DNA of 64,000 bases from Raillietiella orientalis (lineage: Eukaryota), in assembly GCA_036172245.1 (NCBI GenBank), contig JAYWIR010000018.1, positions 806,001-870,000 on the forward strand, given 5' to 3'. The translations under genes were made by a program, and so were the position numbers. The notes under the pieces were generated by a model that worked only from the letters and a program-made list of their open reading frames with translations, searched no databases and was not told the DNA's origin. How positions within the stretch are numbered: position 1 is the stretch's first letter; every line of letters begins with the position of its first letter. This document shows, piece by piece, positions 1 to 64,000 of the stretch.

Positions 1-1335
1 CACCCTGGCTTCTACAGTCGAGAATTTCTTCAATGTGCTGAGTCGTGGTACAGGACTCAGGGTGCACAGGGCGAAGTCGTCCGTGATGCCAGTCGGTGCG
101 GTGGGACAAAGGGAGGTCCCGAGTCCGCTTGAAGGACTTGTGCGCTCCGCATGCGGCCTAGGTCTCCTGACGCTGTAATGGCTGGAGCTGCAGCTCCAGT
201 TTCGAAAACTTGTTCTCGTGGCAAACTCTGGAGCACCACCTGGTGCCAACCTACACGCCTCCTCGTCCAGCAAACCACCGGCAGCGTGGGGCTCGCGTCT
301 TTCCTTACACTCCGTCGCCGCCATATCTGCCACTGCAGATAGAAGCTTCGGAGGGTAGCCGCGCTGGCGAGGAAAAACACGGGATGGATCTCCTGCCGCT
401 TCGCGAACGGTACTGCCTGGTTACAGGAAACTGTTCGCACGTGGGCCAGAATCCAGGAGCCAAGCGCGAAACAGGTGCGACATTTCCTGTATGCGCATAA
501 CAGCTGCACGCTCCGGGAACTCCTGGAAGATCCTGTGAAGAGTACGTGGCAAACAGAACCTCCCTCGCCGCCGCGCTGCCCTCCCTTGGAGAGCACATGG
601 GCAACAACCTTGCGGCAAAATGGGAGGTTACTGTGGAAATCTCCGGAAGGAGGAAAGGACTGGGCTATTGGACGACAGGCCAGCTCACCGACGCTGCGAC
701 TCCGATTGCTCGACCTCGTGGACTTTTGCGTGCTACTGGGTCGCAAGACCTGCATTGGCCCCTGGTGCTCATGAACTCCTGCACCCTCCCATTAAAGTGA
801 CAGAAGTCGGCATTAATGCTGCTGCACTGGGGGATCCCGTGCAATGCCCATACACATCATTGGACAAGGGGAGGTATGGATCCAAACTGCAAGGTGCGGG
901 GAGCGGGAATCCTTCCCTCACCTTCTAGTGGACTGTGCTGCCCTCTGACTCCTTTGGGGACGCTTTGCCGCGACTCTTGGAACACCCAGTGGAAACGCCA
1001 GAGGAGACCAGGACGACAGAGACGCCATCAGTTTTGCTGTCCTCTTCATGAGGGCAGCGTCAAGAAGGTCCTATCTGGGAGTCTTGAAACAGGAAGTTGC
1101 CGGTATCCTTACAAGGATGCAGCTGGATAGTGTCCTCTCCAGTACACATTCCAGATTCCCTCCCGGACCCTTCCTTCTTTTTGACTGCATGTTCTTTGTT
1201 TTATGCTTTTTTCTTTTTGTTTGTCACCCCTTCTGTGGTGCCGAGGCGAACGCCGCTGGCCTGCGTGACAGTTCCTGGCAGATTCCTTCTCGTGGTTAGT
1301 TCCCCGAAACCGGCAAGCAGTGGGGTAAATTTATT
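1..1335 (+). mobile_element. 3' part of an L1/Tx1-type LINE ('family B', copy B1): ORF2 C-terminus and 3' UTR; 5' end lies outside the window
   Basis: Frameshifted translation gives WTTGQLTDAATP...LLHWGIPCNAHTHHWTRGG.DPNCK...(ES)FPHLLVDC, a degenerate C-terminal CCHC finger. Nucleotide blocks are shared with 25300-26040 and 52700-53240, e.g. atctgggagtcttgaaacaggaa at about 1073 and 53053, and gccgaggcgaa in all three UTRs. Confidence 0.85.
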
Positions 1336-1750
1336 CATGACAAAGTTTTACAGTTTCACCGACATTGGCAACGTAGTTCCCTCAGGTGAACGTATTTCAT
1401 CAATGGATTCCCACAGTTCGCTTCGTAGCGTCTGCAATGCCACCATCAGGGTGGTTTTCTCGGAATGGGTCACTGTGGGATAGAGGGCGGTAGATTCGTG
1501 CTTGTCACTTCCGCGATCTTTTGCAGGATGTAGCGGTAAGTCCAGGCGGGTTTCTTACCTCAATTCCTAATCCCAATTTCCCGCTTGATCAGGCCTTGGA
1601 AGATGTTCACGGCAAGAACCATGTTTCCCGTATTCCTCATTTTCATCCTTCTTATCACGACACTCGTGATGAATAGGGAGATCGGTGCACTGTACCATGG
1701 GATTGTATTGCTGGACATTAATGTTTCCGTCGAACATTCCCGCTAGAATG
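1330..1750 (-). mobile_element. Short coding-like fragment ending in AATAAA; probably the 3' end of a third LINE family, or a 3' transduction
   Basis: The minus strand reads APISLFITSVVIRRMKMRNTGNMVLAVNIFQGLIKREIGIRN*GKKPAWTYRYILQKIAEV..., then KTTLMVALQTLRSELWESIDEIRSPEGTTLPMSVKL*, followed by AATAAA at 1335-1330. No diagnostic domain. Confidence 0.4.
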
Positions 1751-2439
1751 TTTATTGTGTTTTTTTTTTTTTGGTTCGCTAAGTACCTCAGAGCCGGTAG
1801 CGTGCCTCGCGGCGCACGTGGCTCTTTTAAGCACACTGTTTTGTTTCTAAGCTTCTCCCCTGCGACAACCCCACAGGGGGGGCGTGTGATTCTTCACGAT
1901 AGGGGGCATTCCGGGATGGAGGTCCGCCCTATGAATCCAGGAAGGACTCGGAGTCCGTTCCTCTCCCGCTTGGGGAGAGAAACGCACCTCCCATCCTGAT
2001 TGTCTCCGAAGGGGAACCCCGAAGGGAATCTCCTTCCTCATTCTCTCCGGAGGGACACCCTTCTCTAACGGGGAGGGGCTGTCCTCTCCATTTCATCTTT
2101 TCCGAAGGGAACCCGGAAAGGATCCGCTCCTGTTCACTCCTCTGAAGAGAACCCCGAAGGGACGCTTCCGAAACTCAGAAGAGGCGCTGCAGCTTCCCGC
2201 AAGGAATCGCTCTCGCTTGGTTCCTTGTGCACTCTGTGAAGAGGCGACGACTCGGAGGACCCCCGCAACAGGGGGGATCTTCTCCTTTGAACAGCTGGAG
2301 AAGTGTCCGTGAGAGCTCCTGCTCCATCTTGAAACAGGAGGGGTCCCCCGGTGAGGGGGATACTCTCTCCGTTGCACGACAGGAGGGGAACTCCCCACTC
2401 TATTCCTGGAAGGACCCGAAGGTCTCCCATTGTTTCGGT

Positions 2440-4467
2440 CTTTATCGGGGGCCTCCGGCTTAATCCACCACCGGTGCCACGCCCGAATGATTAGGTCAAC
2501 CAGTGCCATTGCAGAAGAAACTCGGAACCCAACGACGCAGTGGAGTTTCTGCCGGAGTATTCGAACCCGCGACGCAGGGTGCCACGCACGGAAGCCTTAA
2601 CCACAAAACCTCCAACGCGGGCAGAATGTTTGCCATTGTAGTTCTCAGTAGACCTATCACTACCTTCAGCATGCTCCAGTCCTGGTGCAGCGTCGGGCAA
2701 GTGAGGACGTGGAGCTGTGTTTCCTTGCTTCCACACCTTGCAAGCTCGTCTTGGATGTTAAGACCAAGCTCGTCTCGTCTTACCCGTCCAGTGCGCTATC
2801 CTGTCTTCACTCAGAATGCCTCCATGGTAAAATCAGGAGGAGATTGTCCTGAGTGTCTGGCGGTATGTTGCTCTCAAAGACTAGTTCTAATCGCCTGCAG
2901 GTACAAAGTACGTGTCCCATGGCGATTGGTAGCAATGGCGAGGACGTGTTTTTCCTGATGCTGCTGCTTCATTACGTCGCAGATGTTAGCTTTGGTGACC
3001 AGGATCCAAGTGTTGGCCTGGTGTTTCCAAAGTTTGCGCGTCTTACTGGTAAATCTTCCAGTCGTGGTTTGAAGGTAGTGAAACAGTCGTATCCTGTGGA
3101 CGTTGCCACTGGTCGCGAACTGCTCGCATTTTTGTATGATCATTGTTGGTCTCTGGAACATCCACCTCCAAGTGTCCCTGGATACAGATACAAAGTAAGG
3201 CAGGACCATGACCAATTCTTCCCTCCACAGCTCTTTGCTCCACGGCACAATTTTGAAGCGTTGTTTGGCCACTAGTGCCTGCATACGTTTCCACATGGGG
3301 TCAATGGTGCCCCAATCTCCATGTTTGCCTATGACCCTCGACATCAGGCCCCTCGAGTGGTTGATCAGTCTCGAGTACGCCCTGTGGGCTGCATAAGGTC
3401 ACTCTTCCTAATCGGCACTTAGAACCAGGAGTGTTTGGGCATCCAGGAGATCGACTGTCTGGGGCAACGACTTCATCCCGGTTCCCCTTTCTTCTCGCGG
3501 TCGGCACAGCAACCTGAGCCTGATACGCGGCTCATATTCCTTCCAGATCTGCAGTTTTTCCACTTCCGTCTTCATCTTCTGATCGATGCGGCAGAAGTGA
3601 CCCCGAAGAGCACCTTGGGAAGGAGCACACCATTCCACAAGTTGTCCCTCTGCTTCATGCTGGACTCGACTCGGACGTACTTCGTTCCTTCCTCTCGGAC
3701 TTTCGCTAAGATCTCTTTCCATTGAATCTGCCGCGAAGACACATCCCCAATATGGATTCCTAAATATTTCACGTCGTCCACCACACGGATTTCCCTCTTC
3801 GTTAAGGAGGAGAGGTCCAGGATCCTGATGGGCAGAAGGAGTGACTTGCGGATGTTGATCTTTAAGCCCATTGCCTTCTCCATACTTTCCACTACACCAA
3901 GGAACGCATGCTGATCCTTCTTATCCTTCAAGAAGAAGAGCAAGTCGTCCGTGTATGCGAAGTGCATGAGCCTGTGGTCGTCCACAATCAGTCCTTGAAG
4001 GAGGTTCCTTCGATCGATCAAGGACGACACCGCTTCCATGTACAAGACGAACAGCATCGGACTCAGGGAGTCTTCTTGTCGCATTCTCCTTGCCATCCGG
4101 ATGCCGTCCATGTCGCGTCCATTGATGGTGATCTTACATTGCTTTTCCTTAATGTCATTCCGATGTAGTCGCTGAAGTGTCCTGGGTAGCCCAGTTTACG
4201 CAGGATCTCCAGCAACGTCATGGTCTACGCTGTCGAAGGCGTTCTCCATATCCGTGAAACCCAGCACCAGGTCGTTGCCGACGTAGCGGCTGTAACCGAT
4301 GGTGGTCTGGGCGCACTTCACGCTGTTGGACGTGCGGCAGTCGGTCACTGCGCACTTCTGAACTGGAGAGACGGTCGTCTGTAACGCTAAGCTCAAGCGG
4401 TTGGCCCAGATCTTAGCCAACCACTTAAAGTCGGTGTTCAGGATGAAGATAGGCCGCCATTGGTAGA
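2440..4467 (-). pseudogene. Element A ORF2, 3' half: reverse transcriptase and C-terminal CCHC finger (frameshifted)
   Basis: QWRPIFILNTDFKWLAKIWANRL, DMENAFDSVDH, RQEDSLSPMLF, FAYTDDL (YxDD variant), MGLKINIRKS, VKYLGIHI, LCRPREERGTG, CGSKETQLHVLxCP. Confidence 0.92.
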
Positions 4468-4843
4468 CGTGCGTTTTGAAGCTTTCCTGGACAAAGGTCA
4501 GGAAAGCTTCAAAACGCACTAAGGCAATATGGGAATTTGAAAACGTGAAACCAAAAGTAAGAATACATGGAGTAGTTCTGGATAGTACGGTGAGGAGGAA
4601 ATTTGTGGCTAACATCCGATCCATCCAACGCGAAAAGATGTGGCTTTCCTTGATAGAAAATCACTCAGAAGACCAAGGGAAAGCCATGCGCAGCGTTGGA
4701 TTACATAAGGATTCCAGCTAATTCCTTACTTCGGGGGACCACATTCGGTTCGCCGATTATCGCTTCATCCACGCCGATATGGGGAAGGCTAAGCGTCCTG
4801 CCTATAAGAGGAGCAGCAGGAAGATCACCAGCCGATCGCATAT

Positions 4844-4860
4844 GCCGAAAGTGTAACTGT
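4844..4860 (+). repeat. 17-bp target-site duplication (left copy; right copy 6957-6973) flanking LINE B2
   Basis: gccgaaagtgtaactgt is identical at 4844-4860 and 6957-6973. Removing the insert restores the CRKC...H....C finger. Confidence 0.95.
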
Positions 4861-6956
4861 TTCCCATCCGGGTGCGCCGGGGCGTTTATTTCTAAACTAT
4901 CCGGGAACAGAGTTCCTGGACAAAGGACACAGAAAATCGAATAGAGGGATCCCCGACACGCAGGTCGGTAAACCGAAAGTCCGGAACGGGAGGGAAGGGA
5001 CCAAAAATACACATATAAAAAATATAAATAAAGATATGGGGAGGGAAGGGGACAGGGGTCTTTGGTTTCGGCCGTTCCTTTTCTTCAGAACCGGCGGGGG
5101 ATGCCGGAGATCTCGCTCCTCACGTCTTCTGGAAGATGGGCCCACTCGTCAGCCGACGTCATGTTCTTGTCGGCTATTCCGGTGGCCTGTTCGTCGAATC
5201 GCCTGCTTCTCCAGCTCTGGGTGGGTCTTGTCGATGGCTCGGACGCAAAAGGCCGTTGCAATAACAGGCCGCCTGGAGTGAAGAAGCGGCGCATCAAGTC
5301 TCTTGCGGTGTCCCCCTGGTGCAGGAGAGCTGAGGCCATCCTCCACCACAGTCCTTGGAGGACACCGCAGTCCAAGAGCAGGTGCGGGAGCGTTTCCACT
5401 TCTCCACACCTTTTGCAGTTCGGGGAGGCAACTCCCCCGGAAACACGGTTCGTCCGCTGGTTGGAATGAAAACCCCAATGCACCAGCAGGATGACGTCCT
5501 GTTTCCACAATAGGGGGAACACAGAAGTGTTCGAGGACGAGGAAGGGACCACAAGTTCTTCGGGGGGCACACTTAAAAGTTCGCTCCACCGAAGGAGTCC
5601 CTTTATGATGCTGCGAGGCGTGGCGGCGTCTGCCAGCTCGCAAGTCCTCCAGCCGCCTATGGGTCGGGTTGCTCCTGCGATGGTGCAGGCGACCTCGCCG
5701 GTAGGCAGCTGTCATCACTTGCCCTGAGCGCTGACAGTGCGTCGGCGAGGGGCGTGACGGCCAGGCGAGTCCACTTCTCCTGGTTGTTCCACCGTACAGT
5801 ACAGAGAGAGATTGGCGCAACGAAATTCCAAGAGGGAAACATCCTGTTGCTTTGCCCAGGCATGCAACAGTTCCTGCCGCCAGGCGTTAAAGTTCGTTGG
5901 GCGGCAGGAGATCCATGCCTGGGCTACCAGGAGCCGGTAAAGCGGTTTCAAGGGGAAACCGAAGCTTCTCGTGGCGCGCTTCGTATGCGGCAGCAGCGAG
6001 AGAAGTCCTTCGCTGCCGGTGCAGCGCCGCAGGAGCAGGCGCACGGGAGCACACCACAGAGTGGACCAAAGGTTGGCGCACAGTGCCAACATGCGTAACT
6101 GCACTTGCAGTTCTATCCTCTCCAGCGTCAGGATGCCCAAGCCGGCATCCCGACGCGGAGGCGCCAAGTCTTTGAGGCGGATCCTGGACTTCGCGAGTCC
6201 CCACAGAGCGTTTCTCAACAGGCTGTGCGCCTGGAGCTTGGCCGAGTAGAAGGACGGACAAACAAAAACAGGTGGCATAAGAGGGGAACAACGAAGGTGT
6301 TCCAAACCGAGGCCCGCTCCGGCAGGAGGAAACTGCCAAGGTGGAACGGGCTTAGAGCATTCGTAGCCTTCTAAAGGCAGTCCGACCACGCTTCCACTGG
6401 ACTGATGTTCCCCAGCGGGACGCACAAGTATCGGAAAGACGTAGCGGTCAGGATCCCCTGGCGGATCCAGTCGGACTGCCCCTACCACGCAGCACCACCA
6501 GGAACGACCACGCTCTTGCTCCGGTTTACGCTCATGCCCGCTTCCCGCCGAATCAGCTCGAAGAAATCCTCGAGACTGGACGCCGGGGTGGTCATGAGTA
6601 AAAGGAAAGCAGGTCATCGGCATAGGCCGCCACGGACGGCGTACCTGGACAAGAGCTCGGCAGGCTGGCGAGCGTCAGCCTGTACGCCCTCAGCACCAAC
6701 TCAAAGAAGATGCTGAAGAGCAACGGACTTAAACTGTCTCCCTACCTGATGCCCCGCCTCACCGGCACGCCGTACACGTGGCAGCCGCTGAAACAGATCG
6801 AGATGAGCGCGTGGCACCAGCATGCGCGCAAACAGGCCACGAGGTGCACCGGGAGACCAAGGCGTTCCAGGAGCTCCAGAAGAGATTCCTGGTTCACGCA
6901 GTCGAACGCCTTGTGGAGATCGACCGCGATCGCCAAGGCACCCGGCGTTTCCTCAG
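4861..6956 (-). mobile_element. 5'-truncated L1/Tx1-type LINE (family B-related, copy B2): RT, CCHC finger and 3' UTR
   Basis: AVDLHKAFDCV, RRGIR*GDSLSPLLF, AAYADDL, DLAPPRRDAGLGI, CKRCGEVETLPHLLLDC. Ends with AATAAA plus 24 nt directly at the TSD. Confidence 0.93.
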
Positions 6957-7643
6957 GCCGAAAGTGTAACTGTCAGGATGAGATATTACCGCACATACTG
7001 AATCACTGCGTAATGCACTTCCCGATGTACACCTCTCGACACAATGCACTCGTGCTGAAACTGCAAGATGTTGCCACAAAGGAAGGAGGATGCAAGCTAT
7101 TTTCAGTGGACCAGAGGATACAAGGAGTCGACTCCCTGTTGAGGCCGGATCTCATACTGGAAAAACAGAGAAAATGGATCATAGTGGGCGTTACTTGCCC
7201 ATTTGAAGGCAAGAAAAACGCGTTCCCCGAAGCAAGAAAAATCAAGGAAGAAAAATACCAAACTCCAATCCACAGTATCAACCAGTCCGGCAAATTTGCC
7301 ATCATGCAAGTATTCATCGTGGGAGCCTTAGGGTCGAAGGATCCAAGAACGACACTGTACTACGACTACTGTGAATCAAAGAGAACAACGCAAAAAAGTT
7401 GAGAAATCTGTGCGTATCCAGTTGCATTAGGGCAAGCAGGGACATCTACTGGACCCACAGACTAGGTCATCCACCCGACGATGCGAGCGACCCTATAAGT
7501 TATATTATGAAACAGGGACAACCCCAAGACCAGTCCACTACGAACTAAACAGCAGTTCGTCAATCATATTGGAAAAGCTGGAAGAGCAGGCAGAGCCAGC
7601 AGGAAGGATTCTGCAGTTGTAACTAAAATTGATTTAATAAAAA

Positions 7644-9032
7644 AAGATAGGCCTCCATTGGGAGATCCGTGAAAGATCACCTCCCTTCGGAAGCAGTCTC
7701 ATCCTGCTTTCATAGAACGGATCCGGGAGCTTCTTCTTTTCTTTGATGCAACGCGTGAGCTCGTGGAACAAACGCAGGTAGGCGTGCAGGTACCTCCGAT
7801 AGTGCGAGATGGGCACGCTGTCGGGACTCGCCACCACGTCCGTGCGTAGTACGGCAAACGCTGCCTTCACTTCTTCTGGGGCGATTTCCTCTTCCATGCG
7901 CTGCTGCTGCTGCGGGAAGAGTCGTTTCTGCAGACTGCAGAAACATCTCTTGTTTTTCGTGCGATGAGTCTTCTCGCCGTCGGAAGTGGGAGGCGTAGTG
8001 TTGGGCCTCCATGATTTCTTCCGGCGCATGGCACATCCGATCCTCGTGCTGGATATAGGAGATATGCATCTCCAGATTCTTCTTTTTCTGCACGCCGACT
8101 TCTCCTTTCACCGGCGAAAGACGCACCACTGCTCGTACTGTTTCCAGTACCGCGAGAGGGAGTGGTCTTGGATGTTCAACTCCCGATTTGCTTCCTGTCT
8201 CCAGCTCTTCCTGCCATACTGAAGGTTCGCAAACAGGTGGATGGTGTTTCATCCGATCCCAGTCGTCGACCCTGCGAATGTTGACGTCCCGCAAAATCAA
8301 CTCGATCAGCTGCTGGTGATCGAGAAACGTTGCAAACCACTCGGGCGGCCCTAAAGCCGTTTTCCGTCTTCAAGGTGAACTGCACCAGACGGTGATCCGA
8401 GAGTAGGATTTGCGTATCCCGGAACCTCTGGATGCGGTTTCCTACTTCTTCGCTGTACAGGACGTGATCGATCGGCTTGTGTCTAGCAGTTAGTCATTGC
8501 AGTCCGAACTCGTCAGACAGCAGCTGGTACGCCCGTCCTCCTCGTGAATCGAACTGTTGGTCTTCGTATCTTTGCATGTTGAGGTCACCCACAACGACGA
8601 TAATGTCTTTAGGGACGGCTTTGGTGCGGAGTAAATCTTGCACGTCTTCCGCGCATCGGTGTTTCAGTTGGTGCGGTCCGTACACGTTTACCAGGATCAG
8701 ATGCACGTTTCCGTACCAAGACATCCGTACTCCGACGATGCGGCCGGGCCACGGGCAGAGGGATCCAGGACGGTGTGCGCAATGTCGTTTTTGACGAGAA
8801 TCGCTACACCTTTCGTCAGCCTTTCTCCCTGGCTCGAGAGCATCCTGGCGTCCAGTCGCCACTCTAGTTCGAGGCAGATGTCATGCCTCGCCTCATGAGT
8901 TTCCTGGAGGCATACGTTGCCGTCACACTCGATGGTGCGCGTGACCCTTCTTCTCTTGTCTCGGTTCATCATGCCGTTGATGTTCCAGGAGGCGATCTCA
9001 AGGCTCCTGGCAGACGATAGGAAGGAGACCAT
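7644..9032 (-). pseudogene. Element A ORF2, 5' half: APE endonuclease and linker up to the start of RT (frameshifted)
   Basis: MVSF...EIASWNING, VCLQETH, KGVAILV, LVNVYGP, VVVGDLN, IDHVL, SDHRLV, then EEEIAPEEVKAA, SPDSVP, RLLPKGGDLSRISQWRPI. Confidence 0.92.
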
Positions 9033-9038
9033 TGGTCT

Positions 9039-10434
9039 TTATGTTATTTTTCTGTTCTTTTGTTTCGGGGAACTGACTATTTTCCTTTCGGATGATAGTC
9101 TTTCCCCTGCTTCACTTTCTGATTCGCTAATTTCTGGATTTTTCTTTTCCTGAAGTTAATACGCCGCTCTTATCACTTTTCCTGCTGACCTTGTTTCTTG
9201 TTCGCAAATTTTCAATTTTGCTTCACCTAGCTTGTCCTGCATCTTAGTTTTGCGTCAACTAAAGTTTTCTGGTTCTCATCTTGTAGCTCGGCCAGGCGAA
9301 GTGCATATTTTTCACGTTTCACCTCCGTGTTTCTGGGACAGATCTTTTCTGCGAGCGTTGCCACTTCCTGCAAATACTCTCCGGCTTCCTGCTTTTCGGT
9401 TTCGGTGGTTTGGCTTTCTTGTTCCTTCCCTACCGTCGGAATAGAAAGTTTCCCTACCGTTACTTGCTGCTTCCTTCGTTGTTGAGTTTTCTTCTTCTGT
9501 TGTTTTGGCGGAGGTTCTTCTGCTGTAACCCTGGCTGGAACCTTCTCTTGCTGTTCTGCTTCCTTCCTTTTCCTTTCCTCTACCTCCGGTAGGGGTGGTA
9601 GTCCTCTGGCCACCAACCAATCCGAATATTTTTCACATTGCCTTTTTAGATGACCTTCCATCTTGCAATGGTAGCATTGCGGAGGTCTATTGCATTCTTT
9701 TGTGAAGTGACCAGTTTGTCCGCATTTAAAACCTTGGAGCAAGCACCCACTCGGTGTCCAAACTCCTTGCATCCTGCTCAGAAAATTGGTTGCAGTCTAA
9801 ACCTTGTAGTGACATCCTGCGAATCTTGGTCAATTGTCATGACACCTGGAATTTTGGAATCAGCAAACAACTTTACTTTCACTCTCGCTTCTCCTGAGAA
9901 AATTTCTTCCGCATGGTTGCGGAAAGCAACCTCTTGAACTTCCCCATATTGGGAAAAGAATTGCCATATTGTTTTCTTTGTTGTACTAAAATGTATCCCG
10001 GAGAGGTAGACCGCTGTGTTGGTCAGCTCTCCGAGACCTCGCAACTTCCTCCCGTTCAATGTGATTCCTTGCTCGATCAGGAATTCCCTTAACTCCTCGT
10101 CGGAGGTATACACCGCGAACCCCGTTGCCGAGATGATTGCCTTTATGTTACCGAAGTTGAAGTTGACGTTAAGTTTGTGAAATGCTACGTACATGTCTCG
10201 AATATTCCCGAGACGCAGCATCCCTGTTTTGAAGGTGACCTGCTTTACATCCTGGTCAACCTTCCAGACTGGTTCATCTTCCTTTCCTACTTTAAACATC
10301 GCCGGCCTTACTACTTGATTTACTACCGCCGGGGGTGCTGCTGCCACTGCCGCGTAGGACAGCGGTTGGGTCTGGCCATTCCTTAGCCCCGCCTAGGCTC
10401 CCTTCTTAGATGGGCCTGGTTCGTCCGAATCCAT
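9039..10434 (-). pseudogene. Element A ORF1: gag-like nucleic-acid-binding protein (RRM-like region and three CCHC zinc knuckles), with stops and frameshifts
   Basis: ATG at 10434 gives MDSDEPGPSKKGA*...LSYAAVAA. RRM-like VYLSGI...IWQFFSQYGEVQEV. Knuckles (*)AGCKEFGHRVGAC, (G)FKCGQTGHFTKEC, CYHCKMEGHLKRQC. K/E/Q-rich tail ends just before the ORF2 ATG at 9032. Confidence 0.9.
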
Positions 10435-10473
10435 GGGCCTGGACGCTAGCAAAGCGCTACACGTGCTGCTTCT

Positions 10474-10520
10474 CAAAAATACTTTCCCGGATCGAGAGCA
10501 CCTCGAAGCCAGGTAAGTAT
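10474..10520 (-). ncRNA. U1: U1 snRNA-like 5' fragment (about 47 nt) forming the head of element A; not a complete gene
   Basis: Minus strand from 10520: ATACTTACCTGGC ttcGAGGtgctctc GATC cgggaaagtattttt. The first 13 nt equal the conserved U1 5' end. GATC falls at positions 28-31, as in U1 loop I. Positions 17-27 can pair with 35-45. No loop II (ATTGCAC) or Sm site follows. Confidence 0.7.
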
Positions 10521-10574
10521 GGTAAGTATATAAGTGATGTGGCAGGATCAAACGTCCTGCCACAGACGTTTATT

Positions 10575-10606
10575 TTTTATAAATAAACGCCCCGGCGTGA
10601 CCAGAC
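10575..10606 (+). mobile_element. Displaced 3' terminus of a family B LINE (probably the end of copy B1)
   Basis: ttttataaataaacgccccggcgtgacc matches the termini of B2 (aataaacgccccggcg), B3 (26109) and B4 (53304). B1 lacks exactly this piece at 1335. Confidence 0.7.
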
Positions 10607-10790
10607 GTTAACCAGTGCCGTCATTCTGCGAGGGGGACTCGGAACCCACGACGCACCCCCCGTTTTCGGTGTCGATCCTTCCACGGGTGGGATTCGAACC
10701 CGTGACGCTTGGCACCGCGCGAGAACACCGCAGCCGCGCACGGCCGCCAACGCGTGCAGAATAGCTGGAGCCACGTGCTTCACAAGCATC
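10607..10790 (-). mobile_element. Family A LINE fragment (ORF2 C-terminus)
   Basis: Similar to 2495-2630: ttctgcacgcgttgg...cgggttcgaatccc...gcgtcgtgggttccgagt...ggcactggtt. Confidence 0.75.
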
Positions 10791-13429
10791 TTTTATCTTT
10801 CTGCCTGCCGCGCGACTTCTGAGCTACTTTCCCGTGGACCAGAAATGCCTTGGAAACGCTCCTTTCATCAAGGTCCGAAAGTCACGCAGCAACTTTCCTC
10901 TCCGAGAACGCGGTTCGTCGTGTCCGGCGGCTACGCTTGATGAATCTGAACGAACACAGGGGCTGGCGGCAAGCAGGGACCTTGGATACGTGTGGACCTG
11001 GACACGCTTTCCGAGCCGTCCCTAAACTCGATTCCGAGAGCATTCGATTCCAGGACGCGCCATGTCTTTCTCTGAAGCTGTGGCACATTTCGCAGCGACG
11101 TCTTCCCGATTTCGAAAGCCGTTCAAACAGGTGTGCCTTCCACCCCTCCTTTCTTCCCTCGCAAAAGAAGGGTGCGATGATGATCCGGACCTGCCAATCC
11201 GCACTCTTGCCAAAGGCCGGCTCGTGAAAGCGACAGCCCAACTCGGTCCGAGAACGCGATCCCCTTCGGTGGTACCGAGTTGGCATCGCTGCCTCAGCAG
11301 CCCGCACGCGTTCCCGACCAGACCGCCCTCGGCAATGCTCGCTCCGAGTGCCCACGCAAGCGAGACCTTTCCCGATGGAAGCACCTTTGCTCGGAGGAAG
11401 GCGGCGCAGGCGAACCTGCATGGGAAGGGAGTCAGAGGTCTGGTACCTGCAAGGGAGGCTGCCGGGCGCCGACAAGAGGACACGAGTGAGGATGGGGGGA
11501 GGGTACCCGTTACCTTGGAAACCTTCGTGGGTCGGGGTCGCTCCGTCGATGGGTGCTGCGTCACGGACGAAGAAGAGGTGAAGAGGGAAGCAGAAGCTAA
11601 GGGAGGCCCTCGGGACGAGCGGATCCTGAGGGAGATGAGCGGAGAAGTGCGAGGGAGAGGAGGGGCAGCGTGGAGGGAGATGGGATCGCCGACTCCAGCT
11701 CTTGCGTGGGCGCGGACAGCCGCAGCAGTGGCCGACGGTCATCAACTCCGAGGAGATTTCTCGTGCTCGGTGGACTGTCTTTTTACCCCAAGCTTCCGGA
11801 GTTCGCGCCCGTCGCGCACCTTCGAGCTGACGACCTGGTCCGGAGTCCCGCACGAGGTCCCGAGCAGACGGCTGCGCGCCCTCGAACTCTCCCGCCGTTC
11901 TTCCGCTCCCGCTGCTTTTTGTCCCTGCTCAATCCAATCCAGCAAAGATTCCTATCCTTCGCCACCGGGGACGACGGCAGCGTCCTATTCTTCTCCGGAA
12001 GAGACCTCCTATCGAATGACATCCACCAGAAAGAGAACCAGGAGTCTGGCATCTTGGAAATGCGGAATCTCCGGAAGACCCGCCCGCGCCGGGGTGCTCC
12101 TCACATGGAGCTCTCTCCGTGACAGCGGCTTCTCAGGGACTGCCTCCTCGGGAGGGAGGGGGGGAAGCGTTTGCCCCAAGCGTCCTGGGAGCCGAGTGAG
12201 CTCCGTATTCGGCCAAAGATGACCTCGCCCGCAGCGCTCCCTGCGCGAGCGACAACCGCGTGCTGCCCGGGCAGCACGTCGGCAGCCTCTCGGCCCTCTC
12301 ACAAGCAGTTTGGGCGCTCCGTGTCGCCTAAGGACGCTCAATAGTGCTCCGCCTCCGGGTAGCCCCGGGGCATTGTCGTGACAACGGACCTATTTTTAGA
12401 ACGCCCTCGCCGTCTCCTCGGTGCTTTAGCGGCGAATTCAGTCCCGGCGATCGTCTGCGCAATTGGATTTCTTCCGGGATCATCAAGGAGTCATTGCGCA
12501 AGGCATCTTCTTGCGCACCGCTCACACAAGACACGAGTTTCTTTCGAGAGCGGAAAAAAAGAAAACAGAATGTCGGTTGATTGTTTCACTTTCGCATCAT
12601 TTGAAGGATTACAAGGGAGGAGGGGGGAGGGGAAGCACACGCCCAATTAAAAAAAAAAAAAATTAAAATTCTCGTTAATGGACTCTTGAAAAAGGGCATC
12701 GGATCGTCGACGGAGGTGTTTGTTCTAGGTTTGTCGTCGATGATAAAGGGAAGGGCGATTATCGTATCAGCTGCGAAGATGTTTCCTCTCAGTCGTAATT
12801 TATTTCTTGAAAACAATCCACTCTTTTTCCGATGCGAACACTCGACGGTTTAATCCAAGGGGATTGCGTTTATCCTTATTAAGTTTATATCCCGCGGGGC
12901 TCTTGGAAAACGCGAAATCTTGCCCCCTCCCCCCTTCCCCCCCATCCTTCCCCAGTTCCATCCACTTGCAGAGGTGGAATTTTCATCTTCAGTTCAAACG
13001 CGCAGCGCGCCGCACCAGAAAGGCTGGACGCGAGAATATCTCGTCTCGGTTCGTGAAAGCGGATCCGCGTAATCTCTGGGAGCTCTGATGTCTGGGTGAC
13101 ACGACCGAAGCAATCAGCTTCCGAATCTGCACCATCGACACGCGCAGCTCCATTCCACTCGTCCATGGAAGATCGGGTTTTTGTTCCCCTCCCCCTCCTC
13201 CTCCCCTGCATACGCCAGCCTTCCTCGCGCGCGCGCAGACAAGTCTGCTCATGAAGGCTGAATCAGGAAGCTCAAACAGCCACAGGGCTTTCGAAATATG
13301 CAGACACCTTTCCGTGCATCTCTCTGGTACCTTCATGCCGCAAGACGTTCGTGTTTCAAAATTTATTTCCACGAGTGCATTCTAATGGTTCCCACGTGGT
13401 CCCTTCGGGGTTCCTCATTGTCACAAAGA

Positions 13430-13720
13430 GACAAACTGTAAACATTCAATGTAAACGTACGACATTGTCCCTGGGTGAGTTCGCCGGCACAAGGAAGACC
13501 ACCGACTCGTAGGTCGGCTTCTGCCAAGCACCGAGGCGTGGCTGAAGGTCGCACAGTAAATCAGTGCAGCGAGATCATGCGCCCATGGAAGGAAGGGGGG
13601 AGGAAGGGGGTCGCCCGCGCTCGGCACAGGGCGGCGCGGGTTCGAATCGCCCCCATAAGGACGCTCTCTCACAGAGCTGGACGCGTCGTGGGAGTTCCTC
13701 CGCAAGATGACGCTGGGATG
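13430..13720 (+). mobile_element. Family A LINE fragment (ORF2 C-terminus)
   Basis: Contains gcgcgggttcgaatc and ctccgcaagatgacgctgg, shared with 20200-20295. Left boundary uncertain. Confidence 0.65.
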
Positions 13721-13744
13721 GTCTTCCAGGCTTCTGTTGAGCAT

Positions 13745-14230
13745 CGGTCTTGCACTTTGGAGAAGTATCCACCAGCTCCATGGTACGAGATGGAGGGTCT
13801 CCCCCAGCCACCGCCACCCCCCAGAATGGGGGGTGGCGGTGGCTCCATTTTCACAACCGGAAGGGAACCCCGAAAGGCTCCTTGGTGTCCTGGGAGAACC
13901 CCGGAGGGCCAACTTGCAAATCCTGGTCAGTCAACGGGAGCACCCAGGGGTTTCCGTCTTCCACCATGCCGCACCCGAAATTCGTGTGCTAACGAGCGTC
14001 ATCTTGCGGAGCGGGGCTCGAAACCCACGACATGCACCCTCGTTCTCGGCCTCGATCCTTCCCCGTAAGGGATTCGAACCCGCGACGTTCGGCGCCACGA
14101 GCGGAGATAGCAGGCACGCGGCCGCCAGAGCGGGCTCCCACGTGGAGACGCTGTTCGATGGGTCCCTGAGGGATGCAGCAACTCTTCTTGAGTACTTGGC
14201 GAACCACGGGTCGTCCTCGAGGGTCCTCTG
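13745..14230 (-). mobile_element. Family A LINE fragment (ORF2 C-terminus and start of 3' UTR)
   Basis: The reverse complement matches 10630-10750 and 20200-20495, e.g. gaccctccatctcgtaccatggagctggtg vs gaccctccgtctcgtaccatggagctggtg. Confidence 0.75.
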
Positions 14231-17200
14231 TATCCCGTCAGAAATGGGAGTTTCGCTCCTCTTTGGTTCTTCTGCGCAGTGAGCTCCTCTCGTCGTGATC
14301 CTCGGCGGGGCTTCCCTGACCTGCCGTTCTTCTCTGTGCTCCGTGACTCGCCGTTTCCAAGGCTACGGGGCGAGACGTCGCTGCGATGGCGACGGGCAGC
14401 AGTTCGCCACGCTTCAAGAGGCCCCTCACTGCGGGTGTGTCTCCCAGGTGCACGGAGCCGCCTCTCGGTGCCCTGCCCGCCGGCGGTGAAGGGCACCGCA
14501 GCCGAATAGCAGGTGCGAAGAACACGAGTTTGCGCACCTGGCGCGGCACTCCTCTTGGCCTAATAGTGCCGGAGGCCGTTGCACGTAAAGGCCCGGTGCG
14601 AGGGCAGAGTCTCCGCTTGAAGAGGGGGAGCGTGGAATTTCCCGTGTCCCACCACATCTTCCGGAGGAATTCCCAGGGGGTTCCCCCGAGCGGATTAGCT
14701 CTCGGAATCGCTGGCCCCTGAACAATCCCCTAGGAGTATCTTTGCTGCTGCTCTCCCTCAGGACGTCCACCCATCCCGCTCCCTTTCTCTCGCATAGGGA
14801 GGGTAGCGTTGCAGTCAGGGCTGCGGACCCATTCGGCTCACGACCTCCTTTATTCTCGAAATTTTCCGCGGATCAGGCAGGATCTCCTCGAGAAGGGTCT
14901 TCTGATGGTGTGAGGCGAGAGCGGGAAGTCAGTTGAACTGATCTTTCATAGCTTCGCTGTTCCCTCATCATCTCCTCGTTCTCTCGTGTCTTCGCTTCTT
15001 GCACTTCCCACCAGTGAAGCGAACAAAGAATGCAGAGTGGCTCAGGAGCGACCGTTTCCCCGAGAGCACGTCAGGTGGACGTGCATGAAGCGGACCTGCA
15101 TTCTTCGCCGAAATCGTTGCAGGGATACCACGTGTTCTGCGGGAATTGACTGCTTCTTGTTGCACCGCCGCAGCGATGCAACAGGACTTTGAAAACAGGG
15201 CGTGAGTACGAAAGAGAACCTCGAGAACTTGTGCGTGGGAGAACCAGAATGAAACCACAACGTGGTCAGATGGGTCCAACGGCGTTCCATTCCTTTTTTT
15301 CGTTTGCTTTCAAACGACAACAAGCACCTTTCAAAGAGAAGAATCGAAAATATGGCCCCCCTTCGAACGCGTGCGTGGCGCTGCCGCAACCATCGCAAGG
15401 ATCCCATCCTCTCGATTACGGGGCCGTTCGGTCTCCGCGTCCCAAAACTGCGCTAAGGACGGGTCGAGAACACCTTGGAGATCCCTCTGGAGAATAGGGA
15501 ACGTCACTTTCACCAGGAACGCCTTGGTTTCAGGCAGTCAACCTTCTCACCCCGGGATGCCGGCCCATTTGCCCGAAATAAATTAATAATCATCGCCGAG
15601 AAAGTCCGAGAAAACGCTCGATGAGGAGGAGGAGGAGAAAGCGGCTTACTTCACCATTTCCACACCCCACCGCCTGAGGGGTGCTGCCCTCAGCTGGCAA
15701 CTCTGCGTCTAAGCTGTCGAAGATCGGTCCCCTGCTTCTTTCCCATCCGCTTCCCCACGTCGCGGGAGCAGGAGGGTCCGTCCCATTTTGGGTGTTCGGT
15801 TCCCGGTGACGAAACCTCGACGCCGACTCTCTGCCTCCGGCGCCGAGGTGTATGCGGCGTCTCCGAACCCGCGCCTCCGTGTCCTTTCCGTCCAAGGTCG
15901 TTGGTAGGACCACGTTGCCAGAAGCCTCTACGCCTGTCGAACGGATCGCCTCTTCTTGCGAATGAATCTTCCAGCTCGTCTGCGGGTCGTGCGGAGCAAA
16001 AAGTGACAAAGTGCAAAAAGTTGACACTGTTGTCGCACGGTCTTGGCGATGCCACGAGGAATTCGCTCGCTGGGCATGCGGATAGCGCCATCGCGGTGTT
16101 TGCTCTTCTTCTCATGCTCCCGAGCCGGCCTGAATGCTTGCGGGGTGTTCGCGGCTCAGGACGATGGCCCGGTCTCTTGTTCGCGACAGGATGTCCGGGC
16201 GCAGCTGCCAGTCGACGCGTTGCTCCTGTTTCTCGTTCTTCGAGAGACCGTCCCCCGCACTCCTCCCCCCATCTTCCGTGAGCTGCCTTCGCCGTTAGCT
16301 TGACAGCCGCGTCGCGCCGTTGCATGGAGACGCGCGAAGGCCACCGGCGGAGGTTTTTCGCACGTGCGGCAGCCTCTCGTCTCGTGCCACGCGTGCGCGG
16401 CGTGTTCGATCTTCGTCTGGTCTTCCGGCGCCCCCTCTCGCGGCCGGCAGGTTCAGCCGCATGCATAAATCTGCAGCCCGACAATCGTAGGTAGGTTCCG
16501 GAAAATGGGCAGTGAAACGATGAGCCATGTAATGCCACGCATGGCATCGCTTTCCCTCGATCCGGATACCCTTCGAGTGGAGGTTTCCCATGCCTCGTTG
16601 CTAAGGAACGCGCACACATGGGTTGATGCACGATGTGGTATCGTGAGGGTCCGCCACGCGCCAGTCCGAAGCGAAAGCGTCCAAAGCTCCACCAGGGAGA
16701 GAACAGGGAGGCCCCTCCCTGAGAAGTGGATGGGAAGAGCTAATCAGTTAGCAAATGCGGCGAGGTGAACCAGCAGCGTGGTGATGAACGGAATTCCCGA
16801 GTCCCGGTCCGGACGGAGGCTGGAAAGGGCCAGGGAAATGGGATGGACTCATGGTTTCCGGACTGGCCTGACCAGAGTGGTCCCGAGTACTTCTCATTAC
16901 CCCGGCTTGGGCCGTCTCGTTGCATTCCGCGCGGGCGTTGAATTTCTCTTTCCCTAGTCCGAAACACTCTGGAAGAGTCACATGGACATCTTGAATGATA
17001 AGCCGAAAACTATCGATACCGGAGGTCAACCGGAACCTCGTCAGGACCTGGTCCTCCAGAACGGCAGTTGAGTCACCGCACCCGATGTATCCTACCCTTG
17101 CGGGAATTTGGAGACGGATTTGGAGGAAGCAGGAGTAAAGGAGGGTGACAAGCATCGACGCTCTTCCCTGCTCATCCAGACGAATGCCAGCGTTGGTGCG

Positions 17201-17359
17201 AGAGCTGAAGCCTGGGACCCGAAGAACGAAGGAGGTGCGCAAGCAGCGAGCGCAGTGTTTGCGATGGGAGCTAGCGGCTTCCTCTCACCATCCTCTTGAC
17301 GGGTAGGAACTCCACCACTGTCATCCCGTGAGTTCTCGGCAGCGCGCAAGGGCCCCTGG

Positions 17360-17940
17360 TCTCCTCTTCCTGTTTCTCTCCTCTTCTTCCTCCTCTCCTC
17401 CCCCTCCTACTCCTCCTTCTCTCCTTCTTTCCTCTCCCCCCTCCTCCTCGAAGACGTCCCCGTCAGAAAGCTGCGTTTCCAGATGTTCTCCTCCGACGTC
17501 CCCATCTCGACTAAGGAAACCAGGTGGCTCACTGGGATGCCCTCTCTCTCGAGCATGCTTTTCTTGTGCGGGTTTCGGAGGCTGCTCTCCTGGTACTCGT
17601 CGCCGACCGCCTCACCCTCCGACTCCGTCTCCGGGCGCGCCGCCACGGCAATCATCACCATCAGGCTCTCCACCCCCTCCTCCTCTTCCTCGTGGACCAC
17701 GATCCTGCCCAGGAACTTGCAGGCGTCCAGTGCGGTCTCGTGCACTCGGTGAGCCCCAGCACGCAGTTGTCGATCTTCTGCAGCCCGGGGTTGTTCGCTG
17801 GCCTGTCGCCCCCCTACAGTGCCTTGGTGATGTCCACTGCGAACGGCTCCCCGGAGAACGACTTGTGCAGCAGCAGCAGCTTGGCGTCCTCCACGAAGCT
17901 CAGGAACGCCACGCATAGGCGGCTTGAGGTCGGGACATGT
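17360..17940 (-). pseudogene. Decayed intronless coding sequence of unknown function, copy 1
   Basis: Strongly GC3-biased codons give CVAFLSFVEDAKLLLLHKSFSGEPFAVDITKAL*...NNPGLQKIDNCVLG...ACKFLGRIVVHEEEEE...GDEYQESSLRNPHKKSMLEREGIPVSHLVSLVEMGTSEENIWKRSF. Inverted paralogue at 24130-24700. Confidence 0.6.
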
Positions 17941-19181
17941 CGGCTTCTCCTCAGACGTCCGAGGTGACTTCAGGCTCCCGCAGAGGGCCTCAGAAGAGGG
18001 AACACTTCCTTCTCCTGCTTCGCGCCACCGTGGTTCTCGGCCTTCCTTCGTGAAGGGAACTTCGGCGCCCGTCCGACGTAGGAAGGGGAGGAGGGAGGAA
18101 AGGGGTGGCAGCAAAGGAAAGGATAGTTCTTGGGGGAAGCCGCTTTTTGCGGAGGTCCCAATGGAATCTAAGGGGAACGTACGCTGGCACATCTTCCCAG
18201 CGGACCTTGTCCGCCGAGTCTAGGTGTTCCGGGATGTGCCTCTTCTCCCCGCGACGCGCGCGTCGCTGCCTCCAGGGCGCTAACTCCGAAAGTTGCGGAG
18301 AGGAGTGGGTGTGGGGGGCGATGGGCGAGCCACCCATCTGCGAGATCGCTGCAGGGCAGTTGCGGGAGTTTCACTCGATCGGAGCTCCGTCCCCCGGACA
18401 CACCAAGGAGGAGAATGGCACGCACCAAGCGGACTCCCTTCCTCCGGGAAGTCCACGTGGAGACAGCGGCTTTCTAGGAGAGGGAAAGGGCTGACCTGCG
18501 GGAAGATTAGAATGGGGGAGATACCCTCAGGGGGCGGAGCGTGCACACGTCAGGCCCGCTGCGAGGCGCGGCAACGCGGACCCTGCTGTCCTGAGGAAAG
18601 GGTGAGGCGAGGGACTCCCGTTTTCCCAGAGCACGAATCGCCCCCTGGAGCTCTGGAGAGGTTTCGCGCCGGCTCCCCCGTCCATGGCACAGGAAAGGAA
18701 CGCGCGAAAGCGACGCTATCTTTTCTCGCATCTTTTCTTCTTCCTAGAGCGCGCGTGAGGAACATCCAAATTCCAGGGAGCCATCAGCTGCTCCCTCCGA
18801 TCACTTTTCCCTTCCCATCCCCTTCGAAAACCCGTGACGCGCACGAAAATTCTTGCGTTCCCGGAACGGCACAAGAAGAGGATTTCGCGTTTCCACTCGG
18901 TCACGCATTTACACTCGTTAAGCGAACAGACGAGTCGGGAACCAGGATCTTCAAGGAACGCAGCAGGAATTTCTCAAGGAGGGGTCAGCGACACGCAGGT
19001 CGGTCTCATAGGAAGCCCGGAGCAGAAGGGGACGCGATGAGCAAGCAGAGGAAAGAAAAAAAGAGGTAGGGAATTGGGGTGGGGGATCTCTGGCATCGTC
19101 CACTCTTTTCTCCCTGGAGTCTGATGTAGGCGGCTGATGCGACATGGCGGAGCAGATGCGGCACGACGTCACCAACATGGG

Positions 19182-19900
19182 TCTCAACACGGTCGCACCG
19201 GGACGCTTATTGAAAGAGATAAACCAACAGAGCATCGGGGACGCGATCCCGGAGGGGCAAAGAAAAGTTCGTGGGGTCGGATCGCTGACACGTGAGTCTG
19301 TTGATGAAAGAGTGCAGAGTGGGAGGAGAGGGCACAATAAACGTATCAAAAAGGGAGAGTAGGGACTTAAGGACTTGAGGGCAAGCGATGACACAATCGT
19401 GAGCCCGCGATGTGCATCCCCAAGCCGCTGAGGAAGGAGCACCGTGGTGTTCAGCGGGCCCAGTCGGGAAGAGGGAATTTCCTGCAACGGACGAAGGGGA
19501 ATCGCCGATCATGCATGGATGCTGTCGACGGAATCCCCACTCGGTCTGTTCCGGTTCTGTGGAAGCATCGTTTGGCCAGCACTGTCGCCCGCGGGGCCGG
19601 ACGGGAACGAAGGAGGGGAAACTCGCACCAAAGTTTCCAATTGGGTGCACCTGCAAGTTCGGTGGAATGGTCCTGGGAGCACCTGAACGCTTCCCGAACG
19701 CAGCTGCGCGATCCGGAAATTCCCCTGTCATCTCATGTGCCATGTGGATGCTGAGAAAAAAGAGGCAGGAGGGAGAGGGGGAGGCAACGCGTCTGAAAGC
19801 CGATAGCACTCTTAATTGTGGGTTGATTCCAGCCTTGAATCCCGTGAGCCAAGGTCCCGCTGAGGTCGACACGCAGCAGACTACACTGAAACACAATCGA
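19182..19900 (-). mobile_element. Degenerate LINE 3' fragment with a family B-like terminus
   Basis: RTCRCTQLETLVRV (eroded CCHC-like), a pyrimidine-rich UTR and the terminus AATAAG-cgtcccggtgcgaccg. Confidence 0.5.
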
Positions 19901-20129
19901 TCAGCTGTCCCATTCCGGGAAACACCTGAGCTGACTCAGAAGGAGGAAGGAAAATGAAAATAAACAGGGATTGCGTCTCCCAAGCTACCAGATCCGTTTA
20001 ACGAGAATGAGAGGGAGGGGGAGGGGAAGAGGAAGGGAAGAAAATGGATGCTGACTCTGAGGAGGTCGAATCGTCATTAAAGAAACCGTGTTGATGCCGG
20101 AGAAACGGATCTGAGATGCCATTGGAAAA

Positions 20130-20790
20130 AAATGCCCGCGTCTGAGGTGCCCAGGTCGGAAGCCACGTGGTCACGGTCTCCGCGCGTGGCACCACCAAGC
20201 ATCGCGGGTTCGAATTCTCGGCAAGAATCAACTCTGAGTGGAGATTGGGGGAGGTGCATCGTGGATTCGAATTCCCTCCGCAAGATGACGCTGGTTGGCC
20301 TGCATTCATTCGGGCACTGGTAGAGGTTCAAACCTGATGCCCCCGATGAGTGGCTAGGACAATGGGAGTCGACCTCCGGGCCCTTCCAGGAATCAAGGAA
20401 TGGGGTTCTCCTCCAGTTGTGCAAAGGAGCGGACCCTCCCCTTCGGGGGGGGACCCTCCGTCTCGTACCATGGAGCTGGTGTGTTACCTCTCCAGAGGGC
20501 AGAGAAGCGCGCCACTTCCTTCGTGGGGTGACCTGAGAAATTTCGGAAGCTCCCTTCGGGGTTCTCTTCAGAGGAGCATACAGAGAGCGGTTCCCTTGCG
20601 GGTTCCCTTCGGAGAAGAAGAATGAAGCGGACCCCTCCAGGGGTCCCTTCGTGGAAGGAGACCAGGGTGGAGGTTCCCTTCGGGGATCCCTACCCAGGCT
20701 CGAGAGGGACGGTCTCTCTTCTCCGAAGCCCTTCCTGGATTCATAGGGTGGCTCCCTTCCGGGGTGCCCCCTATCTTGAAGAATAAAAAA
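20130..20790 (+). mobile_element. 5'-truncated family A LINE: ORF2 C-terminus and 3' UTR
   Basis: Colinear with the reverse complement of 1890-2600 (cccccgat, acaatgggag, ccttccaggaat, ccttcctggattcataggg, tgccccctatc). Ends in aataaaaaa at 20782-20790. Confidence 0.85.
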
Positions 20791-21849
20791 CTCATTCCAG
20801 CTCGAACCTCGGATGACGAAGAGCGAAATCGGGAAGCGCGCGCCCTGCGCAACAGTGCGCGCGGAGGGCAGGTTGCCGCCACCTCCGGTTTTCCAGAGCT
20901 GTTAAAGAGACCCGAGGCTGAGGAAAACTTCGGAGATAGATGATTTGTGCGGAGGAACAAGAAACAGGGAGGGAGGACAAAGTTCTCCGGGAAGCCAAGG
21001 AAACAGGCGGTCGGCGGAGACCAAGAATGCGCGCGCGCACTTCGGACGTGCCATTCCGGGCTCTCAGAGGAACGGTTCCGCACTTTGCATCTTATGGAAT
21101 TGGCGCCAAGGCGTGTGACCTGCTCTCATCACGGATTCCCGGGTCCTTCATTTGAAATGAATAAATAAAAATTCACACAGCTGGAGGCGGTACCGACACG
21201 GGCAGCCCCCAAACAAAAGGGATTATCCTCATCGGGGACACAGCCAGGGAGGAGTGGGTTGGGAGGAGTTTTCAATAAATCGATGGGGAGGGGGGGTAAT
21301 CTCTCTCGTTCAGGGAAGCGATGAAGGGGAGGAGACGACGAATACGAAAGGGAGGACGTCGATGAGTCGACAGCAGATTGGAGGTGGTCAGTGCCGTGTT
21401 TCTGGGGTCGGACGTGCCAGAGCTCCAACATGTCCGCTCTTCTGCGCCACGGACAGGGACAGTGCATGCCGGTCCATTCTCCCTCACAGCGAAATGCACC
21501 CAAGACGCAGGAATATCAGTGCAGCCTTCAGGCTCTTGCGGTAGTGGTGGTGCAGCACCCGTCTGCAGAATCGGAATATCCAAACGCAAGGAAGTTGGTT
21601 GAATCCCAGGGGGAGGGGACGGAAAATTCGTCCGGGGACCAACCGAGCCCACTTCGGGAGGAGCGCCCTCAGCAGGGAAAGCCACGACAACGGGAGCAAA
21701 GGCAGCGCGTTCGTCCTCGCTGATGTAGCGGGCGGACGCTCTGGCTGACATTGCGAGGAGAAGAACTCGAAAACGGGAAAACAAGGGGGAAAACAGGAAC
21801 GATCCCTGGAAAAGTTCGCAAGACGTTCGCACCCTCAGCAACCGTCTCT

Positions 21850-22800
21850 CTTTGTTGTTATTTCGTTGCTACGGGGTGCTAAGCGGTTACGGGTGGCGCC
21901 CAGATAACGCGCTTGGAACGGACAAGTTCAAAGATGCAGTGGGTTTTACGCATTCCCCGGTATCCGGAACCTACCGGGAGCCGCTGGATTATGCGAGGGC
22001 CGACCTCCGCGAGACGTGCGTAGACTGCCCTGAGACGGGCTCCGGGAATGAACTGCATCTCCTCCGTTTTGTCTTTCCGCGAGCATCTCGGAGGAAGGGT
22101 TCTGGAGATTGATGGAAGGGACACAAAAGGGGAAGGGCAGGGAAGTGGAGGATGCAGAATGCTCGCGAGGGATTCCCGGACGACGAAGGGGGTCGACCAT
22201 CCCGCATGATCGCTGATGGTTGCCGGGGTCAAAGTGGCTTGGCTAGTGCATCCAGAACTCGCTTGCTGAGCTGTCCTTCGCGCGCCCTCCGTTCCTGGCA
22301 ACGGTACATCGCGGCACAGCCGAAAGGTAGGGTGGTCATGACGACCCGGAAGGGAGACGATGAACCTTGACAAACAAACCGGGACGACCGGGAACCAAGG
22401 GACGTACGGAGGACACATGGGAGATGAATTCGGGAGAATTTTGCAAGCTGGAGGCACTCTTGAACCTTGGAGCTCTTCCACGGGGGCGACTAAAATGCGG
22501 GGATGCCTCTCGGTTTTCTGTAGAGGAAGGGATGACACCCGGGTGCCATCTCCAGAGACAGCTCGATCCCTCAGTCAGGACTCAGTGCGCGGTGGACCAA
22601 CAGGAAGTACGTGCAACAAGCCAGGTCATCCTCTGGAGTCGAGTTGATCCGAGAGCTGGCCCTGAGACTCGGAAGCCTCAGGCGAGCGCGCCCTCACTTC
22701 CCTGCCCCCAGATCCTGAGCGCCTCCATCCGCACTGCAGTGCGAACCCCGTACCCTGGCAAAGCTCGAGAGGTTCCCGGAACCCTGCAATCCTCTCGCGG
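21850..22800 (+). mobile_element. Highly degenerate L1-type ORF2 fragment (end of APE and linker)
   Basis: DAVGFTHSPVSGTYREPLDY (resembles FT...RIDY), QQEVRAT...PRAGPE (resembles EEV...PGPD), SIRTAVRTPYPGK. Confidence 0.4.
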
Positions 22801-24129
22801 GAGCGGTTGGGCGAGCTTTCGGAAGCTTGGCACTGCTTCCTTCCCACAGGAAAGGCTGACGAAGAAGAAAGAGGATTAGCGAAACGTTGCCATGCGACGA
22901 AGGGAAAGGGAGGAGGATGGACGCAAAGTGATGAGGAGTTTTTTTTTTTTTCCCTGGTTGTTGGCCGGTCGTGCGCAGTCGCGGCAGGGAGTTCTTCACT
23001 GCTGCGTTTGGATACGGAGGCAACGGAAGAGAACCGCTGTCTCCTCGGCAGCCATGCATCCTGCGTCAACTCGCACCGGCACGCAACCGCATCACCAGGG
23101 AGAGAGCAGCTCTCCGAGGTGCGTGAGACATCTTCCGGAGACATCTTTCACCAAGTCGAGGGAATGGCATGGCTGGTGACCGCATCACCGCGACATCGGA
23201 AGAGGGGTCCTCCGGGATCGAACTACTGACGTGGAAACGCAATGTGCTTGGTCTCTTCCGGGCGCGGAAGAGCAGAGACGCACAGGCGAATGACGCTCAC
23301 CGACGCGGGATGCTGATTTCCACTCTCGCGAGGGAGCATCCTCAGGGAGCGCAGCTCCGAGGACCCTCCAGGGAGGTCCGATGTCAGTCGGCTCCACGCC
23401 ACCATTCCTCCTCATCGGTTCCATGGCGAAGGGGAGGAATTTCCGCAGCGTTCCCCACCCGACCCCCGCTCTCCCATCCCTCCCTTCATCCGGTGAAGAG
23501 GACGGAACTTTGGTTTCGGAAACTCCTTCGTCGTGGACAGTTTGACCCATCCTGCGCTTCCTGTGGGATGTTGGGTTCCCCGGCCTCCGTGCCATGGTGC
23601 GACCTTGCTGCTTCCTGGAAATCCGCAACATTCTCGCCGCTCCGTCATTCGCCGTCATTCTCCGGAGGCCCAGGCGTCCTGCCGTGCCTGCTGCTTTCTC
23701 GGTCGCGTGTGGAGTGCCAGGGCCGACCCCGTGGCTCGCGTGCCACTACCCGCGTCGCCGCGGAGGTGGAAAACGGAGAGCCGATCCTTCGGCCGGAGGG
23801 AGAAGTGGAGAGCCACCCAGAAATCCTGCGACGCCTTCCTCTTTCTCCCAGCCTCCCTACCGACGCTAATCGACGCGTGCGCACTCGTTGGCCATCCCAT
23901 CCAGTAAGATGGCGCCTTTCTCTGGAGAATGATGCTACCGTTCGGCAACGCCCATCCTGCTTTCTTGGCAGTTCCAGCCTCTGGTAGCCACATCGAGCCG
24001 GGAAATAGGAAGGTTCCCATCGCGACTCCGACTCCTAACCGGGGGCTGCCTTGGGTAGAGCCCGCTTGCTGTTTGGTACTCTCTGATGGAAGCGACTCCG
24101 AACCAAGTGGCACCCCCGAGAGCCTCCCT

Positions 24130-24700
24130 GAAGTCCAGTACGAGGCGGTGAGCGCGTCGATAGGTCAGCGAACAGCCCCAGGCTGCGGAAGATCAGCAGC
24201 TGCGTCCAGGAGCTTATCGAAAGCACGAACGCGCCTTGGATCTCTAGAAGTTCCTGGGCAGGTTCGTGGTCGACGAGGAGGGTGAGGAGGATGAGGAGGA
24301 AGGGAGGACGAGGAGAAAAGGAGGAGGAGGAAGGGAGGACGAGGAGAAAAGGAGGAGGAGGAAGAGGAGGAGAAAGAAGAAAGGAGGAGGGAGTGGAGAG
24401 CCTGCGTTGAGTAAAGGAGCATCTCTCCGGAGGATTCCTGATGGCGATGATTGCCGTGGTGGCGCGCCTGGAGACGAAGTCGGAGGGCGAGGCAGTCGGC
24501 GACGAGTACCAGGACAGCAGCCGCCGAAACCTGCACAAGAAAAGCATACTCGAGAGAGAGGGCATCCCAGTGAGCCACCTGGTTTCCTTAGTCGAGATGG
24601 GGACGTCGGAGGAGAACATCTGGAAACGCAGCTTTCTGACGGGGACGTCTTCGAGGAGGAGGAGGCGGAAGAAGAGGACGAAGAGGAGAAGAAGAGATCC
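24130..24700 (+). pseudogene. Decayed intronless coding sequence of unknown function, copy 2 (inverted relative to copy 1)
   Basis: Near-identical stretch gagagagagggcatcccagtgagccacctggtttccttagtcgagatggggacgtcggaggagaacatctggaaacgcagctttctgacggggacgtcttcgagg shared with 17447-17550 on the opposite strand. Confidence 0.65.
24275..24395 (+). repeat. Imperfect (GGA)n purine-rich repeat
   Basis: Almost pure G/A tract, including two copies of ggaagggaggacgaggagaaaaggaggagga. Confidence 0.85.
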
Positions 24701-24789
24701 AAACTCCTCCTGGTTTCCCCGATCCAAAGTGTGACCACGAGGGTTTACTAGGGTTCTCTCGATGGCCCCGCTCTCTGGCGCAAAACACA

Positions 24790-26138
24790 GGGCAGGAGGA
24801 GGCTCCCTTCGTCTGCTAACTCAGATATCAACACTCAATCGTCCGCGTGGAGTTTCCTCAGGACGTCCTTCCTGGTTTACAAAAGAGTTATTGTCAAATG
24901 GGAATGAGGATGAGCCAAGGATCCAAATGAGCCACTCCAGGGAAGCTGTGCGTCTGATTCCTGACTACGCCTTCCCCGACCAAAAGACTTTTTGCAGAAA
25001 ATTCCTCCGTGTGGATGTGCTCGTCTCGATGCATCTTGCGGAGGGCGTGCGAAGAGATGGCTCCAAGGAGAAGAGGGTACGCTGCATTGGCCAGGCTGAT
25101 CGACTTATCTCCAGACCTCCCTTGGTCGAGAGCTCGCTTGCGGCGCTTCCTATCCGAGGAGACGTCACAGCTTCGTGGTCTGGGCTGGTAGCCCGTCGGG
25201 ACCTTCTGGCGCTGCCTCTAACCTCGTCCGTCCTCGTTGGCTCCATCGTCGCCCCACCCGAAATGCTTCAGCTTCTCTCCCTACGTGTGTAAAGCGTGAG
25301 GGAGCAGAAGACGAGGGAACTAGGTAGTTGGACCATGGGCCAGCTCACGGACGCTGCGACCCCAAGTACCCCACCGAAGGGACTATGGAGCTGGGGTGAA
25401 CTGCTGGGAATCCTATGGAAAGACCTCGAGTGGCCCCCACCAATAAAGAACAACCGGGCCCTCCCCCTGAAGTGGCAGGAGTCAGCACTTCTACAGTTGC
25501 ACTGGGGTCTCCCGTGCAACGCCCGCCGCTCCCATTGGACCGGAGGTTGTGAACCCCAATTGTTGCAGCTGTAGGGAACGGGAATCCCTCCCGCACCTGA
25601 TTGTGTACTCTGGCCCGTGTGGCTGCATTACGCAACGGCCCTTGGTGCACCGACGGACAATTCCAGGGACGTGATTAAACGCCTCTTCGTGTGCGATTCC
25701 CTTTCGTCTGCTGCACCCCCAGTAGCTCTTTGCTGTTGCCTACGTGGGATTGTGGTGACCAGGAGCTATGCGAGAAGAGAACGGCACGATAGGGATGCCA
25801 TCTGCTTTGCCCTGCGCTTCCAGTGGACGGCAGCAAGATGGTCCCCCCTGAAGCATACTCGAATGGAACTTGCTGGCATCCTGGAAAGGATGCAGAAGAC
25901 AGCCTCCAGCGCCTGGTGATTCCTTTCCTAACCCTCCCAATTTTTTTGTATATATTTTTTTGTTTTATTTTTATTTTTATTTGTCTCCTCCCCTTCCGCT
26001 GCCGAGGCGAACCTCGCCGGCCTGCGTGCCGGTTACTCGGCAGGTGCTGAGCATTTTCGGACGTTGTAGGGCCGATGACCCTACACATGTATGTTTATTA
26101 TTTTTTATAATAAACGTCCGGGCGCTACCGGGTGATAG
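24790..26138 (+). mobile_element. 5'-truncated family B LINE (copy B3)
   Basis: LGSWTMGQLTDAATP...LPLKWQESALLQLHWGLPCNARRSHWTGG, RDVIKRLF...ALCCCLRGIV, ELAGILERMQ. UTR and terminus AATAAA-cgtccgggcgctaccgg. Left boundary approximate. Confidence 0.85.
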
Positions 26139-27689
26139 CCTAATGACTTGAAGAGCTCACACGCACCCTCGAGTGGAGTGGACAGTGTTCGTACCCCCTC
26201 TCCTCCCAAGGAGGCGGGCGGTTCTTCAGCACGTGGCCAACCATACCATCCGAAGAGACAAGAGAAAACGATAGAAGGAAAGCAACGAAAGCAGAAGCAG
26301 GTGAGGTTCCTCAGCACGTGATCAAGGATGATGGTGGAACTTTTCACGGTTCGACCTCCGTGGCGTCGCATCGCTTCACTTTCCAAGACGAATCTGAGAT
26401 GGTGGAGGACGCGGGACGATGGTGACTTCCCTTCCTCCACGCGCGGTCATGAGAGATGACTTCGCAGCGCCTCGTATCTCGGAACGTGATCGCCAGCTTT
26501 TCCCTTCCAGACTCCACCGTGACCACAGAATGCAACAACGGGAGGAGGTGGCTTCTGACCCTCCATCAAAGGGTTTGCTGCGTCCGAAGAGGGTCCTCAG
26601 CTGCGGCACTCGAGACGCATTGTGCTGGCGTGAATTGCTGCGTCGAATGGTTTCCAGTTCAAACCTGCACACTTGCGGAGGCTAAAGGTCGCCCATCACC
26701 ACTTTATGAGAGGGGGAGCGGATCTGTGCCACAAGAGAAATGTAGCAGCAGGCAAAGAAATCTCCGGAGTTACCAAGGTGTATTCATCTTGTTGCTCTCC
26801 CCGACGAAGTTGTGAAAGACCTCCAATCTCATCTAGAAGGAGATACACGAATTCCTCGGGTGCTCTCAGGTCTTTGGTCAGGAGCCGCTAGAGCTACCTT
26901 GCATCTTCTTCTTGATGCCAACTCTCAGAAAGAGACCAGTGGGCCCTTGACGCGGTGCTCGAATGGGACTGTAGCAAGCGCTACGCTGTTGGTTACAGTC
27001 GCTCGGTGGAACTATCAAATGCTTCCATCTTAGATTTGGAGTGCGGAACCTCTGAAGACTTTTGGATCTTTAACAAAGAAAGGCTGTTGACGAGCCCTCG
27101 TCCTCGCCTCGAGAGAATCCATCTGGAAGCAGCTGGGGTCTCCGAACGTGCAGACACGAAAAGGCCTTCACGTCTGCGAGCGTGGCTGAGAATTGCTTGG
27201 ATCGGTTGAGGTCGCGAGCAACAGCCGGGACGGGTCGCTTTGGCAGATGGCGCAAGAAGCGGCGGCACTCTTGCTCAGTTCTCAAGAGGACATCTCGAGA
27301 AACGGAATTTCCTTTTCCCGGTTCTACGAATGTGCTTGCGCCCACATTGAGAGTCCGTTTTCTTATGTTCGTGGTTTCGCATCCGTGTCCGTTCGGTACG
27401 TTACGGAAACCATTCTCGTTTGATCCTCCTGTTCTTACGCATGCGCGAAGGGGGATTTCGCATGGGAGCACATGGGGAACCGAGACGAACTTCGGTTCCC
27501 ATGTGCTCATGTTAGGTTTGTCTGTCTGCACGATCCGCCTGTGTTGTAGGCAAACGACGTTGGGGGTTGAGCTGTGAAGGGAGTGGGCCTCGCGCTTTGC
27601 AAAAGGAACCAAATTCCGTTTGCAGCCCGAAGGTCTCTCTCTCTCTGTCTCTCTCGAGGGGGGGAAGGAGAGAGAGCTGCTCAGCCTCA

Positions 27690-28020
27690 GGCCTCGACGG
27701 TTGCAGGGTGGCAGTTGCCCTGATATGATGGAGAGTGCTGAGAAAAAAATCGCCAAGGAGGAAGTGATCCAGGAAGTACTTGGAAGCGACCGAGATCAGT
27801 ACAGCTGCTGATTCGAGGATGCTGCTGGGAACGTGTACGAGCGAGAGGACGGAAACAACCGATCGGCGCTTTCAGCATCCCCATGGATGTTCCACAGTTT
27901 CCATAAATCTCGTGCTCTCGGCGATCGGAGGCCGCAGACTGCATCGCCCTTTTTTATCCCGTTATGATTCCACTGACATTCCATTAGGATTTCAAAGACA
28001 CATTGCTGCAGCAAGTCCCA
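27690..28020 (+). mobile_element. Small degenerate L1-type ORF2 linker fragment
   Basis: MMESAEKKIAKEEVIQEVLG resembles RMEEEIAPEEVKAAFA of element A. Confidence 0.3.
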
Positions 28021-29169
28021 AGCAGGTGTAGTTCCCATTTTCCTTTTTTTTTTCTTCCCTGAATTTTCGCCTGATGTCTTGAGATTTTTGGCTCTCATGC
28101 AGCTGCGGCAAAAACCACTACCGCCGGCGTACCACTCAGAACAGCTCAGTGCGAGAATAAACAAGAAATCATCCTTGGAGTCATTTTAACGTGTTGATTT
28201 TTTTCCTCCTTCTCTTCTCCTCCTTCTTCTGTTGAACTCGTACAATGATCACATGTGAGATGGAGGGGGTAAAGTGGAGCCCCCTCGTCTCGGCTGGATC
28301 CGTTCGAGAGACTTTGATCCCACTCTCCACTCATCATTGCCTGCTGGTCATTTTGCTCCGCCTCCTGCCAGACTTCTTTTCGAAATCCTTTGCAGCTTCC
28401 GTCTTCCGCGCCTTATCCGGGTTTCGGGCTTATCGACCCCCTTTTGCACTCTCATTCGCCCAAGAGGCTCCCTTCCGCCGTGCGACCCTGTCTGAGCGCT
28501 TCCCGGATCAATCCTGCCGTTTCTGGAAGCTCCTCGAGTTTCCGCGAAAGCAACTCGAGTGCTGCACGCTGTTCTCCGGGCATCCGCGGGGCTCCCCGCC
28601 GCCAGGTTCTCGCGGCGCTAACAGGAGAGGAGGAGGTATCGCCATCCCGGCTGCTTCCTCCTCCCCCTTCGACCCCATTAGCAGAGAGCCCGCCATCTGG
28701 CGAAGCGGCCCGTTTCGTTCCTCGTCCCGCGTGTTAAGGAGCCGCTTGCAAGGCGGCCCCTGCGAGGCCAGCCAGCCACCCTCGCTTATTAGCCGTCCCA
28801 TTTCCCTCCCTTGTGCCGCTGCTGCTCTCCTGCAGTCCCTGAGGACTATAGTAACGAACTCTTTCACCACGTTCGGATCCCTTGCAGCAGGGAAATCGAT
28901 TTCAACAGGTCGAATCACGGATCTGGAGTAGAAAGGGGGGGTCCCTGGTTCGAAAGCCTTTTCGAGAATTCCTTTTTGGCCTCTGCCAACGCAAAACCGT
29001 TCCTCCTCCTCTTCCCTCGTGTGGCTAATTAAAGTCTTGAACACGAAAAAAATTAAGGGTTGCGGAACGAGTAGTGGATGCGTGTTACCTTTTTGATCTT
29101 CGGCTGCTTCAGGCCTCCGGAATTCCGGTGGCCTGATGGCGCACATGCCATTTTCCCAACCTCCTTTCA

Positions 29170-31500
29170 CTGCCTTCCAGGAGAACGCGGAAGTCTTCAG
29201 GTGCAGTCATGATCTTTGCAGCTTTCGAGTGCTCCAGAGCTACTAGCTGGGAGGGTTCAACTTTCGAAGAGCTACAGAGGTGGATTCAGCACGTTGCCAG
29301 GTCCACAGCCACCGCAAAATGTGCTGTCTGGAACCGGGTGCAAAATCCAGCAATAAGGAAACCCTTCGCCCTCTCTGCAAACAGAATGTTCTTTTCAGCT
29401 CCCCTTTACTAGAAAAAATTCTTACAGCCGACATCCATGGAATAGCAAAGAATCCCCTTAGCATGGACCTGCCGTTTTCACTCGAGCCAGAGAAAGCACA
29501 CAAAAAACTGAACTTTGTTGAAGGAAGCTGAGCGTTTTTTGGAGGCGACCCAAAGTCGTGCATTGGGCTGAGGTGACAGGGTCCACCCAGACACCTGCTT
29601 ACCTATAGAGTGTATGGGGACCAGATGGGAACACTTTGACCAATGGCCTTTCTACAGTTCATGGGCGATTCGAACTTTCAGCTTTGGCTCCCTGAGAGGA
29701 AAAAGCATTGTTCCGAGTATTGGCTCCCAAAACATTACAGGACGTAACTCTTTCCTCCTCAGCTGGAGAAATGGACCGAAGTGAATTCGTCAGACTCTTT
29801 GCAGGAGTGCCTTCACGTTTGCAGGACCACTCCTTCTTCAAAGACGTTCCCAAAGATTTCCACAAGATTCAGTTGCAGCAATCGATCTGCATTCAGGTCG
29901 ACTGGATTTCCTGAGTGAAACGCGTGCTAAACACGCCGCCATAGAAACCACTTGGCTCTTGAAGTCTTCAATGGATATTGTTCGTGAAGACTTTTACTTG
30001 TGAATAGTCAACCAGAATCGATATCGTTTGTTCATGTTTGATGTTTGGAAAGAAACCATCACGCCGCCCGTCGGAAAGACCGAAACATCGTCGACCAAAA
30101 CAACAAAAGCCGTTTTGTTCGACGATGCTCAGTCTTCCATCCGCGGCATCAGTTAAACAGATAAATACGAGGTGCATCTCAAAAGAGCCCATCGGATATA
30201 AAGAAAGAACGAATGAGAGAAACGAAAATATATTGGTGGTTCCAAACACATACATCCCCACTTCATTTTTCTACGTAGTCATCATCTGTCCGCAAAGTCC
30301 AGACAATTCGGAAATTCAAATGGGGACTTTTTGATCACTCGGCCCTGACCTCGCCCCCAGTGACCACCACGTCTTCCTCCACCTCAAGGAGTGGCTCAAC
30401 AATTCGAGGGGGAAAGGGTGGAGTGGAAAACCTCGGTGCTGCTGGACAGTCTGAACTCCCAGGCGGCGGAATTCCATGAAGACGATTTAAAAAAGCTCAT
30501 TCCACGGTATCAAAAGTGCTTGGAGAAAAGATGGTGACGACTTAGAAAAATGAAACGGGGATGTATGTGTTTAAAACCACCAATACATTTTTGTTTCTCT
30601 TATCTGTTCTTCCTTTATATCCGATCGGCTCTTGCTTTTGAGATGCGCCTCGTATATGCCAATTATATTGCCATTACGAAGCTACTTATACACTGTATTT
30701 TAGCAGTGCTTTTAGCATCGCTAAACTTCTGCAGCAGCTTACCTATCAACGAGAGGAGCATCGCCTCGTCTTGAAGTCCGAGAATCTTGGGAAAGAACAA
30801 AAAATTTTTTGTCGAGTTTCTCGTTTTAAAAGTGGACCACCACCCTCCCAGTTCTGCGCTCTCACCAATCGAAATCTTCTTCGGCTCGATTTCTTATTTC
30901 AAGAGCATTCCAATGCTGTGGCTCTTCAATATGGATCTCGCTTTTCGTGGTACCTCTACTAAGATTGTTTGATTCTTCCACGTCCGCGGGACCACGGACG
31001 GCACACGTAAACGTAAAGAACAAGTTCACCTCCATCCTTGTTTACGTACAGCAATCCTTTGTCGCTTGGAACGCCGGATCTGTCTGGCTCATCAGCGTCC
31101 CCTTGTCTCCCGTGTTCCCTTTTTACTTCATTTCGCTCTGATGCATAGGACGTCGGCGTCTGTATCGTTTACATTTCCGTCCTATTTGCTGGAGAGACTG
31201 CTTGATGCCTCTGGCAACAGATACTCTTCCCTGTCTGAGCCCGATCAAGGTTTCGGTGATGATTTTGCGCAAAAATCAAAACACTTTTTCTCAAACATCA
31301 AGCTCATTATGAGCTTTTTCCTAAAACGATCCGTCTCTCTTAGATACACCTCCTGGTGCACCCACTGCGTTACGCCTCATCTGGTCTCACACGAGAGACT
31401 GGCAATTTGCACCGACTAATTACACTCAATTCTCCTTCTGTGAGAAATCTATCATCATCCTGCGTCCAAATGATCCACATATCCAACTACTCTTACGCCA
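29170..31500 (-). mobile_element. Highly degenerate L1-type ORF2 remnant, apparently interrupted by the mariner MITE
   Basis: VRIFSSKGELKRTFCLQRG.R resembles the region before the RT QG motif (about 29360-29430). IRNRAEEDF...RTG is linker-like (about 30850-30900). Otherwise eroded. Confidence 0.35.
30168..30652. mobile_element. Mariner-derived non-autonomous element (MITE), 485 bp, with about 120-bp inverted arms and TA duplication
   Basis: TA|cgaggtgcatctcaaaag ... cttttgagatgcgcctcg|TA. Arms about 30168-30287 and 30529-30652. The internal plus-strand remnant PDLAPSDHHVFLHLKEWL...LNSQAAEF...KKLIPRYQKCLE.DGDDLEK* is a mariner transposase C-terminus. Confidence 0.92.
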
Positions 31501-32499
31501 CACTTGGTTATATTCTTTCTTACGACTACACATTGATTAGAACTTTTAATCACTCTTTATTAAGGAGATTATTCATCGCTAAATTATTAAAGCCTCAGAG
31601 ATGTAAAGATGCAAAAGAGTTCGCTGCAAATGAACTGCCAGCAGCCTCCCTTAATCCCACTCATTACAGCCAAATCATTTAAGCCCTCTTCCCCCTTTTC
31701 CATTTACCCAGTGTCTATAGCCGAGCGTCTTATCCTGTTTCATGACGACACCTTAGATGTTGTTTTTCCTTCCATGAAACGTACACGGAGCCTAACCAGC
31801 AAAAAAAAAAATGCAGCGTCAGCTCCACTGCTATGAGTGACCACCAGTGACGGCACAAGAGGCCCACGATCACTCCGTACTCACGGCACCGTTGCTTCCG
31901 AAATCGGGCACCACCGAGTAAACAACTCTTTACCACTCGTGCACGCGTGACGCCACAAAAACTGCCGAAGGGCTGCGGTGCCAAAGTTCCCCATCGCCCG
32001 CTTTGGCACAGCTACTCAGCCCGCGAATGAAACGCCATGAGCGCCTACGCCATGGCGCCCGTCAGCAGAAGCGTTCCATCGCGCACTCGGATTTCTGTCC
32101 GATTAGCCCTCCTTGCCTGCGGCGAGCAAACCATCTCATCTCATCGGACTCTATGCCCACCCCTTCGCAATGCCCACAGGGAAAATCAAGACCGAAATTT
32201 CATCCAGCTAACGGGCGACCGAAGCCGAAGAGAAGCAAAAGAAACAAAACGACATCCCAGTGGTTTCCCCTTTCCATTAATTGGAGAGCGCAACTTATTG
32301 CTTGCCTCCCCAACCATTCTTACCAAGTCATAGGACAATGTATGTTTCATGAGTTGGCGTTGGCAAAGATCACAACGCCCCTCCTCACTTTTCCTTTCGA
32401 AAGCTCGATTGCAACTCTTGCTGTGCGCCACGCAAGCATCCTGCACTTTCGAGCGGATCGAGCGCTGCAAAGGACCGTTTCGAGCGTTTCCTGCCAGAC

Positions 32500-33650
32500 A
32501 AAAAGAGAGCAAAGGGACTCTCCGACATGCATGTCCGCACTCGGAGATAGAGTACATCCCGTCCTCTTAGGAAGACCTAGTACCGATAGAAGTTATGAGC
32601 TGGATGCCAACGCTTGCTTGCTTGCTTGCACCAAGTACGGTAAGAGGGAGTAACGGCTGAAGGCGTGACCCGAAGCGAAAGGTCTTTCGCCTGAGGCTGC
32701 TGAGAGCTGACTCCAGAATGTCGATTCAGCTAGGGTTGATGACGGATGCTTCTTAACCTTAGTTTGGCGAAGAACAAGGATAGGGACCGGCCCTATGTTA
32801 GTGATGCTTTGGCGGAGCTGCACTTGGATCCATTTCTTTTTCTCATCTTCTTGGAGATCTTCACTCTCTCATGCTGCCTACTCCTTGGGATGTCTTCAAA
32901 TTTTCCCGGAGGACCTCCAGCCAGTCAGCTATAAAAGATTCTAGTTCTGCGACCAAGGTGTGCTCATAGTATCTCCTATTCCAGAGCAGATGGATGGAAT
33001 CGATAACGGATGCTGCATCTCATAGCAAACGGAGTATTGGTTCGATACTGATGCTATCTCATCCTCAAAACCAGTCTTTCTTCCTTCGAACAAAAGCCTC
33101 CTTGGTACTCCAGCTCAGCTCCGAACGACGTAACCCTCATAACCCAATGCCCGATTCTTCTTTGACCTCCGCCGATGGCACGAGAGCTGAGATCGACAGA
33201 GGAAATTCGTCACAGACATTCCAGCACGAAGTGCCAGTCTGGAAGAGCTCAAAGAGTTTGAGAAAGAGCCCTCAAAGAAACGGGAAGACGTCTCCGTTTG
33301 GCAATCCTGGGGTGGAACGCGCCTCCATCTCCACTCAACACCCCATCGTCTCCCTCCTCTTCCAGGCTTCCAACGCGCCGAAGCGCATCATTGAGATGTT
33401 ATGAAAGTCGACTCCAATCAGCTCACGAGAGGAGCAGTCGAAATAGTCACAATTGCTCACCGCCTAGTCCTCGAAACCAAAAAGTCACTTCCATGGTTTC
33501 AACATTTCACCTCAGCTCTCCCGCTTTCATCTGCACATCGTTCTGTTTAAAGACCAGTAGCGACCTCGCGAGGAGACGCCGTCACTACTGGCGTAGCGAT
33601 GATGGAGTGCTGACTCCCTTTGGCTACCTTACGAGTCCATTGGGTGTCCT
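32500..33650 (-). mobile_element. Degenerate L1-type ORF2 fragment (post-APE linker)
   Basis: RGRYWSLNRTM at about 33535-33570 resembles the G.GYWKLN motif. FFAKLRLRSI at about 32745-32775. Confidence 0.45.
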
Positions 33651-36600
33651 TTCATGTTTTTCTTTGTTTTCGGTTTTGTTTGTTTGGACTGCCAGGAACT
33701 CCAGATGCGCCCTTCTATCCCACGGAGGGACACCCAACAGCGCCGTCACAGGAGGCTGGAAAGGCTTTTTTTCCCCACTGCAACGCTGCCGATGCGTTGC
33801 TGAAGCGAGGAAAGCGAGCACACCCAAGAGAATCCCCCCTGATTCCTGACTGTCCAAGTCAGCAGCCCGTCCGGACGTGAGGGTGCCCCACGTCCGAAGC
33901 CCGCAGTCCTCCCAGCGCCCTATCGCGGAGCTCACCAAACCCAGCACGCGTCCAGAGCGGCGTCGATGCTCACAGGGTGAGTCGAGCCTGCGGGAGGGCG
34001 CCCTGGCTGCCGACGCAGGGAATTTCGGGTTGGACGATCTCCCAGCGGACTCTTTTTCTACTTTTCTACCCTTGTCAAGGGGAGTGCTAACCTTCTCTCC
34101 TTTTCTACGACCGGCGGACTCTTGGGGATCGGCAAGCACTCCGAATCCGACAGGGGACTCCCCTGGCTCGCGGGTGTTGCCTGGAGAATCCCCGCGCGCA
34201 AACCGCGGTGCGTTCCTACGCGCACGTTTCAGGTCCTACTCCTGCGCTCGGGCGGTGCCCGCCGGAGACGCTGCTGGCGGCCTGGGAAGAAGGTGCGGGA
34301 GGCGCACAGGTGACGCCAGGCTGCATCCCCCACGGGTTCGTCAACAGCCAGACGATGATCGCGGTTGCGGGGTGACTCCGATAGAGAAGGAACACCAGAA
34401 ACCGCCGCACCGCCCACCAGGGCATTCCTGGAACTCATCGCACCAGCCGAACCGGGCGAGCAGCTCGAGGGGACGACCGGGACGACGGTCGTGGTGGACG
34501 TCTTCCACTCTGGCGAGCGCACACCTCCAGTGCAGGAAGGTGGCAGGTCGGAGGATGCGAGAAGAAACTGGCAACGAGGTCCTGGACTCCAGTTCGCTCC
34601 TAGCGACCCGCGCACGCCGAGCAGAGACCTCCAGGAAGGTACAGCAGCAGTCGGATCCCTGGGAAGATGCCTGCTGACCCGGGAGGCGGCGAAGAGTCGG
34701 TGAGGGAAGAGCCGAATTGATAGAACCGAACGGAGGACACCGGAAACGAAACCCCCGGGATGTGAGTTCGCAAGGGTCGCCGACCGGGAGAGGAGGCCTT
34801 CTAAACCAATCGCAGGAAGAGTGGAAAAAGAGGGACTGCAGAAGAACGGAAGGATCTCTGCTCGACCCGCGTCCGGCTGCTGTCCCTCATCAGGGCACCT
34901 TTGTCCGCGTTCTTCAGCGGAAAAGCCGACGACAGTGCAAACGCATCTTGAAGGCCTCGGCGGCGGAAGTTCACGGGGAGAAAGAGGCAGGAATATGCCG
35001 GGAATTTTCCTCCGTTTCCCGACGGAACTCCCGTTCGCAAGGGAGCTGCATCGCGGGTCGCGTGGAACGGACCCGCCTGGCACTCGCTTCCGGAGCCTTC
35101 GCAGAACCGGCAGGTGCGAACGTGCGGTCGCACTTGGCGGGGCGCGGTCGTCCGTCCATGGCGCGGTTTCGCGCGCCCCAACGAACCCTCTCCTCGACTC
35201 TTCGAACAAAGGAGGCACACCCTCGTCTGGAAACGCTGCGGAAAGCCTGGCCTTCGGATCCCGCCTTACCTCGGCACGTAGGCCGTTCCCGGACCCGCCT
35301 CCGCATGTCTGCCCCTGGTCCCCAGAACGCGTCCGCAGCGACGCAGGAGCAACAAAGTGGCAACCATCCCCTCCCCCCCTGCCGACGGTCGCGACCGAGG
35401 GACACCCGAAGGCAGCAACCCCGTGCTGGCGTGGCGCCTCGTCTGCCATCGCATCGATGGAACGGCCCGGGGCGCACGACGTGCAGCAGCCGCGCCACCA
35501 ACTCTCTTCTGAGCGCTTTCATTTTCCCACGCGCACACATCCGCCCTGTCCCCAATCCCACTCGAGATGAGGCTTCCCCCCGCCTCCATGTCCTGTTGGC
35601 GCGCTTTCAACGCGGTGATTCATTCCTACCCTGCCCACCTTTCGTGGCCCTATCCTGCCGCGAGCTCGGGCTGCACCTCCGTCGCCATTGACATCGCTGG
35701 GAAGGGAGGAACGGCCGCGGCGGGGAGAAGAAAGGAAGTGACGGGGGGAGGAAGCGCTCCTTCACGGGCCGCCCATTGCCCATTGTGCGCCGCTCCCCGT
35801 GGAAAGAGGCCACCCCGCGGAGGGCGCGAGAAGGGCTTTTGTCGCCTGCAGAGTCCTTCGACGTCTTCTCCTCGGCGCGCGGGGAGCCAAGCGCTTCCTC
35901 CTCCTCCTTCTCCTCCATCTCCCTCTCTTCCGGTTCCTTTCTTCCCTCCCCCCATTGCCACGCTGCCTGTTTGCTTGGCGCTGTCCGTGCACGCTGCCGC
36001 TTACCTCTCGCGAGCGCGCAGCGAGACCTCGCACCCTGCCTCCCTGCGAACGCACGCTCGTGCGCAGGAGGAAGCTCGCATCCCGCACGGGAGGGAAGGC
36101 GCATTTCCATGACTCCCCGAGCGAGACGGGCGCCGACGGGCGAGCGATGCCTGACGTCGGCAAACTACGCAGCCCGCGCCAACGGGCAGCAGAAGAGGGG
36201 GGAAAGAAAGGACTCTCCACGATCGCGTCTCGGGAGCCTTCACTTTCAAGCCTTCATTTGGCACCCCCTTTCCGCGGGAAGCCATGCGACCCACGAAAGA
36301 AGAGCGAGGGACCGCCCGTCGCCATGGAGTGGGCGCCGGGACTCGCCACCCGTTCGCACCTCCGCGTCGCTGCTGCCATCTGCCCGCAGGAAAGTGCGCG
36401 CCGCAGGAGGTCTCCGCGACTCGCAGGTGCCGTGGGCCCACGGTGGGGAGAACCGTCGAAAGATGGACCGATGCGCCCCTCTCGCTCGCCTTTCGGTGCC
36501 GTGCGCAGCGCGCGATGCGCACCCCGCGACGGAGGTCTCAGAGGACGGGAGACGCGGCTTGCAGTCTGCTGCTGCGGCCCAACAGAGGATGCCCGCTTGC

Positions 36601-39600
36601 ACCACCCAGGGACGCCCGGTGCACCTCCTCCTGGCAACCGCCGCCTGCAAAGAGAGCTACGACACTCGGAGAGCATCGTTGATCGATGGGGGTGCGGCGG
36701 AGACGCGAGGAAACAAACGCCGCGAGTCCCCTCGAGGAGTCCCCTGTACGCCAGGACTCGCCTCCCACCGCGGCGATTCTCCGTGGTCTCCGAGCTGCGG
36801 TTGCGTCCCGGACAGCATCGGCTGCAGCCTCCGCGCTCGTGGGAAGCGTGCGGCGCCTCGGGCATTCAGGGGGTTCTCCAGTTCGCGTGCTTCGTGGCGA
36901 GTCGCCTCCACCGCCGTGGTGGCCCCCCGCGGCTGCGCAGCACCCGAGGCCGCTCGACTTGCGTGATCGCGAATCACAGCGCCATCCGCGAGAAGGCAAG
37001 CCGGTTTGAGGGCGCAGCACCAGCGCTCGCCTGCGGCATGGCGGCCGATCCGAAAATCCAGGGCTTTCTTCCTGTCGCCCTGCGGCGATAGGAATGCAGC
37101 GGGCAGAGAACAGCGGCAGGTTCTTCCTCGTCCTGTGTGCAGGGGGAACGCGTCCGCAGGCAGGAACTCCTGGGGAACGAAGGGAAGCAGAGGGAAAGAA
37201 TTTCGCGGAGGAATCGGAATCATCAGAGATTTGAGAGTGAAGACGAAAGGAGCTCGCGAGGAAGGCATCTCCCTCTGTCCCTCTCCTCCACCGCTCCGCA
37301 TCCCTGGGAAGGGTGACGCCATTTTCCCCTTGGGTGTCCATCGTCTCCGCGACGATGGCGGAGAGGTAGGCGTGCCAGTGGTCCTGCCCGTTTTCTAGGG
37401 CCGGTCGAAGCCCCAACAGCGGCTGCCAACGCGGCAGCAGGCGGGCATCCCGCAAGAAGGGGCGCTTGTTGACGCCACAGGGACGGTTCCCCGGGTGCAG
37501 AGGGACCAAAGAGCAGCAGAGTTCGCGAGTGGGTGCGGGAGAGAGCCGGCTCGTCTGCACCTGGCACACTGAGGGTCTTCCCCTCCCCCCTTCCTGAATC
37601 AAGAAAGCTCCGGAAGAAGCGACGCGGGCGAATGTTGTCCGCAAGCGAATGGCGCCGGAGAGAGGGGGGGGCTGCCAGTCCCGGACGTGCGACCTTCCCG
37701 TCCCAGGTCAACGGGCAACCCGAAGTTCAATCGGTTCACTCCCGTTGCAACCGAACGAACCCACGAGCCAGCGAAGATCCGGCTGGCGTGACGGGAACAG
37801 CAAAGGCTGTGTCAGGGAACGACGGCAGGTTCCTCCAGCAGTCGTAGCTGCTTGACCCGCAGCCTCCACCAGCAGCTTCGGGTCCCGGAGGGAAGCTTCT
37901 TGCTGCTTCCTACGCTGCCGCGAAGCTCTCCACGGAGCAGGCGACGGGTAGCAATCGCCCCGGGGAACGGAGGTGGGAGCTGCCGGCCGTGACGGCACAA
38001 GTGCCTGATGGAAAAGCGCGCAGGTCACCCGAAGGATGGTAGCTCTGAAGAAGACTGCCCGAGGTCGACCTTCCCGGGCGGGAGAGGGAATTTGGAGACG
38101 ACGCCGTGTGCTCGGAAGCGCGCCCCAGTCGCCCACGGGAGGTACAAAGATGGAGCCGCTTCTGTCCGAGGCATCAGCAGGGAAGCATCCGAGAAAACAT
38201 CCCGTTTCGAACACAGGATGAAGGCGAACTTCAAAGCGATGAGCCAGCGGCTGGCACAGGGGACGAAGGCTGTGGGTGGAGGAAGTCTCCTGGAAAGGGA
38301 AGGAACGAACTGACGGGGACGGGGATTCGGAAACCTTTACGAAGACGCGGCGGCCTCGGAATGGAAGCGGTTCCTTCGCCCGGCTTGCTTAGCGACGAGG
38401 AACGCGGTGCTCGCCATCCACCATCCCTCTGCGGAAGAACCCGCGAGGGCGCGCGCGGCGACGGGGACGCCGGAAAAGAGCAATGAAGGAAGAGCAAAGC
38501 CGGGATACCGTTGGGTGGAGGCAAAACGCGCCCAGGCGAAACCCTTCGATCGGCCCACACGGAGGTGCTGCTGCGGAAAGAACGCCGACAGCACCGGTTG
38601 CGAAGAAGGTGGACGAGGATGACCCCGACTCGACGATGGCTCCCTCGATGCGCCCAAGTACGCGGTCGAGCAAGCAACCGCGGGCGACGAGATGCCGAAC
38701 GCGTTAACCGGGACACAGCTGCAGGCGCGAGCGGGCGGGCGCCGTCCGGTCCGCGATGGGAGGAGCGGGTCGTCTGCACCCTGCCGACCACGCAGGTGCG
38801 CAGCAACCGCAAGCTCAGCAATGCGGTGGACTTCCGCCGAGCGGAGCAAACGGAGGAGGCCTTCAGCAGCAGCAGGCGAAGGCCGGGAGCCTCCTTCCAC
38901 CCCCCACCCCCTTCCATCCCATCTTCAGTAGTCGTCTGCCTTTCCGGAGGGGGAGAGGTCTTCGAGAGGGCATGGGCGGGCAAAGGGGGAAAAGAGAGAA
39001 TAGGAGGGAAAATGAAAAGGGAAGACCCGCGATGCTGGCAGCGCGGCGTTTCCTGCGCTCCCCGCGCGGGGCTGCTCCGATCGGGTGGGAAAAAGGAGAG
39101 GAGGGGGGACAAGCGCCCTCGTCCCGCGCAGCTGCTGCAAGCCCTACCGATTGTTCCCGAAATCGATTCGCTTCCGCCGACACGCTCACGAGGAGGGGCG
39201 ACGGCCCTCTCCCGGTCCCGTGCCGCTCTCCGCGCCGCGTTGGCGCCGTAGGGCTGCCGGCGGCTGCCGGCATCTGCCGCCGGTGCGCGAGGAAGGGAGA
39301 GAGGGTGCGGCGGGTGAACCCGACGAGCTGATGATGCAGCGGGAAGGCGGGTCGAGGCGAGGAGTGGCGGAGGAGGGGGTGGCGTGGTGTGGCGTGGCAG
39401 AGCCACCGTGAAGGCTGTCTGCGCCTCTCCCTGACCACCCGCGGCTCGTAGAGGAGTCGCGCTTTGCGGAAAAGGGGGAAGGCGTGGCTGAGGGGAAGGG
39501 GAGACCCGGATTCCCGCGAGGGAAGGAAGGAGGAGCAGTTCGAGCGGTTTCCGCGGGAGCCCACGAGGGAAGGCGCTCGAAGCTGCTCGGGAAGATGGGA

Positions 39601-42600
39601 AGCTGCCGATGCTCTCGGCCCCCTTCCCCCGAGATTGGAAAGGGCACTCCTGGCCTGGAGGGATGCCGGTCGATGGAGAGAGAAAATCGCGACGTCGCGA
39701 GGAGAGCGCCGACCGGTTCCCGGGGCGATGTTGATTCTCCGCAGGGCTGCCTGGAGTCGAGGGCGCGAGTCCAGCCGCTCGTGGAACGTAGGACCGCCTG
39801 CGGGTCGGTCGTATGCCCAGAGGGACCGTGGCTCCCGACTTCCCGATCGCATCGCAGCGAAGTGCCCTGGGACTCGGGGCGCGTCCGAGAGGTGCGCTGT
39901 GGCTCCCTCGGGCGGGGCCAGAGCGGATGGCGAGCGAGGCGGGGAAGCGCGGCGCGGTACGCCCGCTGTGCGCCCCGAGTGCAAGAAGCAGATCGGGGGA
40001 GGGGCAGAGAGGCATCCCAGCAGCGGCCGTCGTCGAGCAGAGCGCGCGGGTGCCGGCCCACGAGATGAGGTGCGCCCCGCGTTGGACCTTCCGTGTATCG
40101 AGCACGCGGGTTCGAACCCCACCTCTAACCGAGGAAGGATTCCTGAGCCCGCGGTGGAGAGCTCCGACCTAGGACCGCTAAGTGGGCGGGAAGAGAAACC
40201 GGAGGCATCTTTTCCATGGCACCGACCCCGAACGAAACTGCGACCACGCTCTCGGAGGAGCAGGTCTTGAGAACGGCGGGGTCAGCAGGTCACGGCGGAG
40301 GCCGCATCGTTGCGCCTGCCTGGAAGGCGTCTGGGAGAGGCTGCCGTCGAGCCAAGAACCGTTTTGCGTCAGCTAACGCGATACCATGGTTGCGAAGCCG
40401 TTTTTTGTGGGGCCAACGGAGGTAGCGGGAAACGGGTAAAGGCATGGGTGAGGGGGTGGAAGCTTCCCGAAGGAGCAGCGTCGATTGTTCGTGCGCGAGA
40501 GTCAGCGGCGGTTCCCTTCTTCCGCAGCCGCGACGTCTTCACCTTACCTTTCTTTACCCAGGAGACGCTGCTTCCGCTTCCTCTTGCTTCCTTCCCGTTC
40601 CGCTCGCTTTCTCCAGGCCGCAGGCGCGCGTCCCGAAGCATCTGCTGCCTTCCACCGCCAACTCGGAAGTCTTCCGTCCCTCGAGCGGAGAGGCGAAGAG
40701 TTCGATCGGAGTGCGATCCTGAGGCTGCGGCGTGACTTCTGATGGTGGGGAGTGTCCGCTGCCCACCAGCGGGCTTGGATGGCCGTGCGCTCCCAGGAGG
40801 GAAAGTCCGAGGCGGAAGCCGTGTGGAGCTGTGCGGTCTTCCCACCCACCCGGGGCCGGAGCTCCGGGCCGCCGATGACGTCGTTTTTACTCTCGGAAGG
40901 CACGTGGCTCCCGCTTGACCAGCCGTTTCCCGCGAATAAGAAATGAACCCCCTCTTGTCTGCGCCCTGGGCCGCCCTGCTAAAGGAAAGCAAGAAGGAAG
41001 CAAAATGGGAGTGGCAGCAACGCGGACGAGTCAGACGCCCGCACCCGAAAGGGAGGGGTTGGGAACGCACTGGGGAGAGTCAACTCGAGGCAGGGGCGCC
41101 GAGGATAATGAGTGAAGACGGAAATAAGTAGGGCGGTTTGGTGGTGGGGGTAGCGCGCGTGCTCCAGGGCATGCACCCTCCGAAGGGAGCGGAAAGGCAC
41201 GTAGGGAAGGGGGATGAGGTCGCAGATTTGCTTGCCAGTCTTTCGTGAGCGGTCCAGAGGTCTCCTCTTTCCTCGCCTTTGGGTTTGGAACTTACGTCTG
41301 GGGCAGAGGCGGGAACACCACCCTCGGAAGACGGCGGACCCGCCCTTCTTGGACGCTTTCGACGCTGTCCGCACGTGGACGTTGTGGCCGGTGTGAAGGA
41401 GGAGACTGGCTCTCCCTGGGGGCATCGCTGCAGGGTGCCTCCATGCTCTCTTGCAGCCCCGCTGCGAGATCTGGAACACTTCCTAAGAGCGTGCGAAAGG
41501 TTTGCCATAGCAGAGCGACGGACACGTTGCTCGGGGTTGCTGCCTGGTGGGGCGCGCTGGCATTGTTCGTCTCGGCGTAGGTCGGGTCGCTTCGCGAGCG
41601 ACTTGCGAGATGACCAAGGAAGAGGAAGGAGGGGTCCATCGGGAGAACCTCGACCTTGGAATTCCTTCGGGGAACTGCAGAGGAACCGATGTTCCATGGC
41701 GAGCCCTGAGCCAGGTCGTTGAGCGCGCGACCGCGTTGCTCTCCACGGTGTGGCGAGTGCGGTAGTGCCCTCCAGCGGCGAACCACCCCTGCTCTGCCGC
41801 GGCAACGGATTACATCTTTTCTTTTTCCTGACCATGCGCGAGTTACCAGACGACTCAATTTCCGAGCGATGCTCTGAAGTGGCTCCCTATATTTCGTCCT
41901 AACGTGCTATCAAATCAGGACGTGCCATAACTGGAAGAAGAATGTGTGACCTCTCGCTGGTGTGAGGCGGGTCGCCGACGGTAGCTTTGTGCCTTTGCAC
42001 CTGCGGCTCCGAACATTGCCAAGATCTCTCCTCCTTCTTCAGTCCACGGAAACTTGGCCCGGGCCCTCGCCTGCGGGCGTCAACGAGATTTCGAAGCAGC
42101 GACCGGAAACCAGCAGGTCGTCGTCGTCCCCTCCTCCTTCAGATGAATCCTTGCGTTCCTTCCGGAACCAGCACCAACAATCCCTTCTCTCCCCTCCCGG
42201 TTCTTTGCCATCCCATCGCTCCGCGCAGGTGCGGCCCCTTCATCGTCCGGCGCGAGAGCGCGAGGTGCTCCGAGCCCTGCTGCGCACTCGGCCAACCCAG
42301 TCAACTCTCCCGTCCAGGAAAGGCGGAATGCGACCCGGCGCGTACCGGGATGGGGAGCGAAGGGAGGACAGGCGCGGTGTCGTTCTGCACGACGCCACGG
42401 GGCGCGCCGCAGCGAGAGGCGGACCGGCCGCTGCTCAATGTCCGAAGCGACGCGACGCCGCTTCCCGCGCGGAGCCGGCGCGGCGCCTGCGCTCTCTTTC
42501 TCTCATGGCTGGGTGCGGCAGTTCCACGCGCCCCGCTTTCTCCGCACTGCTTTCCAGGTCGGCGCCTCCCCGCAGGGATGCTGCGCCGGTCGCTCCTCAT

Positions 42601-45600
42601 TGGGTGCTCCGCCATCTCCTCGGCGGACGCCCCGAAGGTAGCCCGTCTCGAAGGATCCGAAGGCAACCTGGCCATTTCGGAACATTCCTTGCGACGGAAA
42701 GCAGTTGGCAACCCTGGGAGCTGCGCCCTTCTCTCTCCCGCGCCCCGGCGTCCCGACGGATGACCTTCCGCTCCGCGCACCCTGCGGGCCCTGCCGTCAC
42801 CGCGCAGAGCCGGGCGACGCCACGCGTCGTTCGCCGTCGACGCGTCGCGCGTCAGCAGCGGCGCCAGTTTTCCCCAAGCGCCTCGCGACGGTGCCTGCAC
42901 GTCGTCGGCATGGAAACGACGCCGGCGCTCCCGCTCTCCCGATGCAAGGAGGGGAGTCCCCTACCGGAGGCGCACCCTGCCGTTCAAGGCCCGGGAAGCG
43001 CTCGCCGTGCAAGCGGCGGAGGGACGAAAAGAGCCCACGAACGAAAGGACCGCCGTCGCCGCTGCATCCGCGCCGGCCCGGTTGAATGCAGCACTCGGCC
43101 TGCGGAGGCGTCCTCCCTTGGAGCTTGCTGGGCGCTCGAGGAGACGCGTTGTCTCGGGAAGGAGCGCAACCCCGAGGCATTCTCCCGAGCAGCTGCCTGC
43201 AGAGACACGGGGATTCCCCTGCGGAGCGACCAGGGAAGGCCAAGGGAGGACGGAGGCGCCTTGGCGAGCGGGTGAGGTCCCGAGGCCATGGGCGCTGCCG
43301 TTCCCGTGCGGTGCGGTCGCGAAGGCAGGGAGGGGAATACTTGTCAAGGGAAGGGGGTCCCCCCCCTTCGGGTGAAAGTGGGCGTCTCCAGTGAGCTGCC
43401 CTGCCACTCCCGGTGGGAAGTGTCGCATCCGCTTCCACGGCGCGGTTCCCCCTGCGGAACGGAAGGAGCGTCCGCGGTTACTAAGCGGACGAGCGTGCGG
43501 GCATCCCCTGTCGCCCCGCGCCGGACCCGGCCGAACAACCTGCGCCCTCCTGCAATCAGAGGGAGGACGATCCAAGCAGCACACGTAAAATCCCCGAAAT
43601 TCGCCACGTCCGGTGGGCGGGACGGATGGAGGGATGCGCGTCCGCTTGCTCCTCGTGCACAGCGGATACCCCTGCGCTCGTGGGGGGTCCCCGCCGTGCC
43701 TTCCGATCCACGGGAGCTTGCGATCCGGGACTCCGTCTCCTCCGCGAGACTCCGGATCGATCCTTCGTGAACGCGTCCCGATCGATTGCCCGCACGCAAT
43801 GCTCCCCGCGCTCCCGCCCCGCGTGGGCACGCCTCGAGCGTTCCTCTCCGCGTCGGCAGAGCCGTCTGTGGGAGCGGCGCTTCGCTTCTGGGCGCACGCA
43901 GACGCGGCGCCGCCGGAGTCCGTCGGTCGGCACCCGTCGGTTCCCTTCGCTCCCCGACGGGCCCACGAGGAACTCGGTCGCCACGCATCCGGCGCGCTCA
44001 AGTGGGTCACGGCATCCGTCGACGCCCGAGGTTCGGCCCGACCGGAAGCGGGCGGAACCCGCGCGCCTTCCGCGCGATTCCGCGGGCGCCTGTCCGCCGA
44101 CTGGAGCGAAGTCGGCGAGACGGGAACGGCCCCGCACCCGGGAGGAGGAAGGCCGGCCCTGCCGCCGACGGAAGGACGCGCGGCCAGGGTGCGGGACGCT
44201 CGGCCGCTAGAGTCACGCGTTCCGCAAATCCGCAGATCCCAGCACCGGGACGACGAAGACGACGACGGCGGATGGCCGGGAGCCGAGCGTGCGCGGGAGC
44301 ACTGCCTCCGCGTGGGCACGGCGTGAGCAGTCCTCGGCGCGTCCAGTCGCGGGAGATCCCAAATCCCCGCCTGCGGCAATTCGGGTGTTCCGAGAGCTGG
44401 CTGCAGCGCCAACGGGTCCAACGAATCGACGGGAGCCCCAGGGCTGCTCCGGATCACCGTCAGTGCCAACGAGAAGCTTCCAGCCTGTGTGGGAGGGTGC
44501 CCGTCCGTTGGAGGCTGCTCTCCAGGAGCATGGAAGCGGGTTGCTAAGGCGCGACCGCCACGGAAACCTTCCGGCACGCTCCGTCACTCGCAGTTCTGGA
44601 CCTGAGCGGGAGATGTTAGGCGGTCGCGGCGGACCCAACCCATGCGGCCTGGAGGTAGGTCCAGGTCCGGATGCGTGGGGGAGGGGGGGGGGGGAACGGA
44701 ACCGTCGACGGGGCGAGGACGGCGTCGGTGGCTAGCCTTGCTACGTCTGAGGATCGCAAGACGGGAAGAACCACCTCCCCCCGGATCGACCGCGCCAAGT
44801 GGCGAACGGGGTGGACGAGGTCTGCTGCTCCTCGTGGCGTCCCTTTTTGCCGGGCTGGAGAGGGAGGAATTCCTCCCGGACGGACGGACCCTCCCTTCTC
44901 GTGCTCGTCTCCACCAGCTGGAAGCGGCTGGCGTCCGCCTCTGTTTCCGGCTCGGAAGGACTCGCCCTCCACCGCCAATCCACGGAAGCGTTGGCGCTGG
45001 AGAGCTTCGCGAGAAGACCCGATGCTTTGTCCCTGGGTGTCGCGATGGGTGCTGCATGGCATGCGGCATAGAGGAGCTCCTTGGGTGCTTTCTTTGCCGA
45101 GGCGGAACTGAGGCACCGACGGCGAAGCATCGCACGTGGCGTCTCCAAGGTGCCGGCAACTCGTTCCCTCGTCCGGCAAGTTGCTGTTTTGCGACGGGTC
45201 GCTCATCGCTCCGGCGGAGATTCTGCTCTTCTGCATCTGCCGATGAGCTTCCGCGTGATCGTGGATGCGGGCAGATGTCTCTTCAGCTGCTGGTGCGGGA
45301 TTGCCGCGCGAAGCGGGGTCACGTCGGATGCTCCTCTTCACCTGCACTGCACGCCGCAGGCCAAGTCGACGACGGAGCGGAATTTTTTTCTCCAATGCAG
45401 CTTCCAGCAGCGTCGAAGGACCAGCCGTTTCGAGGCCATCATCTGTACGCGGAACGCCCTCTTCCGTACTTTGCTAGGGGACCCTGAGCGGATCCGTGTC
45501 TTCGCCGCCGGGAAGCAGTCGGACCGCTGCGAGCGCGCTGGGCGGAGACGAGCGCCTGGAACGGCAAGATCGTTGCGCTGCAGGGGAGATTCGCGCATTC

Positions 45601-48600
45601 CGGAGCACCGGCAAGCGGCCGGCTGCTGGCAGCTGGAGCCTCGAGGAGCCCACCGTTTCAAGCTCGGAGGCAGCGTCTTTCCTGCGCGATGCGACCTCTG
45701 GTTAGTCTCGGCAGCGACGCCTTCAGCTGCGCCGACCGCGTTCGTGCCGAGGAACGGGATCGCTCATCTCGACCGCAGTAACGGGGAGACTCCTGTCCAC
45801 CTGCCGGTTGCCTCTCGTATGCGACCTCCTGCCCGGAAAAGTAGCGGGCGGATCTACTTGAAGTGGGGTCTGGCCGTCGTCTTCGGGGGCGGTTCCGCTT
45901 CTGCAGTTCGGGATGAACGGCATGCATGCATCCTCGGGTTGCTCTGTTGCTCTTCCTCGCGTTTCTTCCCGATCCGAAGCGGAGTCTCGCCACCCTCGTC
46001 GTCTGCAGCCCCTGATGGTTGGTTCTCTTTGGTCGCTTGGTGCGAGAGTGAGTGAGCGGCGTCCTGATCCCAGAAAGCTGTCCTCCGGTCAGGTCAGAAT
46101 GTACCTCGCAGCTGCCGAAACGCGGTTGCCGTGAAACCGACTCGGTGGTTAACCCGCGTCGTCGTCTGGCAACGAAAATGCCCCGGACGAAGGTGGTTCA
46201 GCTGGATTTCCGTGTGGAGGGCACTTGGCTGCAGTGGATGCATCCGTCGTGGTGCAGTCCAGGCGTAACGCTCGGGGAGGCCGATGGTGCTCTTCCTGCT
46301 CTTTTTTCTGCAGACCGTTCGCTGCTTCTGCCTCATTCAGTCGTACTGGATGGCACCCGCTGTCCGGAGGGCGTGTGAGGTGCCGGTTCGTTCATCGACG
46401 AGTGCAGGACCCCTGCTTGTAAAGTTAGCTTCCAATTAGGATGGAGAGAGTAAGAGGAGGTGAATGAAGAGTCTCTGTCCAGACTGCCTCGCTCCGAGGC
46501 TGCTGTCCCGCACTTGGGGAACGTGGAGTAGGCGCGCGCTCATCCAGCAGCCGAAAGGTAGCTGGGGCCCCCCTGCTGACCCCTACGGCTTCTCTGCAGT
46601 GGTCGGTGCCTCGCCTTATTACGGACTAGCAAGGATGCGAGATGGTGTCTCCACATTCCCGCTCTCTTTCCGGCCCGGGCGAAGGGCTTCCCAGTATCCC
46701 CGCAGAGATGCGTGGGGCTGTTGCTTATGGCTCTCTTCTGGCTCTAGATCGCTCCAGATGTCAGATGGCGCGTGAGACAGCCCTCCTATTGGCTCATCAG
46801 GTCATCTCGGCTCGTTTCCTCTACAGGCCGCAGCTTCCCCCCATCTTGGGAACGAGGCGCCGGCAACGGAGTACCAGCAGGTGAAAGCCGCTTCGTGTCT
46901 TCGACACGAGGACACGAAGAGGAGCGTTCGGCGTCGCCCGCGCGTGCGCCGCCCTGGTGGGTCTCGCTGGGCTGCCTCAAGAACAGAATTCCGCGGTTCC
47001 TCCCTTCATCCCCCCCCCCCCCCCTCCCAGCGGCAACTCTCGGATCAGGCCAGCAGGTTGAGAGGGCGGGTTGCTGTGCTGGGCAGGCTTGGGAAACTTG
47101 ACGGTAAGGGTGTGTTGGGGTGATGGGCGACGAGATGGGGTTTCCAGGTAAAGACGCGCTCGGGTAGGGTCGCCCCGCACGTCTCGGGTTCCGCTCCCAG
47201 GACACACAGGAGCGGCACCCCGGGGGAGATCCTCTTCCCTTTCCCTTTTCCCAGTTCCGCGGCGGGCCGCTCGTGCCGTACCTCCGACGCCTCGTGTGCC
47301 ACGAGGAAGCGCGAAGCGTGCCTGCGTTTCCGAACCAGCCGGCCCATTCGCTCGCCTTCTGGGCGTGGCAGTGGACCCACCTCCACTTCCTGCCTGCCAT
47401 TCGAGCAATGCTTATCTGTATCTCTCTCTCGCGTGAGATAAGCTCCGAGCGGTGATCTCGAGATCTGCATTCCTTCGCTCTTTGGGCTTGCCTCCGTCTC
47501 GTCAGCTCCTTCCGTTCCCATGGCCGCCCTCTCGTCACCTCCCTCCCGTCTTTCCTTCCCGCTGATCTCATCGGGCTCTGTGTGTTACAAAGGTTCTTCC
47601 GCCTGGAGCACTACGGAGGCGACGAAGCCACTCGCCGGCAAACTCGTCGCCGCTCCTTCGCTTCCTCCGGGGCGCAAAGATCTCCTCCACCCTCTTATCC
47701 GGGCTTCCGAGGTCCTTCGTTCCTGGGTAGCGGCACTCTTCTTGCCTTGCCTGTCTGCGGGAGGCCTTTCCATCCTATCCGACTTTTCCGAATCGCGTCC
47801 GCGCTCATCCGTGGGGTGACACCTCGGTTGGACGGTGGTGCATCCGAGACGATTCAAAGGAAGTCTGCATCGGGTCTCCAGGGAGAGGGGGAGGGGAAGC
47901 AGCGAATTCCACCTCGTCGCTTGTCTTTCCCCTGAGTGGAGCGCCTTTAGCTGTTGCCAGTTCCCTTATCCTCAGCAACCCCCCTATTGCCAGCGACTTG
48001 AGGTGCACCCGAGAGTCTCGTTCCCGTCTTATTTATGGCGCTACTTCCGAGCACGCATAGCGATCTCCACGCAGCAGCCGACATTTCGTCCGGCTGGGTC
48101 TCCTTCGAGCAGACAGCACCCCCTTCCCTTATTTTTCAACTCCGAATTAGGACTCCCGCTAATGTACCCTAATTCGGCAGGGCTCAATCCATGAGCTGGG
48201 ATGCATGTCTGAATTCATCTTCCGAAGGTGTAATTATGAATGCTGCATCAAGATGGCTCCCGGGATGATACAAAAGCGAGTGACGAAACCATGAGTAATT
48301 AAACGTGTCCGTGTTTGTGTGGACGGCTATTTTCAATTCGATTCGGTTAAAATTGCTCACATGATTTTGTGCATGTATTGAATTAGGTACGTGGAATGAA
48401 TACATTCGATGAAGGATGATTGATCGAGTGCGTTCATGTTATATTCATGACTATTTTCCATTCGATCTACTCAACCCTCCTTATACAAATTTGCATGTAC
48501 GGAATGAGTGCACGTGAAGCTGGACTGGCACCACGGCTAAAAATAGAGTTCGGAATTACTTTCTTCACCTTCCACGAATCCTTGATTGATTCGACATTTC

Positions 48601-51600
48601 GCCACTGCGGTCGGAAAATAGCTCACCAGGCCACCTGAAATTCCGCATCCGCTGAATGTTCCTTCCCGTGGTTTTGCTGGGCGGGCCGTTGAGACTGCAG
48701 GCATGGGATGTGAGAGGCGCGCTCTACCGGAACCGCGCAAGACGTACGTCGAGAGAATGCGTGGGTGCCTCTATCTGAGGTGTTCGCACGACTGGATCAC
48801 CTCATTTCGCGTCCGGGTTCCCAGGGAGCCACCGGACCTGATCCAAGGCAAGAATTGCCACACCTGAGTCCAAGGCTTCCTGGACTGCAGCCTCCGGCCT
48901 TTCCCAGACGACTTTGCCCCCTCCGCGCCCTCTTCGACGTGCGAGGCGGCTCCTCACGCGTTCACGGATCTTCTCGTCCGGGATCTCCGCCTCCTGAGAC
49001 AATCGAACGACGACTCTCATTGCTCCCTGATGAGGATGGAATCCGAAATTTACTCGGCCTGATGTCGTGAAGCTCCTTTCGTTCGACGGAGATAGATCTT
49101 GACCGTTCTGGACACCTTCGGTTCCAATCCCTGCCTCCGCCGCGGAGGCAGAGGACGCGACACACAAAGGCGACTTTCAATTTCTCGGGGAAATTTGGGG
49201 CAGCTGCGAAGCTACCCAACTGCTACTGCCGGACGAAGCGATAATTATCTTCCTGTCAGCTCGCGACGTCGATGCGGGACTGTCACGTGTTCCGATCTAC
49301 AACCCACTGCATCACATCAATGAATGGAATGAGCGATGGGGGCGTTGGACCCGAAGGAAAGCCGAGTTCGCCGCCTCTCTCAAAGCACGCCCGTGGCTCG
49401 CTTTGTCGCGTTGCAGGGAGAGAGCGGGAATACTGTAGTATTCCACGAAGTCCGATGATTGGACGGCACGGCACTCAGCGTTGTTTCGGAAAGAAGATGG
49501 GGGGTGGGGGTGACGCAGCAATCCATCATTCGCGGCCGCGGCCGCTCGAAGATTGCGCTTCTCCGGAAAGAGCGCGGGGGATAACCCGGCAGCTGGGGAT
49601 TCGAAAGGAGGAAGATTCCAGCTGACCATCGATCACCATTCTTGCGGGAAGGGGAGGAGGGTGCGTGGAGGAGGGGGCGTTCCGGAAGCGGAGCGGATCC
49701 GCTTCGCGACGTCTTCGCAGGAAGCCGGAACGCGAAAGAGGCGAAGGCAAAGAGGAGGAGCCGGAAGCTGCGGCCAGGTCTCTCGGACCATTTCCGGTGA
49801 TAGCGCAGACACGCCCGTCGACTCTCGAGCGTCGAAGAAGGGCTGCTGGAATTCCAGCGGGGGCGGGAGGGGACAGGAAACCGCCGGGATCCGGAAACAA
49901 CGGGGACCTTCCGCGTGCTCCCGAACCTGCCCTACTTCCTCGTCCGCGGTGGAGGAGGCACCATCACGGCGCGGCCGCATCCAGGACGGCAGAAAGGGGA
50001 GGGGGTAGGAGGAGGCTGGAGTTTCTCCCGACGACGCTCCTCCTTCCTGCGGTGCTCCCGAGCTCTCATCCTTGACGCCGCTCTTCGGATCCGCACGTTG
50101 CTACGGGACACCTTCCGTTCCTGCTGCAGTTGTGCCGCAGCAGACGGGAACTGGTCGCGGGGACTTTTCCGAAAAGTGGGGGCTCGGGATGGCAGGCAGA
50201 CACCTCCTTTCGCCTTTTTGCCCCGTTTGCCCCACCATGTGACCAGCCGGTCCTCTTCAAAAGAAAAAAAAAAGGTCCACAGCATTTGACTCCGGACTTC
50301 CCTTCAAGTGGTCACCTGATAGAGGAGCATCCTCTGGGATCCCCCTCCTCTCCATCTGCAATGTGGACCCCCCTTCTTCCTCGAATCCTCTTCCTTAGTA
50401 AGCCTGGAGATTGTCCGCCACGCTTCGCTGTCCAGTCGGGCCATCACCCGATCCTCTTCTTCGGATTCCCTTTCCCAGGGTGGCCTTTCCCGTAACTGCG
50501 GAATCGAAAATATCCCAGTCGCCTGTGGGCGGCGGAGTTTTCAACGACTCTGCGATTCTCGTGTGATGATCCGCGGAAGGGAGGGGAGGAAGGGAGGAGT
50601 ACTTCTGGTCCATTCTCGCCTCCTCGGCAGTTCACTGCAGCCACGTTCTGAACCGCACCCGCATCTACGAACGAAAGTCTCCTTCCTCCTCCTCCGCGAT
50701 GGTTCCCTGGATCTCCTCTGGCCGGGGTTCGCGGTCGCCTAGCAACTGATTCCTACTGCTAGCTAGGGTGCGCGGTCGAGGATCCTCGGAAGGTGAGGTG
50801 AGCCATCTTTCCAGTGTCCCTCGGTTTTGAGTCCCTTTTCCAGCGACGCGGGACTCGCTTGTTTTTCTTCCACGCAGCAGGATGCTGCCATGCGACCGGA
50901 CGACGATCGGTCCGTTGCGAAGCAACCAAGGCAAAAGCTGAGCTGTTCCTGCCCATTCGCTTCAGTGGAAGTGGCTGGAAGCTGCTCGTCTGCATGGAAC
51001 GGATTCGTGGCTATGCGGTTCCGGGAGCCACTTTCTCAGCACTCGGGACTCCCAGGAGATCACCCGCCCAAGTACTGAACGGGCCCGATGCTGCTTGACT
51101 TCGCCGATAGAACGAGGGGCGGCGCTTTCAGAGTGACATGGCCGTCACCTCCAGAGGTCACTTGACGGACGACTCCGGCGTTCCGTGTCTGATAGGAAGA
51201 GGAAGCCGACCGGACAACGATGCGCTCCGTCCTGAAGAAGCACCCCAAGCCGCCCGGCACCGCCCCACGGCTTGCCACTGCAGCCACCACTAAGACGCTG
51301 CCGCTGAAGAAGTGTCGTGAGACGCGTCCACGGCGCCCCCGCTCCCATGGTCCCGCACCCCCAGTTCACATGTTTTTTTTTCTTTTCCGAGGGCCTTTTC
51401 CCTTCCTCCATACCCTCCGATCATCAGGGATAGGAGAACCCCGAAGGGAGAGAAGTGGACGCGGCGAAGAGATGAATTTCATGCTTGTCCTACTCCCTTC
51501 CCGCATGGGATCCGGGATGTTCCCACCGGCTGACACTAGGCAGCTCCCCCTCGACGATCCCGCTGGAATAATTGCGGATTTTCAGTTCAAAATTCCATCC

Positions 51601-52459
51601 TGGAGGACGTGATGGACGTAGCAACAGTTGCCCGATGGGCGGAGCCTGAGAACGACGGAAAGGTCGCGTGGTTGCCTGCTCGCAATCTGCAGCGGTGATG
51701 CCATCTGCGAAGCGGTCCACTTGCGGGGAGGCAATCTGTCTCAGATGCCGAGCTCCGAAAGAAAGCTCCCATCAGCTCTTCAAATGGCCATCTGCGCCGT
51801 CCGGTCGGGGGGCTGCCAGTCAGCTCTGCGCCGCGCGCTACTGTGTGTTCGTCAGGGCGATTTCCGGGGAAGAGAGGGGGTGGGGGGGAGGGGGAGGTCG
51901 ATCAGATCGGCCACCCTTTGCTCGGGTGATGCCAAACCTCATGGTCGCACGCCCAGCTACGACGCCATCGATGCCGACATGGCGGGTTGATCCTCGATCC
52001 GAGGACTTCCCGCAGCGACCTCGGATCCGAAGCGAATCCACATTTGGCAGGAAGGAGAAGAGAGAGAGAGAGGCTGACTGGATTCCGCTGATCCTCCTCA
52101 CGACCAGCGATTCATGCTCTTTGTGGGAGGAACCATAGAGACGTCAGCTTGCCCGAATGGTTCCCTCCAAGATTCACTTCGCAAATGTACCTGCAGCCTT
52201 TCGTTTGGCTATCCGACGTGGATGTCGCTGTCAGTGGGCCGGCGTCCAGAAACAATGATGGACAAACCATCTTTTTTATTACAAACCACGGCGGAGCGCC
52301 TGCTCCGTTCCCCCCTAAGCTGACCTCCGGAACCTTCCCCGAGCACGACTGCATCCTGTTTTTCGTTTTCCCCTGCTTGCTCTTCGGCGATCTCACTCGA
52401 AGTTGTCTCTGCTTCATGGTTGAGGGGCAGATAGGAGCCGGACACCTCGGACGATAGCT

Positions 52460-53333
52460 AGCTGCAAGATCACCTGGGAGGAGCTCTGGAGTGCAAGTCC
52501 TCCAGGTTTGCATGCTGAACGCATGCCTCCCTCACCGAACCAGAGGTGACGGTGGACAACTTGGACTCGGTCACGACCCCGAGTGCCCCAACAAACGGAC
52601 TTCTGCGCTTACTACGAATTCCTCCGGAGGAGGTACAGTGGTCCCCAGCGTGTTGGGACAGTGCTACTTTCCTTTTGAAATGGTAGGAGTCGGCGACCCA
52701 CTGTTGCATAGAGGCCTCCCGTGTAACACCCGCCGGAACCATTGGACCGGGGGAGTGTAAGTCCGAACTGCGGCAGGTGAGCAGAGAGTCCCTCCCGCAC
52801 CTGCTCATGGAATGTGTTGCCCTCCGTCCCATGTGGGAACGCTTCACCGCGTCCATGAGCATCCCTGAGGACAACCCCAGAGACGTTTTAAAGCGCCTAT
52901 TCTCGCGCGACGCCCTCACGCCGGCCGCATCCCTAGCAGCACTTTGCTGCCTACGCGGGATCGTGGCTGCATGGAGCAGCAACATCAGAGGAGATAGGAC
53001 CAGGACGACAAGGGTGCTGCCCTCTTCATGAGGACATCGTCAAGATGGTCTCATCTGGGAGTCTTGAAACAGGAACTGGCCGGCATCCTTACAAGGAGGC
53101 AGAGGACACTCTTTAGCACACAGTGATCCCTTGCGGAACCCCTCCATTTTTTGACTGTATGCTTTTTGTTTTTTTCCTCTTCCCCTGTGCTGCCGAGGCG
53201 AAACTTGCTGGCTTACGTGCCAGTTCCCGGCAGGTTCCTTCCATATATCCGTGTAAGGTGGCAGGACCAAGCGTTCTGCCACTGTATGTTAATTTTTTAT
53301 ATAAATAAACGGCCCGGCTCAACGGTGTCAACC
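52460..53333 (+). mobile_element. 5'-truncated family B LINE (copy B4)
   Basis: LLHRGLPCNTRRNHWTGGV, RESLPHLLMECVALRPMW, RDVLKRLF...LAALCCLRGIV, VLKQELAGILT. UTR shared with 1190-1290. Terminus AATAAA-cggcccggctcaacgg. Confidence 0.88.
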
Positions 53334-53349
53334 GAACCAGAGGAGACCT

Positions 53350-56300
53350 GGAGGCGTCTTGTAGGCATTAGAAAGGACCGCCTGGAGTACTGTCCGATAG
53401 CCTCTCGTTTTAAGCGGAATATCACCTAGCAGCAGGAGATCTCTCCAGTAGTTGCCCTTTTGTCTCCTGGTGGCGAAGTGTGGTCTCATGGCGAGGACCG
53501 AAAGAACTTGCTCCCTGACTTCTCCAACTCGACCTGTTCGGCTGGATGACTCTCGTAACCCTGATTCGCCCACGGTGAAACTTTAAAGATGACTCAGCCA
53601 TTTCCTTTAGTTGTTCCTCTGGGTTCCAGTAATGCCTTCCATGGAAGAGTTACCTCGCTTCATCGAAAGATGTGGGAGTTCCTGATGATTAAGTAAGCGT
53701 GTTTCCTAGAACATGACGGACGCCGTTGACCTGGAAGAGGAACGGCATCACGATGCTTCAGAAAGGCACAAAAAAGTTATTTTCCAGAAAGGGAAAGTAT
53801 TCTGGTAAACTGTTCCCGAACTAAGCGACTCTTCCAAGAGATCGAAGGACTCGGAAAGAATTTAATGGATCCCAGGATCTCAGCAACCGACCTTCGCCCT
53901 GTGAGTTCGTTCTTGAGAGGAAATGTCGATGCTCGACAAGTGTTCCATTTACTGCTTTTGCCCGCGGCAATCATCGGCACCATCATTTCTTTTGCAACGC
54001 GGAGCTTCCAGAAAGTTCCAAACTTTTGCAGAGGTTCAGTCGAACGGCTTCTCTGGAAATGTCGAAGCCTGGAAAAGGGACGGCAGCTTGGAAGCCTAGG
54101 GTCCAGCGCAGCTGCCCAGGGTTGCAACCCCAATCCGCATCGCTCCTGAAGCTGCGTGTTTGTTGGGATGCCGATCAGAGGTTTGCCTTCTTTCGAAGTT
54201 CAAGCCTCAAAGCCAATTTCCGGAGTACCCACCACTCAGGAAGAGCTTCCAAGAGTGACTTCTGCATCGCACCTGTGAGGGGACTGTAGCGAATGGCTTC
54301 AGCTGAGGAGGTCCGCTTCCCTTCTGCCCAAGGGCACGCTCTCCAGCGGGCTGCCTTTCTGCTCTTCCCCGCGTGGTGCACCCAAACGAAGCATCGCCGC
54401 TGATGACGGCACCTCCCCAGCACGCATCCTCTTGGAAAGCACCAGAAAAACGTCGGGCGAATGCTGGCGGAAGATAGAATGAGCGAAAGAGGTGAAGGCC
54501 CACTGGGGAAGATCGAGAGGAGTCGCCCGAGGCATCTTCGTCTTGCGTGCACAAATGGGTAGAATGGCGGTGGGTATGCAACCGCAACCTAGGAGCGGAC
54601 TCCTTCGAAGAAGATGGAGATTCGTTTGCGAGACGTGTTTCTAAGGAAGCCTCCTTTGCTTTACTCACACAGTTCCCACAGAAACTCTTTTACTCGTTCC
54701 TGGAAACAGATCTGCAGAGCAGGCGGATTCCATAGTCGCAGCGGTTTCCAAAGTGAGCTCTAACAAAAAACAGGATGCGATTGTGAAAGGCTCCGGAGGT
54801 CAGCAGCAGAGGAGAGAGCAGATGTTCTCCGATCCGAAGCGTTCTCCAGTCTGCCTCTGAGCCGAGCTGGAGGGACCTCCTCGATTTTTCTCCAGTGAGC
54901 GGCTTCCCTCTGGGATCGTCGGCTGTTCTGGTTCATCCTCCAGGGCGAGTCACGCAGACTAACGAACTGAGGAGAGGACTTGATTCTCAAGATAGGCTTC
55001 TTCGAGAAAAGGCAGGCTATCGGTGCATGCAGCAGCCTCCAGTTTGCGTGTCCAGGAAGGGCTCCGATATCCGAAGGACTTCACAAAAGGAGACGGGTGG
55101 GTGAAGTGGCGCCTAAGATCTTTGGCATCGTCCCACGATCGGTTCTTCCTGAGAAGACCTGCCACTGAACGGAAACGACTCAGGTCTAGAAAAGAGACTT
55201 CAGCCCTTTCACTCCCTCAGCCAAGCACGCAGGCCTCCAGACGCAGAAGCAAGATTCTCAGGGGCAGACATGCACATGGTCATGGGCGCGCACTTCACCC
55301 TCTTTCGGTAACTCTCAAATCAGTTGAGGGCATCTGGTGGACCCATTGTAATGTGATGACTCATCGCGGGGACTCCCACTCGTCTGTTCCTTCCTTCTTC
55401 CGCGTAGACGCCATTTGTGAGCTGAACAGGGAAGTCCATGAGCGCTCCTGCGTGTGAGCAGCAAGGCTGTTTGCTTGCCTCCTCGCAGCGTCCTCGAGAG
55501 GACGCAGCTGCAGCGGAAGGAGAGAACTCCGTTCGCACCCGCAGGCTGACCGCTTTTGGAGGAACTTCTGACTTCTTTGGACGAAGTTTCTCCATCTCCT
55601 TCATCTTCCCCTGCTATCGCTCAGCGACAATCTCGGAGCTCCAGCAGTCGGATGTCAGGTTAGCATTATCCATCCTTTCAGCCTGCTTTGAGCTGCGTTG
55701 CCATCTGAAAAGATCTCGATCTCGATCTTTTCAGGAAGGTCGCAGCTAGTCCAGTTCTTTCTCCTCCCCTTCTTCGGGAGGTAGAACTCGGAAACACAGC
55801 TCTAACAGTATTGCAGCATCCCGCTCGCGTGTGCGAGAAGGATCTCGCCGCAGATAAAATGCTCGCCATTGCCACCTCCCCCTTTTCTTCTTCTTCCCCC
55901 GTGCGCAGCTTTCGATTTCCTTGAGAGATTTTTTTCATCACTCCTTCTTCGGTCGCGCGGGAGGCGAGGACGAGGGAAGGAAGGGACAAGGCCACCCTGT
56001 TGGTCGCCTCATCGGAGGGAGGAAAATGGGGATGCTGCCTCGGGACACGGAGATGCTGCATGTCCGTGTCTCGAGGCCAGCATCGAGCTGAGCATCTCGA
56101 GATCTTTCTGATGTGGTGTCCGGGATCTGAGTCTCATCAAGTGACTTGGAAAAAGGAAGGAGAGGGGATTCAAAAAGGGGAAGCAATTCTACAACTTCCT
56201 GCTGGTACGGACAAGGACGCCAGGTAAGTCCTATGCACACGCTTGCCTCGGGACTGGCCAAGGCCCCAGAGTACTGAACAGCACTCAGGCCCATGACTTT

Positions 56301-56900
56301 CTTGCGCCCACCATCCGACGCTCTCCGGTGTCATCTCGGAGTTTGCAGGAGCCAGTGGAGAGAGCCGGTTTGGCGTCTGCGTTCCATGGGGCCGCCGGCA
56401 GACCTCCATCTTCCCGCTGGTGCAACAGAGTCTCCCATGGGAAGGAAAACTCCTCCACGCCTCCGTGGGGGGGAGAGCCCCAGGAAAAGTGAGCGCAATG
56501 GGGAGCTGCGAAAACTCCTCCTCACTTGCCAAAAATGCGCCAGAGGGTCTCGCGGGCTCTAGAGGAAGTCACACTTTCCTCAGAGCTGTGGAAGAGTAAG
56601 ATGACCACCCCTCCCGAGGAGCGCGACTGTGGTCACGAGGCAGGCCTGACCGGCACCAAGAGAAGCGTGAGGAAGGTTGTAACCTTCCTCACGCTTTTCT
56701 TGATGCACTTCGGTTAAGAGCATGGTCCTCATCCTCCGGGAAGAGGTTCCCTGATCTCTCACCTACCTGATAGGAGGGAAAGGATGAGGATAGGACCATG
56801 GGATTTCGGCGTGCAGACTCCTGCAGACCATCGGCAAAAGACCACCAACATTGGCGGCGGTGGTGGCAGCAGTGTTCTCAGGCCATCAGTTAGGAGGAGG
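53350..56900 (-). mobile_element. Old, heavily eroded L1/Tx1-type element (traces of ORF1, APE and RT)
   Basis: In the expected order: ETLWRIFGK*GGV (about 56515-56555; cf. KTIWQFFSQYGEV in element A ORF1), knuckle-like traces at about 56240-56290, HVCP*E and VAGLLRKN (APE-like, 55140-55280), EKPFD (about 54040-54055). Confidence 0.5.
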
Positions 56901-58049
56901 AGGGAGGAGGCGGTGTGATACCAGCTTCCGATCCGGGACTCAGCACGGCCCTATTCGGGAATCCCTTCGTGCATCCCGCGCTTCATCCAGTAGATGAAGT
57001 CCTTTCCTGAGGAACCGGACACAAAAGGAGACTTACGGGACGCTATGAGACGCCGAATCAGTGGAGGTGGATGAGAGGAGGAGGAGAGGAACGGGAGACC
57101 AAGGGTGCCCAACCGACTGAAAAGTGCTCCTCCTCCGTCCCCACCCCAAAGAGGGGGGAGGAGAGAAAAAAGAATTCTTCGGTTCTTCAGAAACTCCACA
57201 GTGTCCTCTTCCGGGGGTCGTGGGCAAAACCATGCGGATCCTCCGTTCGGGGTGCCATCACTCCGCTGGGTGCTGCGGAGGTTGCCAAATCCTCTTCTGC
57301 ACTCTTGCTATGCGTGCAGCAGCAGTGGTGGCGGTAGCTATCCACCCGAGGACGCTGGCAAAGACCAAGTAGGGAGCCAGCGAGGGTGAGGAGAGTCATG
57401 CTCTCCATCCGAGAGGAGAGAGAGGAGGAAAGCTTCGTCTGGACCGGCAAGAGATCCGACTCCCTTCCTTCCGCCTCCGAGATGCACAGGAGGAAGGAGA
57501 AAGAAGGAAGGGGAGGGAATCTCTAGAAAGGCCTCATTGCCGTCCAACAACGAATCTCCCTCAAGGGTCATGTCCCTCCCTGCGGCGTTTCCAGGGAGTC
57601 GCCATCCTGCTGAAGGGGAGGAGGAGGGGTAGTGAACTGTGCTTGAAGAAGATGAATGGAACAAACTGGGGTTGGTGGGGTTAGGGGTGGATTCCACCCA
57701 CGGAAGGACTGGATCCTAGACTCCTTTGTTCTCCAGGATAGTTCACACAGCGTAGGGTGGCGCTCCTTGCTGCGAGGAGGAAACCTTCCTCGCAGCAGAA
57801 GAGTTCCCTCTAGGGAACAAGCGGGCAGGTCGCTCAGAGGCTGCTCAGGGTTCCCGCCAGGGGTGGTGACCAGAATTTGCTCCCGAAGATGGCCGCCGAG
57901 ACACGAGAGGGAGAGACGGTGACGCCGAGTGGCCTGCGCGCGCTCCGCAGAGAGCACCACCGCCACGAGTACGCTGAGAAAGATCGACCCCTGATGGGCC
58001 TAATGGACCTCAGACTGCGTAGCAGCAACTCGCCGCCCCATCCCTGAGT

Positions 58050-58960
58050 TCCCAAAGAAACCGTGGGGCATGCATACGCTTTCGTCTTTACCCTCGAATC
58101 ACATCATGGCAGCATCTTCTCCACTCCAGCAGCCACACTCTATACCAAAAAGTAGCTACAGCATCCGTTGTTCCCGCACCCGCGCAAATCCTGACCCCAT
58201 CCTCATATCTCTCTCGCTGCCACCAGTGGCCTTCCCTCCCAACGTGCTCAGCACACAAAAAAAGCACTCCATCCTGTCCACAGCCCTCAGTGGATCTGTT
58301 TCCGGAATACATTCGATTTCGTAGTGATCACATGTATCGCTTCAGGAATCCTCGTGCCTGTATCTTCCTCCCGATCATCTTCAGCGGCAGATTGAGTGAC
58401 GATCCAGCTACTATTGTTTCCCTCGAGCAGGGCTGAACCTTCCGTCACAGAGGTGTCAATTCATTCCAGCCTCCTCCTACGGAAATCTGACCTCCAAAGT
58501 TTCGATCTTCCAAATCAAGTAAGAACATCTTCGCATCCTCCCACCTCTTGGATGAAGTGGTTTGTGGCTTCCTCGATTACCGTCGTTCATCCAGTAGTGC
58601 AAGAAGGCAACTCTTTGCTGGTCTGTTTCCTCCTAAACGTAATGACCTTTTTCCCGAACGAGCTGCATTCCAGGTGTGGGTCTTTTTCTCCTGCTCCAAC
58701 CCTTCAGGGTCAGCAATGCGGAGAAAGAACTTTAGCAATCCCTTTACGAGAGGACTGCTTCGACTATGATTTTTGCTTGGATCCAATGGGGAAGACAGGT
58801 CTTCCCTTTCTTGCCTCTTTCTCTTGCGCACCTGCGTTTGCTTCTTTTCCAATCCAGGAGTTCTCCTCCGTAATCTCCTTGGAGAAGCGGTCCTTCTCCA
58901 AGGTCTCCTTCAAGATGATTCTGTCTAAAGAGAGTGAAAATGGTGAGGTGATCTACTGCT
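58050..58960 (-). mobile_element. Degenerate L1-type ORF2 linker fragment
   Basis: VDHLTIF (resembles SDH), DWKRSK, EGCGQDGVLF (resembles K.PGPDG). Confidence 0.4.
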
Positions 58961-58999
58961 GACTTCATACGCAAATATCAGGTTTCCAGTTCACCGTAG

Positions 59000-60900
59000 A
59001 ATGAATAGAACTACCAGCAGAAACTACAGGAACAGAAACTACCAGCCTTGCCCGCGACTGGAAATGGACCCGTGCACTGCATTCACGGTGACTCGGGAAA
59101 AACCAGTTTCCATGATAACCAAGATGCGTTCCACGACCGATCTCATTCTAGCTCATTCCTTCTCAAGAAGGAAACACATCTAAGAGGATGAGAGTGCGTG
59201 CTTTCTCAGCATCCAGAAAAGTGAGCTAAGGGAGTCCAGTCAAAAGGAAGCCACATGGGGATTCTTTCTGACCATGTGGGACTTCGTCTTGCAGAGGTAG
59301 ACAGACCACCTCATGCAGTGGAACCACCATCTCTGATGGGTTCTGTCCAGAAAGACTTCTCGCAAGAAACACGGCGACCGGAAGATTTCAATCAAGCAAG
59401 GTCGGCAGAGGTTTCCAAGTACCTCACCGTGGGCCAAAGTTGCGACAGGCGGAAGCAAACCGAGTGCCCCGAAATGGCTGGTATCGTGCGGCTGCAGCCG
59501 GAAGTCTTTTGCAGCCGAAGAGCTGTTGGATCGCATTCAGGGGAAAGTCATGCTGAGGAAAACTACAAAAGAGACTTCTCTAAAGAAGCGATCCAAGCTT
59601 CCATCTGTCACGAATGCTACTAGGAGACGTGAAGGATGGCTTCACGTCTCCCGATAATGCAAGTTCCGTTTCCCAGCATCTGCTCCTGGAGCTGCAGCAT
59701 TGTGCAAGGTTCACACGCAGCCGAACCTGCGAATCTGCGAATTCCCTCATCGAATTCCATTTTCCATTTGTGCGCCGCGTCCACAAAGATTTGATGGCGC
59801 GGGCCAGATGACGTTGGTAGCTGCAAGCAGATTTGCCACGCATGCTGGCAGCTCTGTTTCGCCATCAGGGCCATGTTTTGACAGTGGTTTCCAGGACAGA
59901 CGCAGCCACCTTCTCGTCAATCAGCCAGCGGATCCACGGCAGTGCACGTGTGTCTCGCGACCACGGAACGAACGTCGCCCGCCAGCTGTAAGGAAGGAGC
60001 GAACCGATCACGCTCAAGATGGCGACAATTTTTAAGAGGAATACTTTTGCAAGGACGCATTCTCAAGTGATGACTTTGCTCCGTTCCTCAGCATCCGAAT
60101 GGTGGATGGGCAAGAGCTCTGCCAGGCAAAGCCGATGTTGGTGCCAGAGCAGAGCAAGCCGAAGATGACATGGAGATGCAGCATTCGAACCACACACGGG
60201 GAAGAAAAGATACCTCCGGCATGCGAAGGCAGCATAGCTCTTTTCCATAACAAATCACCCAGACCAAGGGAGCAACGCATCCTGCAGAACTGTGGAGTTG
60301 GGATTACAGATTGGTCCATGCAGAGTGGCTAAATGTGTGTTGTGTGGGCATCGTCCGCCAGCAAAGGCGCGGACCAGGTGTGTAGGGGGAACTCAGTCCA
60401 GCCACATCCTCCAGCCACCGTATCAGCAAGTCAGATCCGCGTAATCGCGGCTGTGGTTATTGAGTCGCGCAAGGTCCGAACCATCCCCCTTAGGGATCGG
60501 CGCCGAGCTGGACGCGTTGTGGTTTCGAGTCCCCCCAGAGGATGGATGCCGATGGAATAGAGCCGGGATCGGCGTGTCCGCCAGTGGAGGTTTCTCGTCA
60601 GCGGATCAGGGAGTGATTCCCTCCGGAGTCCTTCTGTCCCACTTCATGCGCACTTTGGGTGCGTGACAGCTCCCATGATGAGAAGGTGCCGCGACAAAAA
60701 GAACCAGAGTTCCCTTTCGGAGCTTCCAGACCTCCGATGGAGCATGCGCGTGGGATCGTAGGGGCAGAAGAGCCAGGGAAACTCCCGGTTCTCTCGGCTC
60801 GACGCGGGTCAGGATCGAAAAAGGCGGCTTCTCCGCGCTTTCCGAAGGGATGCTCCTGTGTGCGAGAGGGACCTCTCCTAGATGAAGAAGGGTCATTTCG
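59000..60900 (+). mobile_element. Degenerate family A-like LINE 3' part
   Basis: VSKYL, LLGDVKDGFTSPD (resembles L..P...GG.G.PD), QNCG finger trace. 60505-60520 gagctggacgcgttgtgg matches 13674-13691. Confidence 0.45.
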
Positions 60901-63900
60901 AAGACTCAGAATCTGCAACCCGAGCGCAAGAAGGAGCTGCCGGGTCTGAAGGAAGGAACGGCGAGGAGGTGCTCGACTAAAACAGGAAATCAGGAGTGCA
61001 CGCTCCCGTTTTTTCCACTGGGCAGCACTGGCAGCGACTGCCAGGACTCCGAGCGAAGGTTCCGCGGCTCCAGACGCGCGTCTGGAGCCGCGGACGCATA
61101 TCTCAGTCGGACGCGAAACTGCTCGCGGTAGCGTGGACGAGCCCACGCCTCTTTGGAGCTCGGGCACATCGCTCGTCGACGAGTTCGACGCGGTTTCTCC
61201 CTCTGGGAAGAGCCCTGCATTGAGGAGCTAAGCTCGGCGATGTGAGCGGGCGGGGGGAGAAGTAAGGGTTTTTTGTTTTCTCCAAATCGCACGCTTCTTC
61301 ACAATTTTACCTAACCTTGTCAGCGACTGAAGAATGTCAGAACTTCTTTGGGCGTTTCTCAACGATGGCGACTTTTTGCTAACCGGAAGAAAATTCGATC
61401 CTCTTTCTTCCTTCGCCTCCTCCCCTTTTCCTTTCTCTCAAAAGACACGATCGTTCCTGCCACAACGACATCGAGATGAGTACAAGAGACGAAGGGTCCT
61501 GCCGTTGAACTGATGGTGCTTCAGCTCTCAGTGTCAGTCTTTCCGGAAACAGGTTTTCCTTTCTCCAGAGTTCCCCCGATGAGATCCTGAATGCGCAGTC
61601 TGCCGAATGCTCACTGCGTTCAGCCGGCTTCGTCGCGAACCCATTTGCTCGAGGCAGCCGCGAGCGGTGGCGGGAACGAGCAAGATCCCCCTTCCTGACC
61701 TCTCCCTTCAGGGACACTCAGGAACAAAATTTTCTGCGGCTCTGAACAAGCAGGTGGGAATCCCTGCGGCATCGGCAGGGCTGCTGCCGAGGCAGGAAAC
61801 TCCTTGCGATGGCGGCGACTTCGAGTCTTTCCAGCATCCAGAGCAGCGAGACATCGCAAGCCCTGATTGATGAGCGAAAAACCCTGGAGAGGGAAAGGTC
61901 GAGTGCCGCGTCAGGATTTCAGCCACCTTCTTGCCAGAGGAGGGGGCAGCACCTGCGCTTTGTGGACTGCAGATTCGTGCAGGCTGCACACCTTAATCTT
62001 TCCTGTGTGTCCTGGAAAGGAAGGGGGGGGGGAAGAGTCAGTCCCGCCGTAGGTGCCAGAAATGGGAAGGGACGCCGCCATACATCTGAAATCATTGCGT
62101 GTGGTACTTGCATCCCCGTTCCAGGTGCCACGACGCATTAGTAAGCATGAAATCAAGAGTTGCCCGGCACGCAGCCACCGTCGCAGGAGCTGACCTCGTC
62201 CTGAGAAAAGGAAATTGCGTCATCACAGTGGACGCTTGATGCGTATTCGAAAGTTCGAGAAGCCTCACGGAAGAAAAAAAGGGAAAGCGTTGGAACCGCG
62301 GATGCTTCCTTTCACTCGCAGCAGGAGCCCGAGTGCCGACTCGCTCGATCGTCGCTGGGTCATCGGTCGGTCATTAGGATTCCAAGACGACTCCTTGGAA
62401 GAGCTGGAAGTTTCAGAACGGTCCATGAGGACCGGCTCTTTTTGCCGAGGGATCGCGTGGAACGAAGGGGTCCGAGATCGTCACAATCTTCACCGTCTTC
62501 GTATCGCATTCTCATGAAGTCGCCGTTTCATTTCCAAGAATCCTCCGTCCACGTTCGCATCAGCTGACATCACTTCGGGGACTCTAGTGGTTCTGACGAT
62601 TCCTTCCTCAAAGGAGGTTCCAATCTATAAATCCAATATATATCGCATACTGGATACTCGTGACAAGCCATAAGACGCCCGGTTTTTGTCAAGGAGTAGC
62701 CGAGAGATCGTTAGTTCCATCATCGCTTCTTCATGCTGGGGAACACAATAGCCTAAAGAGCCCACTATTAGGGTGCTGAAGGTCACTTGAGAATCCATAA
62801 TCGACACATGATCCTGAAACCGTCTCGTCTTTCTTGGTCCATCTGGAAGAGCCGGCAACTCCGCAGTGCAGACGGTCGCTACAGGCTGAACACCTACCGA
62901 CTGGAGAATACCCGTCCCACCGCATCTCCGAAACTCCTCCTCTTCTCGAGACCGGCGTCGAGGAGCTTCTACCTTCTGCGGCAAGGGCGGGGCTGCGGTC
63001 GCCACCGACAGGAGGGGCAAATTCGCTCTCGGAGCTGCTGAGGCAAGTCCAGCCGGATGAGCAGCGACGTCGAGCGCACGTGGACCCCGGACAGGCGGCT
63101 TCCGGTCGCACAGAGGACATTCGTCGACATTCCAGCAGGCAGAGAGCTGAATCGCCGCGAGAGGCGCTACGTGGGACCAGGATGGGAGGAGGGAATCATC
63201 TCCAGCCTGCGTGTATCCAGCCTCCGATGCCAGGAGACGTGTCTCTCTCTTGTAGCGGGACTCCCTGACTGAAGTCGCGCCACGTTCTGTACTAGGCGTC
63301 ACCGTTCTCCGGGACGTTCCCCACTCATTGCCTGCGGAGCATCCTCCACGTACCTGCGCAGCGGGGATACATCGTGTGAGGTTTCTTGAGAGCTGCACCC
63401 CCCCTCCAGCAGTGACGCGGACAGGACCTGTAAGAGGAACGCGGTGCAAGAGTCCCTCGACCACATCTCCAGCACCTCTCTCAAGCAACACAAACCGGCA
63501 GACACCGGCCAGAGAGCCGGCATCCAGGATCCAGGAAGACGCCCGAGAACACTGGAGTTGATGTTTCCAAACCAGCCCGTTCGTGAAGGGGTGAGGAGGA
63601 CTCCGAGCTTTCGTGTCCCTTTCCCTTCCTCGCCACCCTGTCAGCTTCCTTCAGAAGAGTCCAGACGGAAAAAGGAAGGCAGGACAGAGGTAGGGGAGAA
63701 TGGGTCTCTTCCTCGGCTCCCCTCCAGAGAAAGGAGCACGCTTGCATCGGTGCGGGCGATCGTTGTCGGGGACTCGCCGAGATCGTGTGGCTGGCTGAGA
63801 CGCCGACGCAACGCAGAAACTGGAAGGGGAGGGGATCGCTGGCAGGCGGAAGCAACGAGTGCGTAGGGAGAGGGAACTGGGGTGCTGACTCACTTTCGCG

Positions 63901-64000
63901 ATGCGTGCTGGAGGCATCCCTTGAATCACCGGCAGCAACGAAGCAGCCGTCGGGAGAAGCGCAGGACGGGACGGTCAGAAATCAATTGAGGAAGAGGAGT

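Follow-up and report, generated by a model that had tools for sequence, protein, structure and literature searches.

A decayed L1/Tx1-type LINE that begins with a U1-like 13-mer, possibly acquired by template switching onto U1 snRNA

The window, that is, the whole 64-kb stretch of DNA analysed in the present study, has a GC content of 57.6% and demonstrates no depletion of CpG (observed/expected 0.94) along with a strong depletion of TpA (0.43). Its minus strand carries a LINE that starts at position 10520, ends with a poly(A) tail and comprises 5563 nt without a nested insertion (Table 1). The stop at codon 14 and the single frameshift in ORF1, together with approximately ten more stops and frameshifts in ORF2, indicate that the element is dead. 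In its structure, the element, which belongs to the L1 superclade, is nevertheless complete. It had been described as full-length in a first-pass annotation, which is correct in the structural sense, from the leader to the poly(A), but not with respect to integrity, because of the in-frame stops, the frameshifts and an interruption of 3180 nt.

The assignment to the L1 superclade is based on the reverse transcriptase (RT), which is closest to L1-type RTs. The best match among solved structures was human L1 ORF2p (E 3e-11), with R2 behind it (E 2.7e-6), and the best named library matches were plant L1-type RTs and one Xenopus RT, all at about 30% identity. An exhaustive search of representative proteins using the RT returned 2529 matches at E<=0.001, and the best of them had 30% identity; a word-index protein search with the RT piece found no longer protein at E<=1e-5. 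The N-terminal endonuclease of ORF2, which is broken by frameshifts, was matched with L1 endonuclease structures at E 0.003 and with the Exo_endo_phos family at E 0.04 and 14.1 bits, a score below the cut-off of 24.5. The search for relatives of the ORF1 fragment yielded 324 pattern matches in metagenome contigs, 14 in viral contigs and 236 in genome contigs, none of which was confirmed.

As for other copies within the window, the BLASTN search with the region 1700-10700 revealed only a 3' fragment with 67-70% identity and two repeats of the flank, and the TBLASTN search with 13 ORF pieces gave one weak match. The 3' fragment is located at 20167-20784 on the plus strand, corresponds to the LINE 3' region 1889-2604 in the opposite orientation and appears to be the remnant of a related LINE family.

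The nested insertion splits the RT of the LINE after the codons for QWRPI. Its ORF at 6626-7402 matches the C-terminal part of the R2 retrotransposon protein, which contains the restriction-like endonuclease (PDB 9nl3, E 5e-5). Both the insertion site and the length of the duplication at its ends, 18 nt, are unusual for an R2-type element.

Table 1. Coordinates of the LINE, its leader, the nested insertion and the 5' flank
Feature	Position	Strand	Basis
5' flank outside the LINE: repeat module containing a hairpin, second copy at 53258-53318	10538..10596	-	
U1 nt 1-9 (ATACTTACC) repeated once more in tandem, adjoining the 13-mer on its upstream side	10521..10529	-	tandem-repeat call
13-mer ATACTTACCTGGC, putative first bases of the LINE insertion	10508..10520	-	single match in the window; Rfam U1 consensus 1-13
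Imperfect 42-nt hairpin (predicted), pairs nt 1-6/37-42, 8-12/31-35 and 15-19/25-29	10479..10520	-	folding; inverted repeat
GATC at nt 28-31, where U1 has GAUC in its loop I	10490..10493	-	sequence; Rfam consensus; U1 of L055
Leader, 86 nt; the Rfam U1 model aligns nt 1-15, a Sm-site-like AUUUUUG (nt 41-47) and a terminal hairpin; 13.2 bits	10435..10520	-	
ORF1: RRM and two CCHC zinc knuckles; TAG at codon 14, frameshift near 9790	9227..10434	-	RRM_1 E 1.1e-5; zf-CCHC E 3.4e-7, 2 stretches
ORF2, 5' part, spread over several shifted frames: APE-type endonuclease, recognised only weakly, and beginning of the RT	7644..9038	-	L1 endonuclease chains, Pfam
Target-site duplication of the nested insertion, 18 nt, upstream copy (CCAATGGAGGCCTATCTT)	7644..7661	-	
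Nested insertion, 3180 nt, on the strand opposite to the LINE, with an A-rich tail at its end	4464..7643	+	junctions
Downstream copy of the 18-nt duplication (CCAATGGCGGCCTATCTT), 17/18 identical; the RT frame of the LINE resumes	4446..4463	-	
ORF2, 3' part, with stops and frameshifts: core of the RT (RVT_1, 3572-4660), C-terminal region	2093..4463	-	RVT_1 E 3.9e-12 and 2.7e-6
Poly(A) tail, 13 A, the 3' end of the LINE	1760..1772	-	

No target-site duplication was found between the flanks of the LINE, so its 5' boundary is not fixed independently. The module at 10538-10596 is an independent repeat, and the 5' end of the LINE must therefore lie within the 104 nt between 10538 and the ATG of ORF1. 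Two repeat modules are located upstream of the LINE, the one just mentioned and another at 10619-10700 with its second copy at 13997-14080; the second copies are about 80% identical. One of the modules contains a 10-bp hairpin without mismatches, after which comes an AT-rich word, and the other contains a word similar to a tRNA T-arm, GGTTCGAATCC, although ARAGORN calls no tRNA there.

Within this span, the minus strand at 10520-10508 reads ATACTTACCTGGC, which is identical to the conserved 5' end of U1 snRNA and corresponds to positions 1-13 of the Rfam U1 consensus. It is the single match in the window on both strands when up to one mismatch is allowed; dinucleotide-preserving shuffles gave 0.01 matches on average. 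The first nine letters of the 13-mer are doubled in tandem (10529-10521 and 10520-10512; period 9, 2.0 copies, 100% matches), and the first base of the doubled unit is exactly U1 +1. The minus strand across the head reads ...CCTGCCACATCACTTAT ATACTTACC ATACTTACCTGGCTTCGAGGTGCTCTCGATCCGGGAAAGTATTTTTGAG..., and on the plus strand the doubling appears as two copies of GGTAAGTAT at 10512-10529. The ATG of ORF1 (10434) is located 86 nt downstream of the start of the head and is preceded, 24 nt upstream, by an in-frame TAG. The GATC at nt 28-31 of the head (10493-10490) occupies the same place as GAUC in the Rfam consensus and in a real U1 gene found in metagenome contig L055.

The first-pass annotation had reported the 13-mer 86 nt before the ORF1 ATG and the GATC at nt 28-31, and both are present as claimed. 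The proposed pairing of nt 17-27 with nt 35-45 is feasible as well, at 10 of 11 positions, four of which are G-U. The statement that a copy of an L1/Tx1-type LINE begins exactly with the universal 5' end of U1 is supported.

The similarity to U1 past the 13-mer is a different matter. The Rfam U1 model (RF00003) matched 10446-10520 with 13.2 bits (E 0.73 in 701 nt and E 0.16 in 156 nt), whereas the gathering score is 69.5 bits and the real U1 of L055 obtained 130.8 bits with the same tool. The model skips stem-loops I-III in the leader, and the locus does not qualify as a U1 gene or pseudogene. When the 13-mer was removed, no Rfam U1 match at E<=10 was left in the leader. A comparison with the Rfam U1 consensus by eye gave 4/14 identical positions for nt 14-27 and 3/16 for nt 32-47 (together 7/30); apart from GAUC, the agreement of nt 14-47 with the consensus is, as read from the alignment, at chance level. 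Nor was the similarity of nt 18-85 to the U1 of L055, which has the first 17 nt in common with the head, above that of shuffles, 1891/2000 of which scored at least as high. The identity with the printed 26-mer of a published U1-like head (nt 20-45, PMC4494074) was 11/26 by eye, which is not significant.

The first 17 nt of the head were also searched for in metagenome contigs. The scan found 55 loci, approximately the number that arithmetic predicts by chance. One of them (1/55) is the genuine U1 gene of L055, and the other 54 seem unrelated and mostly prokaryote-like, as estimated by eye and from the identity of the next 43 nt. As the L055 gene demonstrates, UUCG at nt 14-17 together with GAUC at nt 28-31 does occur in genuine U1 RNAs. 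The contig itself, derived from a eukaryote, contains a tight 5S rRNA-U1-U2 cluster (159-277, plus strand; 458-617, minus; 951-1142, minus) with scores of 120, 131 and 174 bits. The Rfam controls on the 17-mer loci comprised four loci in one search, including L055, and five in another. A control locus sharing the first 19 nt with the head, but with an unrelated flank, gave no U1 match at E<=10 in 156 nt (n=1). The five further loci had no Rfam U1 match either when searched as a 5.9-kb batch, where the filters are stricter. It seems that the downstream leader adds a few Rfam bits, and only in combination with the 13-mer, as far as one matched control (n=1) can indicate.

The sequence comparison thus assigns 13 bases to U1 and puts GAUC in the right place, and the remainder is not demonstrably U1. 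If the head is derived from U1, the derived part would certainly include nt 1-13, possibly extend to nt 19 and reach nt 31 at most, with GAUC counted. The U1 head of the first-pass annotation stands for the exact 13-mer and the position of GAUC; U1 identity beyond the 13-mer is not supported.

The leader is predicted to be strongly self-complementary. For nt 1-49, the minimum free energy fold, at -19.0 kcal/mol, is a hairpin in which the 13-mer takes part (z -3.6; 0/200 shuffles were as stable). In the predicted structure, AUACUU pairs with AAGUAU, CCUGG with CCGGG and UCGAG with CUCGA. The arms, nt 1-19 and 25-42, enclose a 5-nt loop and differ at 4/19 positions by eye. The 3' arm at nt 30-42 (TCCGGGAAAGTAT) is the reverse complement of the 13-mer at 10/13 positions and resembles a splice donor. 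When the 13-mer was held fixed, an equally stable fold was obtained for 78/20000 shuffles of the remainder and for 45/5441 natural 36-mers of the LINE body; by these folding estimates the hairpin is unusual (about 0.4-0.8%), yet not extreme given the 13-mer. The stem-loop I of U1 (nt 17-27/35-45) was considered as the main structure and rejected, since with the mismatch left open it reaches -6.4 kcal/mol, compared with -19.0 kcal/mol for the other hairpin. The reading of the leader as U1 stem-loop I, suggested previously, is consequently outcompeted by a far stronger fold that consumes the 13-mer.

No other U1 match was detected at the 3' flank of the LINE or anywhere in the window (E<=0.05). 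The flanks contain no remainder of U1, which agrees with the earlier remark that this copy is not inside a U1 gene. Another snRNA is represented in the window: a 56-nt fragment of the U6atac 5' part with an A-rich end at 34055-34110 on the minus strand (Rfam 44.3 bits, compared with a gathering score of 33). Direct repeats of 13 nt, 12/13 identical, stand on either side of the fragment (34042-34054 and 34111-34123), which by its sequence features is a 3'-truncated snRNA retropseudogene with a target-site duplication. The presence of this retrocopy indicates that 5' parts of snRNAs get retrocopied in this genome by its LINE machinery. A degenerate sequence similar to 5S rRNA is located at 51031-51149 on the minus strand (50.6 bits, as against 120 for a real 5S gene) and could be a pseudogene or the head of a 5S-derived SINE.

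The first-pass annotation left open whether U1-headed Tx1 families had been described. They have, in crocodilians: Kojima 2015 (PMC4494074) lists the Tx1-Mar families Tx1-2_Crp, Tx1-2B_Crp and Tx1-4_AMi with U1 heads and Tx1-11_Crp with a U2 head. According to the same paper, U1-headed crocodilian elements, including SINEU, show partial duplications and have had U1 sequence added repeatedly at their 5' ends; their origin is attributed there, as a proposal, to template switching. The element described here shares with Tx1-Mar, as presented there, the L1/Tx1-type LINE body, a U1-like 5' end that is not explained by residence in a U1 gene, and a partial duplication. Unlike in Tx1-Mar, the host sequence is not CpG-depleted, which excludes a crocodilian or any typical vertebrate; no Mariner target is evident, the nearest RTs are about 30% identical, no second copy was found in the window, and the U1-like part spans 13 to at most 31 nt versus roughly 50 nt in the heads reported in that source.

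Mammalian snRNA-L1 chimeras and 3'-truncated snRNA retropseudogenes (Buzdin 2002, Garcia-Perez 2007, Doucet 2015, as summarised in PMC4494074) provide another comparison. As in those chimeras, the snRNA sequence here would be fused upstream of the LINE by an RT template switch, and the U6atac fragment is a typical retropseudogene. The mammalian chimeras in that summary usually consist of a long or complete snRNA and a 5'-truncated L1 or Alu, whereas here a very short U1 piece precedes a full-length LINE, and no target-site duplication was found. Among the features of an snRNA-LINE chimera, the junction and the poly(A) tail are thus seen and the flanking target-site duplication is not. Keno, of the Tx1 clade, and Utopia, which has a restriction-like endonuclease, insert in U2 genes (PMC4494074 and PMC4640811). 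Like them, the present element is a LINE associated with a spliceosomal snRNA sequence; Keno and Utopia, as characterised there, have the target snRNA gene on both sides, whereas this LINE has no U1 at its 3' flank. A search of full-text articles for further reports of snRNA-headed LINEs found only PMC4494074 and the work on mammalian U6 chimeras. U1-headed LINEs are therefore known as a kind; if the present case is genuine, its novelty lies in the distant host, the unusually short U1 piece and the self-complementary leader.

The anatomy described above is what the sequence contains, and from it we infer both a U1 origin of the head and a template switch. The explanation that we prefer, and to which we give about an even chance, is that the head is a short 5' fragment of U1 which the RT added by switching templates. 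In the course of target-primed reverse transcription, the enzyme would reach the 5' end of the LINE RNA, switch onto U1 snRNA and copy it to the capped 5' end. The switch may have occurred when the present copy arose or previously in a master copy; in the latter case the head would be a family trait, as in the crocodilian Tx1-2_Crp and Tx1-4_AMi. Speculatively, the leader word complementary to the U1 5' end (nt 30-42) could tether the U1 snRNP by the RNA 5' end and so favour the switch.

Template switching is consistent with the location of the unique 13-mer in the span where the 5' end of the insertion must be, with the start of the doubled 9-mer at U1 +1 and with GAUC at nt 28-31. It is also consistent with the 13.2-bit Rfam match, compared with none for the single control with the same first 19 nt or for the five 17-mer loci, with the U6atac fragment in the window, and with the U1 and U2 heads of Tx1-Mar published in PMC4494074. 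Against it speak the length of the demonstrable U1 sequence, 13 nt beside the heads of about 50 nt reported in that source, the Rfam score, far below the gathering score and dependent on the 13-mer, the 7/30 agreement of nt 14-27 and 32-47 with the consensus, the similarity to the U1 of L055, which does not exceed that of shuffles, and the lack of a target-site duplication of the LINE. The strong hairpin formed by the 13-mer would not be predicted either, unless the speculative tethering of U1 is true.

Some of these points would be expected if the 13-mer were coincidental, having arisen between the flanking repeat and the true 5' end of the LINE and having been picked out because very many windows were scanned. 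Nothing past the 13-mer is statistically U1-like by itself, 54/55 of the metagenome loci with the 17-mer seem unrelated, which demonstrates that such words arise by chance in large data, and no target-site duplication fixes the 5' boundary; moreover, the second copy of the flank repeat has a loosely similar word at the place of the 13-mer (7/11 after gapping). We regard a coincidence as unlikely, though not negligible. Even with one mismatch, 0.01 matches are expected per window, and arithmetic gives about 1.5e-6 per given 100-nt stretch; the 13-mer stands where one would expect the insertion to begin, the doubled unit starts at U1 +1, GAUC is at nt 28-31, the matched Rfam control is negative, and the class of LINEs published in PMC4494074 has just such a feature. 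The hairpin, which template switching as such does not anticipate, would be the direct product of an inverted duplication. Snap-back synthesis at LINE 5' ends is general RT behaviour, and the cDNA could have folded back at the end of first-strand synthesis or in the repair of the 5' junction, so that a near-consensus splice-donor word of the leader was copied back on itself. Since the U1 5' end by definition complements the consensus donor, the new 5' arm would mimic U1, and the palindrome would need no U1 RNA. The folding of nt 1-42 as one hairpin, with its two long arms, its 5-nt loop and a 3' arm largely complementary to the 13-mer, conforms to such an origin, as does the absence of significant U1 likeness outside the 13-mer. 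This origin nevertheless seems decidedly unlikely to us. The ancestral leader would need to complement U1 over 13 nt without a mismatch, two bases more than the 11-nt donor consensus covers, which even among real donors is rare; the three substitutions between the arms within the 13-mer must all fall in the 3' arm; the 4/19 differences between the arms are more than would be expected for a copy whose ORFs have a modest number of stops and frameshifts; the hairpin is not extreme once the 13-mer is given (78/20000 and 45/5441); and GAUC at nt 28-31 and the extra Rfam bits become coincidences. A literature search on snap-back synthesis by LINE ORF2p gave no usable source.

Two further alternatives attribute the 13-mer to different functions. 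An element that targets U1 genes in the style of Keno or Utopia could be co-transcribed from the U1 promoter, and the present copy would then be an off-target insertion of a read-through transcript beginning at U1 +1. The start of the head at U1 +1 fits this scenario, and PMC4494074 describes elements of the Tx1 clade whose targets are U2, U5 and 5S genes. It is very improbable, though, because the window lacks a U1 gene and the 3' flank of the LINE lacks the remainder of one, U1 is represented by 13-31 nt at most, and the U1-headed Tx1 families published in that paper target the Mariner transposon or LTR elements rather than U1 genes. The U1-gene-parasitising element envisaged by the first-pass annotation accordingly receives no direct support, with neither a U1 remainder nor a U1 gene in the flanks. 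On the plus strand, the same letters at 10508-10520 read GCCAG/GTAAGTAT and could serve a host transcript antisense to the LINE leader as a 5' splice site, whether ordinary or exapted. The word would be a perfect consensus donor, CAG/GTAAGTAT, doubled in tandem; but the would-be exon would consist of the antisense of the LINE leader and ORF1, the long ORFs of the neighbourhood contain no protein family (0 on 150), and the position of the word at the 5' end of the LINE would be left unexplained. A splice site of this type thus appears extremely improbable.

A bolder version of the U1 origin treats the head as a family trait. An L1/Tx1-like lineage in a non-vertebrate would have a stripped-down U1 leader, composed of the 5' end, AUUUUUG and a terminal hairpin, folded on a mimic of a splice donor and acquired independently of crocodilian Tx1-Mar; as a variant, it would be a true U1-gene-targeting lineage. 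This is improbable. If it is true, the element could use such a leader to take over snRNA-type transcription, capping or Sm-dependent trafficking, or to recruit or decoy the U1 snRNP.

If the head is both U1-derived and family-wide, the range of snRNA-headed LINEs would reach past crocodilians into a host of a very different type, and this would argue for switching onto abundant capped snRNAs as a general and recurrent route by which LINEs and their SINEs obtain new 5' ends. That one leader holds both a U1 5' end and a donor-like word able to pair with it would also suggest, in testable form, why U1 in particular is captured. A single decayed copy with 13 diagnostic bases is a pointer for a genome-wide check rather than a discovery.

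In the rest of the window, no Pfam family was found on any of the 150 long ORFs searched, out of 155 across 10.9-64 kb. The region 36000-48000 is a block with 64-67% GC and many long open frames on both strands.
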